Shown: positions 1-64,000 of the stretch, piece by piece
Position numbering within the stretch: position 1 is the stretch's first letter
How the letters are laid out: each line of letters begins with the position of its first letter
NCBI GenBank assembly: GCA_000091205.1
Contig: AP006486.2
Length of the DNA stretch: 64,000 nucleotides
From: Cyanidioschyzon merolae
Lineage: Eukaryota
Strand: one strand, 5' to 3'
The notes under the pieces: model-generated
The model's input: only the letters and a program-made list of their open reading frames with translations
What the model was told of the DNA's origin: nothing
The model's database searches: none
Program-made: the position numbers and the translations under genes

Positions 1-1445
1 CGGCGAGGTGCTCGAGCTGCCCCGCTCGCATATCCGCCGTCTCGCAGGATACACGCTCTAGATCCAAGGTCATGAGCTCAGGTGCGATGAGCGATCGCGA
101 TTGCGCTTTGCCCTCCGTGGAAGCCTCGGGTGCCGTGGCGTCACCTATGCGGGCGAGAGGGCCATTTCCCGCAGAGCTGCCACCATCGGATAGCCGCACC
201 GAGGACGCGCGTCGACGGCTGAAGAGGCCTCGACGCTCGCGCCCGTTGCCCCCTACTGCCGACGGCGGTGGCGTCAGCGAACGGAGAGCGTCGGCAGACG
301 TCGCGGCAACCTGCGATGCGACCGTTGCGCGACGTCCATTCACGTCACTCCCGCTGCCTGCGAGTGCAGTCGACGCCAGCAACTCACTGTCTGCGGAGAA
401 TGTTCGGCGGTACGCAGCCATGACTGAGGCGTTCTCGACGTAAGCATTCATCAGCATCATGCTCAGAATCGCATGCGGAATCAAAATCATAGAGACCTGG
501 GTACCACGAGCGCCCCAGCCATAATTGACGCGCCGGCTTATGACCGAGCTGCCGATGCTGAGAAATCCGCCCAAGGGCGAAGTACTTTGCAGCTCGCCGG
601 CAGCGGCAGGCGACGAACCAGTGCTCCCGCCTCCCACCAGCTGTGTCGACTGCGGACTCGATGCCGCTGCCGAGTTCTGCGACTGATGACCGCCCAAACC
701 CATGATGCTCGCGCCGCTCGCAGCAAACGAGGTCAGTCGGCTCAGCATGCTTCTGGTTTCTGAGCCGGCGCTGCCCGCCGCACTGCCTGCGCTCGCCGTT
801 CGCTTCCCGTTCACAACGACGGGTGCACGCTCTGCAGTCAAGTCCGCCCTCTCCCGTGGCTCAGTGGCATAGAGACGCTCACCATACCACTCGGTCCGCA
901 GCTCAAACGCCTCAAGTCCGGGCACATGGATGCTTTTGCGTAGCACCTTCCGAGGGCTTGTCAGAGCAGCGGCGGGAGATCCCGGGTAGTACTCAGAAAG
1001 CCCCGAAACGCTTGGCACTGAGGATGCGTTCTCCTGAACGTCAGGACTTGCACTACCCTCCAGTTTCTTCCCCGCGTTCATCGTAGCACTGGTGCGTTTC
1101 GGAGGTGCAGACCTCGTGTCGTCGGGCACACTCGTAAAACTGGACTCCCGTGAGTCGGCCGGGACACTAGACCTCGCACGGACCGGGCGCGACCCAGTAC
1201 CGGGACGCCAACTACTCAGGCAGCTGTTCAGACCTTGGCCTGTTGTCGTTGACGATCCAGGTGGCGAACCTTGGTGTGCAGCACCGGCAGCAGCACCAAC
1301 GGGCACTTCTCGTACCGTCGAACGTGAACTTGCTGCTGCAGTGCGGTGCGCATTTGCGCCCCCCGGAGCGCGAACGGGATGCGTGCGTGACGCAATGCAC
1401 GCATCGTTCGCCGGCGCACGCATGACGCGATGCGTGCACTCCTTT

Positions 1446-1640
1446 GCAGTCGGCGATGATGATGATAACAACGATGATGATGATAACAATGACGATAACA
1501 ACGATGATGATGATAACAATGACGATAACGATGATGATGATAACAATGACGATAACGATGGTGATGATAACGATGGTGATGATAACGATGATGATGATAA
1601 CGATGGTGATGATAACGATGGTGATGGTAACGATGATGCT
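1446..1640. repeat. Imperfect GAT/GAC/AAC-based minisatellite (about 21-27 bp period); would encode poly-Asp/Asn in one frame
   Basis: Visible tandem repetition gatgatgatgataacaatgacgataac... . The poly-D/N stretch in ORF 1092..1691 has no other protein-like context. Confidence 0.8.
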
Positions 1641-4286
1641 ACAAGGACATCCATCGATCACGAGGCACGCCATACAGCAGCAATGCTGTAAATACTGGAG
1701 TGCGCCGGGCGCTCCGTACCGCACAAGTGTATGGGCCGGCTGTCGAGGCTTGTTGTGAGCGATCAAAGACACAGTTCATGTCAGTGGTGTTTGTACGAGT
1801 CGGTGATGTAGGCGTTCTCGGGAGCGTTGACGGGAGGCCTGTTACATTGTCGGAGGTGGGTATTGAAGAGTGTTTTCGGAGCGGACGTGCGGGTCATGGA
1901 ACTTGACGGGTTTTTGGAATGCTTGACGAATATTTCTGATCACTGATGGCAAGTGCGGAGTCGCCGGGGAACCCGATCATTGCATGCGTTTTGTCCGGAT
2001 AAGGCGTACCCGGCAGGACGCAGGGTGCCTTGATGTGACTCGTGTGCGTTGTTAGGGAGGGCGTTTCGTCGATGGACAGCGACTACAGCAGCGGTGCAGC
2101 CCGTGTTGCGCTAGGCGTCGACGTGAGGCTCAGTAGCCGGAAAATGATCGCTGGATCAAGAGTCGATACTCAGCGAAACGGTCGGTCTGGAGCTAGCGGA
2201 TCTTTTTGGGGTATCCAGAGCGATTCAGTGGTCTTTTGCATTGATTGCCGATTACCATCTGCTATCCTGGGGATTCTGGGTAAGTTCAACGGGCGTGCAT
2301 CGACAATACAGTCCTGGAGTGTGCTTCGGGTGTCGCTGCGCGCCGCTGCCTGCGATGCACGTGTCGCTGCGACGCAAGACAGCGAACACGAGCACTCGGA
2401 AGCGCGACGTCAACAGGCATCGAAGCGAGCACCTCGTTGCAGTCATAGAGCCATGAGTTGCGACCATGCTGGTGCAGATGCAGCGTACAAAAAAAGGCAC
2501 CAGGTCAGCTTCATTGACTTGGCAGAAGCGCATGAGCAAGCGAGCCCGCACCAATGCCCATGCCCGAATGCGCTCTCGCTATACTCGGGTTCGGTGGACA
2601 TGGAATGCGGCATCGCTTGCGCTGTTCCTGCCTTTTGATTTCTTTGAAACGCTCGTCGATGTGCAGCATCGGTATCCAAGGTGTGGCAATAAGAGCTTAC
2701 GTATTTATAGATATTGCTTGAGGCTCCGGTTCCTGTTTTCGGAATCGATGGTACGAATCTTCGCAGCTAGACTAGGCTACTTCCCCAGAATCTATGTATT
2801 TGGCGACGCTGTCGAACAAGTGTTCCTAAAATGGCCGAAATCTGCATCCTGTTCATCATTAAAATCTCCCATTCCTCTCATATGCACACGTGTAGCACCC
2901 TCAAATGATGCCGTCTTCAAGAAGTATATCCGAAATCTTCATCCAATTCATCATGAAAAGCTTTCGCGCTTCTCGTTTCTTTACGAGTATCATCCCCAAA
3001 TCATGCATTTTTCAAGTTTCCGATCTTTTTCCGGTCCGAGGAAGCTCATATGCTCAACGATTGAATGCAGCTGGATTCATGAGGAAACATATTCGACGGC
3101 TCCCGCTGACCACTTTAGGCGTTCATGGAGGAAACCTAGCAATCGCTTCCAATGGACACTAGGTCGACGTTGTGCATGAAGGCGACGTAGACGGACCAGC
3201 ATGTATAGACTCATTTGCTCGCCTGGATTTTTCTTGCAGAACTTGTTTCATCATGGACAAAATCTCGTTCCGCACATCCTCTTCCGGATCGAACAGCATG
3301 GGCTCGCGCACGCACCAGACAGAGTACCCGCCGAGGGTATCGCGCGGAAGAAGCCCCTGATCGTCAGGACCGGCAGCGGGTGCGAAAACCGAAGAGGTCG
3401 GCATCGAACGTAGCCTCTTATACCCGTCCAGGGCATGTCAAGAGAAATGAAGCAAGCGTCCGCGCGCCATAGCGCGGCGCTTGGAGAATCATGCCTCTTG
3501 GACATGCGGGCTTTCCTGATCACAATCAAGCATCACTGCTGCGAAAGGCGCAGCGCGGCGGTGCACAAAGGGCATGGAAACGGAAAGCAGGACATAGATC
3601 GCAGCTTTCGACTGTCGATGAAATTCGGTGATAACTGCTGGATACTACTTCTTCGGGACTTGAACGGAACCATCGGCATCCTCCAACTGTTAAGAACAGA
3701 GCTCTATGGAAAGAAGAACCCGTCGTATTTACACCTGGAGATAAAAGAGAGGAGAGCGCCTGCCGAGACTGGTGTTAGTGACTCTCTGGGAAGCATCGCG
3801 AGCTCTCGTGCGAACGCGCTAATGCGCTGCATCGACCTGCTCCATCAGATGCCGACATACGTGTAGCACAAACACCACGCAGCTCAGTACCAGCACGACA
3901 TACCCAAAGCTCGGTACGTACCTTCACCTGTTGGTGCTCAATGCAGCTCGAGTCGTCGCCAACGCCTTCCGAATACGCCTTGTGCCAAGGCAGATGCACC
4001 TGCCTCCACCAGCAGCTCCGGAAACGATGCGGCGCGCGCTGATCGCCGTGCGTGTGTGCGTGCGAGCATGCGAGCGTGCGTGCGTGATTGCATGCGTGCA
4101 CGGCGGTAATCGCGCCTCCGTGAACCAGCCACAGCGTCGGATTCGATCGCCGCGCGGCTGCATTCACGGAAATCGCCTGATCAACAGCATTGTTCTGCGC
4201 TGGGCGTGCTACCCGATCGGTGCGACGGTGAATACGCTGGTGCTCCAGTCGCTCGCTTTCGTTTCACTCGTAACCAATCAGTATCC

Positions 4287-5357
4287 ATGCCAAGTGACGG
4301 ATTTTGTTTCGTCAGTACTTGGTCGGGCGTGCATGCTGTGCGGACGCCGCAGCGACCGGTGTGCGGGTCCGTCGGACACGCGATACCACGTCACCGACTC
4401 TGGAGACGACGTGCAGGCGTACTTGGCACGCAAGCGAGTACAGTGCGCTCAGAGGGCACAGTCTCCGTGACAGCACCGCGTCGTCAGCAGGGTCTCATTC
4501 AGCACAAACGAGAAGCCTTCTGGTTCTATCGTTTTCTCTCCCTCGTCTATGATACGGTCGTGAATCCCTTTCACTGGACGACTGAGATGCGCGACGCATC
4601 CCTGCGTCAAGCAGGTTTGGAAGAGGGGCGCGGGCGTCCTGACTTTAAAGTGCTTGATGTTGGTGGAGGAACAGGTTTCTGTACGGAGGGTATCGTGCAG
4701 TACGTTTCGCCGAGTCAAGTAACGCTGCTGGACCAGTCGCCACACCAGATGCAAGTTGCAAAGCGCAAGCCGAGTCTCCAGGGCGTAACGTTCGTCCAGG
4801 GCGACGCTGAAGCACTCGCTTTCCCAACTGACTCGTTTGACCGCGTCGTCTCGGCGGGCTCGATCGAGTATTGGCCAGAGCCGCAGCGCGGCATCGCTGA
4901 AGCGTACCGCGTGCTAAAACCTGGCGGCTTGGCGACGATCATTGGGCCGGTACGCGCAACCAACCCAGTTAGTCGCTTTTTTTGTGACTTGTGGATGCTT
5001 TTCCCCATGGAAGAGGAGTATCGTGTATGGTTCACTCGTGCCGGCTTTACCGATCTCAAGGTTTCCTACATAGGCCCGCCAGCATACAAAGGTATTCGGC
5101 AGCATGGGTTGATCATGGGGCTAACCATCACTGGTCGCAAACCAGCGCCAGGGGAGGCGAAAATCCAGCTGGGTCCCATGCGGGAGCGGTTGGATCAGTC
5201 GAAACCGATGTCACTGGGAGAGCGCTTGATATTCTTGGCGCGATGGATCCTTGGATGTATCGCTGGATTTTACTACTTTGTGCTTCCATTTGCGATCATG
5301 TTGTATGCCGCCATCTTCATTCGAGACTCAAAACGCGCCAACAAGGAAGCTGCTTAG
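4287..5357 (+). CDS. VTE3: MPBQ/MSBQ (2-methyl-6-phytyl/solanesyl-1,4-benzoquinol) methyltransferase, plastid type (VTE3/APG1 family), with an N-terminal S/T/R-rich transit-peptide-like extension
   Basis: Strong colinear similarity to plant VTE3: FWFYRFLS.VYD..NP.HWT..MRD, SAM motif VLDVGGGTGF, LDQSPHQ, GDAE.L.FPTD, SAGSIEYWP.PQRGI.EAYRVLK.GG, SRFF.D.WMLFP.EEEY..WF. The ORF-track start at 4206 is GTG; the first in-frame ATG is 4287. Confidence 0.85.
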   Translation: MPSDGFCFVSTWSGVHAVRTPQRPVCGSVGHAIPRHRLWRRRAGVLGTQASTVRSEGTVSVTAPRRQQGLIQHKREAFWFYRFLSLVYDTVVNPFHWTTEMRDASLRQAGLEEGRGRPDFKVLDVGGGTGFCTEGIVQYVSPSQVTLLDQSPHQMQVAKRKPSLQGVTFVQGDAEALAFPTDSFDRVVSAGSIEYWPEPQRGIAEAYRVLKPGGLATIIGPVRATNPVSRFFCDLWMLFPMEEEYRVWFTRAGFTDLKVSYIGPPAYKGIRQHGLIMGLTITGRKPAPGEAKIQLGPMRERLDQSKPMSLGERLIFLARWILGCIAGFYYFVLPFAIMLYAAIFIRDSKRANKEAA

Positions 5358-6292
5358 GACGCTGGCCGTGCAACGACACGATGCCTCTGGCCCTGGTTGC
5401 GCCGTCTGCGCCATGTGCATGATCCGGTTGGTGTGTGTGACGGACGCGATGCGGTTGCATCAGCACAGGGCGGATGTGATTCACGCGGCACCGTACGCAT
5501 GGTCAATCCTCGGTGCTGCGCTTGCGCGTGGCCGGCTCAGCGTTGGAACTTTCTACACGGCCGCGACGGGTACGAAATGCTCGCAGTGCATAATTTGAGC
5601 GACGAGTGAGTCTTGCGGTGCAGCTCACGAAGCTTCTGTGAATGGTATGCGACCCAGAAAACAGCGCCAGCGACCATGGCCTGCCTCTTGGCCAGGCGCA
5701 CATACGCGATTTGCTTTGCTGCAGACGCGCTCGTCGAAGAACTCGCGAATTGACTGACGATGGGCATCGCGTATAGTCGTACGCGCTTGTATTTTTGACT
5801 TTGAGACGACAAGCGAATCGTACCCCGAGTCCGGGGCGCACTGGATACGCACCATACCTGCCGCTGCTTCCGATGACATTGACGGCTGCGGTCGGCGAAC
5901 TTAACCTGAGTTCTCGGAGCGCGCCACCAGCCAATAGGTCCCCTGATTTTCGTGGTGTAAACGCACCGTTGACCATATTGCAATACTAAGATGTGTTTGA
6001 TTGACCGAACAACTGCGGAGAGCGTGCGCAGCATTGGCCTCAGACAGCGGATTGATCGCAGGAAACCCATCTGCAGCCTCTGCGGAAATCCGAGTCGTTC
6101 GAGACACCCCAAACAACGGTAACGATAACGTATTCAGGACAAGGAAACGACGGTTGGTATGTTCGACGATGACGCTAGTGAAATTTACGACTCTGTCTTT
6201 ACGAGCACGCGCTCGAAACTAGTGCGTCTTGCGCTTCAGCGGTGAGCGCTCGGAGACGGATCCCGCGAGCCGCCGTTGTGCCCAGCGTCCGC

Positions 6293-6733
6293 TCACTGTG
6301 CCAACTGGTTACGCAAATCTTCGAGCGCGTCCCGCAGCTCTCCCATATGCTGTTGCTGCTCCTCGATCCGCTGTAACAAGTAGTCCAGGTAACGCACAAC
6401 TGGCTCTCCAGATGCGGGCGGATTCCAGGACTCCAGCGGCTTCCTTCTGCCGTCTGTTGCTGGTGCACGTCCTCCGACACCATTTTTCGTCGGTGTCACC
6501 ACTTCGTAGCGCCCCGCTGCGTGAAACTGGGCGTCGAAGTGAGGCTTGCAGAACAATGTCCCACTGATCTGGGCATAAGTGCCGAGCGCGAGCTTCTTGT
6601 TGCAGGTGTGACAACGGAAACAGTTCGCGTGGTAAATACGACCATCTGTAGCTATCCTCTCAGCAGCGTAGACGGTCTTGTTACAAAGACAACAAACTTC
6701 GGACGAACCTCCGTAGATCATGGCGCTCGTCAT
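6293..6733 (-). CDS. Small single-LIM-domain protein with C-terminal coiled coil
   Basis: Perfect LIM spacing C-x2-C-x17-H-x2-C-x2-C-x2-C-x17-C-x2-H (CCLCNKT...HANCFRCHTCNKK...FCKPH). The C-terminal heptad-like Q/E/L-rich tail ends the ORF. The ORF-track start at 6841 is GTG; the first ATG is at 6733. Confidence 0.55.
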   Translation of the reverse strand: MTSAMIYGGSSEVCCLCNKTVYAAERIATDGRIYHANCFRCHTCNKKLALGTYAQISGTLFCKPHFDAQFHAAGRYEVVTPTKNGVGGRAPATDGRRKPLESWNPPASGEPVVRYLDYLLQRIEEQQQHMGELRDALEDLRNQLAQ

Positions 6734-8399
6734 AGCGGGAGTCGGTGAAGCGTTCAGGTTGAAGACAGCGGGGATTTCAAATTGAAGGAGAAAGGCCAAA
6801 CGGCTAGCAACATCGCGAACATCGATCACGAAAATGGACACGTGTCCGCGCGCATTGCACAGGATGCGCGTGATGTTTTTTCATGGACAAAACGATTCCA
6901 TAGGCCAGCGTTCTCCGATGATGCGCATTTTTCTTTTCTTACTTTTTTTGTGTATTTTTTTTCAGTGTGCGATGAGATATCCATCAAACCCCTACACTCA
7001 AGTTACATTACCCAGACTTTTTCTCGGATATTCTGGTCGTTTCATACGTCCTATCGTGTGTGCTTAGAGCCTGCAGTTCCGTATTCGCCTTTGCACCTTA
7101 ACCGCTGGAGCTGATAGTTCATAGAGCTAGAACGGCTTTTCTATACCACAGAGGGCGTCGGCTCGAGGCGTGCTTCACCCGACGTAGAATCGGGTCTCGT
7201 CGTCAGTTTGTGCTCGGACAGTCTGCAGGCGCAAACTTGCCTTCGCTGCACGACACGCTGGAGAAACTTCGCTGTTAGAATGAATCCTGGGAGCCGCCTC
7301 TCTCCTTCGTGATCATGCATGGAATGCGTTGTTGTCGGTTGGCAATGCGGGTTTGTGCTTGACGCTCACCACAGTGGATAGGCGCAGAAAGCGCACTGGG
7401 CCCGTGTGCGTATCCGATTCGCTGGACCTTTTGCATAGAAGGTAGCATGCGCGTGATGGGCGCTCCCTCGACTGCCGCCACCGTCGTCGCGTGTGCGATC
7501 TGGAATCAGCGCTGTGGACTGGCGCTCTAGGGTCGATGCAGTATGTCTGCCTGCTTGCCTGGCTGCCTGCCTGTTGAAGCACGGGTACGCATGCGATAAC
7601 GCTGCCACTAGGGCCGTGATACTCGTGCTCGTGCACAGCCTGTCTTTTTTTGCTATTCTTATGTACTGGAGTAGCGCCGAGGAGAACGCTTCGTGCCGCC
7701 GATCTCGGTGACAAGGTGCACTATAGGTGCTCGCGTGAAGCTGGGCAGGTTCGCGCACCGCAGCGGCGCCTCGCAGCAGGCACGAATAGAGACGATCACC
7801 AGCAGCTGATGACGTGATGGAACTCGAGTGCGTATGAGTTCCTTCGGCTGTCTTCGATAGGTTTTGCCGTCATCGGCAGCTATGTGGTCCGCGATGAAAG
7901 CAACTGTGCCGAGGAGTGCTGAGAACCCTGCGAGCGACAAAGCGCCCGCCAGCTCTTCACAAGCGGCGAACGAGCGGTCGAGCGAGCACGCCACAGACGA
8001 GGTTAGCTGGGTACGACGCCGCCAAGCCGACGTGGTCGAGGACGTTATGTACCGCGAGCGTATGACGCTTCGCGTGTGCGCGTTGGGTTTTGGTGCGTTC
8101 AGTAGAGTTCGTGGCGCACTGGTGATCCGCGATTGCCAGTATCAGAATAGACTGATAATTGGAACTTGTCAATCCGTTCCAGCCGCTTGATGTTTTATCG
8201 GAAATAGTTTACATGGACGGAACCGAGACTCGAAGCACAGCGATCGCGATAAGCGCCGAACGGTTCATTCATGTACACGGGATACTTTGTCGTTAGTCGG
8301 AATGGCTTGGTTGACACGTTGCCACCGGAGTAGTTTAGATCATCAGAACCAGATGATTCGGAACGCGCCCAAACAAAACTTCACAAAAGACCAATAATA

Positions 8400-9100
8400 T
8401 CCCTCGTATTTGTAGGCACGAGACTCCGCTGTCTTCCGTTGCTTACCCGTAGCATCTACACATCACGCATTCTTCAAGTTCTTGATCTTTCTATTTCAAG
8501 CCAACTCGTGAATGCAGTGACTCGCGCCGTTTTGGTGGACAAGGCATCAAACTCGACGTCGTCCATTGGTGAATGCTTCACGAGCTCATCCCGACTGTTC
8601 ACTGGACTAATATCGTCAAGTAAGTGATTGAGTTTGAAAGACCAATCCTCCTTTCGTTGTGGCTATCGACGAAGCTGCATTCCACAGTAGCATGATCCAT
8701 CGCCCGCAATATGCTACCAGGGGTTCCCGTCTCTTCTGCTCCGAAAGAAAACGGTCTTGGTTTTGGACTTTAGTCACCGCAGCGATCGCTTCTAGTCGAG
8801 CACTGGCTATCGTTGTGCGCGAAGGCAGCGTGGACGGATCACGATTCCTGGCCATGATCTCCAGCCTGGATATTCCTTCTGGTACGTGTTTCATCATGAA
8901 CAACATCGCGTTCCATGAACCCGCTGTCGGATGGATCAGCATAAGCTTTCACGCGCTGCAGACAGCGTTCTTGACGAGCGGATCGCACAGAATAAAAAGT
9001 CCATGATTATGGGGTACGGCACCGAGCGCTGATACGAGCGAGTGCATCTAGCGAAGCGTTCTGTACACAACAGGGGCGTGTTCCGAGCGTTGGTGCAAAC
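8400..9100 (+). repeat. Diverged copy A of a dispersed repeat family shared with 19.35-20.1 kb, 26589-27987 and 30976-32374 (about 60-65% nt identity to copy B)
   Basis: Colinear nucleotide and six-frame similarity to copy B (AIDEAAFHSSM...ISSLDIPSGTCFIMNN vs SIDDTGFTSSM...ISSLYSLSGTCIIMNN) and to the 1.4-kb repeats (IDETAFHTSMRPRVRY). Boundaries are approximate. Confidence 0.55.
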
Positions 9101-11389
9101 GTTCACGTGCCACTGGACCGAAATCGGACCGCAAGGTGTTGTCGCCAGATGGGAACACATGGCTCGAGTCGAGTGTCACCGCTGCGACCGGCGCGCCAGT
9201 GCTGGGCGCAAACGCGAAGCTGAGGAAGGCAAGCCACTCGTAGACCGCAACCACTGCACGGGCAGGAGAGGCGTCGAGCGCAGCAGCCGGTGGCTGTGAA
9301 ATCGGGACTTCATGTTGCCGTCAATGTCCTTTGACCTCTGACAAAGGAGCTGGAAAGGCAAGCGAGATCCGCGTATTTAAAGCCGGATACAAGCAAGAGA
9401 AGAAAGCCTACAACGCCTAGTGTTGATGTAAATATGGGAAGAACCCAAAAATTTAGCGTTCACACCCCTCTTGAGTAAGTGGACTTGTCCCTTTTTCTTC
9501 TGACACCGGTGCCATGTCCCCGAATCGATGCATCGAAAAGGATGCGCTCGGGTGCGAAAACGCTGCCCGGTACCCGATTTGAAGCCTTTTCCTGGACATC
9601 ATATCGGTATCCTCGGTGACTTGGAATGATGGAACAAAATAATCGTTTCCGGTGATTTTATATACGGCGCTTCAGCATAGTCCGTGGAAATGTCGCTCGA
9701 CGTTAGGCGACTGTATGCTGCGGAAGCATGCAACATTCCCGAATGATGCGCTTTGCATTGCAGACTTGATGTAAAACGCTTTGTCTCTGCGCACATTGTT
9801 ACTGATGGATTCACGTGAGAGGACGCCCCTCATGCTCGAGTTCCTCGCCATCGGACGCTCGACCCGCTTTTTCGTACACCATATGGGGCATGAGGCTCTG
9901 GTCCAAACCCGATATCTCTTCCGCTATCAGCATGAACCCGGGATCTTGAAGCGCATATGTTGTCCTGAATATGTATTGAAGGGATCCGTGCACCGTTGAT
10001 TCCTGCACTCGTTGGGCGCTCTCTTCGAAGGCACAGCCGTGCCGCCTTTTGCGTACGACAGCGTCACGGGACGTCACCGACCGATGAGACTTTTCGGTGA
10101 CGTTTTTATCCAGCTGAGCGAACAAATCATGGAATGCGCACTTGTCGCCTTCGTAGAACGGTAATTGTTGGCGAACCCAGTGCACCCTAATTTTTCCTAT
10201 GGAGACGTTGGGACACATACAGTCCGCCTGAATAAAGCGTACAAGGCATGGCCCTGTTCCCGGTACGATGCTCAGAGCGAGTCAAGATCAGACATCAAGC
10301 CGCCATTCCGCTTGTCGGTATGCGACCCGTTGTCCATTGTGCCCGAATCCCAACGACTCCAGTCCATGGGAAACTTATCCCGTATTGTTTCTCCTGGCTT
10401 GCGCATTGCTCGTGTTGTTGCACGCAGCATTCGGTCGATGCATTCCAAAACAATGTAGACAGCTACCAACCCTGCGTCTGGAACGACTACGAACGGTCCA
10501 GGGACATGCTGCGCCAAGGCCCGCGAAATCAGACGAGCCTTTATTGTGTTGGATGCAATGCAACGCTCCAGGATGCCCTGCATCTCACTGTTTGGTAGCT
10601 TCTCCCCGTCACGATGCTGATGTAGCCAGGCATGGAAAACGGCTGCTCGCTGGTATTGCCGCGCTCACAGGTTCTCGTTGCTCTCTCTTTGCGTCACGTT
10701 TTGGGTGCATCTGCTTCCGGTTTGCACGTTGGTTTTTCTCCTTCCCATATGCTCGGTGTGGGGGCATAGATGTAATCACTGTACTCTACAACCGTTTTCA
10801 TTCTCTGGTAGCAGTCGGACAGAGAGGACCACGGCATAAAAAACTATCTTTTCTGTGTACATACGTATCTGCTGGCTCTTAGGTGCCTTTTCATCGTCAT
10901 CTGCATAGCGACCGTACCCGCAAACCGAAGCAACGCTTCCGTTCAGCGTATGCGGAGGCTGAGAACCACGTGCTTACAGGAGCACTTGCGATACCTGCTC
11001 ATGCAACATCTATGAGATGGGACTCTCCGGAAACGGCAAAGCCGTTGCTCGTTATACCTCACGAGGCAAACAAGAGACCTCGCCCCGGGAGGTACGCTCT
11101 TGGTGCACGAGCGATACCCTGAGAGCAAAGCGCGTTGCTCCTGGTTGTGCCTGTGCTGGATGCGCGCTCACCCAGCTGCAGCTAGGCACGTCTCCCGTTG
11201 ACCTTTATCACTGTATCTCGTGTATCCGGTGCCTACCTCAAAGTCTTCCAAACTATTCAGGCAACTTCATTCCTGAAAGGCTATCTACCTACCAGTATGT
11301 CTACGTTTGCGCGAACATCACGTGCGCTGCTCGCTATCGCTCATCGATATCCGACGTCTTCCCGTTCCACACGTACCTAGAGACGATTC

Positions 11390-12340
11390 ATGGAAGCAGC
11401 AGTGGACTGGTATGACTTTTGGAACTATTATTACTTGGGCAAATACCAGGCTGCCAATGACGTGTGCACGACCCTACTAGAACCGAACCAGTGGCCTCGG
11501 TCGGTTCTCCTGGCAGTGATCCGTTTACGACTTGCGTTGCGCGACCTGGAAGGGATTCGCGCTCTCCGGAACCTAGTGAACGACACGTGGACCTCCTCGG
11601 TTATCCACGAGCTCATCGAGACACTCCAAAAAAACGTGCCTCCCATAGACGACGGGGAACGCTTGCGTTCGGTCGTGTTCGGAGACGGGTCAGCGCTCGA
11701 CGCGGTCGATGAAGCGGGACGGCTGCTAGCAGCGCTGGCGCTCCAACGAGCAGGCCTGTACCTGGACGCTCTCGAGACGCTGCCACTGTCTCGTTGCGAA
11801 AACGATGCGGAATCAAGAGCGTGTCGTATCTGTTTATGGTTGCACCTCAACCGGCTGGACCGGGCACAGCTCGAGCAACAGGCGCTTGAGCACTGGTTCG
11901 AGCGACAGCTCGCCGACGGCGATCAGCGTGCCGTCGGAACACTGGTACAGCTGAGCAGGGCAACGCTTGCGGTAGCTAGCAACGACGCTGAAGACGTCGC
12001 AATCGAAGCTGCGTTGCGTTCGTGCAGGGATCTCGCAGAGCGCTACGGGCCCTCGACGAAGCTACTGAACCTCACCTACTTGTGCCTGGTACGTCTGGGT
12101 CGTACCGAGGCATCCGAGAGCACACTGCAGCAGGCGATGAACCTGGATGCACAAGACCCGGATACCATGGCGAATACTGCTGCCAGTGCCGCGAAGACAT
12201 CGATGATGATGATGGCGTTTCCGGAAGCCGCAACAGCGACCCAGCGCCCTATCGAATATCTGCGCAAGTATGCCCCGTGGCATCCGTGGATTCGTGCTCA
12301 GGATGACTTTGAACGCAAGCTCCGGGGCTTGGCAACCTGA
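11390..12340 (+). CDS. COPE: Coatomer subunit epsilon (epsilon-COP)
   Basis: About 300 aa of TPR-like protein. N-terminal motif DFWNYYYLGKYQ (cf. VKNAFYIGSYQQ) and C-terminal WHPWIRAQDDFER (cf. SHPFIKEY..FDR) match epsilon-COP. Starts at ATG 11390. Confidence 0.65.
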   Translation: MEAAVDWYDFWNYYYLGKYQAANDVCTTLLEPNQWPRSVLLAVIRLRLALRDLEGIRALRNLVNDTWTSSVIHELIETLQKNVPPIDDGERLRSVVFGDGSALDAVDEAGRLLAALALQRAGLYLDALETLPLSRCENDAESRACRICLWLHLNRLDRAQLEQQALEHWFERQLADGDQRAVGTLVQLSRATLAVASNDAEDVAIEAALRSCRDLAERYGPSTKLLNLTYLCLVRLGRTEASESTLQQAMNLDAQDPDTMANTAASAAKTSMMMMAFPEAATATQRPIEYLRKYAPWHPWIRAQDDFERKLRGLAT

Positions 12341-12400
12341 GCATCCACTTTGCACGATTTCTTTGTGAGTGTTTGTGTGTTTAGCGGTGAGACGCAAGCC

Positions 12401-15400
12401 TCACGCCCGCGATGGTGGACCCCGTCGCGCCGCTCGCTTCTGGGTACGGTATCGCTCCACGATGGTCGACAAGTGCGGTGTGGGTAGCGCGGCATTTCTT
12501 GTTCGCTCTCGCTCCCTCAAGACTCGTTGAAACGCTTGCCAGAACGCCACTATCTCATCGAAAGTGGGTCGTTGCTGTCGTCGCTGACGGAAACAGCCAT
12601 CTAGAAGCGATTTCAGGCCTTCGTCGGTGTCCGGTGGCGCTCTGAGACGTTCACCGCGCTGCGCTACTCGATAAATGACCTGAATGGGGTGTTCATCGGA
12701 CCAGGGCTTGTCACTGGTGATCAGCTCCCACACAATAACGCCGTAGGACCAGACGTCGCTCTTCTCATCGACGGTTTCTTGACGCATGACCTCGGGCGCC
12801 ATCCACTCGGGCGTACCCGCAGCACCCGTTGCCAACATGGTGTGCACACGAGAGCGGCTCAGACCAAAGTCGGTGACAATGGGCGTGCCTGTTTCGGCGT
12901 CGATGAGCACATTCGGGGACTTGAGGTCCCGATGGATCACCGGTGGCTGCTGCGCATGCAAGTACTGAACGCCTTGGGCGATCCCGAGAGCCAGTTGGGC
13001 AATTTCGGCGAGGCTGAAGGCAGGGCCGTCCGCAGCGGCCTTGCGCGCATGAATGAGACGATAGAGTGAGCCGCCGCTCACAAAACCCAGCACAATGCAG
13101 AGATGCGGTGACTTGGTTACCGCACCGATAAAAGGCACGATGTTCGGATGTTTCAATCGGCTGAGGAGAACCATCTCTTTCTGGAAATCCTCCACGGTTT
13201 CCAGACTGTAACCGTCGTCGTCGCGGGTCAGTTGTTTGACGGCGACGATGACACCGCGCCATTCGGCCATGAACACTTCACCAAAGGCACCGGCTCCGAG
13301 TTTGCTTCCAAAGCGAAGCTCTTCGTACGGAATATCCCATTTTTCACGCCATTCTCGGTCAAAAAGCAGTGGGGCATTCCCGTAATATTCCATCTCCGAG
13401 GCAGTAGATCCGTCGATGGGCCCGTCTTCCGCCTGTTGCTGCTGTTGTTGTTGTTGCTGCTGAGACGCTTCGCCAGCGGCGTTCAAGTCGCGCGTTCGAG
13501 CCGCCTGTAATGCTCGCTGTGCCTCTGTGTGCAGGTCGCGATCCGGCCTGGTCGATTTGTCTGCGAGCCATCCAGAAGACAGCGCGGATGCGGCATCAGC
13601 AGGGCCCTGCATGGTGCGTCGCTCCTCGAGGGCGCGTCCTCGAGCATCCGATGCCAACGCTGACTGCTGCTGCTGCCACATCTGCTGAGCGAGCGCACTC
13701 CTGCTCTGCTGCTGACGCAGGTGATCCACGCGTTCAAGACGACGATGAATTTGGGCGAGTTCTCCGATCGAACGCGTCAGCGCCTCGTGGTTGCTCTCGC
13801 GGCAGTCCAGAATGCTGCTTTTCGGGATGCAGTGAACGAGGGCCGGCAGGTCTGTACTCCGCCAGTAGATCATAAAGACGGTTTCAGGTCCACGCTCTAG
13901 CGCTCGGCACAGGGCCAAGGAGAACAGCGTCGCACATTGAGGTGAACGAAAGAAACCGTCGGAAACCAGAGCGACAAACCTCTTCGAATGCAGCATCGAA
14001 CTGTACCATTCATCCATAAAGAAAGCGGAGCGAATATCGGCCTCTTGGTCGGGAGAAACCGGCCCGTCAGCTCGACCTTGCTCCGATTGTTGCGCGTAAT
14101 GCGAATGTTCTGCTGCTCCGAGCGCAACCGTTGTGCCTTCCACGAATCCAATTCGCTCAGCGCTAGCGACGGGTTCGCTTCTGTCGCTGGACGACCTGTG
14201 CTGACCCTGGCCAGGATTTGATGCTGTCCAGTGTGTCGTGGGTGCAGCTCCACGATGATCATTCCGTGCCGCCGCCGCCGCCGCCAAAGACGCACCAGTC
14301 AGATCCGCAGTGGCGGGCGCTTGTTCCGCACCATCCATCGCTGGCGTTTCAGCGCTGACGCCAGGTTCGTCGTCGGCGACACTATGTTCAGGCCCGCTTT
14401 CCAAGGGCTCAGTGACCGCGTCGGCTGCATGACGCTGGAGCGCACGCTCCCTGAGGCTCCCTCTTGTGACGCCCTGTGCGTCTCCTTTGGACGTCAATGT
14501 CGTCGTATCGACGGTCTGTGGCTCAGCAGTTGCAGGCGTCGCAGATGCACCCGAAAGATTCGGGAAACCCCAGTGCGCAGTGCGCAATCCCCCGTCGTTC
14601 GACGGGGCCGCAATGTCCCACTCTTGGCGTTCGACCAGTTCTGTCGCAGCAACGTCCAGTGCACGACTGTGCACATCAAACACCTTAAAGCCAAAACGCA
14701 CGCGCAGTACGTGAATAATTTCCCATGCAACTTTGGTATCGTCCCGGTGGTACAATACGAAAAAATCCCGTTCTAGGCGACGCTTCGACGATGCCATCGC
14801 TTGCGAGGTAGCAATGGTGTCCGCGACCGGAGATACCAACTCGGGTGCGAGTTCGCTGCGCGTCTCGCCAGGAGCGCCCGAAAGCGGAGGTGCATCTCCG
14901 ACGCCATCTCCGGTCTGCACCGAAGCGACATGCTCGGACTTGGAACGCTTCGGGTCATAGCGCCCCTCTTCATCCATGCACTCACGGAACGACGAGAGCA
15001 GCCGCTGAACGCTCGGCGTGCAGAAGCCTCGCGGCACCAAGATGCGAATGAGGGGCAAGCTCAACCCGGCGCTACACCATCGCAGGGCCGCATCCAGCAG
15101 GTATGTCAAGACGTCGACTGCATCGGCCGCATACTCGAGACACAGCGGAAACATGACACTGCGGATACCCGTTCTGCCAGAGCAGAGCAGTGTTAAAAAT
15201 CCAAAAGCATGTTGGATGACTCGCTTGTACGATTGGGCCCGGTCGCCGTCGATCACCAGAATTCGGCGGAATTCGATGCCTCGCGGACGCGGGCGATGCA
15301 AAACGTTCGTCAACCAGGCAGCGTAGTGTCGTCGATAGGCGCGCTGCGGTTTTGCCTCGGCAGCTAGATCTGAGAGTTCGAGGCCGACTGAGCGCAGCTC

Positions 15401-16741
15401 GTCGAGCACGCTAGGGAGCTCGCACGGTCTTTCGGACGCGAAGTTGCCGGCGTCGGGGTTTCGTGCGCTTTCTAGACGCTCCGCTGTCTGGGCGGAGCGG
15501 GCGCCCTCGGATGCCGCCTCAAGCAATGTTGAGTTCTGGGACGCATCCGCGTGATTCCCGTTTCGCTCATCACTCAACGCGTCGTTGGTGCTCGAAAGCA
15601 CCCCGTGTCGGGCGTAAATCGAAGACGGGCGCGCAGCGGCTCTGGCTTCTGCGGGCGCCTGTGTCCTGGATTTCGCACAGATGGCGAGCAGGTCGACGGC
15701 GTCACCAGGTTGCATGGACACCGGCGATCCCTCGCTTATTTCTACAATGGATCGGCCAGAACCTCGAAGGATCGTGAAATATTGAACGCAGTTGAACGAC
15801 TGCCGAGGCAGCGGCACGGGCGGCAACGATACCTGCGCACGCGCCTCCTCCTGGAGAGTCTGGGGGCGCGCCCCATCGCTATCGCCGGTGTTGTCCGCGG
15901 GAACGCTGTCGCCATTGCTATCAGCGGCAGCATCGGGGTAGGGCGTTGCCACTCGTGCGTTGGTATCCACAGCACTACCGTGGTCCCCTGAGGACACGGA
16001 TAGAGAGCCCTGTTCTTGCACCTGGTCATGTGCTGACCACTGAGTGTCGTCAGTCGCAACGTTATCCTCGCTTGTCGACCGTACAACATCGGCAACACCA
16101 CGCTGAGTTGACGACTCTGGAGCCGTCTCTGCCCCATTCTGGATTTGCATAGTAGATGCAGTTGCGCCTGTGGGTGCTGCATCAGGAGCCTCAGGCTGCG
16201 CGCTGACCCCTGAACCTGTCGATCGGTCGGATCCGCTCGCAGTGGGCAACCGACTCGATACATTCCTGGATTCCGCCAAGATCGGGCTTTCTGCCAACGA
16301 CCCGCAAGTTCCATCCGTAGATTGGAACTCCTTCGCGCGCACCTGCTGAGCAGCACTCGCCGAGTTTTGCGCACGAATCGAGCCTGATGTCGAAGGTGCC
16401 CCTTTGCGATGCCGTGGTCGTGCAGCTTTACCAGTTTTTGATGCACTTGCACTCTGGGGCCGGTCACGCGCTGCGATGCTCGTAGCGGATGCCGAAGTTT
16501 TGATGCGCTCGGGCGTCGTACTTCCCTGGGCCCAGAGAGCCGTACTGGCGCCGAGCTCTGACGGCCCCAGTGTCGCGCCCATATTTCCCAGACCACTCAG
16601 ATAGGATTTTGCGAGCCACGTCAATATTCGGATGGGGAATGGACGCTTATCTGTTGGATTTGGCGTACGAAGCAGGCGCTTTCGTTGTTGGACGCCTCTG
16701 TCGTCGAGAGGCGTCGTAGTATGTCCCGAAGAGGGCGCCAT
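12401..16741 (-). CDS. Large multidomain Ser/Thr protein kinase: C-terminal TKL (Raf/CTR1/MLK-like) kinase domain (about 12560-13330), poly-Gln tract (about 13440-13470), TIR-like domain split by a low-complexity insertion (about 13830-14770), long disordered S/A/T/Q-rich N-terminus
   Basis: Kinase motifs: LGAGAFGEVF...VAVK, HRDLKSPNVLID, DFGLSR, GTPEWMAPE, DVWSYGVIVWEL. TIR-like: RDFFVLYHRDDTK...FGFKVFD, then after an insertion of about 210 aa SKRFVALVSDGFFRSPQCATLFSLAL...ETVFMIYW.STDLPAL. One uninterrupted 1446-aa ORF starting at ATG 16741. Confidence 0.85.
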   Translation of the reverse strand: MAPSSGHTTTPLDDRGVQQRKRLLRTPNPTDKRPFPIRILTWLAKSYLSGLGNMGATLGPSELGASTALWAQGSTTPERIKTSASATSIAARDRPQSASASKTGKAARPRHRKGAPSTSGSIRAQNSASAAQQVRAKEFQSTDGTCGSLAESPILAESRNVSSRLPTASGSDRSTGSGVSAQPEAPDAAPTGATASTMQIQNGAETAPESSTQRGVADVVRSTSEDNVATDDTQWSAHDQVQEQGSLSVSSGDHGSAVDTNARVATPYPDAAADSNGDSVPADNTGDSDGARPQTLQEEARAQVSLPPVPLPRQSFNCVQYFTILRGSGRSIVEISEGSPVSMQPGDAVDLLAICAKSRTQAPAEARAAARPSSIYARHGVLSSTNDALSDERNGNHADASQNSTLLEAASEGARSAQTAERLESARNPDAGNFASERPCELPSVLDELRSVGLELSDLAAEAKPQRAYRRHYAAWLTNVLHRPRPRGIEFRRILVIDGDRAQSYKRVIQHAFGFLTLLCSGRTGIRSVMFPLCLEYAADAVDVLTYLLDAALRWCSAGLSLPLIRILVPRGFCTPSVQRLLSSFRECMDEEGRYDPKRSKSEHVASVQTGDGVGDAPPLSGAPGETRSELAPELVSPVADTIATSQAMASSKRRLERDFFVLYHRDDTKVAWEIIHVLRVRFGFKVFDVHSRALDVAATELVERQEWDIAAPSNDGGLRTAHWGFPNLSGASATPATAEPQTVDTTTLTSKGDAQGVTRGSLRERALQRHAADAVTEPLESGPEHSVADDEPGVSAETPAMDGAEQAPATADLTGASLAAAAAARNDHRGAAPTTHWTASNPGQGQHRSSSDRSEPVASAERIGFVEGTTVALGAAEHSHYAQQSEQGRADGPVSPDQEADIRSAFFMDEWYSSMLHSKRFVALVSDGFFRSPQCATLFSLALCRALERGPETVFMIYWRSTDLPALVHCIPKSSILDCRESNHEALTRSIGELAQIHRRLERVDHLRQQQSRSALAQQMWQQQQSALASDARGRALEERRTMQGPADAASALSSGWLADKSTRPDRDLHTEAQRALQAARTRDLNAAGEASQQQQQQQQQQAEDGPIDGSTASEMEYYGNAPLLFDREWREKWDIPYEELRFGSKLGAGAFGEVFMAEWRGVIVAVKQLTRDDDGYSLETVEDFQKEMVLLSRLKHPNIVPFIGAVTKSPHLCIVLGFVSGGSLYRLIHARKAAADGPAFSLAEIAQLALGIAQGVQYLHAQQPPVIHRDLKSPNVLIDAETGTPIVTDFGLSRSRVHTMLATGAAGTPEWMAPEVMRQETVDEKSDVWSYGVIVWELITSDKPWSDEHPIQVIYRVAQRGERLRAPPDTDEGLKSLLDGCFRQRRQQRPTFDEIVAFWQAFQRVLRERERTRNAALPTPHLSTIVERYRTQKRAARRGPPSRA

Positions 16742-18626
16742 TCCAGTTCTGGTTACTGTTGCGTCCCGAGCATACAGCTGCGGTAGGCCTTGGTCTTATC
16801 ACAGAATAATGGCAGCGGTTCGCTTGAGCAAGGCCCACCGTTTCCCGCTCCGTAAACAACGCGCCGGTAAACACTCAGGTATATAAACTGACGCAAGATG
16901 CGGCTTCCGCAACCCGAACTGGAAGCGCAGCACCTGCCCCAGCACTTTCTGCCCTTAAAAAGGTTTGCGTGGCCGTCTGGTGCGCTGCTGGGCAACCGCC
17001 AGTCCAAGGTAAGGGACAGTACAACAAAAACTCGCCCTTTGGACGACTCCACGAAGGTTCCCTGTACCTCCGTGTACTTGTGAATAACGTTCACTTCGAG
17101 CTGCAGCGCGAGCAACAGCTGCACCAGACCCCGCTATACCTTCAGCTGCCACTCTCAACAAAGAACACTCTCCCCAAAGCGTGTAGAAGCAAGCGAGCCT
17201 CAGCCTCTAACCCCAGAGAAGTAGTCAGCGCACTTGCAAACGTCGCCAGCACCACCACAGTAACTTTCAGAGCTTAACGACCAGCTTAGCGCGCGTACAA
17301 GTCTCTGTAGTCTCTGAAAGCACGGGCACCTGAAAGACCCTCGACAACCTCAAGGTATGCAGCTGGAATCGACGTGCTCCGGCCGCCGTTGCGACGCGCG
17401 CGCAGAACATGGACACGGATGCGCCATGTGCACGCATGTGCGCATTCCGGGACACGTCACCAGGCGCTCCGCTGCGTGCAGCACCTCAGCGGCATCGCTC
17501 AGGCGCACTGCATCGATGCGTGGATCCGAAGGCGCGTACACCGCGCACCGCCCGATGTTTTTTCCATTTGTGTATATATATTGACCGTCTCGAAAGCAGG
17601 GAGGACACATTCCACTTTTAGTCCCTCTACTCGTTTGTTTTCCACCTCAATCATGTGGTATCGAATGCTGTTTTGTAGTGTATAGAAGGCGATCGACAAC
17701 ACGATGCAATGTAGTGTATAGATCGAAGATGAATAACCTGTTGGATATGTATTCTTAACTGAAGAATGCAAGGAGCACTGCATTCCTCTTTTAGGTCAGT
17801 CATATCAAAGTACTCAGATGGTTGAGGTACACTGAGAGAAACAATCGTAGGCGCGACGCACCAGTAACCGATATTCTCGAAGACTGCTTGCGATGCATGG
17901 CAGAAAACGAACCGTGGATCACCTAGCGCAAAGCAAACGTTACGATAGTAGCAACTAGGTGTGTCTCTTTTTTCCAATAGCTAGTTCACTTGGTCCTGAG
18001 GACACTGGGATACAGTCGCAAAAAAATATTCTAGTTCACGCACAGCCATCTTCCACTGTAATCGAAATCCCCACAGCTTTCCGGGAACGTCGAGATCGAT
18101 ATGAAGCACAGGAGCGTCGACTTGTTTTCTATGCCGATGGGCCCTTTTTCCGGAAGAAACCGTCGGAGCGTATATGGGTATGCGCATAGAAGACGTCCGT
18201 GGTGTGTATGATCGAACTCAAAGAGAACGAGGATATCAACACCAGTTCTAGCTGCATTGGAGTCATTCTGCGGCCTCAGTTTCGCTCGCAGAGAAGGATC
18301 ATACGAAAGCAACCACTTTGCCGAATCATTGAAGACTTTTTTTCAAGACGTCTGGTGACTTTCTTCTTTTACGCAACGTGGTATTCCACCATTCTTCTCG
18401 CGTTCCTGCTTTTGAAGATTCTATCAGGATAGAGATGCTTTTCATTCCAGCGTTCTCTTCGTGGTCCAACATCATTGAAGGAGCATTTTCTATCCTGAGA
18501 AGTAATGATCGCTTCTCTAGGCGAGTCGCTGAATCTTTAAGCCCATTCGTATACCGGGACACGTTTGGTCTTTCTTGCGCAAGCACTTCTCCATCTGGGA
18601 AGCGCCTCACCTAAGGCCATAAAAAA

Positions 18627-18908
18627 GTGCGTTCATTTGCAGATATAAAAAATTTAAGCAATGAGCTGGGGTCTACACTTCAGAGCGTCAAGATGGAGAG
18701 AAGGCAGCGGATCATTGCGGCAACAGAAAAGCTCAGAGAGCTGACAGAGCCGGATTTGGCAATGAGGGCACGCATCCTAGCAGTCCCCACTATGCTGCGT
18801 TCAACCAGAGGCGATAAACGCATGAAATTCGTGAACCGAGACGTTAACGCCGCCATCAATTTCAGGAGATCTGCAGTGCTGAAGACGAGACCTGCGGAAA
18901 TTACGTGA
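18627..18908 (+). pseudogene. Degenerate TnpB/Fanzor-like (IS200/605 OrfB, RuvC-III region) ORF fragment in an AT-rich island
   Basis: C-terminal ...LRELTEPDLAMRARILAVPTMLRSTRGDKRMKFVNRDVNAAINFRRSAV matches the TnpB RuvC-III signature (L.YKA...V.P.YTS ... DRDvNAAiNI), but the CxxC...CxxC zinc ribbon is absent. Upstream frames show a possible RuvC-II-like FEDSIRIEM at about 18414. The local base composition is AT-richer than the flanking genes. Confidence 0.4.
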
Positions 18909-19349
18909 ATCAACTTTTTGGGACACCCTCTCAGATCCGAGGTGTGCAGGGAGAAACTGAAACCGATAGCAGGGGGCCTGTCGAAACAGACGGGGAGGCA
19001 TCTGTGATTGCATACTCATTTACCGTCCATAGATGTGAACCGTTGTTCGCTTCACTGGAACATAGTCCAGAACGCGGGCGAACACGTGAAAGTGCGCTGC
19101 CTCATCTAGTTGTCATGAACATGAGCGTCTGTGAGATTTCTCTGGACTGCTTCCTTCCCAGCTGGGTCATTTCCGGGACTGGATACGCTGGTGCTTCGTG
19201 TCCCGCCAGCTACGATGTCAGCGCTAGCGTGACGATTACGCAGTTCCCCGCAATTGCAGACGCATTTCGTTACCAGGCAGAGGTTGTGATCTATGCTTCG
19301 CTTCTCACTTTCGTCTACTTTGTAAAAAGCCTCAATGCGCCTTTCGCAA

Positions 19350-20100
19350 CGATGCCACCTGACTCAGGTCGATTGTTCCCAAACGTTCACGCCAACTCCA
19401 CTGCCAGGCGGTGCACTGTGGCGAGTGACGGCTTGCTTCAGGACCCAGAACATCTCAGAGGCGGATACAAAAGGCTTCTCTCGATAGTCTCCCCGGCTCC
19501 GGGTCCAATGCCTTACTCCATGATCACGGACGTGTTCTGTGTGATACCCTCGGCGAGTATTCTTCCCGTTGCATACGCATATACACGCTCTTTCTTTCAA
19601 TAGAGGCGTTTCGGAACTCGGTATTATTCATGATAATACAAGTACCGGAAAGAGAATACAGGCTCGAGATCTTGTCCAAAAGATGCGCTCCATCTACGCG
19701 CACTCGGTGCAAAACGCTGCCACATGCTGCAATGGGAGTGGTCAATGCGATGACTGGAGTCCGAATCGGAGAACCTTTCCCATGCAAGCAGCAGAGACGG
19801 ATGCTTCTGACAGCATATCCGGCGAATGGTCTCATGCTGCTAGTGAATCCCGTATCATCGATAGACAAAAGAGAAGAGAATTCGTTTTTCGACCGGAATC
19901 GAGTAGTAGTCGTGGACGTGAAAAGTTCAGTGAACCTACCGCATGAGCTTGTGAGCAAGTCGACTAGGGACCATGTCGAGTTTTTTCACCTCATGAATGC
20001 AGCGGCGCGTGATGCTGTCCCCGCGACTTGCATTGTAACAAAAAGACGAGATACTTGAAACATGCGTGATGGATACATTCTATACATCAGGATCGAAGAA
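19350..20100 (-). repeat. Diverged copy B of the dispersed repeat family (inverted relative to copy A)
   Basis: The reverse complement aligns colinearly with 8400-9100 over at least 600 bp, e.g. cacgagctcatcccgactgttcactggact vs cacaagctcatgcggtaggttcactgaact. Shares the IDDTGFTSSMRPFAGYAVRSIRLCCLHGK block with the 1.4-kb repeats. Confidence 0.55.
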
Positions 20101-20626
20101 GTCTGGCGTCCTCTGCGCATGCTCTGGGCGATGATACAGGTTTTACCACAGAGTTCAGTTCGACGGTGTCGCAAATTATCTCGATTCCGGTGACGGAACA
20201 AATTCGAGCGGCAACGCGTCGGAGTTGCTTCTCCGAAACGACACCCTAGATTCCCGAACCTATATATGCGTCCGTGAACCCTTATTGATGCAATTGGAAT
20301 GTCAAAGCTTTAAATCTAAAACGAGAGTTTGCAAAAAATCGAAACGCAGGAACAGACTGAGCATCTCCGTATCTGCTTTTCCTCTGACACGGGTTTAGAT
20401 CGCCGCTGCGTACATCGTTTCCCAGAAGAAATTTCGCATGATATAGTTCCTGCCCTAGACGCTGAAGACGCTTGCCGACTCTGTGATACCTGATCGCGTC
20501 TTCAACCCTAAGCCAAAGAAAAACCGTGTCCTGACCTCGTGAGCGACACGTCCACAGACAGGTTTCCTGCGGCTTGTAGTCGCTAGCGCGCGTGCTTACC
20601 GGAGGTCAAACGCATAGGTGCCAGTT

Positions 20627-21295
20627 ATGGAGCCGGAGCAACCTGAAGCAGTGCTGTCTGGCGAAGAGCAAAAAGCATCAGGTGATTGTGATCAGATCCG
20701 CCTGTACATGTACGACTTTGGCCAGTGCGATGTCCACCGCTGTACCGGACGAAAACTGCTTCGTTGCGGTCTCCTGCGCACACAGCGGCTGAATGTTCCG
20801 TGTCATGGTGTCTTGCTCTCACCGGACGCAACCAGAGTGCTTTCGGCGGCCGATCTTCCACTAGTCGCCAAAGGTGGACTCGCTGTCATCGACTGCTCTT
20901 GGAACCAGGTTGAAGCACCGTTGTTGCGCCGCGTGCGTTGCCGAGGTCCCGGTCAAAGGAGGCTCCTTCCGTCGTTACAGGCTACGAACCCAGTCAACTA
21001 CGGGCGTGGTGCGCGCCTGACCTGTGCTGAGGCACTTGCAGCAGCGCTTTACATCCTCGGACAGAAGACAGCAGCAATTAGGGTCCTAGCTCCGTTTCGC
21101 TGGGGTGATGCGTTCTGGTCGGTGAACCAGACCGCCCTCGACATGTACGCCTCGTGTGCAGATGCGGAGTCCCTGGTGGCTGCGGAAGCTTCATGGCTTG
21201 CGCAGCTCGCTCAGGAGCATGAGCAGAACAAGACCCAATGGGATCCGTTTGCCGGTCTGGACTCGAGTGACTCGGACGAAGCGGAAGCATGCTGA
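20627..21295 (+). CDS. TSR3: Ribosome biogenesis protein TSR3 (18S rRNA aminocarboxypropyltransferase, DUF367)
   Basis: LYMYDFGQCD..RCTGRKL.R.GL, VLLSP, VIDCSW, LLP.L.A.NPVNYGR...L.C.EALAAALYI.G, FRWG..F. The ORF-track start at 20618 is GTG; the first ATG is 20627. Confidence 0.75.
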   Translation: MEPEQPEAVLSGEEQKASGDCDQIRLYMYDFGQCDVHRCTGRKLLRCGLLRTQRLNVPCHGVLLSPDATRVLSAADLPLVAKGGLAVIDCSWNQVEAPLLRRVRCRGPGQRRLLPSLQATNPVNYGRGARLTCAEALAAALYILGQKTAAIRVLAPFRWGDAFWSVNQTALDMYASCADAESLVAAEASWLAQLAQEHEQNKTQWDPFAGLDSSDSDEAEAC

Positions 21296-22284
21296 TTCTG
21301 CGGTGTTCGATTCGCCCCGCTGCCTGCAATGGTGTGAATACGTGAGATAATGAGGCTGTGTGCACGCCTTGCTGAAAAATTGTGGATGCTTGGATAAGCA
21401 TGCATACGAGACGTGCATTTGGTACACATGCCCCGGTCACTCAGCGCCACGTTCACAGTCGACTGGCTGGTAGATGACGAAGCTGCACAGACAGCGAAGC
21501 GTGTTCCTGCACGAAAAGCACGTCGAGACGATTTCACAATGGACCCGTCTTTGTGCTCGAGTCGCTGATCCACAAAGCAATGCAGAAAGGCAGTTTATTT
21601 CGGTAGGAATCTCGTTGAGATCGCGACAGTGCGAACCGCCAAGAACGGCGTCACGGTACATACCAAACTCGAGGTCAGTTGCAAGTCGTACCTGAGATCG
21701 TGGTAAGAATTCAGAATTTTAGATACATGAAGATGTGCTGTCTTGAAAGACAAGCGCACACGGCCCAGCACACGAGCACGTCGAATGCTTGAACACTGCA
21801 TTCGCGCGGATTCTAGGTCTGAAATCCCTATAAGCAATTGGCCTGAACAGAGTCGCTCGTGGAGCGCTCTCCATTACGCGGGCATTGTCCAGCACGCAGA
21901 TGCGGACACAGCGTCCAGGCACCGTGCACAGTACCCCCAATACCGGATGGGGCTTATTTACAGATGAAAAGTTCGGTGCAACGTCGAGTCATGGAGCAGA
22001 GTATCATCTGTGCCAGACGGCGCTTATGAAACGAGTGAAAAAATTCGATACGGACGTTTGTGGAGCCATGGATTGTATCTGCCTTCTGTTCTGCGTTGGA
22101 CGTCACGATCCACCAGCTCCCGGCTCGTGAAGGTGTCCGCTTGCGATGCATAGTATGCAACTGCAAGCTGGTGTCCCATCATGTGAGTACAAGCCATGGG
22201 CGAGCCCCAGACGCGCCGCCCACAGGTGACCGTGCGTCTCCCGTATCGTCAATAGTCGGCAGCGATAAACAAGGATCCCACGCC

Positions 22285-23103
22285 CTAATTGTCGCTGCTT
22301 GCTTGGATACGTGTTAAAATCTGCAGCAGATTCAAAAACAGGTTCAACACATCAAGATAGAGAGAGACGCAGGCAATCGACCAATCGTCCGGGCCAAGGT
22401 GATGAATGATCAGACTGGTGTCGAAGAGAATATAGCCACAGAAAACGAGTGCGGACACCACGCTCAGGACGAAGGAGAACGTTGTCGAAAAATGCCCCAT
22501 CCATCCCAGTACCGCATTCAGGACTGCTGCCCCCAACACGACGAGCAGTGCTGCGCCTAGGAACCCTCCGAGGAAGCTGAAGTCGCGCTGCGAGCGCCAA
22601 CAGTAAATCGTCAGTCCGCCAAAAACAAGCGCTGTCAAGAAACAAGCCTCAAAGACGATGAAACCAAACCCTGAAGCGGCGTATATAGCGCAGATCATCG
22701 CAACTGACAGAGCCTCGAAGAACGTGAAGACGCTCAGCGCTGGGAGACTCCACTTTGGCCGCGAGCGAGCCCAGAACAGACCCACCAGCGCCCCCAGTGT
22801 GCCCAAGAAGCACACCCAAATCAGCCAGGAAGATGCAGAAATTACCCATTGATTGAGGCTCCCACTGATCATGAACGCGCCCGAGAGCACCGCAGTAAAC
22901 CCGAGCTGGGCTGCGAGCACTGTATACACCTTTCGCAGAAAGTCCAAGCGGATGCGCTCCATGCAAGCTGCAACGGTCACCCCGACGTCATATTCCTCGA
23001 GGTCAGCGTGTCCGAGCGCCCGTGAAGCACTGCGCTTCACACTGTACTCGTACGTGTTGTAGTTGCCGCTCTCGATATCAACTGAAGCGCTTTTGGACCC
23101 CAT
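22285..23103 (-). CDS. TMBIM-family (Bax inhibitor-1/Lifeguard/GAAP-like) multipass membrane protein
   Basis: FLRKVYTVLAAQLGFTAV start, seven hydrophobic segments, and a C-terminal DDWSIACVSLYLDVLNLFLNLLQIL motif typical of TMBIM/LFG proteins. Start chosen at internal ATG 23103 (MGSKSAS...). Confidence 0.75.
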   Translation of the reverse strand: MGSKSASVDIESGNYNTYEYSVKRSASRALGHADLEEYDVGVTVAACMERIRLDFLRKVYTVLAAQLGFTAVLSGAFMISGSLNQWVISASSWLIWVCFLGTLGALVGLFWARSRPKWSLPALSVFTFFEALSVAMICAIYAASGFGFIVFEACFLTALVFGGLTIYCWRSQRDFSFLGGFLGAALLVVLGAAVLNAVLGWMGHFSTTFSFVLSVVSALVFCGYILFDTSLIIHHLGPDDWSIACVSLYLDVLNLFLNLLQILTRIQASSDN

Positions 23104-24373
23104 CACGACAGCGTGTGCCCTGGAACGAGATTGTCGGAGAGGGCGCGTCAGTCGCTCGAAGAGCGACACGCAGGCGTCCGCGTCGTTCGCGTGCGTTCCA
23201 GCGAACGGGACTTTAATGTATATTGCTATACAAATAATGACACTCGTGGTGCCGACAGCCTTGCGCACCCGCGCGCCCCCTCAAGCAGCACATCCGGCGC
23301 CTGATGTGCGATCCAGCGAGGCCTGCACCGTTGAACACAATTCGCAGTCAACTGGGTCATACCTGCATAATCATAGACAACGATTCACAGCGCGACGCAT
23401 ACTGGTCGTCTCGGGGGATGCAGCGCCCGATCAGCACGCGATGTGCGTAGCGTGTGTATGCGAGCTTTTTCGCACCATATCTGCGTTCACTTGCTAGCTC
23501 GAAAGAGCGCGTTCAGAAACCGCAGAGCCGCGCATGTGAACGCGATCACGCGCTCGGCACAGCATCCTGCAATCATGGACAATGGCGCTCGAGCCGTAGA
23601 CAGGTAAGCAGCGTCTACGGCCTGTTGCCGCGCGGTCTGTGACCTCCAGCGCGGCACCAACCGTGGTACGCAAGGCTGAGATCTGCGCCTTTACCCTCTG
23701 AGGCTGCAAACCAGAGTCCCAGTCGAGAAGACACCCGCTCTAACGCCCTATGCTGTTCCACCTGAGCTCCAGATGTTATCGATAAAGAATCCCTGTGAAC
23801 GGCATCGCGCTTCCTCCGGTACGCCAAGACGCAGCTGCCTTCACAGTCTCTCATGGCGAACAGAGCGTCGAGTGCGCGATTCGTGCCAACATCACGAGTC
23901 TCTTGTGCACGAGAAGCGTGGAATGCGTCGAGCACAAAGGTCGACCCCATGCCAGCGCCCTCCCCGAGCCTGCATCCGTACCAGGCGACGATGGCATGTA
24001 GCTAGCCCACCATGCACCCAAGCGGTAACGCGTCAGCGACAGTGCCGCCGCCGCCGCCGCTGGCGCTGGCGCTGGCGCCTGCAGTCGCTGTGAACGCGCC
24101 ACAAGGGCCAGTCTGCAGGATGCTGTGTAAATGCGACAATCCGGTCCCAACGGCTGAACGTGCTGGCGACGCTCGTTGGCATCCGCTTCTGACTCTAGGT
24201 GCTATGCCTCCGGAGACCTACGTGCGGCAGGGACAGTGCCAACTCGGTGCATAGCGGCGTTTCCGAAGAGGTTGTCACGGCGGAAACGGGTCACTGGTTA
24301 GCGCTGAGATCATCAGTGAAGTCGAGAGTAGCCTGGGTGACACGGGTTTGCGGCAAAGATAGAAATCAAGGAG

Positions 24374-26083
24374 ATGGAGGGTGAACCACCGCGCACCACG
24401 AGCGAGAACGAGATGACGACTAGCAACGAGGCTGAAGAGTCAGCGTTCGAGCTTCATTTCAAAAGCAGTACGGGTAGCAAGTTTACGCTGCCTGTCCAAG
24501 ACCTTGAAGAAAAGATCGAGGCACTGAAGCAACGTTTAGCGGAACCGAGTGGCTTCGCGCCCGAGACAATGCGCGTCATCTACAAGGGTCGAGTCCTGAA
24601 GGACGCTGAAACTTTACGGGAGCTTCAGGAAAAATATGGACTCGAGTCTGGACATACCATGCACTTGGTACGTGGCGTTCGTCCAGCTGCGGCGCCTGCC
24701 GGAGCACCGACGGGGAGCGCGCTCCCCGGCGTCGGTGGCCCGGTACCAGCGACTCCCGCTAGTGCGGCCTCATCCGCGCCTTCACTTGGGTCTTCTGCCG
24801 GAAGTGCGGGAAATCTCGCAGGTTCAACGCCAACGCCGTCGAGTGCCGGCTTTGATATGTTTGGGCAAGCACGCGCAGCTACTTGGAACGGAACAGCGGC
24901 GAACGCGAGCGCAGCCACTGGTGCTCCCCTGGGCTACGCACCAGATGCTGCCTCAACCGGGGCAAACGTCGGTAGTGCTGGTGCTGGTGGTGGATCCTCT
25001 TCTATGCAACGACTCCAACAGCAAATGCAGCAGGCGCTGCTTGCGAATCCGAACGCGATGCAGGAGATCCTCAGTAGCCCCTTGATGGAATCCATGGCGG
25101 AGAATCCCGAACTCATGCGGGCGTTGATGATGGCGAACCCGCAGATTCGGGAAATGATCAACCAGAATCCCGAGATCGGTCATGTTTTGAATGACCCAGG
25201 AGTCCTGCGCCAGACATTACAGCTGATGCGTAATCCTCACCTCATGCAGGAAATGATGCGCACAAGTGACCGAGCAATGGCTAATATCGAGTCGATGCCA
25301 GGAGGTTTCGACGCGCTGCGGCGTCTCTACACGGACATCCAAGGACCTCTGGAATCCAGCGGGCCCATGGCACCAGGTGCCGGTGCCAGCACTTTCACGA
25401 GAGCCACTCCGTCGAATCCGACTAGTAGTGACACTGGAAATGGGCGTTCCTCGACGACGCTACCGTTGCCGCCGTCATGGGCGGCAGGCGCCACTCCAGC
25501 AACCACTGGCAACAATGGCAGCCAGATGCCTTGGTCTAGTCCAGACCTGTCGGAAGAGGCGGCAGTTCGGGCAACGCGAGCTATTTTGGATAACCCGGAG
25601 CTGTTCCGCCTCACCCAGGAGCAGTTCATCGCCTCTGACACGTTCCTGCTCGCGAATCCAATGGTGTCGGCGATGGCGGCCATGAACCCGCAGATGATGC
25701 AAGCGCTCCAGGACGTCCAGTTTCGACGAAATCTCTTTACGAGAGAATTTTTCGAGTCCACGCTTGCGATGCAGGAGGCACAACTGCGCTTTCGACGGGC
25801 GATTCACCAGGCGTTGCTCCAGAGCGGGTACGACCCGGCGATTGCAACGACACCGCAACCCATGGCTTCGGCAACAGCTGGTGGACCACGGCAAACCCGT
25901 GGTGCGACATTTACAGATCCGACGGCTCAGATGACGCGTGAACAATTGGAGCAACATTTTGCGACCCAGTTGCAACAGATGCGGGAAATGGGTTTCTTCG
26001 ATACAGATGCCTGTATCGCGGCGTTGCGTGCGACCGGGGGAAACGTAGCGGCCGCTTTGGATCGGCTCCTGAACGGTTCCTAA
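24374..26083 (+). CDS. Ubiquilin/DSK2-like shuttle factor (N-terminal UBL, STI1-like repeats, C-terminal UBA)
   Basis: UBL: FELHFKSSTGSKFTLPV...IYKGRVLKD.ETL.EL.....GHTMHLV. STI1 repeats: NPELMRALMMANPQIREMINQNPE... . UBA: QLEQHFATQLQQMREMGFFDTDACIAALRATGGNVAAALDRLLNGS. ATG at 24374. Confidence 0.85.
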   Translation: MEGEPPRTTSENEMTTSNEAEESAFELHFKSSTGSKFTLPVQDLEEKIEALKQRLAEPSGFAPETMRVIYKGRVLKDAETLRELQEKYGLESGHTMHLVRGVRPAAAPAGAPTGSALPGVGGPVPATPASAASSAPSLGSSAGSAGNLAGSTPTPSSAGFDMFGQARAATWNGTAANASAATGAPLGYAPDAASTGANVGSAGAGGGSSSMQRLQQQMQQALLANPNAMQEILSSPLMESMAENPELMRALMMANPQIREMINQNPEIGHVLNDPGVLRQTLQLMRNPHLMQEMMRTSDRAMANIESMPGGFDALRRLYTDIQGPLESSGPMAPGAGASTFTRATPSNPTSSDTGNGRSSTTLPLPPSWAAGATPATTGNNGSQMPWSSPDLSEEAAVRATRAILDNPELFRLTQEQFIASDTFLLANPMVSAMAAMNPQMMQALQDVQFRRNLFTREFFESTLAMQEAQLRFRRAIHQALLQSGYDPAIATTPQPMASATAGGPRQTRGATFTDPTAQMTREQLEQHFATQLQQMREMGFFDTDACIAALRATGGNVAAALDRLLNGS

Positions 26084-26588
26084 ACCGTGATCATTCATGG
26101 ATTGAATCTACAGGTTCGTGAACGGGCTTGGACTGCTATGCGCAAAAGAAGACGCCCTGGGCGTGCGTGCTGTGTCCCCGGTTTCTGACACGGCCTGTGC
26201 GACCCTCGCACTGCTGTTGCTGGTACGCACAGACCTGTTCGCGGGATTCGCGTACCACCAGCACTGAGGATGTAGGAGGTGCTGCGCATCAGTGCTCAGA
26301 GGCTGGCGAGAGGCCGCTTGCGAGCTTTCCGTGAGCCAATGCTCTTCGTCACTGCATCGTTGATAGATGGAGGGGCATCCCGTAAATGTCATGTGGGATT
26401 GCGTACTTCGTGACTGTGCTGCAACGGCGGGGCCTGGTCGATTGTTCCGCCGGAAGCTGCACATTGGTTGCGGCAATGCCCTGAGGACTATCCTGCTCTC
26501 CGCGCACCAGATCGAGGTTTCTTCACGCGGTGCACGCCTCGGGAAGTGGTGTCCAGTGTACGCAGGTCGTATCATGCAGTAAACTCAG

Positions 26589-27987
26589 GTCAACGTGAAA
26601 AAGTATGGATCCACTTTGCTGACTCTTGCGTACGCTGTAATATCTGGGTATCTTGTCGTTGTTGTTACACCAACACCACTCATTTCACGATACGCCCCCT
26701 GGCTGCTCTTTTTTGCAGTCTTGGACAATCCGCTTCACATACGGGCGTATCTAGTGTCCATCCGGCGCCGTCGCAAGCAGTCGCAGAATGCTCCGATACA
26801 AACAAACGTCCCGATATGGGTGCTTCCTGCGTTAGCCAGCGCACCGGGTACGGACTGGCAGGAGTCGCAGTCTACGCTTCGCTTGCCGTGCTCATTCTCG
26901 TTGTATACAATATCAATGCGCTCGTCGCAGCGCAGACTGCGTGGGCTCTATCAGGTGTTTCTGTTTGCGTACTAGCGCGCTCCCTGAGACGATTGCCCTC
27001 TCGCGCTGCACAGCTTGCGTTATCGCTCGGTAGACGCACTGTGGGCAGGTACAGGAGACTCTTGGGGATACCGTTGACCGTCTCCTCGCCCGGGTACTCT
27101 GGCCTAGGGTCACGAGCGTCCGCTGTGCCATTCACTAGGCGAGGGCGTTGTACGCTGTCCGGTGCATGCGCAAGTGCACACTGTTGCATTCGAGAGTGGA
27201 TTTGCATCACGTGATGTTCCCCATGAGCACGAGACAAGTGCCGCAGGGACTAGTCAGTGTCGTGAACAATTCGAGAGGTGTCGATCCGTCGACGCTCGCT
27301 CTGTGCACCGCACGATCACACGCTCAGCTGGAAGTGATCGCTGCGATGCCTGCATTCCTGGTCCCTGGATCGTTCACGATACTTGAAGCAAAGACGGCAG
27401 ACGCGGGGCACGTATCGCACCCGAGGACGCATGCTGGTATGGAATGCCGTCTCGTCGATGGCCGCAGCCAAAGGCAGCATCGTGTCTCGAACGGCACTGA
27501 ATGCCTGGCGAAGCAAGATCAGCGAATGTGTCGCATGACCATGAGTGCACAAGTCGCCAACGGAAGACGTCGAGTACGGTTCGTGGTCCATCCAGAGACG
27601 CGATTTACCGCACCTGCGAGGCGCCACAGACCAGGAAGATCGAGGACTTGAAATATGAGCGATTTGGGCATGCCCTATGGATCGAGAGGAAAAACGCAGA
27701 TACTCGTGTGTATGCATTGGGTAAGGATCTCGGATACTTTACGAACCAGTGTCCGACGGCGTCGTGTATCATCTCGATTCCGTTCACGCACCGAATGCCA
27801 GCACCACAAGACTCGAAAGCGTCACGCTAACACAGACTACGACCGAGGATCCCGGAACCAGGTCTGAACCTGTGAGCACATCTCGGTGCACTTGGAATGT
27901 CCGTACAGTACGTCTTGACCTGGGTTCTGAATAGAATCGCAAGGCGCAAAAACACCCATCCGTCCAGTGTTCTGGTCTCATTTATGA
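26589..27987. repeat. Copy C1 of a 1,399-bp direct repeat (about 98.5% identical to 30976-32374), member of the dispersed repeat family
   Basis: Every six-frame ORF in 26468-27981 has a near-identical twin offset by +4387 (e.g. 26595..26975 vs 30928..31362, 27148..27651 vs 31553..32038). Repeat edges gtcaacgtgaaaaag ... ggtctcatttatga were read directly. It ends 4 bp before the GUF1 stop. Confidence 0.9.
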
Positions 27988-27991
27988 GGCA

Positions 27992-30313
27992 TTAGGAAGC
28001 GGCGTCACGTTTCGCCGTCAGAATCGCTCGAAACGCCTCCTTCGGCACGCGAATGCCGCTTGCGAGGGCTCGTTCCGCGGCGATTTTCTTTCCTCGTTTT
28101 TGTTTTTCGAGCAGTTTCTTCTTGCGTGTGACGTCGCCACCGTACAACTTGGCGGTCACGTCCTTCCGCAGCGCGTTCAGATGCTCGGAGGCAATGACCT
28201 TGGACCCAATACGCGCTTGGATGGCGACTTTGAACTGTTGACGCGGGACGATCTCCAAGAGTCGCTGACACAGACTCCGTCCAATCGCTTGTGCCGCTGA
28301 TTGATGACAGATGACGCTCATGGCGTCCACAACTTCACCGTGAATGGAGATGTCGAGCTTCACCAGGTCACTCGCTCGATACCCAACCAGGCGATAGTCG
28401 AGGCCAGCGAAGCCCTTGCTCCGCGACTTGAGCTGGTCGAAAAAGTCACTCACCATCTCCCCCAGGGCCATCTCGTAAATGAGCACCACCCGGGATTCGG
28501 TGAGGAAGCGCATGTCGAGGAACTCGCCACGACGGCTCTGGGCGAGCTCCATGAGCGATCCCACGTACTCTGCTGGTGTGATCATTTCGATACGCACATA
28601 GGGTTCCTCGATTCGTTCAATATTCGTCGGTGGCGGCAACTTGCACGGATTGTCGATCTCGAGGACCTCGCCGCTGGTCGTATGAACGCGGTAGACAACC
28701 GAAGGTGCCGTCGTCACAAGATCGAGGTCGTATTCTGTCTCGAGGCGCTCGATGACCACATCGAGATGGAGCAGGCCCAGAAAACCGCAACGGAAGCCAA
28801 AGCCCAGTGCCGGCGAGTTTTCGTTTTCATAGTAGAGCGCAGCGTCGTTGAGTTTCAGTTTTTCGAGAGCATCTCGTAACTGGTTATACATGCTTGCATC
28901 GGCGGGGAAGATACCGCTGAACACCATCGGCTTGACCTCTTTGTAGCCCGGAAGCGGTTCAGATGCAGGATGGCGTGCTAGGGTAATCGTGTCGCCAACG
29001 CGAGCGTGCGCTACGGTTTTGATGCCAGCCACCAGGTAGCCGACCTCGCCAACGGACAGCTCTTCGACAGGAAGCGGTTTCGGTGTGAAAACGCCAATTT
29101 CATCGACGTCGTATTCGCGGCCATTCGCCATAAAGCGAATACGATCCGACTTGCGTAAGGTACCGTCAACGATACGAAAGTAGACCACGACTCCGCGATA
29201 ATCGTCATAGGCGCTATCGAATATGAGCGCGCGGAGCGGGGCATTCTCGTCGCGGACTCGGGGTGGCGGAATCCGTTTCACGATTGCCTCCAGTGTCTCT
29301 TCGATGCCAATACCCAGTTTCGCCGAGGTCCGAACTGCATCGCGCATATCAATACCGATGACCTGCTCGACCTCCTGGGATGCCTGCTCTGGCTGCGCTG
29401 CCGGCAGATCTATTTTGTTCAGAATTGGGACGATCTCCAAATTGTTCTCCATCGCCAGGTACGCATTCGCGAGTGTCTGCGCCTCGACACCCTTGGTCGC
29501 ATCCACCAGCAGAAGTGCACCCTCGCACGCTTGCAGTGAACGAGAGACCTCATAGGAAAAATCCACATGGCCCGGTGTGTCGATCAGGTTCAGCACATAA
29601 GTCTGGCCGTCGTGTGCGGTATAGTTCATTCGCGCTGCCTGCAGCTTCACCGTAATCCCTCGCTCACGCTCCAGTTCCAGCGAGTCAAGGTATTGCTCTC
29701 GCATCTCACGCGCACTTACTGCGCCTGTTCGTTCGAGTAGCCGGTCCGCCAGGGTAGATTTGCCCGCGTCCACGTGAGCAGTAATAGAAAAGTTTCGAAT
29801 GCGCGACGGTGGTACCCGGATCAGGCGTCCCTGTGGCTGCGCGTGTTGTTCACCATCTGTTTGGAAGGGCGGCGTTGGTGCCACTGGCTTCGACGGTGTC
29901 TCACGTGTTGTGTTCTGTGGCAGCGACTGCTGAGCTCTCAGACTGAGAGCGCGTCCCGAGTCTCGCGCACACCTCTTCAAGTCTAGCGGGAGTCGAGCTC
30001 TATCTGCAAATGCTGCTGGTAACAGAGCGCACTGCCGCCAGTTCATATGGCGTCGAAACACGTTGTATAGCGTCGGACTCATGACGGCAAAGGCAAGTGC
30101 TGGTGCCTGCCAACGCCCCGAAAGCCGATCCCGCTCCGAGTTCGTAGGGAGCACGCCCGACCTACTGGTGCCAGTTCCGCTGCGCAGGCACTGCACACGC
30201 CCGGCACACGCCAAGGCGCGTGCCTCTGAAGGAAGCTGGCGCTCGGGGACTATACGCTGCGGTTCGTACGCACACTGGCCTCTACTTGGAACGCGTTCAG
30301 CATTGGTATGCAT
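27992..30313 (-). CDS. GUF1: Translation factor GUF1/LepA (EF4) homolog with N-terminal organelle-targeting extension of about 150 aa
   Basis: Complete LepA architecture: G1 [10 protein letters not shown]3 [13 protein letters not shown], and the LepA C-terminal domain ...[24 protein letters not shown] at 30313, alternative internal ATG at MSPTLYN. Confidence 0.9.
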
Positions 30314-30975
30314 GACACTAAGCGTGTCCGAGTCTACGAGTACCGTTCACCGGAACGACAGGCAATTAGAGACGCACTGCTCGTGTTCTCTACGAGAGCA
30401 CGTCAACGACCACTCCCTGCCCTGAGACCCAACGAAGCCAACGAAGTTCTGTGTCAGTGAGCGGTCGTGGTAGATACCCCTGCTGCAAAGCAACGCAAAG
30501 CAACAGCACCGTAATAAAGTGGCAACAGAAACGTTTCCCTGAGGCCGAACACCAGCACAACGCCTGCGCCTGTAGTCCGGCGATACAGCGCACGGCCGGC
30601 GCCAGTACCGCAACAGGCCGTACAGGCTGGCAAGTGCGTCGCCGTGCCCGGGTTCAGTGGACGGATCCGGTGCTGTGCTTGCAGCGTGATGCTCACGTTG
30701 GATGGACACGAATGGATAGCACTGGAAGAAAAGAGTGAGAGACGAGACTTCGACGCCTCTGCAAGGCCAATGCGTGCGCACAGTGGAGCACTCGCTCTGG
30801 GTAAACGGTAACAAGTCGAAATCGCACCCTAGGGGTACGGCACGGGTAGCTGCGATATCTTCGTTCGGCATCGCGAACGAGCTACGAACGTGCAATGCGA
30901 GTGTCTGTATGACGACAGGAGAGATACGTGGGATATCACGCTGGAGCGCTGCTGACTGCGTTGCGTTGTACGCGT

Positions 30976-32374
30976 GTCAACGTGAAAAAGTATGGATCCA
31001 CTTTGCTGTCTCTGGCGTACGCTGTAATATCTGGGTATCTTGTCGTTGTTGTTTCACCAACACCACTCATTTCACGATACGCCCCCTGGCTGCTCTTTTT
31101 TGCAGTCTTGGACAATCCGCTTCACATACGGGCATATCTAGTGTCTATCCGGCGCCGTCGCAAGCAGTCGCAGAATGCTCCGATACAAATAAACGTCCCG
31201 ATATGGGTGCTTCCTGCGTTAGCCAGCGCACCGGGTACGGACTGGCAGGAGTCGCAGTCTACGCTTCGCTTGCCGTGCTCATTCTCGTTGTATACAATAT
31301 CAATGCGCTCGTCGCAGCGCGGACTGCGTGGGCTCTATCAGGTGTTTCTGTTTGCGTACTAGCGCGCTCCCTGAGACGATTGCCCTCTCGCGCTGCACAG
31401 CTTGCGTTATCGCTCGGTAGACGCACTGTGGGCAGGTACAGGAGACTCTTGGGGATACCGTTGACCGTCTCTTCGCCCGGGTGCTCTGGCCTAGGGTCAC
31501 GAGCGTCCGCTGTGCCATTCACTAGGCGAGGACGCTGTACGCTGTCCGGTGCATGCGCAAGTGCACACTGTTGCATTCGAGAGTGGATTTGCATCACGTG
31601 ATGTTCCCCATGAGCACGAGACAAGTGCCGCAGGGACTAGTCAGTGTCGTGAACAATTCGAGAGGTGTCGATCCGTCGACGCTCGCTCTGTGCACCGCAC
31701 GATCACACGCTCAGCTGGAAGTGATCGCTGCGCTGCCTGCATTCCTGGTCCCTGGATCGTTCTCGATGCTTGAAGCAAAGACGGCAGACGCGGGACACGT
31801 ATCGCACCCGAGAACGCATGCTGGTATGGAATGTCGTCTCGTCGATGGCCGCAGACCAAGGCAGCATCGTGTCTCGAACGGCACTGAATGCCTGGCGAAG
31901 CATGATCAGCGAATGTGTCGCATGACCATGAGTGCACAAGTCGCCAACGGAAGACGTCGAGTACGGTTCGTGGTCCATCCAGAGACGCGATTTACCGCAC
32001 CTGCGAGGCGCCACAGACCAGGAAGATCGAGGACTTGAAATATGAGCGATTTGGGCATGCCCTATGGATCGAGAGGAAAAACGCAGATACTCGTGTGTAT
32101 GCATTGGGTAAGGATCTCGGATACTTTACGAACCAGTGTCCGAGGGCGTCGTGTATCATCTCGATTCCGTTCACGCACCGAATGCCAGCACCACAAGACT
32201 CGAAAGCGTCACGCTAACACAGACTACGACCGAGGATCCCGGAACCAGGTCTGAACCTGTGAGCACATCTCGGTGCACTCGCAATGTCCGTACAGTACGT
32301 CTTGACCTGGGTTCTGAATAGAATCGCAAGGAACAAAAACACCCATCCGTCCAGTGTTCTGGTCTCATTTATGA
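30976..32374. repeat. Copy C2 of the 1,399-bp direct repeat
   Basis: Identical edges and colinear sequence with 26589-27987; about 20 substitutions over 1.4 kb. Confidence 0.9.
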
Positions 32375-33791
32375 AGAGTCTATCTCAGCCGATGAGCGCA
32401 TTGTCACCCACAAGCAAGGCCCAGTGCCCGAATTCGCATTCGCTTGGCGTTATCCGATGAAGCGTCTGTCACGAGAGCAAAGCGGTGCGCACGCGCGGTG
32501 ATCCATTCACTGAACAGCATTTCGAGTGAACGCTTTGCCAGGCGTTCACGAGTGATCAGTGAATACGTCGCAGGCGCAGCGCTGCATTCCGAACAGCGCC
32601 AGTGAACGAGCTTCTCTGTGCACGATCCGAGCGCCTCGCAACAGAGGGGGCCGGCATCCCACCCAGCTCTCTACTGGAGAGCACCCAGACACCTGCTGGA
32701 GAGCGTCGAATGTTCGTACGGCCCAGTCGCTAGTCGCTATCGTGCTTATGCTGCACGGCGATCAAGGTGCGCATCGCGACACTTGAAATATCGCGTTGCA
32801 GAACATCGTCCCCGCTGTCCAGAAGCATACGGTTTATGAAAAAATCGAGCGTAAATTGGAGCAAGTGGCCTGCCTCAGGAGCCTCGGATTCGATGATGCA
32901 CTGTGCGCGAGGGAGCGTCTCGAATGCTTGTTGTCATAAAGCGCCTGCATGGGCATTTCCGTGCCTGCGTACCGCACTCAATAGCATGCTGCTGGGCGTA
33001 CTTGTACAAGTACCATTCCACTTGACCTGTGATCACACAGAAGCCTACGCATAGTCGACGGAACAAGCACTGAGGCTTGAAGCAACCATGAGGTTTGCTG
33101 GGATGCCCCCAGGATCGCCCACGTTGCGAGGCGCGTGCCTGCAGCCCCAGTCGTGTGAGCATCCATGCCCTGCGTGCTTGCGTATCCATCTTTGGGTTGC
33201 CTGCTATCAACCGACGCGCCAAGATGCATTCCAGCGCCGTTGTCATGTCAGCGTTCGCCGTCCGCAACTGCGTAGTCGACGGGCCAACAAGCGCCTGCGG
33301 CAGGCTCTGCATCCGCGGATTCGCTGTACCAATCTCAGCGCTATGCAGCGGGAAGAGATTCGATCGCGCCGCGTAGAACGTGAACGTCTGCGCGGCAGCA
33401 TTCAAATCCATGGTATTGACCGTGGCAGCCTTCGGACATCCGCAGAGACGCTCATTACACACATGGACCAGCACGCACCCATCCACCCGCAACCGCACGC
33501 ATGCATCCGACGCCTCGAGCCGATACCCTCAGGGGCATGGCATCGACGAGGTTGTGCTTTCGTGCTGCGCGTGCAGCGGCGACTCACAAACGCTATCGTG
33601 GACACGCATAGGATACACCTGGCAAACGATAGAACGTGACAAATGATCAGCAGCTTCCAAGACCCATGCGCACAGAGGACTATGGCCATACGTTGAACAA
33701 TGGATGTTCGATCGCGCGCTCCGACGAAGCGCATCAGCGAGGATCCCCGGTCATTGGGGCAGGGAGCCGCAAAACATGAGCTGCATTCCAG

Positions 33792-34517
33792 ATGTCCTTC
33801 TTATACAGATTGATCTACTATTGTTGCATAGCGGTCGATTGCTCGAATGCTCCCCGCACCCCTTCGCATGCTGCCTCTGCTACTCGTACGCAAGCGCGCT
33901 GCTTCTCCGACACGTGCGCTAGCCGAACTGGAGACGCCACAGTTCTCCGGGAAAGGAGCAAGCTCGCCACCATGTCTGGCCTGCGGACTTTAGTCGCGCT
34001 TCTTAATCAGCGCGTACGGCCGTTTGTCTTACCGAATGCACACGTTAGTCCGTCGGCGTCCGTGATAGGAAACGTCGCTATTGCGGACCACGTTTTTATC
34101 AAACCAAACGCTGTGCTCCGAGGTGACAGTCTTGTTCCTGACGACTTGATTCGCCTCGGTGGGTATACGGTCATTGGTGAAAATACAGTTCTGAACGCTG
34201 CCGTACAGATAGGATCCTGGTGTCGAGTCGGAGCGGCGTGCTCCATCGGACGCGCCGCACGCATCGGCAACGTGGTCACGCTTGGGGACGGTACCATAGT
34301 GGGCGCTGGTGCGGAAATCCCGCACGAAGTATGCACCGAGCCACGTACAGTTATACCAGACGGAGCGCAACTCGAGCCAAACGCCCGATATGCCGGGAAT
34401 CCAGCAACGCGTGTCGGTGAGTGGTCCGGTTTTGATGTCGAGGAGAGCAAGAAACGAGCGCAAGCCGAGTGTGCACTTGGTGCGCAACATGCGTACGAGT
34501 TCCTGCCTTTGGAATGA
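33792..34517 (+). CDS. Gamma-carbonic-anhydrase-like (left-handed beta-helix, hexapeptide repeat) protein, probably mitochondrial complex-I-associated CA/CAL type
   Basis: PNAHVSPSASVIGNVAIADHVFIKPNAVLRGD...IGENTVLNAAVQIGSWCRVGAACSIG..ARIGNVVTLGDGTIVGAGAEI matches gamma-CA hexapeptide repeats. Few conserved His ligands, so -like. ATG at 33792; alternative ATG at 33972. Confidence 0.65.
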   Translation: MSFLYRLIYYCCIAVDCSNAPRTPSHAASATRTQARCFSDTCASRTGDATVLRERSKLATMSGLRTLVALLNQRVRPFVLPNAHVSPSASVIGNVAIADHVFIKPNAVLRGDSLVPDDLIRLGGYTVIGENTVLNAAVQIGSWCRVGAACSIGRAARIGNVVTLGDGTIVGAGAEIPHEVCTEPRTVIPDGAQLEPNARYAGNPATRVGEWSGFDVEESKKRAQAECALGAQHAYEFLPLE

Positions 34518-35419
34518 GCGACGGCAGGTTGGCTTGGCGTGCCCCGACGTGTCTCCTCGACAAGCATGCATGAAGGAGATGACGCACGACGTTCACGAAG
34601 GCATCGGTTTTTTTCTTGTTCCGAAGGGTTGCCCGTGCGGTGCTTGTGCCTGAACAGCTACTGCTACAGGAGCCGCGTTGATTTCATGGCATCTGAGCAT
34701 TGGTTCATAGCGTGCTGCAGATGAGCAGATCAGGTGGCATCCTCGGTGAACTCGACGAGACACGGCAAGGCGACTTGGAGACAGCGCCTCTGGATCTGGG
34801 TACTGCGCGCCCTCATGCTGCTTTGCGAGCAGTGTACGAAGACACTCGACTGTGATGTACTCATGAGTCGTAGCAGACCCGTATGCAGTGCTCGCTGTCC
34901 GGGTGGCTGCAACTTAGTTGGAGGCACAGCTCTCTGCCCGATACCGACGAAAAGCGCCCGTGCGACCTGGTTAGCACAGAGAGATCGGGGCACGGCTCTT
35001 GACGGGAAACCGGGCAACGAATCGAAAACCTTTGATGATTCCATAGCGGTTTGGTTTCACAGCGACATCGAACCGGGACGGGGCATGAGCGTTGCGCAAG
35101 GCGCCACGAACGCTGGTGTTACCCCCGGAGTGCTACGTAAAAGCCTCCCGACAGCTGCATTGGTTGATTCTCTGGAATGGCGAGCCAAGGCTCTCTATGA
35201 TCGTTTGTTAATTGCCCTGGGAAACCTTTCCCAGTGTATATATATGGATTGAAGAACTGTACCATGCCAGTGTCATGTTCGAGACGGGACTGCAATGCCC
35301 TGTGTCTTGGCCACTGATTACCGCATTGCAAGTCTGCAGCGTTTCAGCATAATGCCCGCACTGAGTACAACACCACTTCCGTCGACAGCGCACGCTGTAG
35401 AAATCGTATGGACGCTCCC

Positions 35420-35700
35420 GATGCACAGGATATTTCCGGATGTTGATCGAGGCGTCCCAATCTGGATGCAGGAACTGCTTACACGCGTATTTGCCGATAG
35501 ACTTATACTGTGGAACGTATCTCAACGTCGATAGCCTCGCTATTAGAGGTTCGATAAACTTGCCATACTCGATTTCACGCGTCCGGCGATGTTGCACGTT
35601 CGTCGTGTCTACGAGGTTAGCGTTGCACCCGTGCTCGTGTTCGGTTAAGATCGCCCTGAATCCATCAAAGCGAAACGTGCAGCATCGGTTCCCGGACTAT
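35420..35700 (-). pseudogene. Second degenerate TnpB/Fanzor-like C-terminal fragment (RuvC-III region)
   Basis: Minus-strand frame reads ...REIEYGKFIEPLIARLSTLRYVPQYKSIGKYACKQFLHPDWDASINIRKYPV (cf. TnpB LEYKA.WYGK.V.KV.P.YTSQ.C..CG...C..CG..DRDvNAAiNI). Only one Cys remains of the zinc ribbon. In-frame stop upstream at 35697-35699; the listed ORF start is GTG. Confidence 0.4.
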
Positions 35701-38700
35701 GGTATGCGCACGTCGAAGGAGCTGGAGCGCAGCCTTTACACGTTGCAGCACGTCCGCCACTGTACGCTACCATTACACCAAGGTATCGTATCAATCAAGT
35801 TGTATGCATCTCATTCAGAATTCGGTGAATGCACGCGCTTTGTCTCGGCATAACGGAAACCGTTAGCGAGCCCAGCGCACTCTCATGTAGGTATGCCAAT
35901 GAGCATTTGCGTACGCCACTGGGACCATCATGCATTCTTTCTACACGAAGCGTACAAAGCATCGCTCTTCGGGTGATGCGGTGCACTGAGGCTCGACCTG
36001 CGTTCTCATTCTGGTATTCCACTCGCTGAACTGCCTCTAGACGCCCATGATGTCCGACGCCATCGCATACCAAAGCCTGAAATATTCGAGCAGCCTCGTA
36101 TGCGTTCCGTACAGATCTTCGGTTCCATCGTCTTTTCTAGGAGGTACGGCGACGGACATGGCGACCTTCAGCCCGGGATGCACAGCCGACCCCGAGTCCT
36201 TCTCTTCATCAGCGTCAAATGCTTGAGAATGAGTCCCGTTGGTCAACTGAGGCAAACGATTCACACAGTGCATTCAGAATGATGCTGTGTCGGTCTGCAT
36301 CGTCCCAGTGAGTGCCGTACCAGTATGCCCCTGTAGACAATGAGACTTGAGCCAGCATCGCCAATGCTGTCTGCGAGCGAGTTCGTCTGCTTCATAGCGC
36401 TGCACGCGGACACTAGCAGTGCCTCATTGAGAAGGTCGTACTGCACGCTACACGAGAGAACGCCCAGATGCCCTGAGTTTTGACGTGACCTGTGCGGACC
36501 ACATCGACTAGAAACTGAAGTACACTCGCGTACGCCGAGGGACGCTATTTTGCGCTTGAGCGCTCTGTACAGGATAATCTGGTGGTGCACGATACAACGA
36601 GGGTGTGCATCGAGCTCAGACCATGATTCGGATGGTACGTCCGTCGGTCCGAAACCCACAGCCGCACGATGAGCTCGGATGATCCGAAGCGACACTCGCT
36701 CTCATGGCGACAGCGCTTCCTAACTCGCTTCCATCTCGAGCGCTCTTCGCCGCCACGAACTCGGCATTTGAATCCATCGAGACCTACCCAGAATACCGTC
36801 CATAAATCCCCACGTTTCCGGCTCAACGGGATGAGGCCTCAACGCCCACACGGTGCACGTCATGAAGCGCTCGCGACGGACCCGCATATGGTACTTGAGT
36901 TTGGTTTGATAGGTTTTCGCACCTACCCTGGAGACGTTGTCTTCGATGGCCGACGTGGCGCTGCCAGGCGAGATGATCTCCTGGAACGGGGGTGTGCGAA
37001 TCTCGGATCCCACGTAGAGGCCGTCATCCATCTTCTTTCCCGAGCACCAGATGCGTTTTCATGCGACGGTTGAATGTAGAGAATTCATGGGGGATGTGCA
37101 TCGCTAAGTGCACTGCGTCCGGAACGCCTGTCGAGGACTTGCTTGCCGGGTTGCATCAAGTTGAGCGAAGCAAGCAAGTCGTCCCTCGAGCGATAAGCTG
37201 CAGGGCATCCACGACGACGTGCAACTTACTATGTAGACGATCTTCACCCTTGATTTGTTTTGCTTCACGGCCTTTAGAGCGGTTATAGTCGGGCTCTGTC
37301 GCCGAGATGGTTTGTAATTCCTGTTCTTGCACGTCTTCTCTTGGGTAGGATCTTTCTTTTTCTTGTCCGACGCGGTATTTTGCGTCTCGATGACCCAGCG
37401 GGATAGCGTAGAGGTGGTCGCTATATGCGGTATCCGCCTCTTCATGCGGACTCAGGCGCACTGGATTGCTTTTGGCCCCGAAACCCGTATTTCCTATGTA
37501 TGCATCTACGATTCCCAAACAACTTTTTCTCACCCTTTTCCGAGGCGAGTTTACCGACGAACCGGAGCGGGCCTATCCGCTCACTCCTGCGTACGAGCAG
37601 AGACGCAACGCAGCATTTCCAGGCTAGTGAAGTTGAATTACGATTTGTCGTGGAAGGGTTCCACGATGCCGCACGACTCCCTTTCTAATCCACGAGTCTA
37701 AACGTGGCGTTTCACGTTGAGAAGACGCTTCCAACTGCATTAAACCAGGTAGCACGTGCACCCATGAAGAGCAGAACAACACCTACTGCGGCTACGTGTT
37801 CCTTTACCGCTTCACAGGTGCGGACAGCGACGTGGCCCCAGGGCAAGACTTGCGAATGTGGTACAGAGACGGGATCAGGAATGCCTCGACGGAGGATGCT
37901 GTTTTGAAAGATCATGCCCGTTAGACAAGTGGTAAGCAACCAAGCCAAAGCACCTCCGGTACGGCTTGTGATGTCGAAATGCTGGACTGTCTCTGCTTTA
38001 TAAACAGCGGTTTGCCCCTGTTGAAGCACCCATATGCAGGCGTGCCGAGTCGCCAGAATACATTCTCTCATCGAGCGGATCAAACACACCTCATTCCTGT
38101 CGTCATCGTCCGTCATTCAGATCGAACTCGATCCTGGGTTGCTCAGCGCTCGACGGCCTCTCATTCAAGTGCAAGTTTTCATTCGTCCAAAGGTGTCCGT
38201 TTATCGCCGGTCGTGTAAACTGCACGAACGTTTCACGTTTTCTGGCTGCTTCGGCAGCGTTTCTCAGATACAGTATGGAGCAAAATGAATGAAAGAAGAG
38301 AGGATGGTGCAGATAGCCTATGATTAGTTTTGCTAAGAGTGCACAACGTTCCGGATCAGGACAACGAGAACGTGGGTTTACGCACCTCCTGCACGAAGAA
38401 AGACTGACCTGTACCGGTGAACGCGCCATGCCAACATCGAGTCTTGCACCGACGCTGCTCCGCGATACAGGACGCATGTCCTACTTTGAATACGTTCGAG
38501 AAAGACAAACAGAACCAAAAAGGATGTGTTCGTACAGGTGTGTGAGAAATACCTGATCTGAGTATAAAGCTGCTCTCGTCGATCCTGAAAACGCCTAGTA
38601 CTGGCATAGCCAAACAGACCCAAGCGGCATCGAGACGCTGCTCGAACACTCATACCGGTACAGGCATCGCCGGGAAACCCGGTCACAGGTGGCAGAACGG

Positions 38701-39769
38701 AAAAATGCACTTGGACCCGGCTTCCGCAAAAGCAGGAGCAAAGCCATCCTGTCTTGCAAGATCGACCACGGTGATGCTGCAAATTCCAAAATTAATCTCA
38801 GCGTCGCGTAACTCGTTGGGTGCATCTAGTCAATATTCCATGAAGCAGATGTTCACTGAGGGTCCACGAACGCAGAGGCGTGCTCAGGCGGGCAAGGTTC
38901 TCTGCCCGTGTGCCTGGTGGCTATTGCGCTCCCGCAGTTTCTGATTAGACTCATCGATCTTACACTAGAACGAAAAAAGGAACGCGGGCACCAAGCGTGT
39001 ACCTCGAAGTGCCGTTCTACGGCGCCGTAGCGAACTGGCGTTGAATAATGGTGGTTCCGGTACATCGATCACGCTGCCGCTTGGCAAACAGTGAGTCTAG
39101 ACGGCAGTCAATCTCATGTGGCGTGTACAATCATGAGCTGATGATCACCAAATGATTTTCGGTTGCAAAATTCCAGCTCTTTGTTGGACACGCGCTGACT
39201 GTGAGTAAACACGGACGCTGTCTGTGGCTTTTGGGGCTCTCTCTCCTCTCTTCATAGAGAAGATCACTTGGCAAGATGACGCTGTACAAATGCAGTGCAT
39301 TCTGCGAGATGAAGCTGTTTCGAGCCGACTGCGATACCCAGTCGAGATCACTGTATACGGGGTGCTGAGCATAGGCCTTGATGTGGAGCTGTCGGCTGCC
39401 GCATCAATGCAGTTCCCCCGGGATGCAACCCGGTTCCAGCAACGGGCACCTGCAGTGCCGCTGCCGATCCGGTTTCGAACGAGCATCCGCAGACCCTGTT
39501 CTACGCCTCATTCAACGATCCGAGATAGCCACGGATGCAGCGCGCCCGTAGAGGCGTCTTCGACGATATTCCAGCGTTGGATATCGATTTCAGTCATCCC
39601 ATTCCTGATATCGCAATGCGACATACCCAGAAATGCAGCGGATTCAATGCAGCCTCGCCGGTGATTCCCCAGCTTTGGTTATCCATTCCCAGCGGGTGGA
39701 CTCGATGCAGTGCAGTTGGCAACAGGAGATCTCTGGTCGGTGACTTGGCGTCTGCGCCGACCCAGTGCG

Positions 39770-41020
39770 TCATAGATGATGCCCGAGTTTGCCCTCTGTT
39801 TCATGGTCCCATACATCGCTGCTTGAAGACTTGAGAACGGCGCCCTGAAATGCGGCCATGGCAGAAGGTGTTGGTGCCACAAATCGACCCGGCAACTGCA
39901 AACGATGCTGTAAGTACGCAGGCAGCTCGAGCTCAGCTGCGTGAAGCATCATTCGGGAAAAGCGCTCGTCCTCGTCGGGCAACGTCGGATAGGTCGCGTC
40001 CCCGACGATGCCGTGACCTACACACCAAAGATGAACCCGCAGCTGATGCCGCCGTCCCGTTACAGGACGCAACTCGAGCAGCGAAGCAGGCAAACCCTGA
40101 TAGCTTCCGATCCCCAGTACTGTGCCCAGCGTCAGTGCACTAAAGATCTTTTTCGTCGTGGCGGTTGGTGCTGGCTGTAGTTGTCGACATGGTCGCAGCT
40201 TTACGGCATCTGCATGGCGTCTGTCGCCGTCGCACTCGGGAACAGCGCAATACGAGTCGGTTACCCGGCTTTCCGCAAAGCCGCGAATGCCGGTGCTGCT
40301 CTTGCGTGAGACAGAGCCAGCACGGCAGGCACACCCGGGGTCTATTTTGATTTCGCCAGTATCCGAACTGTTCCTGGAATCCTCGGTACTTGCATGAGCC
40401 GTATGATCGTCGACCGTAGCCAGACGCACCCGAAAATCGTCCGCATACTCTACAAGTGGAGCATCTATCCAGAAGTGTGCGTTTGCATCACCAGGCACCA
40501 CATGTCCGTGAACAATTGCAAGATATCGTTTCCGAATCTCGCGTTTCCGAAAGGCGGCTGTGATCTGAGCCGTCGCTCTTCGCTGTAAACCAAGGAGCAG
40601 CACCCCAGATGTAGCATAGTCGAGTTGGTGGATCATGCGAATTTTCGGGGGCGGCAGCGGCGCGCGAAGGTGCCCGACCCGGTGCCAACCGGTCGGTTGG
40701 ACCCGCTCCGCGAGCGCTGAACCCCGTTCACTGATCTGTTTCTGAGCAAGCGACTCGACCGTGGACGTGAACGCTGCGCCACTCATTCGCATGTCGGCCG
40801 GTTTGTCGACCACAAGCAAGTGCTCCGACGCGTACACCACAGGCAGACGAGTGCAGGAGCTTGGCGCCCGCCCTCGAGCCGTGGAACCGTGCGGAAGCGG
40901 CTCATCGAGTGCAGAAGCGCGCGGTTGGAGCACCTCAGAAGTGCCACCGTGAAAGTACGGCATAGTGCCGGTCGCTCCGTGCAACCGCTGGTGCAGCGGT
41001 GCAACGACAACGAACCCCAT
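39770..41020 (-). CDS. RluA-family RNA pseudouridine synthase
   Basis: Motifs VVYASEHLLVVDKPADM and catalytic HQLDYATSGVLLLG (HRLD..TSG). The ORF-track start at 41065 is GTG; the first ATG is at 41020. Confidence 0.75.
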   Translation of the reverse strand: MGFVVVAPLHQRLHGATGTMPYFHGGTSEVLQPRASALDEPLPHGSTARGRAPSSCTRLPVVYASEHLLVVDKPADMRMSGAAFTSTVESLAQKQISERGSALAERVQPTGWHRVGHLRAPLPPPKIRMIHQLDYATSGVLLLGLQRRATAQITAAFRKREIRKRYLAIVHGHVVPGDANAHFWIDAPLVEYADDFRVRLATVDDHTAHASTEDSRNSSDTGEIKIDPGCACRAGSVSRKSSTGIRGFAESRVTDSYCAVPECDGDRRHADAVKLRPCRQLQPAPTATTKKIFSALTLGTVLGIGSYQGLPASLLELRPVTGRRHQLRVHLWCVGHGIVGDATYPTLPDEDERFSRMMLHAAELELPAYLQHRLQLPGRFVAPTPSAMAAFQGAVLKSSSSDVWDHETEGKLGHHL

Positions 41021-42800
41021 GAGGTTTGGTTTCGCGTTCGCCGAGTAGGTGCCGGTGCTTTGCACGAGAAAACGTTTGGGTAGTGCAAAAATGTTTATTT
41101 ATGTGCGTTTATGGAATCGAGCGACATAGGCGATAGTGTGATGCCTCGCCTCACGTTTTGCTCCATGACACGTTTGATGGTTCCAATCAGTTACCCGCGG
41201 AAGCATACCACGCGCTCATTAACCAGGATGGAGAGCTTCGTTCATCTATTGATAATATGCAATATGAACTAACAGTTGGCCACGCGGTCTGCGCGCTCCG
41301 TAGCCACCGGATCGGGGAAAGTCGTGCGATTTCTGGATGCGGTACGGAGGCTTCATAGGGATCGACTCTTTCGTGCGGGTGTTCGTGGATGTTCGCTTGT
41401 TTTGGTGTCGATGCACTTGCGAAACGCGAGTGACTTGCAGACCGGAGCTGCGGTATACTGTCCCGGACACACACACACACCTTACAATGGTGATCGGGGG
41501 CAGCACTTCTCTATCGGGAATCATGGCTTGATCAGGGCAACGGTCGAGGAGACGCAGCATTTCGTATGTCGGTGAGTGCGCCAAAAGCGCCTCGTTCTTT
41601 GCATCTGGGGTTCTGTACTGGACGATACGGTTATCATGGGAGAGTGCTCCTTGTTATCGCTCGCATCATACCCGAGGTGCTCATAGACATCCCGAGACCG
41701 TCTGTATCGTTTGCGTTGTTCCTGATGACGCAGCGAGAGACACATATCAGATGCGTCAGGATTTCAGTGGACGGTTTTTTTATCGCTCACGACTGGTTTC
41801 ATGGAGATGCATCACCGCAAATATCGATACACCAGAACGCGTTCCAATGCTGTAAGCGTGCGCGGTGGACGCAGTATTCGGCAGACCGCCGGATCCATCG
41901 AGTCACGAGTTCGAGCAAGGAACACTGCTTCGGGGCAGGTTGAACTCGAAAGCCTTCGTAAAAAGATGATACTGAAAAGCTTTTCCAAGCAGCATCCTCT
42001 GATCCAGAGGCATCTGTTGAGATCGATCCATGCCGTACGCTAAGAATCCCCACGAAAATGCGATTGTAGTGCGAACCAACACCCTTGCACGCTGATTCCC
42101 ACTCGCTCTTCTTTCCTCGACGAGGGACCCCTTTCCGACGCCATACAAGCGGCGCTGCCGCTTGTATGGTCATCTGCTACCGTTGCAATGTGTCCGCAGT
42201 TGGCAGGAGAGCATCATGCACATGCATCATGGACTTTCTGAACCTATTGCGGCCGAGCCTGTATACGCGCAGTAACATATTCTGCGCTCTGTCTATGGTT
42301 CTATCCGGGTTTAGAAAGCATTTCCAAGTAGAGTGCCTCGACTGAAGCACCTTTTTCTCAACTGAAAACTTGCTCGGGTAGATACTCGGTTCCTGCAGTA
42401 GAATAGATACTCAAGTTCAGGTCCCGAATATCTACCGGAAAGCGCGCTCAACAAGAACTAGGAGCGAACTTTTCCACCGTCAGACAGGACGGGATTTGCA
42501 ATCGAAATCATACATTATTCCGAATTACAGAGAATCCGGGTCCCGCCTCCTCAGCAACTTCAAAAACACACCCCGAATCCGCCCTCACCAGGCACGAAGC
42601 TACGCACCCGAGGCGGGCCTCCACCGTCGGGCTCCGCGGTACTGCCGGCGTTCGCTGGGCATCGCGTGTGTTGCGCGGGAAATGGGATTTGCGCGGGAAA
42701 ACGCATCGCCTCGCTTTGCCGCTGCGTGCTGCCTGCGCGATGCGTGCGCTACAGGCGTAACGTGCTTGTTTTCGTTTATCGCACAAGTGCAGTGTTCGTG

Positions 42801-45800
42801 ATGGTATCATCTCCTGAACGTCAACGCGGTCGAAGGTATGAGAGCAGGGAAGCTGGAGGTGCAAGGGCCACTGGTCGTACAGATAGCCAATCGGGAAGCT
42901 CCGGGTACTCGAGCTCGCGGATTGAGAATACGCCTCTTGAACCGAATATCATCGGTGACCCGGAGACTGATCGACGTTTACCTGGGGCGTCTGTGGCTGG
43001 GAACGCTTCAGAATGGGGTCAGGTTCTCGGTGCATTGGAGTCTGCAGAGGAAGGAGAATCTTCGGACGAGGGATTGTTGGACGATAGTGCTGCAGATGCG
43101 GCCGAAGCAGACTCTGAGGTTTCCGGTGAGGATCTTTTGGAAAACATGGAACGCGACTACCTGCCCGACCCAGAGCGTGACCGTTATGAAATCGATCCGG
43201 AGGCGGAATATGACTCTGAGGCAATGGAGCAGATGGACCCAGTTACCCGTAGACTAGCTGATGCTGCGGTAGACAGGCGTCTGCGCGAGGCCCGTCGTGA
43301 GCGGGCCCGTCGCCGGGCAAGTCGCACGCGTTCACGTCTAATGCATATGTTATGGTCAGAGTCAGCGGAAAGCAGTTCTGAAATGCATTCCCTTCGTGCA
43401 AGTGCAGCTGACGCGTCCGAAAGCGGTGCAGAACGCACACCCCATAGTGGCTCGTCATCCTCGCCGCGAAGGCGACAGTCCCAACCGCCACTGACGTCGT
43501 CCCCAATTTCGACCAGTATCATGCTGGCAGACGGTCTGTCTTCCACAGCAGATCCACTCGATGATGGCGCTGAAGAGGGCAGTTTCCATTTGGATGATCA
43601 CGGTAGCGATATTCGATCGTGGCTGTGCCAGGAGCGCGCCCAACGCGCCTTGCAACGGCGCTTCATTACGTTTCTGCGGCAAGCCGTCGATGACACCACC
43701 GGCAGAGCGATCTACGTTGATCGCATCAAGCACATGTGCGCAGAGAACACCCAGAGCCTTGTTTTGAGCTATCACGACCTGATGACTGCGGACCCTCTGC
43801 TTGCTGTCTGGGTCTCTGAGGCTCCGGCCGAGGTGCTCCGCATCTTCGATGATGCAGCGATGCATTTTCTGCTCAGCATGTTTCCCCAGTATCGCACCAT
43901 CCACCGAGAGATCCATGTGCGCATCGCGGACTTGCCTATAAGCGACCCGCTGCGCGACATTCGGCAGGTGCATCTGAACTGTCTGATTCGAACATCAGGG
44001 GTGGTCACAAAGCGCAGCGCAGTACTCCCGCAGCTCAAGCTTGTCACGCTAACCTGCCGAGCATGCAGTGAATCGCTCGGTCCAATCGCTACCAATTCGT
44101 TGAATCCAGAAAAGTCCGTGAGATGCTGCGCGAGATGTGGGTCCAGGGGGCCCTTCGAGATCGACGCACAGCAGACTGTTTATGGTAACTATCAGAGAAT
44201 GCTGATTCAAGAGCCACCGGGTACGGTGCCTCCCGGACGCCTGCCTCGCTACAAAGAAGTGATATGCACTGGCGACCTGATCGATGTCGCACGACCCGGC
44301 GATCTCATCGAAGTGACTGGCATCTATCGTCACAGCTTCGACGCGTCGCTGAACTTGCGTCATGGATTTCCCGTTTTTGCGACCGTCATAGAGGCCAACT
44401 ATATCCGACGCCTGGACGGGGCTCTCGCTGAGCTCGACGCCCTCACCGACGAGGACGAGAAAACGATCCAGGCGCTCGCTCGTGATCCGTACCTGGCCGA
44501 GCGAGTCACAGCGACGATCGCGCCTTCCATTTACGGACACGAGAACGTGAAACGAGCCCTTGCGCTTGCGCTTTTCGGTGGTCAGGCGAAAGAGATCGGC
44601 GAGCGGCATCGTACCCGCGGCGATATTAATGTCCTTATTCTGGGGGATCCAGGCATGGCCAAGTCCCAGTTCCTCAAATATTTGGAGAAAGTCGCCCCGC
44701 GCGCTGTCTACACGACGGGAAAGGGTGCGTCGGCGGTGGGCCTCACAGCGGCTGTCCACAGGGATCCAGTCTCACGCGAATGGACCCTAGAGGGCGGCGC
44801 ACTCGTTCTCGCCGACCAGGGCGTGTGCCTTATTGATGAATTCGACAAAATGAATGATCAGGATCGCACCTCTATCCACGAGGCCATGGAGCAACAGAGC
44901 ATATCCATCTCTAAGGCTGGGATCGTTACGACCTTGCAGGCGCGCTGTGCGGTGATTGCGGCGGCGAATCCTACCAAAGGGCGCTACGATCCGGCGGTCT
45001 CATTCATGGAAAACGTGGACCTGACAGAGCCAATCCTGTCCCGTTTCGATGTGCTCTGTGTCGTGCGCGATGTTGTCGACCCGTCTGCTGACGAGCAGTT
45101 GGCGGATTTCGTTGTCCAGTCGCACATGCAGGCACATCCATACGGCGTCTTGATGACGTCCCGGAACGCGGGTGCTGAGCGTACCCACGGCAACGACAGT
45201 GCCGACGAAACCGACGTTGGTGCATCGCAGCCGCTGGTCCCAGTGCTGCCACTGTCGCAGCCTGCGGAGGCTGCCCCCGTGGAGGCACGAGATCCGCCAT
45301 CGACGACAGCAGTCTCGCCGACTAGGCCACTCGCAGGGGCTCTTGATCCGGTCAGCACATCTGGACGCATGTGCTCGCCAGGCGAGCGCCGGTTCGAGCC
45401 CATTCCTCAAGACCTCTTTCGCAAATACATCGTGTACGCACGCCGCCGCGTTCATCCACGTCTTGCCAACGTAGATGAGGAGAAGATCTCGCAGCTTTAC
45501 ATCGATCTGCGACGTGAGTCGCTTGCCTGCGGCGGTATGCCGATAGCGTTGCGACATCTCGAGTCTGTCATTCGACTCGCAGAGGCGCATGCGCGAATGC
45601 ATTTACGCTACCAAGTCATTGATGAGGATGTCAATGCTGCCATTGCAGTCATGCTCGAGTCGTTCTTCTCATCCCAGAAGTATTCGGTGATGCGCGGTCT
45701 GAAGCGAACCTTCCACAAGTACCTCGCCTTTCAACGCAACGACGACGAGCTGCTTCTCTACTTGATCAACGGTTTGGTGCGCGAGTATGCTTCCGCGGAA

Positions 45801-46073
45801 GCGGCAGCGCGTTCCGGAGCAGAGACGTACCAGTTGGCGCTTTCGCAGTCAGCATCGCAGGGCGCAGCTGGCCAAGGCCAGCGGGCATCGGGGTCGTCCG
45901 GCGCCACGTCTGCAGCGCTCTCCAGAACAGTTCGTGTTCCTCTTGTCGACTTTGAGAACCGCGCACGAGCGCTGGGCATCACCAATATCGAGCGCTTCTA
46001 TACGAGTGACCTCTTGCGCGCCCGACGTTTCGAGCTCGATCGCCGCCACGGTTACATCATCAAGCACATTTAA
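42801..46073 (+). CDS. MCM2: DNA replication licensing factor MCM2 (acidic Ser-rich N-terminus, OB/Zn region, MCM AAA+ core, winged helix), with an insertion of about 110 aa after the AAA+ core
   Basis: Walker A GDPGMAKSQFLKY, MCM box / Walker B CLIDEFDKM, arginine finger SRFDVLCVV, IAPSIYGHENVKRALALALFGG; the N-terminal D/E/S-rich tail is typical of MCM2. The ORF-track start at 42666 is GTG; the first ATG is about 42801 (coordinate +/-1). Confidence 0.85.
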   Translation: MVSSPERQRGRRYESREAGGARATGRTDSQSGSSGYSSSRIENTPLEPNIIGDPETDRRLPGASVAGNASEWGQVLGALESAEEGESSDEGLLDDSAADAAEADSEVSGEDLLENMERDYLPDPERDRYEIDPEAEYDSEAMEQMDPVTRRLADAAVDRRLREARRERARRRASRTRSRLMHMLWSESAESSSEMHSLRASAADASESGAERTPHSGSSSSPRRRQSQPPLTSSPISTSIMLADGLSSTADPLDDGAEEGSFHLDDHGSDIRSWLCQERAQRALQRRFITFLRQAVDDTTGRAIYVDRIKHMCAENTQSLVLSYHDLMTADPLLAVWVSEAPAEVLRIFDDAAMHFLLSMFPQYRTIHREIHVRIADLPISDPLRDIRQVHLNCLIRTSGVVTKRSAVLPQLKLVTLTCRACSESLGPIATNSLNPEKSVRCCARCGSRGPFEIDAQQTVYGNYQRMLIQEPPGTVPPGRLPRYKEVICTGDLIDVARPGDLIEVTGIYRHSFDASLNLRHGFPVFATVIEANYIRRLDGALAELDALTDEDEKTIQALARDPYLAERVTATIAPSIYGHENVKRALALALFGGQAKEIGERHRTRGDINVLILGDPGMAKSQFLKYLEKVAPRAVYTTGKGASAVGLTAAVHRDPVSREWTLEGGALVLADQGVCLIDEFDKMNDQDRTSIHEAMEQQSISISKAGIVTTLQARCAVIAAANPTKGRYDPAVSFMENVDLTEPILSRFDVLCVVRDVVDPSADEQLADFVVQSHMQAHPYGVLMTSRNAGAERTHGNDSADETDVGASQPLVPVLPLSQPAEAAPVEARDPPSTTAVSPTRPLAGALDPVSTSGRMCSPGERRFEPIPQDLFRKYIVYARRRVHPRLANVDEEKISQLYIDLRRESLACGGMPIALRHLESVIRLAEAHARMHLRYQVIDEDVNAAIAVMLESFFSSQKYSVMRGLKRTFHKYLAFQRNDDELLLYLINGLVREYASAEAAARSGAETYQLALSQSASQGAAGQGQRASGSSGATSAALSRTVRVPLVDFENRARALGITNIERFYTSDLLRARRFELDRRHGYIIKHI

Positions 46074-46179
46074 ACCTATCTGCTGGTATATCTGGTGAGG
46101 CCTGGTACGCCCCGAGGCACTGCCGCTGACTAAGCAAGCACCAGCTTTACGCTCTCGAGCAGTCCTGGCGACCGCTGCT

Positions 46180-46704
46180 CTAGCCCAGAACGCCTAGATA
46201 GTCGGCCCGCAGCGTCCCGACGGCCGCGATCTCCGTAGCGTCACGACGCATACCCACAATACGCAAGCGTACCATGGTGCCTACCTCTAATCGATCCTCG
46301 CTACCCTGAACAACAGAGGCGAAGCACTGCTCGCTATCGTCAAACTCCATGTCACTGGGGACGTTACGCGCGCTCACGAAAACGCTGAGCGGTCCGACCG
46401 CCACGAATACCCCGTGTCGCGTAACCGATGCGATGACACCGTCCAGAACCTCACCCAAGAACGGTCGATATACCAGCGCTTTGTAACGAAGTCGAAAGAT
46501 AGCGTGTCCGGTTCCGGGAAGGATTCTACCGGGCGGGAGTGGTCGCTCGACCTCGACCACGGCGAGCAGGTAACCATAGAGGCCGGAGGTTGTTCCCTCG
46601 GTCAGTGTCAGCAGTCGATTGATGACGTGATCGGGAAGCTTTGCGTGAAAATGTCTCGGATGAACCGTGACGCTTTTTGTGAGTTCCAGTATAAAGAACG
46701 CCAT
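46180..46704 (-). CDS. RPB7: DNA-directed RNA polymerase II subunit RPB7
   Basis: MAFFILELTKSVTVHPRHF...EGT.SGLYGYLLAV...GRILPGTGHAIFRLRYKALVYRPFLGEVLDGV...GVFVAVGPLSVFVS...EFD... aligns along full length with yeast/human RPB7. ATG at 46704. Confidence 0.85.
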   Translation of the reverse strand: MAFFILELTKSVTVHPRHFHAKLPDHVINRLLTLTEGTTSGLYGYLLAVVEVERPLPPGRILPGTGHAIFRLRYKALVYRPFLGEVLDGVIASVTRHGVFVAVGPLSVFVSARNVPSDMEFDDSEQCFASVVQGSEDRLEVGTMVRLRIVGMRRDATEIAAVGTLRADYLGVLG

Positions 46705-47917
46705 CAGCAGCTACTGCACAACAACATCCACCGCCACCTTTCGTCGAGGAGCAAGCACCAGCCGGTGAGGCTGTGCAGCGGTTACACACCGCAGCAACGC
46801 GCTACGGCCTCAACATGCATCCAAATGAGTCAAACGTGACAAAACAACGGGAACTAGTCACTGATGTGTTGCACCTGTACCGGCAGACGCGATACGGACC
46901 CGTCACTAGCAACCCGATAACAGTGTCGTTGCAGCTTCATGGAAAGCATCGCAAGCGGGGGAAAGGTTTCCGTACTCTGGAACGTTTACTTTCTAGGTGG
47001 ACGGTTCCGCGAGCGGGACTAGACTGCCAGGTCTGGTGCTTCTTGCTCGGCCCAGTGTGGCGGGTGCTTTCGTGAGATCTGAACAGCTCGTCCACAACGC
47101 AGTTTATTCTGGGACTAGGGGCCGGTTATTTGCATCCGGGTGTCGTCCTGGTTGCGGTGGTCTCCGAGCATATCGCTTCGCCTAGTCGCCGGCATTCGGT
47201 TTGTTTGCGCAGCGTACCGGCCCGCACGGCGTGATCATGTAGCCCGCGGACCCTCTATCAAGGGAAGCATTCCTCGTGCCGACCCACCGCCAGTTATATG
47301 ACAAGGCCGTTCCGCGTACGTGCTGCATCCGCACCGGCGGTCTAGGCGCTATGGCGGGTGCAGCAAGGCAAGCACTCGGCATACGCTAGAACGTACGAAC
47401 ACGACCAGTGCATCCGAGAGGAAGAAGACGTGATGGAACTTTGAGGTAGAGTGCATCGTCATGGACGCTTTTCCGAGTGCCAGTATGCATTCCGCAATCC
47501 GGAGTCTATGCTCAATGTAAATATTTTGTCAAACAGACAGAAAAACACACCCGGCAACGTTGAATGCCCCGCCCAGCGCCGGTGTGCGCCCCGTGCGGGA
47601 CCCGTAAGCGCCATGTGCACTGGATGAGCGCTTTGGTCTCATCGTTGAAATGATCTGGATGTTGTTGGACGTTCGATGGTTGCCATCAAGACGAGAAGAG
47701 AGCGAGTCTGCTCCAAATAGCACCCCGTTTCCCAGCGCTCAAGAACAGACGTCCGGTCGGGAACAGGGATGCGTTCAGTCGACTTCGTACATTCGAGTTT
47801 TCCGTACGCGCCGGATGCACTGCACGAGTTCCCCTACGATACAGAACACTGAGTCCGTGCTTGAATCATCAACTGAATGAAGATGTAACGAATGAGCACT
47901 GCACAGTAGCGGCGCTA

Positions 47918-48175
47918 TCATTCAATCAATCATTCACTCAATGTTTCTTTCTTTCATGCAATCATCCATTCAATCACTCATGCTTTCTTTGACTCATTCA
48001 CTCAATGTTTCTTTCTTTCATGCAATCATCCATTCAATCATTCACGCTTTCTTTCTTTCACTCATTCAATTACTCAATCTTTCCTTCTTTTCATCCAATC
48101 ATCCATTCAATTATTCACGCTTTCTTTCTTTCACTCATTCAATCACTCAATCTTTCTTTCTTTCTTTCAAAATGG
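47918..48175. repeat. Minisatellite, about 64-bp unit, about 4 copies
   Basis: Direct reading shows the unit atgtttctttctttcatgcaatcatccattcaatca(c/t)tca(t/c)gctttctttg/tctttcactcattca tandemly repeated with small variations. Confidence 0.8.
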
Positions 48176-48400
48176 CTGATGCGCACGTGCTCGCCTCTGC
48201 GGTATTCGTAACGCACTCGGCGTTGCTGAACGCAACGTGTATTTTTTTGTCAAACCTATTACGTTCTGCAACTTCACGCGCACCACAAACGTCAGTGAGA
48301 AGCGTCTTCCGCGAACGACGGCTCGTTACGCGGCAGATCCACTTCACGGTAGCGTTTACAGGTCGCTTGCACGAGCTACAACGACACAGCACGGTGGGCA

Positions 48401-49177
48401 ATGTTCTGCACCTTGGCCGGCTACCGTTGGCTGAACAGTGGCTCGCTACTGAGACGTTTGTCGCAGCGAGCAGTGCGCCGCTTGCCGACAGCACCGCTGT
48501 GCCACCTGCACAACGGCGCCACTGAAAGCGCAGCCTCAAACGGAGCTCTACGCATTGTCGACGAAAAGGTTGCCTACCGACGCTATGCAACCGTGTTTGA
48601 ACGAACTGTACAGTACCCGGACGGCCGCCACGTCACTTATGACATTCTCGGTCAGCCGGCCGTTCAGAGCGCCTCGGTGCTGGTGTTTCCCTTTGATACG
48701 CAAAGCAAAACCTGCTACGTTATTCGAGAGTACTGTCCAGGTCCGAACCGTGTACTCTATGGCTTTCCAGCTGGTATGGTCGAAACGAAACACGAATCAT
48801 TGGAAGCCGCTGCTCGGGCAGAGCTTTCGGAGGAAGCACATCTGCGTTGTGCGCAACTCATCGATCTGACAGCTCAGGCCGCAGTTTGGGAGCGGTCCTT
48901 CGAAGTGCCGAATACCGCATCAGATGCTGAGAACTGTCTGCGAGGATTCTTCGCTGACAAGTACTCCCGGAATGTCTGCAAAATGTATTTGGCGTTGAAT
49001 CCCGAGCCCGATGGACACCCCGGCTCGATGGACGCTGAGGAGCTTATCGAGCAGGTTGGTGCGGTACGGGTGCCGCAGTTGGAAGCGTGGCTCTGGAGTG
49101 GTCAAATGACCATGCCACACATGCTGCTCGCGATGTGCGCGTTGACTTACCTGCGACAGCGCGGGATGCTGACGTAG
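48401..49177 (+). CDS. Nudix hydrolase (ADP-sugar/UDP-sugar pyrophosphatase-like)
   Basis: Nudix-box-like GFPAGMVETKHESLEAAARAELSEEAHL preceded by VLVFPFD...CYVIREYCPG. ATG at 48401; the N-terminal ~50 aa look like a presequence. Confidence 0.65.
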   Translation: MFCTLAGYRWLNSGSLLRRLSQRAVRRLPTAPLCHLHNGATESAASNGALRIVDEKVAYRRYATVFERTVQYPDGRHVTYDILGQPAVQSASVLVFPFDTQSKTCYVIREYCPGPNRVLYGFPAGMVETKHESLEAAARAELSEEAHLRCAQLIDLTAQAAVWERSFEVPNTASDAENCLRGFFADKYSRNVCKMYLALNPEPDGHPGSMDAEELIEQVGAVRVPQLEAWLWSGQMTMPHMLLAMCALTYLRQRGMLT

Positions 49178-50600
49178 CGCTCTCGGTCGTTTTCGCAGTC
49201 GATTGCTAGACCAGAGCTCAGCACGCTCTGCGCACGATGTCCATGGTCGGGCAGAGACCCTTATGGAATGCATCCGCGACGTGACTCTAGTCGTCGTTGT
49301 GTGCGATAGGCGACTTTCTCAAGCGTGCATGTACGTACTCTTTTGTCGCTGCGATGTGCTTCGAACATGACCCATCACGGCTGGTTCGGGTCTAAACGTA
49401 AAGAACCTCCAATCCAGTGGAGACGTGGGTGCGCATGATTCGTATGTCTGTGCGGGCTCCAGATCTTTGGGAGAACAAGCTACGGACAGCTGCATCCCGA
49501 GCAAACCCCGTACTGGTTAACGTGAAGGATAAACTCGCCAGGAGGCTCAGATGTCGAGCGCGTCGCAGCGTTGACATCGGATTCAGAGCTTTTGGTAGGC
49601 GCTTGTTTGCAGAACACCTCCGAACTCATCCAGAGACACTTGCATGCGCTTCTCTGGACTGATACCAAGTACGGCAGCTTTGCGGAAAATGGATAACCTT
49701 GCCAGGTCGAAGCAGCGCGCGAATGGACCGGCGATCGTGTCGGTGTACCGCGGGATGATGTTGTTCCAGAATACTTTAGGAGGCGGCTACGCCCGCCGTA
49801 GGACATTCGGTTCAGGTTTATGTAGCGGATAGATGCCATTCCGGGATACACTGGATGGCGGTTTCGCCCGCTGGAGCCCGTTCTGATACGGGAGCATCTG
49901 CCCTCTCGTTTACGCGCTTTCCAGCCACGATTGTTCGCTAAGGGCGCGCTCCATAGCCTGCACGGCGAATGCTCCGGGTTGTCGTAGGCGTCCGCGCGCT
50001 GCGTTTACAGCAGCGCCGCTCGTCCCGTCGACAACCCCAGTCTAACGTTCCTGATCCCGTCCACAGTTCATGCACGTTGCTGTGGATGCTGCAACAGAGC
50101 TGACTCCGCCTCCGATCACCAGCCACAATTCAAGACGCCGCTGGACGGAACGACGCGCCCGCGCTCTCTTCGATGCACATGGCATCGTTGACGTCGCCGA
50201 TGACCTCGGTGCGTACCTGCAACATCGCCAGCACGGCACGTCTGAGCAAGCGCACGGCTAGCACCGTCGGAGGCAAGCTCGTCGCGTGGCGGGAACTTGA
50301 CGGCACAGTCGCTTCGAGTCCATGATTCGTATGCCTGTCCGTGTGGGCGTATAGGTGACTCGAGTCCGCATGGTGTGCAGTTGAAGATGAACCCACTCCC
50401 TGGATCAGGGGCACGGTGGCGGAACATGCACCGGATCCAGGTATCGACCACGACGTACCGTTCACGTGCACCGTTGCTGCGTGGCTACCCAGACGCTCCC
50501 GAAAGGATCCAGTGGGCAATATGGCTGCAGCGGCGCTTGAAGAACTGTGGTTCGGTCGCAGGCATAGGGTCCTGCACAACATCGACGCCGCCGGCGTTCG

Positions 50601-50816
50601 CTAAACTTTGCGAATCGGTCGAATGATGGGATTCATTTGATCCATGTAGCACATGATCCACATGAACCACATACAGAATCCCGACATAAACACAGTAAGC
50701 CGCGCAATGGCGTAAACATCTGCGTTTTTCCGCCAGATCATACCCACCACGAACCAAGATACTAGCGTTAGGACGACAAACAGCAAACTGCCTGCAACGA
50801 TGCCACCCCATGCCAT
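50601..50816 (-). CDS. V-type H+-ATPase subunit e (V0 e / VMA9-like small membrane subunit), 71 aa
   Basis: MAWGGIVAGSLLFVVLTLVSWFVVGMIWRKNADVYAIARLTVFMSGFCMWFMWIMCYMDQMNPIIRPI resembles ATP6V0E (..W..VGF.VPWFIPKGPNRGVI.TMLV....C.YLFWLIAIL.QLNPLFGP). It sits at the C-terminus of a 269-aa ORF whose upstream part has no protein-like character; start set at ATG 50816. Confidence 0.6.
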   Translation of the reverse strand: MAWGGIVAGSLLFVVLTLVSWFVVGMIWRKNADVYAIARLTVFMSGFCMWFMWIMCYMDQMNPIIRPIRKV

Positions 50817-51855
50817 GGCTGCCAGACGAGTCAGCAGAATAAGGGCTGCAAGACCAGCTGCACCAAGCAGTGTCCAGCGACAGGCTGAGGCCAGTCGGCG
50901 AAGCGGCCTGCCCAGCTGACTCGAGAGACCGACCCGGCGGTCTGTGTTTCCACCGGCCCCGAACTTGCCACCAGCACGTTGGGACTGAACGAGCCCTTCC
51001 TCCAGATATGCTGGCAAGGTATCAGTGAGTCGCGGATACAACGCGTCTCCGACTGCCAGTGCGCTCACCGAGGTTCCTGTGGCGGGCACTCGCGTTGGCA
51101 CGCTGCGCAAAGTTACAGCACCAGTGTACTCAGTAGAGGTGCCAGTGCCGCTTGTTTTGTGAGAAAGGAGCAGGGCTGTCTGACCTCGCGAAGGGCGCTG
51201 CGTCTGTGGGAACCCGCCGTTTACGAGCTCCGCTCCAGAGAGCGTTAGAAAGTGACCAGAATGTGCGTCGTCGTGGTCGTCGTCGCCGGTTGCCGCAGCA
51301 CGTAGACGCGTCAAGAGCTGCGTTCGCCACCGCTGAAACGAGTCGTCTCCAGCTCTCGAGTCGTGTGAGTTTTTCCGCTTGCGTTGCTCCAAACGAGGCC
51401 GTTCGGGCATACACGGTTCGAGTGACCCTGCCCAAAACGCACGGTCTCCGCTTTTGCGTCCTTCTAACTGTTCTCCGCACTAGGACGCTGTCTGGCTTCG
51501 AGCGCGCCGGAAGCACGAACCTTCCTCGCCCAAAACGAAACCTGACGTCGTACTTCAAACTGACGCCGTTTCGTTGACGCTTATTTTCGGGCAGATAGCA
51601 ATGGTAAACAGAATCTTTATGATATCCAAAGAAATCTGCCGCTTCCAGCGTCGTACAAGCACACTCCAGCGTACAGCGAACCCACAACACAGCGTGCAGC
51701 TTCGGGTCCACAGCTAGGCACCCGTGCGACTCGCTCTTCCAATGATAATCGATGCATCGTGTCGGGTGCGCCGGCGTCAGCGCACGCTGCCGATAACCGC
51801 AGAAGACACCTGCACCGCACTGCATACCCATTTGCTTGCCGTAAACTCCAGCCCA

Positions 51856-51893
51856 GTGTGTTATGTGTGTTATGTGTGTTGTGTGTGTGTGTC
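51856..51893. repeat. GT-rich microsatellite (gtgtgttat)n/(gt)n
   Basis: gtgtgttatgtgtgttatgtgtgttgtgtgtgtgtgtc read directly. Confidence 0.8.
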
Positions 51894-52391
51894 TGGCGAC
51901 TTCACCGGTCCAGTGATGCTCAAGCACAGCGGCTCCAGCAGGCGCTTCCCGCTGCGCCAACTTTTCGAGCGCCGGGATCGTTTACACTGCGAGTGAATCC
52001 CCGGTTGCGCGATGACGATCGGCATCCAGGAGAAGATGCATCATGTCACGCCAGATCTCGGGGGTTTCAACAGCCACCTAGCAGCTAGCAGCTAGCACCT
52101 CGCAGCAGCTCGCAACAGAGCTTTCTTGCATGCGCGTAGGGCATGCACGATGCTGTGCGCGTAAAATGCGACATAGCTTCCCAGAGCGATACGTCGGCGG
52201 TGGTGCGATCGCCCGCTGCCCCATTCTACGGATCATTATCAACATCTAGCGGGGGCGTCATCGTCGTCGTCGTCGAATCTGCCGTGCGTACGGCGACGGG
52301 TCCCTTGACCTGCGTCGCTGTACGAGGCGCTGCAACGTAGGCTGGTGCCTGCGCTGAACCCAGGTGTACAGTGCACCGTCGCGTTACAGCG

Positions 52392-53165
52392 ATGCTGGCC
52401 GCGACTAGTACGGCAGTCGACGAGACTGGCGATCAGCATAGTGCTGTCTCCACGAGCGACAGTGACGAGTGGGTCGTGGAGGCCGCCGCTCTTGGAGTTT
52501 TGCAGGGCAAAAAGGTGAGTGAGTTCATCAACGACACGGACGCGTTGCGAGCAGTCACACGGGAGCTAGCTCCCTCGACAAAGGATAGTGTTGATATGGA
52601 GCGTTCACAATTTGCAGAGCGGTTTCAGGTAACTGTCCCGAGTGTCTTGGAGTTACCCGGTGGAACTGACATCAACCAGGACCAGGAACTGGAGACGCGC
52701 TTCCGGGCAATAGCGGCACTGGGAGCGTGGATCGGCACTGAATGGTGTGCAGCACACGGTATCCGAACAGAGCGTCCTGCGGACTATTTCGCGGAAATGC
52801 TCAAGTCCGACGATCACATGGCACGCGTGCGCAAGGCGCTGCTCGAGGAGCGCCAACGCCTCCACGAAATTCAGCGAATACGTGCTGAAGCACTGACACG
52901 TTTGGAGGCAAAGCGGCGACAGCGGGAAGCCCGAGTGCGTCTGCAGGAGTCCAAGCGTGCAGGTTTTGCCGAAGTCGAACAGTGGAAGCGCGAACAGGGT
53001 CTAAGTTCGGGCCAGGCGGTCGGCAGCGAGCGGTACAGGCAGCGAGTGGTTCAGCGAAATCACTCGAAAGCAGCGGGGAGACCTCGGGGGAAAAGACGAG
53101 AAATCAAAAAACGACCGGGAAAGAAGCGACGTGAGCAGCTTCGTGCGCGGCGGCAGCAGTCGTAA
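52392..53165 (+). CDS. EBP2: rRNA-processing protein EBP2 (EBNA1BP2 family)
   Basis: Central ...RPADYFAEMLKSDDHMARVRKALLEE... and a basic C-terminus with paired RPGKKRR/GRPRGKRR motifs, characteristic of Ebp2. The ORF-track start at 52371 is GTG; the first ATG is 52392. Confidence 0.55.
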   Translation: MLAATSTAVDETGDQHSAVSTSDSDEWVVEAAALGVLQGKKVSEFINDTDALRAVTRELAPSTKDSVDMERSQFAERFQVTVPSVLELPGGTDINQDQELETRFRAIAALGAWIGTEWCAAHGIRTERPADYFAEMLKSDDHMARVRKALLEERQRLHEIQRIRAEALTRLEAKRRQREARVRLQESKRAGFAEVEQWKREQGLSSGQAVGSERYRQRVVQRNHSKAAGRPRGKRREIKKRPGKKRREQLRARRQQS

Positions 53166-55009
53166 GCCGGAGGCCGAACTCCACTGACGCTGTTCGGAGC
53201 CTGTCAATGCTGGGCGAATACAGCGCTTCGGACACGGTTTGTTGCTAACGTCGATGCGCATAGGATGGGCGGGACCGGTCGAAGCCAGAGGCTCCCACGC
53301 TTGCCTTGGTGCGAATAGGAAGCGCTCATCCCCAGAGAGATATTTCGAGGAGAAGCAAGCACATTGGCTTTGTTGCTACTTGGTAGCAGCCTGAAATACC
53401 CGGGTCGCTTTCGGTTACCGTCTGTCCGTCTGTGGACTTCATTTTCGGATCTATTGTTGCTGTGATCACATCCGAATGATGCTCAACTGATAAAGTCACT
53501 CGGATGCCGCGAACCGCTCTCTGCGGTAAGGGTTGTATGATGCGCTAATCGAGTGAGCCAAGGAATCCATGCATGCAGCAGCAAGGTATGTCGCTTTTCA
53601 TGACGCATGACGCACTGGTTTTGCGTTATGCAAGCTGGTATTGCATGGCATTCGTGGAGATCCCAGGGATCATCGATATGACGTTGAGCGTCATGCACCG
53701 CACGGGTATGCATGGTGTAGATTGTCTCTGGTGGCTGGTGCCCGACATCATGCACCAGCCACGAGACGCTCCAGAGAGACTCCCCTGGTGGTGGAACGAT
53801 AGCGTCGCGTACGACGTAGCAGAGTCGGAACCTTCGCGTAGACTGCAGACAATCCGATATCCCTGTTATGTTGTGCACTTTACGCGAAATACTGCGCTCC
53901 ATGTATCCTGTTTGTCTTTCAGCTGTTCTCAAGCTGTGTTCATAAACACGGAATACCTTCATAGCAAGATACAGGGCTTGGATGTGTGCACGTCTGTAGA
54001 AGGCTCGCAATTCCGCCCAACTTTGCTGCATTCTTCAACCTCGCATTTTCGTCGAATCAAACGCAGCTTGCGAAAACCCGTGGCAGCAGACTTCGTGTCG
54101 CTCGCGTCCGGGTTACATGGTCAGCCCTTTCTATCACGAGGTTTGAAGACTTGAAAGCAAGTAGCGGAGACTGCTGGCGCAAGACATCAAACATGTTCGC
54201 GCGTATGAATGACTTGGCAAGCCCCGTGCCCAGCCTGACCTGGGCTCTTTCGTTCAGCTCAACGGTTTTCTAGCATAGGCAGCGACTTGAGCAAGCTACT
54301 GTTGTTTCGAGTGCACACTGCACGGCGAAGCGGTGTCAACGCCTATTACCATACAATCGCGCAACGTCACGGAGTGCGGGTTGATCGCTTTTGCTTTGCA
54401 CGAGTTGTACGTGAGCGGGCTTTTGGGCGAGCACCCTGGAACGCCTTCGCCCTGCACGTCTGTTGACTATCTATTCCTCGGTGTTGATGCTTGGACGACC
54501 ACACCAATGGAACAGAGACTTGACTCCAGTTATCCTATGCGTTCACCGCGCTATGCATTTGAGTCGCTTCAGGCGCGCGTTCTCAATTACAGACGACGGC
54601 ACCGTCGGAGTGATGCCGTTCCGCTCCCGGGGGAACACCCGAAAACGGAGGCTCTCGGCACGACGCTGTCGCCAAAGTCCGGCCACTGCCTCTCCAAGAC
54701 CCAGAACGCTGCGGTAAATACATCTACGACGAGAGCATATATTCTAGTACAGCATACTCACAACTGTCTCTGGAGGCACCATTTTGGGCAGTTCGCAGCC
54801 AACGTCTCCCTGCAACAGCAGCTGGGAGCAGCATCAAGCCACTGATAATGGCCTCGCGCCATTGGCCTCGAACGCCCAGGCGAATTCGCTTTGTAGGCGT
54901 GTGTGTGCTCAGGCGTATAGCACTTATCGATGAGATCATCTGTTGCGAAATTCGGTAGTTCAGTGAGATCCTTTGCAATCATAGACCAGTAGTTGCCTAC
55001 TGTGTTTTC

Positions 55010-56113
55010 ATGGAGTACCCCGAAGCGGACTCCCAGCCCCAACCAGAGCCACTCGACGTGGTGTTGCCTCGGGGGGCACCCCCGGACGTCGTTGGGCCGG
55101 TGGTCAACGGCCTCAGTTCCAGCGACTACTATTTTGCTTCCTATAGCCACTTTGGTATTCATGAAGAGATGATTAAAGACAAGACGCGGACGAAGACCTA
55201 CATGCGAGCGATCCTTGACAATAGGCACGTTTTTGATGGCAAGGTCGTCCTCGACGTCGGGGCAGGGACAGGTATTCTGTCGCTTTTCGCGGCTCGCGCA
55301 GGCGCAGCTAAAGTCTACGCTATCGAATGTGCCGACATTGCTCGACAAGCGCGCGAGATCGTAAAGGCGAACCATTTCGACCACGTAGTTGAGGTCATCA
55401 CCGGCCAGATCGAAGAGGTGCAGCTGCCGCGGGACCCACAAACGGGTGCAGAGCCTCTTGTCGATATTATCGTATCGGAATGGATGGGCTACTTTCTCTT
55501 CTACGAGAGCATGCTGCAAAGCGTTCTCTTCGCCAGAGATCGCTGGCTCAAACCTCGTGACGGGCATCTCTTTCCCGATGGCGCAACGCTCTACATCTGT
55601 GGGATCGAGGATGCTTCCTTTCGTAGTGAAAAATTCGATTTTTGGGAGAACGTCTACGGTTTCGATTTCTCGTGTGTTAAGCGGCTGGCGCTTACCGAGC
55701 CCCTCGTGGATTATGTGGACGTCGATCAGATCGTTACAGACACGTGCCCCGTGCTGCGGCTGGATCTGCATCGCCTCCAGCCGCAGGATCTCGACTGGAG
55801 TGCGCCGTTCCACATCACTGCAGAGCGAGATGACTTTGTTCATGCCTTTGTTGTGTTCTTCGACGTGCATTTCGGTGGGTGTCATCGACCGTTGACGCTG
55901 AGCACAGGGCCGTACGCTTCGCCAACGCACTGGAAGCAGACAGTGCTCTATTTGGATCGGGCGTTGCCGCTGCGAACGGGCGAGCGCATCGAGGGCACCC
56001 TTGCCTGTCGACGGAACGCACAGAATCCTCGCGATCTCGATATAGGTATCTCGTATCGCTTTCGGGGTTCGCAAATGAGCGCGAAGAAGATCCTCCGGTA
56101 TCAAATGCATTGA
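55010..56113 (+). CDS. PRMT1: Protein arginine N-methyltransferase 1 (type I PRMT)
   Basis: DYYFASYSHFGIHEEMIKDKTRT.TY, SAM motif VLDVGAGTGILSLFAARAGA, VSEWMGYFLFYESML, THWKQTV (THW loop), RNPRDLD. Full-length colinear with PRMT1. ATG at 55010. Confidence 0.9.
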   Translation: MEYPEADSQPQPEPLDVVLPRGAPPDVVGPVVNGLSSSDYYFASYSHFGIHEEMIKDKTRTKTYMRAILDNRHVFDGKVVLDVGAGTGILSLFAARAGAAKVYAIECADIARQAREIVKANHFDHVVEVITGQIEEVQLPRDPQTGAEPLVDIIVSEWMGYFLFYESMLQSVLFARDRWLKPRDGHLFPDGATLYICGIEDASFRSEKFDFWENVYGFDFSCVKRLALTEPLVDYVDVDQIVTDTCPVLRLDLHRLQPQDLDWSAPFHITAERDDFVHAFVVFFDVHFGGCHRPLTLSTGPYASPTHWKQTVLYLDRALPLRTGERIEGTLACRRNAQNPRDLDIGISYRFRGSQMSAKKILRYQMH

Positions 56114-59100
56114 CAAGGCGACAGCGGCGCAGTAGGCGTGTGCGCACACAGGTTGCCATGCGAACCCCCGGGGGCGAACTGCATCACTGTCGCGAGAATT
56201 GACCGCAAATTGCGATTCCGTTTCGCGGGTCATTGAGCCGGGAAAGGGAGCCTCGATATCCCCGATGATCAGCTGTGGTTAGGTATGGATCGCACGTGGT
56301 GCTACGTCACGGATGACGCGTCTGGTCTTTCGTAGCGCAAAAGGGCACAGCATCCTCGTTCGGGTGAATGCCGCGTTGGTATTGCTGTATTCCAGCCCGT
56401 GGAAGTTGCGGATTGCGTTCGTTCGTGGATGGAGGCGGTGTACTCGTTCGCGATGCTCATGGTCGATGTTCGTCGGTGAGAGAGAGAGTTGAGATCAGCG
56501 TTTCACCAGCGTCTTGCATGGCGTGCAGCAACGCCACATGCCCCGAGCGTTTGCTCGAAGAAGAAGAATAGCCGTTCTTTGCGTATATACGCACTGGGTA
56601 AACGAGCGAGCAGATGCATGATTTCTGGTCCAGTGGTAATCACTTGAACCCGCTCGCGCCCGGCAGCGGAGTCGAGGCTCGTAAGCGCCACTGCGCCCTG
56701 CTCTCGTTTGCGTGCCTCATTTCATGCGAGTCCAGGTGCGGCTTTTTGGTGCCTGTGAATGCGGCGACCTCGGTGATAGACACTGGTGTATGCTGGGCGT
56801 TCCTTGACGCAATCTGTGTCAGCGGAGCGTCGTAGAAGGTATCGAGCATAGAACCTGCCTCCGAAAGTTAAAACTCATTTGATTTTTCATCCCGAATTCG
56901 TGATGAGAATCATATGAGCGCGTGACACAGCGTATGGAGTCACCAAGTGCGTCTAACCGGGGGAACGGTGACGCAAGTCAAATATCCGAGTCCAAGTTGA
57001 GCCGTATGCCTTCCGAAACCTTTTTCGGTTTGATTTCAGACCCAGGCAAGAGCGAACGATCACGCGCCAAAGAATGAAAGCGCACCAGCGTGGTTCTGTG
57101 GGCTCTTTGACGGGAATAGATGCCTCCAAAGTCGCCACTGCCGTCGCTGAAGCATAGCGTCGCGTTATAGACTGGGCACGGGACTGCGTAACGTCCAGGT
57201 TTTAGGGCTCGTAGCAGGTATTTCCAAGCCTGGCCGGATCGAACATTCCTAAGTAAACCGCACCATATCAAGAAAAAGAGATCGTCCTGATGACAAGCGG
57301 CATATCCAGCTTTGATCGAGCTCAGCTCCACATGTCGAATCATGGAATGCCATGATTGCTCTTCATTATCCACAGAGCATCGTTCCCAGTGCGAACAGGC
57401 TGCGCTCCATGCATCTGGACTGCTGAACCCGAACATACCGATACTTCGAACCAGGCGCCACGCGAATGCCCATTGCATTGACCACTGATGTTTCATAGCG
57501 GATGTCTACAGCAATTCAGTACAATGCCAATGAAGCGTACGAAACAAGTCCCTGGAGAGCTCGCTCGACGCCGTGCGATCAGGCGCTGTGGAGACATTCC
57601 ATATTTCTGGATGCTGATCGAGGCACTACTACCTCGATGCAGCAAGTGCTTGCGCACTCGGTTGCTCGTGGAATCACACCACAGAAGCCGTCCGACTTTC
57701 CATTGCCTGGCCAGCTGGGGTTTCGGCACCTTCCCGTCCAGCATCTCGTGCGACTAGCTCTGATGAAGGCACATCTTCTGTGACTGGTACACCGGGTACC
57801 GATATTCCCCGTGCGTCAATGGCTTTCTGTACGCATCGGAGGCAATCGTACGGAATCTATTCCGTCACACACACACACACACCTCAATGGAACGCTCTGA
57901 CCTACAGGCAGGAGTGCTGCCTCTGCACCGCACAACACATCCAGTGCTGTACGCTACGGCACAATGACACGAACGCTCGGTCACTTGCTTTCGCTACTCA
58001 TGGACGCAGCTGGTGAACGCTCACTCCTTGCCTCCGTCCAACAGAAAAGAGACCGTTGCCGAGCCCGACGCAGTCGTATGTCCCCCGGCTCGAAAAATCG
58101 TCTGCATGAGGAATGAACGCTTCTGCACAGTCCCTGAATGGAGCGTACGAAGCATCCGCCGCTGCTCGATACGGTGCTCAGGGCGTCGAGACGGGCCCAG
58201 ACACAGTCATGCTGCTGGCTCGTTTGCATGCTGGCGAGCATTCGGAACCCCGGCGCAGGTGAAAAGCATCATGTGCTTGCACGACTCTCCCGAGGAAAGT
58301 GCACCTAAACACTGCGTCGGTCGCCGCTGTCCCTGGAGAGCTCTCCCCGTGTACCCCTATTCATCGAGATACGAGGAGCAAGGCCCGCCAATGCATTTCG
58401 TAAAGCAGCTCGAATGCTGCACACGTGCTCCCAGAGACTAGCAGTAGACCTCTCGCAGCGCAGTGCATCCAGTAGCCAAGTATCTGTGGGCACGGAATGG
58501 GCCCTGCAGCGACGCCCCGGGAGCGCCGCCAACAGCTGCCGTTGGGGGCTAGCGCACTCGAACTCCGGGCATCCATCTGCGCTGGGCTGGGGAGCGCGCT
58601 TCAGGAAAGCGTCGTCGCGTGAGCTACGGGCAAGGAACGCAAGCATCCCATTCCAACCGTGTTACGGGCATGACGTTCGTGGATCCGAGGCCGCGAGCCG
58701 CACCAAGCGCTTCATCGATCCGAAGCGACACTCGCTCCGATCCCGACGTTTCTTCTGAGGGTTTTCTCTACGAGCTCGGGCTCTTCCGCCGCCAGCAGCG
58801 AGTCACTCGCTTTCATCGACATTGCGAGAATCGCCTGCACCAGCTCCGACTTTCCTGGTCCGTTATGCTCGGGATGATCATGCCCACAGGTTGTGCTTCT
58901 TAGAGGACTGGTCATTGGTGAGCGTATGCTTTTGCGGTGTTTTTCTGAGGATCATTGGACGCTTCTCGGCACATCCGTCGTAGACGTTTTCTTCGATCGC
59001 CGATGTGGTGCTGCGACGCCAGGGGGCACTCTGAGCAGCGAAAATGCAAATCCCTGATCCCACGATCAGTGCGTATTGCATCTCCTGCCCGTGCATCAAC

Positions 59101-61420
59101 TGTGTTACCAGGTGAATGTTTGACAGAAAAATCCAGCAGAAGAAGAGGGACAGCTGGCAACCCTGCGTTGGGATCCCCACGAAGCAGCTGCCTGACGAAG
59201 CATGTCAAGGCGAGTGCATCTAAGCGAGCCGTCCTCGGGTAAGAGGCTATCCAAACCCTGATGTTGTCCCGTGCCTCTCAACTTTGCTGGTATCAACGGC
59301 TCTGTCATGTATCCAGTAGCCTAAAAGTGACCTCTGACATCGGATAACACTCATCGGACTAGACTGACCCATGGAGCATTGGCTGGCACGAACTGCAGCT
59401 GAACGCCAATCGCAGTTATGTGTTCGTTGACGGCCTTTGAGTCATGGAAAGTGATACGGTCTTTGGGCACATCAGAATCATGTGAGAAGTAGAAGCCATA
59501 AAATGTATCGACGAAGGATGAGGTGTTGCAAGGTCCTCCCGTTTCACGATGCGTTTGCGGCGACGAGATCAATCGCCTCTGAACCTGATGTTGTCGGCAT
59601 GCTCGTCTGGCGCTTCCCCGCAAACGGCGATTCACCCGCGCTTGGGTACCCGTCTGCAGCTCTACCACATTTCCGAATAAAATCTTACGGAGTGAGACGC
59701 GCACTCGTTCCACATGCTGTAATCGCTTGTGTTGCATTTTGTAATGAACAGGGCGTGTTGCTGAACACGTGATTGTCTCCAATAGAGGTGCGCCCCGTAA
59801 AACGAGGAATGTTTCACAACCAGAGTCTATGTATGTACACTTAGTCAAAGGGCGCTTCCGAGCCATTCTCCATCGGCCTGTGTGCTATCGGATTAAGTTT
59901 CATTCGACGCACACATCGAGCGTCAGAGCTTGCCCCACAAAGTTAGATCGCCTCAGTTCTCCGGGGCTCGTATGCTGCACCATACATCGACTCACGAACA
60001 ACATGCGTGCGTTGTCGCTGGTGGAATTCATCATTACAGGGAGTCGTCGAGCTCGCGCCCTATGAGCCACTACAGTCTCGTCATCGCCCCGTCGGGTGAA
60101 CAGCTGTTCCGGCCTATCTATTTTCTTCTTCTTCGTCACTTGTTCTTCTGCGCTCGATGTTTGGCAATGAGGGATTTTTCCGTTCGTTTTCGACAGGCGG
60201 CGATGGCGGCGCTCCGGGATCCCCGAATTCCCTGTGCATAACTTTCCCTTGGAATTTTTATTTCTTCAAAATGAACCGAAATCTATATTTCCGTAGCTGC
60301 GGACCTTCTTGGAGTTTCAAGGACTCGCAGGTGAATGACGAAAAATGCACCAGTGCGCCACCGAGCTGAAGACTTCAGCGCTTCGCCGGATTGAACAATC
60401 ATTACTTTTCCCGATAGAAAGCACGCCCTCTATGGGGTTGAATCACGGTGCGTGTGTGTGTGTGGAGGAATAAACAGACGCTCTAGCCCCGACAGCATCA
60501 GCGAAAGCTCGAACACAAGCGGAATCGCACCATACCACATTGTCAAATGCACGGACGTTGTCAGATGTCGGGTGAAAAGTCTTCTATGATTCGACAAAGT
60601 CATTGGTGCTGTTGTGTGAGCCTTTCCTGCGAGCAAGACCGCGGCAACCTCATTGATGCACTGCTGCACAAAAGAACACGATAATGTCCTGGTTCTCTTC
60701 GAGTTCGATCGCACATACAGCGGACTCCTTCACCTCGAAAACATATAAACGCTCGGAAGATTTTGTTTGAAGGAAGCCTCATCGACTGAAAAAACATACT
60801 GACGTGCCTCTGCTTCATAGCGAAGGCGACTTTCCACGAACGCTCTAGTTTCGATTTCGATGCAAGATGGCCGTGAGTAAACTACGAATTACTTATTGCG
60901 ACTATATTCCGGGGTTTCCGGGACCACACGAACACGCTGTGGAGAAGCAGAGACGCCCGTTGCGACTGCGAACTTCGCTTTCGCTTTCCGTAAGGCGATC
61001 AACGGGTAGTTTTTCTATCATTGGCAGCAAGTAATCCGTGAGCATATCGGTTTTCTGCACGCAACGCATATTCTTGTTTCTTTCAGTTTTCCCCAAACAT
61101 CAGAATCCTGTGGTATGACTGATCTACAGGAGGAATGTAGCGCACCTTGCTCTGCTCCGTAAAGAATCTACCCTACGGGCAATTCGTCGACGATCTAAAC
61201 ACCACACTGCATCGTGATGTCAATCTCTTGCTCTACACTCCGAAAAAGCACTCGGTTACACCTAGTGGGATTGCAGCAACAGCGAGTTGATAGACATTAA
61301 AAGTGTCTCGTGAGAAGCTAGGATCTTGTGCCCGTTCACGAGTAATGCCCGCACATCTGGCGACTTTCCAACAGTCGGCGAAACGCTTTCCCACATCAGC
61401 ATGCACCAGCGCTGCGTCTC

Positions 61421-62446
61421 ATGGACGATCCGCAGAAGCGGGCAAATGGAATGGACTGGGGCGTTGCTCGCTGGCGGAGCGAGGGCTCGCGGAGGGACTC
61501 GCTTGGCCCCAGTTCTCTAAACCTGATGAAATCCCTGGTGCTTGAAACTACTTTTGTACAGCCTGCACAAGCTCATCCCTTCACCGTTAGGAAGCAAAGA
61601 CCAAGCGCTTGTTGTCCGTGGTACGGCGCCAGCAGCGCAACGCGGCTACTGCGCAGAAACCTGCACCGACGCCCAGGAGCTTTCGTGCTACACCTCAGCG
61701 CGAAAAAGGTTCGTGAGCTGGTACGCATCCGGTTGTATCCTTCAGACTTGAGTTTTCGCTGGAACGCGTGTCGCTTCTGTTTCTGGTTAAAGTGCAGGTA
61801 TGGGGTGGCGATGCGGCCTCCGTTTCCTGAGGTCTTCAACCATATCGATGCGGCTATGAAAGAAGCATTTCATGGGAGAAACCTTCGCTCGGTCGCAAGT
61901 ATCCCAGATGATTGGCCAGACGGAACCATCGACTGCTCCTCCGCGATCGAAAACGTGCGCTCACAAGAGTTCGAGGTGACGACGCACGCGTGGGTACGCT
62001 TCACGATCACAGGTCGACTTGATGGGCTCATCCGCTTCCAAGATGAGACGCTGGGTGTCCTGGACTTTAAGGTTTCTCGGGCGGAGACATCCAAACTGCA
62101 GGAAACGTATGCGATGCAGTTACATGCGTATGCTTTTGCACTGGAGAAAGCCGCGAACCTCCTCGATGCCGATGACACGAGCATAGCACCGGTGCCTCTG
62201 CCTCCAGCGGTGCCTCGGCTTGCGCTCATCGTTTTCCGACCCGATGGATATGAGCTCTTACCGTCGAGTCACGAGAGCTGTCTCCGAGGCCAGACGGAGT
62301 TCATTCCCATTGAGCGGGATGATGAAGGCTTCTACGCACTCTGCCAAGAGATCGCTGCATTGTTTGAGCGCCCCGAGCCGCCGGCCCCGAGCAAGCATTG
62401 CGAAACCTGTAGCTTTTACGCTGCTCGCTATCCATTTCAGTCCTAG
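61421..62446 (+). CDS. Cas4/Exo5-like PD-(D/E)XK nuclease with putative Fe-S cysteine ligands
   Basis: RecB-nuclease motifs in order: GRLDGLIRF (motif II Asp), VLDFKVS (D-x-K), QLHAY (QhxxY). Cys cluster CRFCFWLKC near the N-terminus and CETC at the C-terminus, as in Cas4/AddB/Exo5 Fe-S nucleases. ATG at 61421. Confidence 0.45.
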   Translation: MDDPQKRANGMDWGVARWRSEGSRRDSLGPSSLNLMKSLVLETTFVQPAQAHPFTVRKQRPSACCPWYGASSATRLLRRNLHRRPGAFVLHLSAKKVRELVRIRLYPSDLSFRWNACRFCFWLKCRYGVAMRPPFPEVFNHIDAAMKEAFHGRNLRSVASIPDDWPDGTIDCSSAIENVRSQEFEVTTHAWVRFTITGRLDGLIRFQDETLGVLDFKVSRAETSKLQETYAMQLHAYAFALEKAANLLDADDTSIAPVPLPPAVPRLALIVFRPDGYELLPSSHESCLRGQTEFIPIERDDEGFYALCQEIAALFERPEPPAPSKHCETCSFYAARYPFQS

Positions 62447-63283
62447 ACGAGCGATTGCAGCGGGGCCTCTCTAACCGACGCAGGTACTGGATGTCAATAG
62501 CGTGATGTGCGACAATTCATGTGCGGTTGCGAGAGTGCATGCGTACAAGTATCGTGGACTTGCGGTTGGGAATGCGGGTACGCATTTCCAAGAAACGCAG
62601 TACGCAAACACGAGCATGTGCCTTGACGGAGATTCAGACGAGAACGCATGATTCCCGGGTCCGTGAATAGAGCCTGTCACATTCTAGAGTGGACACGACA
62701 GCTGCCCGCATACACGGCGTATGGAGCTGGACTTGTCTCCATCATAGCAAGGCAGAAACAGGAAAACAGAGATGAATGATGCGCTTTGCGTACGGGAACA
62801 AGCAGGCTCAAGAGAAGTGTTCCTCCAACAGCTGGACAGCGCATGGAAGGGAGCACTGCTGGACATCTGCGTTCCAACCTGGGCCGCCCGTCGTCTTGGC
62901 AAACGACCAGCGGCCGTGGAGCTCGCCAACAACAACCATCTCTATGCGCACTACAATATCGGGCGATGTGCTGCAAGATATGCCACCAGTACCCGTTGGA
63001 AACGGAACGTGCATCCGTGTCCGGTCTCAACTTGAAAGCGTCTTCCCAAAAGACGTTGCTGAACGCCGACATACGCACCAGACACAATCGGAACTGGTGT
63101 TCCTAGACGTGCGTCGGACTACATGGTCAGCTGTCTGATCGTCCGGACTCAACAAACCTGCTCTTCAGATACGAAACGAATAGAGTCACCAGTTCGAAGC
63201 GCCACGCAACGATGCGATGCTCTGAGGCATCTCCAGTGAACATTCGTTGGTCGATAGCGGAGCGTGCACGCGCCGCGAGGGTC

Positions 63284-64000
63284 TCAACTGGAAGCTGAGA
63301 CCTTTTGCTCACATAAAACGCGTACCGTCCAGGGCGATAATTCACAAAGATTGGTGGCATCGGGATTGAGCAAGTCGCAGGGATACGCGTGCTGGTAGTG
63401 AACCGCCTCATCCGAGTAATTCGCTGCAATGTGCAGATGCCGGATAGCGTCGCAATCACCGGGCGCCCGGTTATCCAGGTACCAATTCCAGGTGATGATT
63501 CGCCAGTGCTGCATCGGGCCCTGGTCGCTGTAGACAAACCTGCCCTTCCTGAGAATAGGCAACATCAAGATACGATGTAGGCGATCATAAAAACCTGTTT
63601 GAGCGGAGCTTACTGAACGCTCGGGCTCTGCCGCAGCTCGACGCAGGTGCACATCGAGACGTGCACGACGACCTTCGGACTGGCCCCAGAATTCGAGGCG
63701 GATTCCCGGCAGCAGAAAGCTCAGCGCCGCAGCGGCGTTTGCGACACGAACGTCACCGAAATGGCTTGCGGCCCGCGGCTCATCGTGATTCTCGACAAAG
63801 TGTACACAACGAGCGTGAAATTCTGCCGAGCGTTCTCGTAGGTAGCCTCGCAATCGATCCAAGTGCCGCTGGTGGAGCAAGTCATACAGTTTCTTATCGT
63901 ACGTGGCATCGAATCCGAGAGCTTGCAGTCGCTCCTCATAATCCCAGTACACTTCGGCGAGGAAAAGAAAGTCGGGGCGACGCTGACGCACTGCAGCAAT
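63284..64000 (-). CDS. Glycoside hydrolase family 13 (alpha-amylase superfamily) protein, C-terminal part only; the gene continues beyond the window end
   Basis: GH13 conserved regions in order: FLAEVYWDY (region III, catalytic Glu) and FVENHDEPR (region IV His/Asp). The ORF is open to the window edge. Confidence 0.45.
   Translation of the reverse strand: MAAVRQRRPDFLFLAEVYWDYEERLQALGFDATYDKKLYDLLHQRHLDRLRGYLRERSAEFHARCVHFVENHDEPRAASHFGDVRVANAAAALSFLLPGIRLEFWGQSEGRRARLDVHLRRAAAEPERSVSSAQTGFYDRLHRILMLPILRKGRFVYSDQGPMQHWRIITWNWYLDNRAPGDCDAIRHLHIAANYSDEAVHYQHAYPCDLLNPDATNLCELSPWTVRVLCEQKVSASS

Follow-up and report, generated by a model that had tools for sequence, protein, structure and literature searches.

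A family of dispersed repeats on chromosome 4 of the nuclear genome of the red alga Cyanidioschyzon merolae 10D is, with high probability, a fossil non-autonomous class II (cut-and-paste) transposon family, derived by internal deletion from a Tc1/mariner-type composite that carried a Fanzor1. The stretch analysed, 64,000 nucleotides long (hereafter the window) and placed on this chromosome by exact protein matches, holds five copies of the family (family 1; copies A to E), and this reading draws on the homology of both halves of the unit, the junction common to all copies, the terminal inverted repeats of the consensus, the neutral pattern of substitutions, and further copies at other loci. 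Fanzors act as RNA-guided nucleases, which lends some interest to the means by which they spread in an early-branching alga. The elements are dead and, as genomic fossils, ordinary; others of their kind have been described from oomycetes, algae and giant viruses. The host is a textbook minimal eukaryote, described as nearly transposon-free.

The first-pass annotation of this DNA had recognised a repeat family with four copies; the family is real, and copy E is a fifth. The full units, and the ends of copy A, are as follows.

8140-9505, + strand: copy A, full unit of ~1.37 kb; ends mapped with the consensus and an alignment of all copies.
19044-20389, - strand: copy B, full unit; from alignments, the family HMM and tblastn mapping.
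26589-27987, - strand: copy C, full unit; from self-BLASTN, the family HMM and consensus mapping.
30976-32374, - strand: copy D, 98.2% identical to C; from self-BLASTN and the family HMM.
2588-3857, + strand: copy E; from self-BLASTN, +1/-1 alignment and the family HMM.
8140-8157, + strand: decayed 5' terminal inverted repeat of copy A, TATCAGAATAGACTGATA (consensus TGTCAGATGAAAATGGAA); mapped from the consensus.
9488-9505, + strand: decayed 3' terminal inverted repeat of copy A, TCCCTTTTTCTTCTGACA; mapped from the consensus.

Copy A had been placed at 8.4-9.1 kb, which covers only the inner part of the unit; the family HMM reaches 173 bits at 8638-8997. The proposed colinearity of A and B, over at least 600 bp at 60-65% identity, was borne out: with +1/-1 scoring, A 8288-9304 aligns colinearly with B 20243-19233 over 1033 bp at 60.9% (E 8e-70), and self-BLASTN aligns A 8450-8914 with B 20082-19613 at 65.7% over 478 bp (E 3e-19). 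Under the +1/-1 scoring A and C align over 1001 bp and B and C over 1118 bp, each at ~58%, and the old copies as a group are 49-62% identical in pairs over ~1.3 kb. The peptide IDEAAFHSSM, quoted earlier for A, is present there (8665-8694, +), with the counterparts IDDTGFTSSM in B (19833-19862, -) and IDETAFHTSM in C (27430-27459, -). The family also extends beyond the window, with further copies at four loci (L016, L017, L018 and L001), flanked by unrelated host genes. No telomere repeat was found in the window.

A multi-copy consensus, proposed earlier as a check, was built from seven copies and yields a 1368-bp unit with two coding relics and, at its exact ends, terminal inverted repeats of 18 bp. 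These match at 17 of 18 bases, a score reached by none of 2000 shuffles, on the basis of a majority consensus of only seven copies, each 50-60% identical; in the individual window copies no inverted repeats rise above shuffled controls. A TA target-site duplication is a hallmark of Tc1/mariner/IS630 elements. None is demonstrable at the flanks of the seven highly decayed copies, where the neighbouring dinucleotides are mostly TG (5') and CA (3') and look like an extension of the inverted repeat rather than a TA duplication.

Copies C and D stand apart from the others. By self-BLASTN, C 26589-27987 and D 30976-32374 are 98.2% identical over 1399 bp (25 differences), with sharp ends and unrelated flanks; the C unit ends 4 nt past the stop codon of the GUF1/LepA gene (27992-30313, -), and D lies ~660 bp upstream of the GUF1 start codon. 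The most plausible reading, in which gene conversion is an inferred step, is of two old insertions close to each other that this conversion has homogenised. A recent duplication, by transposition or as a segment, some 1.8% of divergence ago, would also fit the few differences, the sharp ends and the unrelated flanks, as well as the identical disabling lesions in both copies, and the mixture of C-type and D-type variants seen across strain contigs may be a product of repeat collapse by the assembler. We nevertheless consider it rather unlikely: the 98% identity ends at most 2 bp from the ends of the family unit, which would be rare for a random segmental duplication, and recent transposition is improbable because decay has gone as far in the inverted repeats of C and D as elsewhere in the unit and Cyanidioschyzon yielded no intact transposase of the family. 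Moreover, a scan for further young copies with an exact 36-mer gave, among the metagenome contigs, the C and D loci alone, which argues against a recent burst. For the 161-aa ORFs of C and D, no identical protein was on record. One permuted contig, L010, may reflect either a tandem or circular amplicon of GUF1 or an assembly error.

The first of the two coding relics is exemplified by copy A.

8213-8976, + strand: transposase relic of copy A, starting at the ATG, spanning the HTH region and ending at the PPYSP-equivalent; from DDE_3, HMM and alignment to intact transposases.

The segment at 8.4-9.0 kb is a decayed IS630/Tc1-type DDE transposase and not a TnpB, because it scores above the gathering score of DDE_3 and because the family profile retrieves 305 proteins whose full-length members carry DDE_3 and HTH domains. 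Specifically, the ORF of A at 8659-9006 reaches 29.3 bits against Pfam DDE_3 (gathering score 28.6), and an HMM of 23 intact relatives gives 84 bits at 8647-8928, with a weak 7-bit match in the HTH region (8364-8531). A profile of the A, B, C and E translations retrieved its 305 proteins at E<=1e-3 among 1.84 billion (65 at E<=1e-10), and the full-length hits checked in Pfam have DDE_3 (1e-18 to 1e-29), some together with HTH_33 or HTH_Tnp_Tc3_2. The stitched consensus transposase matches the intact P0153 from Met1 through the HTH region (E 3e-27); in the profile search proposed earlier for the consensus it obtains 40.4 bits against DDE_3, and Pfam HTH_32 matches at only E 0.058. Pfam found nothing in the single-frame translations of B and C, so that A alone scores by itself, and word-indexed protein searches (with the A ORF, a fragment of relic F described below, and the consensus Fanzor peptide) yielded nothing beyond near-identical ORFs of related strains. 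Tc1 and Sleeping Beauty (DD34E) and bacterial IS630 share the DDE_3 fold family with the repeat and are distant from it: the sole solved-structure match is the catalytic domain of Sleeping Beauty (SB100X; 5CR4, E 0.017, 17.6 bits), a first profile made of decayed copies only had no relevant match among solved structures, and the NCBIfam IS630 model matches weakly (E 5e-4, 19.6 bits, where the cutoff is 100). A Fanzor passenger, present in the window family, is also missing from canonical Tc1 and IS630 elements.

In the alignment the first two catalytic residues (D1 and D2) are in register with those of intact transposases. D1 is kept in A (GAC, 8668-8670), B (19857-19859), C (27454-27456) and E. 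Only E retains D2 (IMDK; GAC, 3256-3258); the consensus restores it, and the other four copies have lost it, with Asn in its place in A (AAC, 8899-8901) and B (AAT, 19626-19628) and Gly in C. Among intact relatives, the third catalytic residue, Glu, aligns in register in P0105 and P0129, and in P0080 it follows the second Asp by 34 residues (counted by eye). This Glu is absent from every family 1 copy in the window, an absence that we attribute to an internal deletion: in all copies the homology to transposases ends at the same point, the PPYSP-equivalent, before the Glu would be reached. A TGA common to A, B and E was considered as inherited nonsense at the catalytic Glu codon and rejected, since it arises where the old transposase frame reads across the deletion junction into the out-of-frame Fanzor.

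Directly past this breakpoint, at KKPVIVGYG in the consensus, begins the second relic, mapped in individual copies as follows.

8994-9330, + strand: Fanzor1 C-terminal relic of copy A, in another frame; consensus peptide by tblastn.
~19075-19536, - strand: Fanzor relic of copy B, with C-H-R-C ... K-C ... RNRHASADI; consensus peptide mapping.
3330-3785, + strand: Fanzor relic of copy E; consensus peptide mapping.

The 3' third of the consensus is the terminal part of a Fanzor1, its final ~125 codons, out of frame with the transposase. In it are found the Glu of RuvC-II, the [TS][TS]xx element, a zinc ribbon of the form CxxC...CxxC, and the 'NRD..AA' Asp motif of RuvC-III (signature ...VVDIWEHLTRVKCHRCEG...CLCMKC...NRDLHAAISIL); the N-terminal WED/REC region and the RuvC-I Asp are absent, the relic holding only those last codons. 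The copies are remnants rather than genes. The Fanzor portions became detectable only once the consensus had been built, and its Fanzor peptide maps by tblastn onto all five window copies. In A the RuvC-II Glu codon is at 9153-9155 (GAA), the first CxxC at 9174-9185 (C-H-R-C) and the RuvC-III Asp codon at 9306-9308 (GAC); C-H-R-C is individually kept in A and B, and B keeps both Cys pairs.

It might be held that the copies are plain IS630/Tc1-like transposase pseudogenes and that the Fanzor C-terminus is a chance product of consensus building, given that single copies match Fanzor-like proteins weakly (copy E against L014_686, E 0.014), that the consensus peptide reaches only 17.8 bits against the TnpB zinc ribbon PF07282, below the gathering score of 26.3, and that the peptide alone found nothing among solved structures. 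We think this improbable, however. The same peptide aligns over 130 residues with residues 560-680 of L014_686 (E 9e-12), the Fanzor-like ORF directly downstream of P0153, the homologous transposase of metagenome contig L014; the match to CMe-1, a Fanzor of C. merolae, is much more distant (E 0.01). Its invariant positions (G..G, P, E, T(S), CxxC and R(D/N)) line up with those of CMe-1 and of three Fanzor-like ORFs, the C-H-R-C persists in both A and B, with the second K-C and RNR..A in B, and the transposase homology of all copies stops at one point before the catalytic Glu. A profile of C-termini, which includes the consensus peptide and is dominated by intact sequences, matches the Fanzor1 structures 9CER (from Guillardia theta; 2.9e-28), 9CF0 (4e-7) and 8GKH (1e-4).

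The first-pass annotation had suspected a decayed TnpB zinc-ribbon/RuvC-III junction at 8.4-9.1 kb, on the strength of a W/Q-N-A-A motif said to be common to the copies. By another route the TnpB idea holds in part, in that the 3' third of every copy is a decayed Fanzor1 C-terminus, and C. merolae does contain ~150 Fanzor1 (CMe-1A) elements (PMC3627910). That the repeat in its entirety derives from a decayed TnpB/Fanzor gene is nonetheless very improbable: the sense strand of 8.4-9.0 kb matches DDE_3 transposases, which refutes the reading there, and neither the CMe-1 Fanzor protein nor CMe-1A DNA matches anything within A-E. The motif itself is a coincidence of non-homologous positions, being in A (8664-8711, -) the IDEAAFH codons read in antisense, in B (19707-19730) ~115 nt downstream of the IDEAAFH-equivalent, and in C (27484-27507) ~40 nt upstream of it.

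The alternatives of a host gene duplicated locally, or of a transposase domesticated and kept by selection, might be suggested by gene model CME048C on chromosome 5, which is annotated as a hypothetical protein and shares a cluster with profile hit P0073, but are scarcely credible given the multiple stop codons and frameshifts in every window copy, the even spread of A-B differences over codon positions (44/45/43 over 114 codons), the loss of D2 in A-D, and the several loci at which copies lie between unrelated genes. The earlier remark that differences are not concentrated at third codon positions was thus correct, and the neutral decay of a mobile element that it was taken to indicate is supported further by the disabling lesions found everywhere, by copies outside the locus and on chromosome 5, and by the inverted repeats of the consensus.

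Intact composites of ~3.2 kb, in which a transposase is followed by a Fanzor-like ORF, are present on metagenome contigs L014 (two elements) and L015, and it is because the intact relatives have this build that we interpret family 1 as a non-autonomous internal-deletion derivative. The first L014 element is flanked by an inverted repeat similar to that of the consensus, and TA adjoins the 32-bp inverted repeats of the second. This analogue (38% G+C) comes from another organism; in Cyanidioschyzon itself the lineage yielded no full-length composite. Under the proposed history, an internal deletion of ~1.85 kb in a ~3.2-kb composite (terminal inverted repeat, transposase, Fanzor1, terminal inverted repeat) would have produced an ancestral unit of ~1368 bp, consisting of inverted repeat, 5' leader, transposase, Fanzor1 C-terminus, 3' tail and inverted repeat, with the transposase, comprising a putative HTH and a DDE_3 core that has both Asp residues, breaking off after PPYSP, ~7 codons before the Glu. 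Such a derivative could have made neither protein, and would have been mobilised in trans by full-length relatives, presumably in one old burst, as the copies are roughly equidistant. Every copy would afterwards have decayed neutrally to the present 49-62% pairwise identity; as transposons, the present-day copies are inactive.

Mariner/Tc1-type transposons carrying Fanzor1 were described by Bao & Jurka 2013 (PMC3627910), and these carriers (PUl-1 of Pythium ultimum, PGv-1 and others) have the same order of transposase and Fanzor1, in the same orientation and inside terminal inverted repeats; the L014 and L015 elements share this architecture. When the HMM of intact relatives is run against PUl-1, the match spans the whole transposase (147 bits, E 3e-47). 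Compared with this type, the window copies lack the transposase C-terminus and ~3/4 of the Fanzor1. A TA target-site duplication is reported for PUl-1 (PMC3627910), whereas none is demonstrable for the window copies, and the PUl-1 inverted repeat is unrelated in sequence to theirs.

The same genome holds another Fanzor1-bearing repeat, CMe-1A / TE-N2_CMe, with ~150 copies of 3169 bp and no inverted repeats, left unclassified by its describers (PMC3627910) and probably identical to the 3.2-kb repeats to which Nozaki et al. 2007 assigned ~5% of the genome (PMC1955436). CMe-1A has no detectable nucleotide similarity to A-E: by BLASTN, tblastn and nhmmer its matches lie at 6991-7194, 18661-19004, 46905-47531, 60108-60276, 35400-36405 and other places, none inside these copies, one fragment being ~40 bp from the 3' end of copy B. 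An alignment of family 1 ends with CMe-1A ends was not significant, its score being reached by 84 of 2000 shuffles. Two relics in the window connect CMe-1-like sequence with a transposase.

17613-19004, + strand: relic F, of a second transposase family; from HMM and CMe-1A matches.
59903-61305, - strand: relic G, a paralogue of F (65% over 1068 bp); from self-BLASTN, HMM and CMe-1A matches.

Relic F has a DDE_3 relic at 17613-18660, which keeps 'NIIE', and its 3' part corresponds in the same orientation to CMe-1A nt 868-908 (18624-18663) and nt 2737-3083 (18661-19004); it is a unit of transposase and internally deleted Fanzor1, related in context and outside family 1. In G the transposase relic (61305-60320, keeping 'FNPIE') is followed by CMe-1A nt 875-1025 (60276-60108, with the Fanzor start codon) and then by Fanzor residues 629-706 (60112-59912). 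In both F and G, a CMe-1-like Fanzor follows directly on a transposase, which stands in the place where CMe-1A has a non-coding, TE-N2-like 5' module.

CMe-1A is the dominant repeat of C. merolae, and we know of no transposon classification given to it since 2013. We lean, with some reserve, towards the view that Fanzor1 entered and spread in Cyanidioschyzon as cargo of IS630/Tc1-mariner elements in at least two lineages, family 1 descending from an L014-like composite and F and G from a composite with a CMe-1-like Fanzor. If so, CMe-1A (~150 copies, ~5% of the genome) would be a derivative in which TE-N2 replaced the transposase module, and the published count of eight class II elements would greatly understate the DNA-transposon heritage of a transposon-poor genome. 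The relics of transposase and Fanzor1 beside CMe-1-like sequence offer a testable origin for the Fanzor repeats of this alga, which are thereby likely to gain a transposon family; some unexplained dispersed repeats are very probably deletion derivatives of Fanzor1-carrying Tc1/IS630-type transposons, and the consensus can be used for genome masking.

The eight class II elements were reported by Nozaki et al. 2007 as nearest to bacterial transposases, by weak BLASTX similarity (E 0.07 to 6e-7) and with no family, structure or Fanzor link given (PMC1955436). They are probably the same kind of sequence as the window family, and IS630-like; in the literature searched, no link of Cyanidioschyzon to IS630, Tc1 or mariner was found. 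The 64-kb window by itself contains nine DDE_3 relics (A-E, F, G and two others, H and I).

Cyanidioschyzon merolae is a red alga with a 16.5-Mb genome of 55% G+C in which introns are almost absent; the published repeat tally comprises only 26 retroelements and eight 'class II elements' whose resemblance to bacterial transposases is weak, and repeats of 3.2 kb account for ~5% of the genome (PMC1955436). The latter are very likely the same as CMe-1A, a ~3-kb repeat of ~150 copies without inverted repeats, which was identified as a Fanzor1 element and left unclassified by Bao and Jurka (PMC3627910). In a literature search we found no published link of the Cyanidioschyzon Fanzor, or of Cyanidioschyzon repeats, to Tc1, mariner or IS630. 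Three long window ORFs are identical to C. merolae 10D chromosome 4 proteins (GUF1/LepA, BAM79114; Raf-like MAPKKK, BAM79110; ubiquilin, BAM79113).

The repeat noticed in the first-pass annotation is real and beyond chance, and it is a dead, non-autonomous DNA transposon (family 1), an object of an ordinary kind. Four copies had been counted; all four stand (A-D), and a fifth (E) had been overlooked. An HMM built from family members matches exactly five places in the window:

2588-3857 (+), copy E
8140-9505 (+), copy A
19044-20389 (-), copy B
26589-27987 (-), copy C
30976-32374 (-), copy D

Self-BLASTN recovers the reported similarity of the old copies (A 8450-8914 versus B 20082-19613, 65.7%, E 3e-19) and of the near-identical pair (C versus D, 98.2% over exactly 1399 bp). 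Under more permissive scoring, the old copies are alignable over nearly their full length: A-B over 1033 bp at 60.9% (E 8e-70), A-C over 1001 bp and B-C over 1118 bp. The peptides quoted from the copies are found in the sequence, and neutral decay was correctly proposed, with A-B differences falling 44/45/43 at codon positions 1/2/3. Look-ups of three family-1 profile matches led to further copies on three contigs outside the window (L016, L017 and L018), between unrelated host genes and with 57-62% identity to A and B; another copy lies on contig L001. Pairwise identities among family-1 copies are all 49-62%, a star-like pattern such as would be expected of one old burst.

Much more can be read from a majority consensus built on seven copies than from any one of them. 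The exact ends of this consensus are terminal inverted repeats of 18 bp (TGTCAGATGAAAATGGAA and TTCCATTTCATGCTGACA), matching at 17/18 bases, with a score reached by 0/2000 shuffles; in single copies, no inverted repeats scored above chance. A TA target-site duplication was not demonstrable for family 1, as the TG...CA seen at the flanks looks like a continuation of the inverted repeat. The consensus restores a transposase with the start MYSIDIR (DDE_3, 40.4 bits), which aligns with P0153, a transposase on metagenome contig L014, from the first Met across the HTH region and both catalytic Asp residues (E 3e-27). This homology breaks off at '...TAYSP' (the PPYSP motif), some seven residues short of the NPIE catalytic Glu. 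Directly beyond that point, a different frame of the consensus gives KKPVIVGYGTGRG...VVDIWEHLTRVKCHRCEG...CLCMKC...NRDLHAAISIL, which is the TnpB/Fanzor signature, composed of the RuvC-II Glu, a zinc ribbon and the RuvC-III Asp. A TGA common to A, B and E was considered as an inherited nonsense mutation and rejected; it is the transposase frame entering the out-of-frame Fanzor sequence. The consensus Fanzor peptide maps to all five window copies, and in A its motifs are as follows:

9153-9155 (+), RuvC-II Glu codon
9174-9185 (+), C-H-R-C
9306-9308 (+), RuvC-III Asp codon

In A, the ORF at 8659-9006 (+) reaches 29.3 bits against Pfam DDE_3 (gathering score 28.6). When a profile built from the translations of A, B, C and E was run against a set of 1.84 billion representative proteins, 305 matched at E<=1e-3, of which 65 reached E<=1e-10. 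Many of these are short ORFs on Cyanidioschyzon-like contigs; among the full-length matches (300-400 aa), those checked contain DDE_3 (1e-18 to 1e-29), some with HTH_33 or HTH_Tnp_Tc3_2 as well. In the alignment, IDE(A/T)(A/G)F coincides with the first catalytic Asp, and IM(D/N)N..FH with the second. Only E retains the second Asp; A and B have Asn in its place, and C and D have Gly. The sole solved structure matched by sequence was the Sleeping Beauty catalytic domain (5CR4). A TnpB-like motif had earlier been read in three copies, but in A (8664-8711, minus strand) it is what the IDEAAFH codons (8665-8694) give when read on the opposite strand, and its versions in B and C lie at different, non-homologous offsets; that argument for TnpB fails. 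The chromosome 5 gene CME048C (BAM79278.1), annotated as a 334-aa 'hypothetical protein', falls in the cluster, at 90% identity or more, of P0073, a 305-aa ORF retrieved by the family-1 profile that keeps the first catalytic Asp motif (TDETAF) and has lost the second; this gene model is probably spurious.

Related elements show the same two parts. On L014 (38% G+C, from JGI), two DDE_3 transposases are each followed directly by an ORF of 686 or 690 aa in the same orientation, with a classic Fanzor C-terminus and sub-threshold PF07282 matches; on contig L015 the order is the same, with an ORF of 733 aa. These are apparently intact composite transposons of ~3.2 kb, consisting of a DDE_3 transposase and a Fanzor1-like ORF:

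L014, 85-3273, first composite
L014, ~6250-9380, second composite
L015, 1424-4832, composite

One intact composite has 32-bp inverted repeats with TA adjoining them, and the inverted repeat of L014 element 1 (TGTTCATCCAAAATGGAAAC) is similar to that of family 1. The family-1 consensus peptide matches residues 560-680 of the 686-aa ORF (E 9e-12); weak points are that PF07282 on the consensus stays below the gathering score and that the consensus Fanzor peptide alone found no match among solved structures. A profile of these Fanzor C-termini matches the solved Fanzor1 structures of Guillardia theta (9CER, 2.9e-28), Parasitella (9CF0, 4e-7) and Spizellomyces (8GKH, 1e-4). Moreover, an HMM of 23 intact transposases retrieved via the family-1 profile matches over its full length (147 bits) the transposase of PUl-1, the Pythium Mariner with Fanzor1 cargo that Bao and Jurka reported (PMC3627910). 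On L015, neighbouring genes for a deoxynucleoside monophosphate kinase and RNase H have a viral look.

In our model, family 1 is an internal-deletion derivative of such a ~3.2-kb composite (inverted repeat, transposase, Fanzor1, inverted repeat). It lacks ~1.85 kb, a gap that opens just short of the catalytic Glu and closes near residue 555 of the Fanzor. The deletion preceded amplification, because the junction is common to all family-1 copies, and since the derivative encodes neither protein it was presumably mobilised in trans. Its pedigree, a Tc1/IS630-type vehicle with Fanzor1 cargo, is more interesting than it first looked.

Copies C and D are direct repeats bracketing GUF1/LepA, C lying 4 nt past the stop codon and D ~660 bp upstream of the start. 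Their 98% identity starts and stops within 2 bp of the family-unit ends, their flanks are unrelated to each other, and in the metagenome collection scanned, an exact 36-mer of the element was found only at the C and D loci. On the simplest reading, they are two old insertions, 4.4 kb apart and in the same orientation, homogenised by gene conversion, whose tract could not reach past the homology. Strain contigs carry a mosaic of C-type and D-type variants that fits gene conversion, but repeat collapse by short-read assemblers could give the same pattern. Recent transposition is unlikely, as decay has gone as far in the inverted repeats of both copies as in the remainder of the unit and no live transposase was seen in Cyanidioschyzon; a segmental duplication at random would not be expected to have its limits at both borders of the element. 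Strain contigs L005 and L007 (99% identical) diverge from the reference at ~30471-30511, L005 running on into a U-box/WD40 gene; L008 (99% identical) leaves it at 27893 and continues into an RPS13 gene; and L010 is permuted, with the order GUF1-repeat-GUF1. Such contigs may reflect genuine rearrangements or amplicons, or else assembly errors caused by the repeats.

A second DDE_3 transposase family, distinct from family 1, is present as two relics (F and G, 65% identical), alongside two weak relics (H and I) matched by the HMM of intact transposases and not by the family-1 HMM, and other CMe-1A/Fanzor1 debris:

17613-18660 (+), F transposase relic, Glu motif NIIE kept; whole unit 17613-19004
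61305-60320 (-), G transposase relic, Glu motif FNPIE kept; whole unit 59903-61305
59324-59767 (-), H, weak DDE_3 relic just downstream of G's Fanzor remnant
37688-38067 (-), I, weak DDE_3 relic
35400-36405 (-), debris
57604-58032 (-), debris
46905-47531 (-), debris
6991-7194 (+), debris

The 64-kb window thus holds nine DDE_3 relics, whereas eight class II elements were published for the whole genome. The debris includes a diverged Fanzor ORF relic (residues 343-692) and a second one (residues 542-681), a copy, at 77.5% identity, of the TE-N2_CMe-like 5' module (CMe-1A nt 4-614), and a short CMe-1A piece (nt 84-282). In F and G, CMe-1A-like sequence comes after the transposase and runs in its direction, joined at CMe-1A nt 868-875, ~30 nt ahead of the Fanzor start codon; beyond this point, F has nt 868-908 followed by 2737-3083, and G has nt 875-1025 followed by Fanzor residues 629-706. 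An F-type unit also occurs on L001 (3988-5360, 68% identity). Hence a Fanzor of the CMe-1 kind, too, travelled behind a Tc1/IS630-type transposase; in CMe-1A itself, a non-coding TE-N2-like module takes the place of the transposase. The arrangement in F and G suggests that a Tc1/IS630-type transposon was once the carrier of the CMe-1 Fanzor element, which is unclassified.

At 19004-19044, the 3' end of F's Fanzor fragment (CMe-1A nt 3083) and that of copy B stand tail to tail, ~40 bp apart, and on L001 a 5'-truncated family-1 copy adjoins the end of the F-type Fanzor fragment, the ORF P0053 fusing both; these junctions could reflect nested insertion or target preference. Two imperfect short-period repeat arrays are also present in the window: one of GAT/GGT/AAC triplets at 1425-1667, inside overlapping mechanical ORFs (1092-1691, +; 1212-1772, -), and one of 8-nt period with a TTTC/ATTCA-rich unit at 47900-48189, just upstream of and into the ORF at 47941-48525.

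Follow-up and report, generated by a model that had tools for sequence, protein, structure and literature searches.

A TIR domain apparently split by a long BB-loop insertion, between a macro-like domain and a Raf-like kinase in a red-algal protein family

Introduction

Immune and cell-death signalling in animals, plants and bacteria relies centrally on TIR domains. TIR-TIR assembly is mediated by the BB loop, and NADase activity of TIR domains requires a Glu in helix αC. In animals, the TIR scaffolds of TLRs, MyD88 and MAL recruit IRAK kinases, which belong to the TKL group. TIR domains have, to our knowledge, barely been described in red algae, and our literature search on red-algal TIR-kinases found no paper.

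Published fusions of a TIR domain to a kinase come from choanoflagellates, where they were named 'Kinase TIRs' and 'Kinase TLRs' (Richter et al. 2018, eLife, PMC6040629). A choanoflagellate Kinase TIR consists of a Pkinase domain followed by a TIR domain, with no transmembrane segment; the fusion was proposed to make it unnecessary to recruit kinases to TIR signalling complexes, and the architecture was called unique to choanoflagellates within that data set (PMC6040629). Here we describe a Cyanidioschyzon merolae protein, BAM79110.1, in which a TIR domain instead precedes the kinase.

Results

Domain layout of BAM79110.1

The window, a 64,000-nucleotide stretch of C. merolae DNA, contains a 1446-aa ORF at 12401..16741 on the minus strand (the strand of all features below) that matches exactly the NCBI record BAM79110.1 of C. 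merolae 10D (XP_005535396.1; UniProt M1V432). The database label is 'Raf-related MAP kinase kinase kinase, theta-type' (MAPKKK) only, and the TIR domain is absent from the annotation. A syntenic orthologue is carried by metagenome contigs. The genomic context is uninformative because the neighbouring genes are unrelated housekeeping genes, and an Rfam scan of the whole window found nothing.

The protein begins with a low-complexity region (residues 1-316; 15794..16741) made up of 83% disorder-promoting residues. Residues 1-300 are poorly conserved (29% identity with the orthologue P0002), and a Pfam search with residues 1-297 returned 0 matches. At the other end lies a TKL / Raf-like kinase domain (residues 1143-1399; 12545..13315), placed downstream of the TIR as the initial annotation had proposed, with all catalytic motifs intact (VAVK, HRDLKSPN, DFG and APE) and strong Pfam matches (PK_Tyr_Ser-Thr, PF07714, 3e-58; Pkinase, 1.3e-54). 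Its best solved relative is Arabidopsis CTR1 (E 9.6e-71), followed by MLK1, DLK, TAK1, ZAK and B-Raf. The linker in front of it (residues 1001-1115; 13397..13741; 27% identity with P0002 overall) contains a Q-rich helical stretch and, at residues 1094-1103 (13433-13462), a Q10 tract encoded by a CAG-type repeat, which is the poly-Gln tract of about 10 residues noted earlier between TIR and kinase.

Residues 317-587 (14981..15793) are, judged by their predicted structure, a hidden macro-fold domain upstream of the TIR that the initial annotation overlooked. The prediction has the three-layer α/β/α arrangement and mixed sheet of a macro fold. Only the fold search made this identification: Pfam (including Macro) and PDB sequence searches returned no match for the domain. 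Inspection by eye found the ADP-ribose-binding motifs (GDIT Asp, NAAN, and Gly-rich loops 1 and 2) to be missing, with QGSVEGL/EGSPVSM, VYLR/ICAK, RDSS and PLSGALLS/PLCLEYAA in their places. We call the domain 'macro-like' because of these replaced motifs and the missing sequence matches. It is interrupted at residues 359-433 (15443..15667) by a disordered insertion (pLDDT <50) that is Cyanidiophyceae-specific, being missing from every non-cyanidialean family member.

Between the macro-like domain and the linker are two segments with TIR features. The TIR N-half (residues 658-705; 14627..14770) comprises βA, αA, βB (FKVFDV) and a conserved short helix, RALDVAATELVER; the peptide RDFFVLYH...VFDVHSR covers residues 658-693 (window 14770-14663). 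TIR box 1 has the consensus (F/Y)D(A/V)F(I/V)SY at βA. The corresponding RDFFVLYH aligns with YDVFVSYS, placing D, F and Y in near-invariant columns and replacing Ser with Leu. The C-half (residues 896-1000; 13742..14056) includes the peptides SKRFVALVSDGFF (residues 919-931; window 13987-13949) and ETVFMIYWRSTDLPAL (residues 953-968; window 13885-13838) and the family motif LDCRE. Both earlier assignments, βA-αA-βB with box 1 for the upstream segment and βC-αC-βD for the second, agree with the strand and helix order of the AlphaFold model; the second segment also holds αB before and αD-βE-αE after these elements. The fold reaches slightly further than first proposed, ending near residue 1000 (window 13742).

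In the AlphaFold model of the native segment, pLDDT is 91-97 in the N-half and 85-96 in the C-half, and the secondary structure follows TIR order; across most of the intervening residues 706-895 pLDDT is <50 and there is no secondary structure. Whether the two halves assemble into one flavodoxin-like TIR fold had been proposed as a check at the outset, and in the model they do: five parallel strands (βA-E) alternate with helices αA-E in three layers that superpose on solved TIR domains over 123-132 residues, in a prediction that is not independent of the sequence evidence because it was built with an alignment of TIR homologues. With the local alignment broken by the insertion, Foldseek found only weak matches for the model (E 2.9e-3). 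We regard residues 658-705 and 896-1000 as very probably the two halves of one genuine TIR domain, separated by a disordered, translated and fast-evolving BB-loop insertion of ~200 aa.

A three-domain order shared by red algae

The order macro-like domain, TIR and CTR1-like kinase recurs in each of the four classes of red algae that were sampled (Cyanidiophyceae, Florideophyceae, Bangiophyceae and Stylonematophyceae). Family members include Gracilaria domingensis KAI0556668.1, Agarophyton chilense CAN8063322.1, Rhodosorus marinus (UniRef A0A7S3A689) and Pyropia yezoensis contig_24048_g5922, together with partial gene models from Porphyra purpurea (TIR part) and Porphyra umbilicalis (macro-like part); the red-algal TIR_2 + kinase entries listed are automatic annotations. 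The C. merolae TIR C-half plus kinase is 38% identical to the Gracilaria protein (E 2e-95), and the N-domain matches with E 3e-16. These proteins share with BAM79110.1 the macro-like domain, the TIR, a conserved FFDxxWRxxW juxta-kinase motif, the CTR1-like kinase and the lack of a catalytic Glu. They differ in that their TIR is unsplit and passes Pfam natively (TIR_2 at 40.8 bits in Agarophyton and 40.2 bits in Gracilaria; unsplit also in Rhodosorus and Pyropia), with a loop of 14-15 aa, and in that they have neither the macro-like insertion nor the ~300-aa disordered N-terminus of C. merolae. Among the conserved surface residues of the TIR and macro domains, DCRE and YRRHY are invariant motifs.

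One reading of this family, which we consider unlikely, is that the macro-like and TIR domains survive as structural relics or spacers, conserved but without signalling function themselves, and that the kinase is regulated by other means. It would account for the loss, in both domains, of the residues that define their families' activities, and for the tolerance of both domains to large disordered insertions in Cyanidiophyceae. Set against it, the folded parts remain 68-78% identical between cyanidialean species (TIR N-half 78% and C-half 68% in comparison with P0002, where the kinase reaches 85%) versus 17% in the TIR insertion, and the three-domain order has been kept across all four classes. 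Conservation of the folded parts and retention of the order argue for function.

The NADase catalytic position

Split and unsplit members were aligned with MAFFT, using the spliced sequence from the window as a bridge. NADase-type TIRs carry the catalytic Glu of αC in the pattern C/W-x-x-E-[LIF]. The corresponding C+3 position of C. merolae is Leu939 (QCATLF; codon CTG at 13925..13927), in keeping with the earlier suggestion that the Glu had been replaced. All three further cyanidialean orthologues likewise have Leu here, and the remaining red algae in the alignment have Ala. Bacterial relatives read C-x-E-E-F at this motif, TLR2 reads WCKYEL, cyanidialeans C-x-[TS]-L-F, and florideophytes CTEAF, which retains a Glu one residue earlier. 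TLR2 was represented by the sequence matched by the family profile. L6 was also compared; the SARM1 TIR did not align through αC in hmmalign and was left out of the catalytic-residue call.

The replacement of Glu by Leu or Ala in the red-algal family suggests that the TIR of BAM79110.1 is most likely non-enzymatic. The TIR could still be an enzyme if NAD+ or another nucleotide were cleaved or cyclised through a non-canonical residue, with the macro-like domain sensing the product in cis and switching on the kinase. Such a protein would be a self-contained nucleotide-signal-to-MAPKKK device. We find this improbable: all rhodophyte members in the alignment have Leu or Ala in place of the canonical Glu, and the macro-like domain that would read the product has no Pfam Macro match and, by eye, lacks the GDIT Asp, NAAN and Gly-rich phosphate loops.

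The BB-loop insertion

The βB-αB stretch spans 218 aa in C. merolae and 14-15 aa in the unsplit red-algal relatives, which gives a net insertion of ~204 aa. An insertion of about 210 aa rich in A/P/S/T/G had been described from the outset; its presence and low-complexity composition stand (54% A/P/S/T/G, 14% hydrophobic), and its length is corrected to the net value. The disordered part occupies residues 706-895 (14057..14626). The stretch has no recognisable conserved Pro/Gly box 2 of the RDxxPG-like kind found in short BB loops. BB-loop length and box 2 are variable features of the TIR family and not a strict requirement. Comparison of the family sequences indicates that only Cyanidiophyceae carry large loop insertions, and the insertion in the TIR BB loop, from βB to αB, was found only there.

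We infer that residues 706-895 are translated because the ORF is conserved. Four cyanidialean lineages keep the insertion frame free of stops over 190-231 codons, with 2-11 stops in the other frames; the probability of a stop-free frame is 0.003 in C. merolae and 2e-4 in P0002. That the insertion is instead an unannotated intron, or is otherwise outside the mature protein so that the real TIR is contiguous, has very little probability left. Excision does restore a BB loop of normal length, and GC3 is somewhat lower in the insertion (0.56) than in the kinase domain (0.65). Against this stand the frame kept open in four lineages despite ~17% identity and a scan of the coding strand that found no GTRAGT 5' splice consensus anywhere across the insertion, which together led us to reject an intron. 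C. merolae is nearly intron-free.

Profile searches with the insertion removed

Domain annotation misses the TIR in C. merolae because the large loop insertion splits it. In the native protein, Pfam TIR_2 (PF13676) scores 16.9 bits and matches the C-half only (residues 908-981), below the curated gathering cut-off (GA) of 28 bits. Removal of residues 697-905 raised the score to 31.4 bits (E 2.9e-7; profile positions 1-109 of 122), so that BAM79110.1 falls within TIR_2 only when the loop insertion is excised, and the comparison with and without the insertion came out as the single-domain proposal would have it. An exhaustive phmmer search of 1.84 billion proteins with the spliced TIR produced 54 matches at E<=1e-3. 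About 31 of these span the splice junction as one contiguous alignment, and all 31 are Pfam TIR_2/TIR proteins. A family profile searched against the PDB found TLR15/TLR2 (1.6e-19) and MyD88 (4e-16), as well as L6, RUN1, AbTIR and SARM1.

As a control on the N-half, 29 non-rhodophyte TIRs were used to build an HMM. On its own the N-half scored 21.7 bits, and the highest score among 332 other 51-aa windows from the protein was -0.4; together with the C-half the N-half scored 91.9 bits, compared with <=71.0 bits for any other window plus the C-half and <=75.4 bits for shuffled N-halves plus the C-half; these scores are not fully independent evidence, because the spliced query itself retrieved the 29 TIRs. 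The Pfam TIR_2 model is independent of the spliced query. With the spliced sequence, phmmer against the PDB gave no direct match, and a word-index homology search gave none and also missed the parent protein itself. PADLOC reported only a weak, uninformative ThsB match (E 0.056).

A chance match of two short hydrophobic segments, with no TIR domain at all, would fit the sub-threshold native Pfam score and the empty word-index and PDB phmmer searches, yet it is almost inconceivable given the gain on excision, the junction-spanning TIR relatives, the solved TIRs found by the family profile, the N-half's advantage over its controls and the superposition of the model, and it is effectively refuted by the red-algal orthologues that carry an unsplit, above-threshold TIR_2 in the same place and architecture.

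Discussion

The explanation that we favour for the whole protein, and hold to be probable, is a split TIR within a macro-like + TIR + kinase family, combined with a non-enzymatic assembly or regulatory role. For the second part taken by itself, that the TIR serves the kinase through assembly or regulation and without enzymatic activity, the chances appear about even; the proposed scaffold mechanism is based on the missing canonical Glu and on analogy. By homotypic or heterotypic assembly, the TIR would bring the kinase domains together, or gate them, leading to trans-activation, much as animal TIR scaffolds act with IRAKs, except that the link would be hard-wired in one polypeptide. For the macro-like domain, ligand sensing or autoregulation is a candidate role. 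Other TIRs assemble through the surface on which the Ser/Thr-rich BB-loop insertion sits, which makes the insertion a candidate regulatory element, acting sterically or through phosphorylation; at 200 aa, it might also block the proposed TIR-TIR assembly.

A more elaborate version, which we offer as something of a long shot, is a one-protein device: the macro-like sensor would bind a nucleotide derived from or related to ADP-ribose, and the TIR, either non-catalytic or catalytic in a non-canonical way, would oligomerise and directly switch on the CTR1-like MAPKKK, with the Cyanidiophyceae insertion as a lineage-specific gate on TIR assembly. A MAP-kinase cascade would then have a hard-wired connection to NAD-metabolite or TIR-type signalling.

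The analysis shows that C. merolae has a TIR overlooked by annotation and joined in one protein to a macro-fold domain and a Raf-like MAPKKK; the family is conserved throughout the Rhodophyta. C. merolae is a genetically tractable minimal-genome model in which targeted gene replacement is possible, and it offers a testable system for the role of a non-NADase TIR outside animals; the BB-loop insertion is a natural experiment on the tolerance of a key TIR assembly surface. Long disordered loop insertions are common in Cyanidiophyceae proteins and hide domains from profile searches; therefore, domain censuses of Cyanidiophyceae genomes undercount.

Among known systems, the NADase TIRs (SARM1, plant TIR/TNL proteins, Thoeris ThsB with ThsA, and AbTir) differ from the C. 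merolae protein in having the catalytic Glu that is Leu939 here. The 'cryptic TIR' of BCAP (PDB 5for) was hidden by divergence, whereas that of C. merolae was hidden by a large loop insertion. Animal TLR, MyD88 and MAL proteins recruit IRAK through death domains and are not fused to it, have no macro domain, and carry short BB loops with conserved Pro/Gly, unlike C. merolae. Arabidopsis CTR1 / EDR1-type Raf-like MAPKKKs resemble BAM79110.1 in their kinase, CTR1 being the closest solved one, and in having regulatory domains N-terminal to it; in the plant proteins these are EDR1/CTR1-type domains instead of macro-like and TIR domains. The choanoflagellate Kinase TIRs likewise combine kinase and TIR in one polypeptide, but in reversed order and with no macro-like domain reported. 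The red-algal and choanoflagellate proteins are probably independent fusions. Of the unusual TIR-kinase architecture originally claimed for this locus, what stands is the split TIR, with its Cyanidiophyceae-specific BB-loop insertion; the fusion itself is conserved across red algae and has a choanoflagellate precedent.

A TIR domain split by a large insertion

The 1446-aa ORF at 12401..16741 (-) is identical to BAM79110.1 / XP_005535396.1 / UniProt M1V432 of C. merolae 10D, which carries the database name 'Raf-related MAP kinase kinase kinase, theta-type' and is encoded on a 513,455-bp chromosome. All of the peptides that the initial annotation quoted for a split TIR-like domain lie in this ORF where it had placed them: RDFFVLYH...VFDVHSR at residues 658-693 (window 14770-14663, -), SKRFVALVSDGFF at residues 919-931 (-), and ETVFMIYWRSTDLPAL at residues 953-968 (window 13885-13838, -).

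In the native protein, Pfam TIR_2 matched only the C-terminal half (residues 908-981, profile positions 40-109) at 16.9 bits, below the curated cut-off (GA) of 28 bits. Once residues 697-905 were deleted, the match covered profile positions 1-109 of 122 and scored 31.4 bits (E 2.9e-7), and alternative deletion boundaries gave 24-30 bits; this is the profile comparison with and without the insertion that the annotation had proposed, run here with Pfam. An exhaustive phmmer search of a 146-aa spliced construct, with the insertion deleted, against 1.84 billion representative proteins returned 54 matches at E≤1e-3. About 31 of these were non-orthologues that aligned contiguously over ~130 residues, straight over the splice junction, and all 31 of the junction-spanning matches were identified by Pfam TIR_2 (best 1.7e-25) and PF01582 TIR. 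Compared with solved TIR domains, a joint profile matched TLR15/TLR2 (1.6e-19) and MyD88 (4e-16), then TIRAP, L6, RUN1, AbTIR, and SARM1.

We also built a control HMM from 29 TIRs among the phmmer matches, leaving out all red-algal sequences. It scored the N-half alone at 21.7 bits, and the highest score among 332 other 51-aa windows from the protein was -0.4. The joined halves scored 91.9 bits, compared to at most 71.0 for other windows plus the C-half and at most 75.4 for shuffled N-halves plus the C-half (500 shuffles); this HMM is not fully independent, its 29 TIRs having come from the spliced-query search, while the Pfam model is independent. That the TIR likeness arose by chance is scarcely credible.

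In an AlphaFold model of native segment 646-1000, made with the insertion kept and with a MAFFT alignment bridged by the spliced window sequence, pLDDT was 91-97 over residues ~656-705 and 85-96 over ~895-1000. It fell below 50 nearly throughout the stretch ~711-881, which lacked secondary structure. The modeled elements run betaA, alphaA, betaB, short helix, insertion, alphaB, betaC, alphaC, betaD, alphaD, betaE, alphaE. TIRs ranked top in a Foldseek search with this model, with weak scores because the insertion interrupts local alignment. Since the C-half has only ~105 residues, the 123-132-residue structural alignments to solved TIRs require both halves in one domain. The modeling check suggested initially therefore points to a single predicted TIR fold, although, because the TIR alignment guided the model, this is corroboration of the sequence evidence and not an independent test.

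The BB-loop insertion is specific to cyanidialeans

Its place between betaB (FKVFDV) and alphaB (MDEWYSS) puts the insertion (residues 706-895) in the BB loop. These two elements are 218 aa apart in C. merolae, 221 and 132 in the metagenomic orthologues P0002 and P0133, and 231 in Cyanidium caldarium, whereas Agarophyton, Rhodosorus, Pyropia, and one further relative have 14-15 aa between them. The insertion is 54% A/P/S/T/G and 14% hydrophobic. C. merolae and its syntenic orthologue P0002 are 78% identical over the TIR N-half and 68% over the TIR C-half; the figure falls to 17% for the insertion and reaches 85% for the kinase.

An alternative is that the insertion is an unspliced intron. However, despite the 17% identity, the reading frame is open in all four cyanidialean lineages (probability of no stop 0.003 for C. 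merolae and 2e-4 for P0002; 2-11 stops in other frames), and the coding strand of the insertion contains no GTRAGT, which makes an intron very improbable. We therefore read the insertion as a loop that is translated, disordered, and evolving rapidly.

Across the whole window, the 5' splice-site-like hexamer GTRAGT is rarer than expected (29 versus 49.3 ± 7.7; at least 29 in 100 of 100 shuffles), as would fit a nearly intron-free genome avoiding cryptic splice sites. A perfect (GCC)6 repeat at window 14268-14285 encodes an Ala run (AAAAAA) inside the insertion, the growth of which may have been helped by small repeat expansions.

The catalytic Glu is replaced throughout the family

In our alignments, the second Glu of C-x-E-E-F in the bacterial relatives shares its column with the Glu of TLR2 WCKYEL and, presumably, with that of flax L6 WCLMEL; this column is the NADase catalytic position. 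C. merolae has Leu939 here (QCATLF), the other three cyanidialean orthologues have Leu, and all other red-algal members aligned have Ala (CTEAF). The initial annotation was correct that this Glu is replaced, and the replacement extends to every family member aligned.

A hidden macro-like domain

Upstream of the TIR, residues 317-587 form a conserved block with no Pfam match and no PDB sequence match. An AlphaFold model based on 13 family members only (pTM 0.71, core pLDDT >90) predicts a macro fold, an assignment independent of any macro-domain alignment. Because the usual ADP-ribose-binding motifs, judged by eye, are replaced, we term it macro-like. In Cyanidiophyceae only, a disordered insertion of low complexity splits it (residues 359-433, window 15443-15667, -). 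The parallel with the TIR insertion suggests a lineage-wide tendency to enlarge surface loops, and profile searches would miss domains interrupted in this way.

Kinase, linker, and red-algal relatives

The kinase domain (residues 1143-1399, -) retains every catalytic motif. Among solved structures, Arabidopsis CTR1 is nearest to it (9.6e-71), ahead of MLK1, DLK, TAK1, ZAK, and B-Raf. A search with the compact Agarophyton N-domain plus TIR recovered relatives from Gracilaria domingensis, Agarophyton chilense, Porphyra umbilicalis, P. purpurea, Pyropia yezoensis, Rhodosorus marinus (transcripts), and Cyanidium caldarium. Non-cyanidialean members have an unsplit TIR directly upstream of the kinase that passes Pfam natively at 40.2-40.8 bits. 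C. merolae and Gracilaria share 38% identity over TIR-C plus kinase (E 2e-95), and their N-terminal domains match at E 3e-16.

The reported poly-Gln of about 10 residues between TIR and kinase is a Q10 tract at residues 1094-1103 (window 13433-13462, -). Environmental C. merolae-like variants (≥97% identical; P0001, P0085-P0093) have five extra Gln in a Q-rich stretch near residue 1024 (window ~13670), so these CAG-type repeats are length-polymorphic. Immediately after the TIR, a Q/R/E-rich stretch, RLERVDHLRQQQSRSALAQQMWQQQQ (residues 1001-1040, window 13620-13741, -), is conserved in P0002 as RLERVEKLRQEQSETALARQLWQQGQ and absent from florideophyte relatives; it could form a coiled coil contributing to dimerization.

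Gene start and neighborhood

The 1398-1399-aa members of the environmental cluster start 53 residues later, which would fit gene calls begun at internal Met54. Conservation of the upstream residues in P0002 favors the longer start as the probable one. Adjoining ORFs are identical to adjacent C. merolae records (coatomer epsilon, ubiquilin, LepA/GUF1), the remaining neighbors are unrelated housekeeping genes, and an Rfam scan of the window gave no match. The coatomer-epsilon gene (11390-12340, +) converges on the kinase gene, whose stop lies at 12401 (-). The two stop codons are just 60 bp apart (12340-12401), which leaves room only for very short or overlapping 3' ends. A NUDIX-domain protein is encoded at 48401-49177 (+), ~32 kb away (Pfam E 1.6e-8). 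Some NUDIX enzymes hydrolyze ADP-ribose-type nucleotides; nothing ties this one to the macro-like/TIR protein.

Possible function and comparison with known systems

Together, the results define a conserved protein that combines a macro-like domain, a TIR that lacks the canonical catalytic Glu and, in cyanidialeans alone, carries a disordered BB-loop insertion, and an active-looking CTR1-like kinase. The TIR most likely serves assembly or regulation rather than catalysis, gathering kinase domains for trans-activation; we infer this role with about even confidence. The macro-like domain may serve as ligand sensor or kinase autoinhibitor, and the insertion may gate TIR assembly, because the BB-loop surface serves assembly in other TIRs. 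It is unlikely that the domains are conserved but signaling-inert relics, and quite doubtful that the TIR is enzymatic by non-canonical means, with the macro-like domain sensing in cis.

We came across no publication that deals with a red-algal TIR-kinase or with the C. merolae gene, and TIR surveys mention for red algae only Chondrus TIR-NBARC-WD40 proteins (PMC9806590). The unsplit red-algal relatives already carry TIR_2 and kinase tags from database auto-annotation; new here are the recognition of a TIR in Cyanidiophyceae (C. merolae included), the very large BB-loop insertion, the predicted macro-fold domain, and the conservation of the three-domain protein over the red-algal classes sampled. 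C. merolae is genetically tractable, which opens the red-algal TIR-kinase to testing. The proposed gathering of kinases has an analogue in TLR/MyD88 assemblies, which recruit IRAK kinases. Another is the 'Kinase TIR' concept put forward for choanoflagellates, whose known TIR-kinase fusions have a domain order opposite to that of the red-algal protein (PMC6040629).

Follow-up and report, generated by a model that had tools for sequence, protein, structure and literature searches.

The DNA analysed here is a 64-kb stretch of the Cyanidioschyzon merolae 10D genome, hereafter the window, in which the host genes, namely MCM2, LepA/GUF1, ubiquilin, a 1446-aa kinase, a Bax inhibitor, a gamma-CA-like gene and an RluA-type pseudouridine synthase, are single ORFs. 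Three proteins encoded in it are identical to the C. merolae 10D entries BAM79109, BAM79113 and BAM79114. The gamma-CA-like and RluA-type genes are convergent, and the intergenic region between them holds the element described below, which fills most of it (Table 1). The minus strand of 35400–35700 reads ...REIEYGKFIEPLIARLSTLRYVPQYKSIGKYACKQFLHPDWDASINIRKYPV..., and this computed translation matched exactly the one quoted in the original prediction, which had placed a short TnpB-like relic here. The open frame around the 129-aa residual ORF comprises 162 codons and extends to 35696, where it is closed by a TAG, as had been claimed for an in-frame stop just upstream. The interval from 34.5 to 39.8 kb had also been described as having no recognisable host gene, which was borne out, since the 60 open-frame pieces in it gave no Pfam family except for one spurious match (E = 0.004), and tRNA and Rfam scans, which were empty over the whole window, gave no match there.

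Table 1. Coordinates of the features detected in the 64-kb window of C. merolae.
Feature	Coordinates	Strand	Details
Gamma-CA-like gene	33792–34517	+	one flank of the gene-free region
RluA-type pseudouridine synthase gene	39770–41065	−	other flank of the gene-free region
Whole decayed CMe-1-like (Fanzor1-bearing) transposon copy, at least 3.2 kb	35177–38366	−	nhmmer paralogues; ends approximate
Fanzor1 CDS remnant	35355–36938	−	~aa 168–697 of a ~700-aa protein; frames −3, −2, −1, −3
CDS segment	36938–36537	−	frame −3; 2 in-frame stops
CDS segment	36405–35818	−	frame −2; 4 in-frame stops
CDS segment	35776–35696	−	frame −1; 0 in-frame stops
CDS segment	35690–35355	−	frame −3; 0 in-frame stops
HSP, CMe-1 aa 343–550	36405–35818	−	tblastn
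HSP, CMe-1 aa 565–589	35776–35702	−	tblastn
HSP, CMe-1 aa 595–692	35687–35400	−	tblastn
Degenerate RuvC-I, AVHPGLKV	36163–36186	−	vs CMe-1 GADPGNTN (tblastn); family consensus G.DPG..N
Degenerate RuvC-II alternative Glu and TS motif, FDGFRAILT	35643–35669	−	family consensus VDEFR[TS][TS].T; tblastn and hhalign
Degenerate RuvC-III, DWDASINI	35439–35462	−	family consensus [NS]RD.N[AG]A.NI; tblastn and hhalign
Residual ORF, 129 aa, GTG start	35208–35597	−	contains the sequence quoted in the original prediction
In-frame TAG, upstream end of open frame	35697–35699	−	polymorphic; TCG (Ser) in the L002 strain
18.8-kb relic, CMe-1 aa 611–726	18660–19004	+	tblastn, 50% identity, E = 4e-26
Old Fanzor1 copy, paralogue of the 35-kb element	57332–59791	−	nhmmer; tblastn with P0098, E = 1e-18
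Old Fanzor1 copy, paralogue of the 35-kb element	9667–10953	−	nhmmer; tblastn with P0098, E = 4e-5
Internally deleted CMe-1A-like copy, adjoining the 57-kb copy	59853–60279	−	consensus 872–1068 joined to 2810–3079
TE-N2_CMe-like piece (CMe-1A 5′ ~630 bp)	46890–47531	−	nhmmer, E = 4e-103
TE-N2_CMe-like piece (CMe-1A 5′ ~630 bp)	6886–7445	+	nhmmer, E = 2e-39
TE-N2_CMe-like piece (CMe-1A 5′ ~630 bp)	33510–33655	−	nhmmer, E = 3e-7

Searches with the residual ORF itself returned few matches. Pfam gave nothing at E ≤ 10 for either the 129-aa ORF or the 162-aa frame, a result that is uninformative because the intact relatives described below are missed by Pfam as well. A PDB sequence search with the ORF gave noise only (TatD, rubredoxin and similar), and the sole match in a word-indexed protein search was a strain variant (P0001) with 96% identity. 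When 1.84 billion proteins were searched exhaustively by phmmer, the only match besides the strain variant was a distant relative of 97 aa (P0004; E = 5.6e-4, 35% identity), which is a Fanzor1 relic too and reads ...ACKQFPRRDLNAMINICRFLEVRARPADL, with its sequence visibly bridging the 35-kb relic (ACKQFLHPDWDASINIRKYPVHRERPYDF) and a further fragment at 18.8 kb (KRMKFVNRDVNAAINFRRSAVLKTRPAEIT).

A Fanzor1 transposon family of C. merolae, CMe-1A, was described by Bao and Jurka in 2013 (Mobile DNA 4:12; PMC3627910). They reported ~150 copies, which individually share ~80% identity with a consensus of 3169 bp, and a Fanzor1 protein, CMe-1, of 734 aa; some of the copies were reported as intact. 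The element has no TIRs and could not be classified by these authors, and its 5′ 635 bp correspond to a second repeat, TE-N2_CMe (PMC3627910). The CMe-1 protein and the CMe-1A DNA consensus were taken from the supplementary files of that paper. When compared with the window by tblastn, CMe-1 gave three collinear minus-strand HSPs in three frames at the 35-kb locus, with a summed E of 5e-24, together with weaker matches at 60112–59912 and 58032–57604. At the DNA level, nhmmer matched positions 1401–2972 of the CMe-1A consensus to 36923–35409 (E = 1.3e-18, 54% identity, 1433 aligned columns), and consensus positions 1–1400 had no nhmmer match in the 35-kb copy. As controls, 50 shuffled CMe-1 queries scored at most 30 bits, with a minimum E of 0.014, and the reversed CMe-1A DNA consensus gave no nhmmer match in the window at E ≤ 10.

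A family search with CMe-1 returned 43 proteins, among them the full-length relatives P0058 (71% identity), P0097 and P0098 (42–43%), and P0099 and P0100 (31–33%). PF26935.1 is listed in the database as the precomputed assignment for many of the CMe-1 relatives. Used as tblastn queries against the window, P0097 recovered the relic at E = 2.3e-23, and P0098 added the segment 36938–36537 (aa 168–303; E = 2.9e-9). A profile–profile comparison, proposed as a check in the original prediction, was made by hhalign between the 162-aa frame and the Cyanidiales Fanzor1 family profile (a 12-sequence alignment, A1) and gave a probability of 95% and an E of 3.8e-8 over the last ~95 columns. Homology to CMe-1 at the protein, DNA and profile levels upholds the earlier reading of the locus as the relic of a TnpB/Fanzor-family gene.

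The coding remnant, running from 36938 to 35355, contains at least three frameshifts and at least six in-frame stops, with no continuous ORF of 600–750 aa. In RuvC-I, the catalytic Asp is replaced by His (DPG to HPG), with the PG being kept. In the Glu/TS motif, where CMe-1 VDEFRTSYTHHELGC aligns to FDGFRAILTEHEHGC of the relic (35625–35669), the Glu is replaced by Gly (DEF to DGF) and the TS by AI, the alternative Glu before [TS][TS] being the Fanzor 'Ealt' defined in PMC10711439. RuvC-III is recognisable but degenerate (NRD to HPD, giving HPDWDASINI; in context, VNRDFNAAINIRRC in the family vs LHPDWDASINIRKY in the relic), with the catalytic Asp and the A/S.NI part kept, the Arg changed to Pro and the Asn changed to Asp. 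To judge from these substitutions, the copy has lost two of its three catalytic carboxylates, and the description of the locus as a dead fragment agrees with these losses and with the frameshifts and stops. The reading as a live gene with introns was also rejected, because C. merolae genes in this window consist of single ORFs and because the relic shifts frame and contains stops.

The motif assignments made earlier from the short translation were only partly retained. DWDASINI had been taken for RuvC-III, and it does align to NRDFNAAINI of CMe-1; EYGK, however, is not the equivalent of LEYKA but aligns to DIEKYG within a variable segment, and YVPQYKS, thought to correspond to V.P.YTSQ, aligns to LLALVSTTS in the Cys-poor stretch that takes the place of the Zn finger, with the true Glu/TS motif lying upstream of its earlier placement. 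A six-frame search of the 64-kb window for the pattern D.[DN]A[AS].N[IF] found it at two sites only, 18840 (+) and 35462 (−), and it appeared in none of 150 Markov-1 simulated windows, which supports the argument that the motif combination is unlikely to occur at two loci by chance. The full regular expression suggested for this purpose ([VI].P...) matched nowhere, its own locus included, which it misses because V and P are adjacent there.

Substantially more DNA than the flagged interval belongs to the element. An nhmmer search with the 35-kb region, which covered the rest of the window and the fetched loci, matched the whole of a 2.8-kb contig carrying P0004 (L007, 2–2826) to 38366–35283 (E = 1e-128), and the two old copies within the window, 57332–59791 (−) and 9667–10953 (−), to 35177–38172 and 35339–37596, respectively. 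The N-terminal ~167 codons and the 5′ region (36939–38366) were recognised through these paralogues only and not through CMe-1. The identity of the 35-kb element to its paralogues is a uniform 55–60% along its length, and such a level among old copies indicates that they are ancient; a global MAFFT alignment of the four old copies with the consensus gave pairwise identities of 38–56%, which was too noisy for a subfamily consensus. The original prediction, which gave the relic as 35420–35700, was correct in that this is a real Fanzor remnant but not in its extent of ~280 bp, as other frames carry the homology upstream as far as 36938, and the DNA matches reach 38366. By these alignments, the flagged 280 bp correspond to the C-terminal end (RuvC-II to RuvC-III) of a much larger decayed copy.

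The relationship of this copy to CMe-1A is one of family rather than of close kinship. It resembles CMe-1A/CMe-1 in lying in the same genome, in belonging to the same protein family and in its collinear homology over aa 168–697, and the family of the relic and CMe-1 have in common DPG, DEFRTS, a Cys-poor segment of ~60 aa, NRD.NAAINI and a ...RP.EL tail, with no TIRs. It differs from CMe-1A in its lower identity to the consensus (only ~54% for DNA and 29–32% for protein, against ~80% reported for typical copies), in a 5′ region without a match to the 5′ part of CMe-1A (TE-N2_CMe), and in its frameshifts and stops. By the ~80% identity and the TE-N2_CMe 5′ end of CMe-1A sensu Bao and Jurka, the 35-kb copy falls outside CMe-1A proper, and its low DNA and protein identity to the consensus therefore marks it as either older or of a different subfamily. 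It probably forms an older CMe-1 subfamily together with the copies at 57.3–59.8 kb and 9.7–10.95 kb of the window and that of L007. The flagged DNA in any case belongs to a transposon family that had already been published for the same genome, and the relic itself is not novel.

The Pfam TnpB models gave no match to the relic at E ≤ 10 and matched the intact P0058 only at E = 0.23 (PF07282). As Pfam misses both the relic and its intact relatives, the evidence for a TnpB connection comes from the fold search, from the motifs and from the 2013 paper. The intact relative P0097 was modelled by AlphaFold2 (AF2) from alignment A1, giving a model of only moderate quality, with a mean pLDDT of 61; the N-terminal/REC region and the RuvC core scored moderately to well, and the last ~110 residues were below 50. 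When this model was compared with the PDB by Foldseek, the top seven matches were all Fanzor1 (E = 3.4e-13 to 8.4e-10, probability 1.00, TM ~0.45–0.6), led by SpuFz 9cez (E = 3.4e-13) and followed by 8gkh, GtFz 9cer and PpFz 9cf0/9cf1, and Cas12f/TnpB-like folds were not significant. By prediction, the family has the REC/WED/RuvC/NUC fold of Fanzor1, as judged on the intact P0097 and not on the dead copy. P0097 is like the solved Fanzor1 proteins (SpuFz1 8GKH/9CEZ, GtFz1 9CER and PpFz 9CF0) in its overall fold, the DPG of RuvC-I, the alternative Glu of RuvC-II beside TS, and the RD of RuvC-III. With prokaryotic TnpB (IS200/IS605, ISDra2; PF07282/PF01385), the family of the relic shares the ancestral RuvC D-E-D and the C-terminal RD.NAA.NI, but it differs in having DPG in place of D-hydrophobic-G, a rearranged Glu, no Zn ribbon, no TnpA partner and a eukaryotic host.

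Overall, the flagged DNA almost certainly represents the C-terminal end of an ancient CMe-1-family transposon copy that encoded Fanzor1 and has since been inactivated. Its active ancestor would have encoded a TnpB-like protein of ~700 aa and, by analogy with characterised Fanzor1 (PMC10432273, PMC10530073), this protein may have been an RNA-guided RuvC DNA endonuclease that took its guide RNA from the element's own 3′ end. This copy was inserted between the two convergent host genes and afterwards decayed neutrally: its frame was broken up, two of its three catalytic carboxylates were lost, and it drifted to ~54% DNA identity to the CMe-1A consensus. It is now without function.

Contigs ~99% identical to the window were found in several JGI/ENA metagenomes (L001–L004), and the insertion is at the same place in all strains, which indicates that it is old and fixed. 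A 121-aa version of the ORF (P0001) is called as a gene in strain contigs and the frame is open for 129–162 codons, as might be expected if a domesticated or still-expressed small protein of 129 aa had been kept for a host function. The variation among these strains argues against this, as the SNPs in the open frame, though few (10 variable sites), are mostly non-synonymous, with two synonymous changes, six non-synonymous changes, one new stop (at 35647, premature, in one strain) and one loss of the upstream stop (at 35698), and the start and stop positions vary. SNP density is likewise at or above the intergenic level, with ~39 differences per 3190 bp (1.2%) over the element at 35177–38366, compared with 0% in the gamma-CA-like gene, 0.7% in RluA and 0.3% in MCM2, all in three strain contigs. 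In addition, the catalytic residues have been lost, and no homologue other than TE relics was found among the 1.84 billion proteins. The strain variants follow a neutral substitution pattern, with only 10 variable sites in the open frame, and retention for a host function is considered very unlikely; the 129-aa ORF has stayed open by accident within a dead element.

It is equally improbable that the locus is a 'ghost' guide-RNA locus, with a dead protein but a 3′ end from which an omega-RNA would still be made and would serve intact Fanzor1 copies in trans. Stand-alone ghost loci are known for Fanzor in Spizellomyces punctatus (PMC10432273), intact family members have been reported in C. merolae (PMC3627910), and the minus strand contains a perfect hairpin of 8 bp, CTGGGAAAGGTTTCCCAG, close to the 3′ end (~35215–35232). 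This hairpin is not conserved in the 57.3-kb paralogue, however, and the 3′ segment is no better conserved than the remainder, the identity to the paralogues being uniform; with Rfam also giving no match, there was no sign of a retained RNA function in hairpin conservation, Rfam or segment identity.

A relic of another TnpB lineage, whether a prokaryotic IS200/IS605 TnpB, an IS607-type Fanzor2 or a viral integration, would share RD.NA.NI, which is common to all TnpB-like proteins. This origin is extremely improbable, as proteins and DNA of the CMe-1 family gave the best matches and the only significant ones, the motif remnants are Fanzor-like (HPG as a decayed form of the family DPG, and the Glu in the alternative position beside TS), the intact relative folds like Fanzor1 without significant similarity to Cas12f/TnpB-like folds, and no TnpA or serine recombinase remnant was found nearby. 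Even though the ORF has no relevant match in Pfam or, by sequence, in the PDB, and two of the four original motif matches were spurious, a chance resemblance in non-coding DNA without TnpB/Fanzor ancestry has practically no probability against collinear protein homology over ~530 codons in the expected order, E values of 1.3e-18 for DNA and 3.8e-8 by hhalign, negative shuffled and reversed controls, and a motif absent from all simulated windows.

The decayed CMe-1-family copy is accompanied by others, with at least five Fanzor1-derived loci in the 64-kb window (Table 1). The two loci named originally, at 18.8 and 35 kb, are both real, but the number was too low. Similarly, the suggestion that the genome once hosted such an element was confirmed as to the family but understated, CMe-1A having been published in 2013 with ~150 copies, some reported intact (PMC3627910). 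The 18.8-kb locus (18656–19005, +) is a 3′ fragment of CMe-1A, matching consensus positions 2732–3084 with ~70% DNA identity and one stop, and a word-indexed search with it returned two relic ORFs only, one of them mislabelled 'TIM8'. In the metagenome contigs L005/L006, a CMe-1-type 3′ relic (P0003) bears the source label 'import inner membrane translocase subunit TIM8', which is evidently an annotation error that arose from a spliced gene call. Just upstream of the 18.8-kb relic, in the same frame, lies a DDE_3 (Tc1/IS630-type) transposase remnant (18333–18611, +; PF13358, E = 3.5e-6), which suggests a nested insertion or a chimeric element.

Other repeats were also observed in the window. 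A 1399-bp direct repeat (26589–27987 and 30976–32374, 98.2% identical) flanks the LepA/GUF1 gene (27992–30313, −), has ORFs without a Pfam match and is also present in strain contigs. Short tandem-like duplications with ~64-bp and ~57-bp offsets and 87–89% identity were found by self-comparison at 47930–48163 and 1470–1635, respectively.

The analysis of the family further revealed a missing Zn finger. In the family alignment, CxxC...CxxC between RuvC-II and RuvC-III is absent in the relic, in P0058, in P0097–P0100 and in the CMe-1 consensus, with P0099 having zero Cys in the segment between the TS motif and RD, and where the finger would lie, the full-length ORFs, which appear to be intact, have a stretch of ~35–60 aa with few Cys. 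These Zn-finger-less full-length relatives maintain DPG, [DP]EFR[TS][TS] and [NS]RD.N[AG]A.NI. Since CxxC...CxxC is absent in all intact relatives, its absence is a lineage trait and was not caused by decay. The possibility raised earlier, that the element lacked a Zn ribbon, thus holds as to the absence, but the absence is lineage-wide and does not reflect a deletion in the 35-kb copy; a loss of the ribbon through a 13-aa deletion does not fit, as the spacer from the TS motif to RD is ~60 aa in the relic, the same as in intact relatives. The Cyanidiales lineage, comprising C. merolae CMe-1, the hot-spring metagenome proteins P0058, P0097 and P0098 and the more distant P0099 and P0100, differs in this from SpuFz1 and ISDra2 TnpB, which have a CCCC finger in common (PMC10432273), and the window copy differs further in being dead. 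The Zn finger forms part of the published Fanzor definitions (PMC3627910; PMC10711439), and no mention of its absence across the Cyanidiales Fanzor1 lineage was found in a literature search that was not exhaustive.

C. merolae is often described as nearly transposon-free. This 64-kb window alone nevertheless contains at least five Fanzor1-derived fragments and three TE-N2_CMe-like pieces, several of them too diverged for DNA-level masking, and most of the ~5-kb stretch taken to be gene-free (at least 3.2 kb) is a transposon carcass. The annotation value of the relic is modest, as the family, on record since 2013, has many such decayed copies. The lineage-wide absence of the Zn finger might matter for engineering or classifying Fanzor/TnpB nucleases, and, if the proteins are still active RNA-guided nucleases, the lineage could tentatively be considered a source of natural zinc-finger-less Fanzors from a thermoacidophile.
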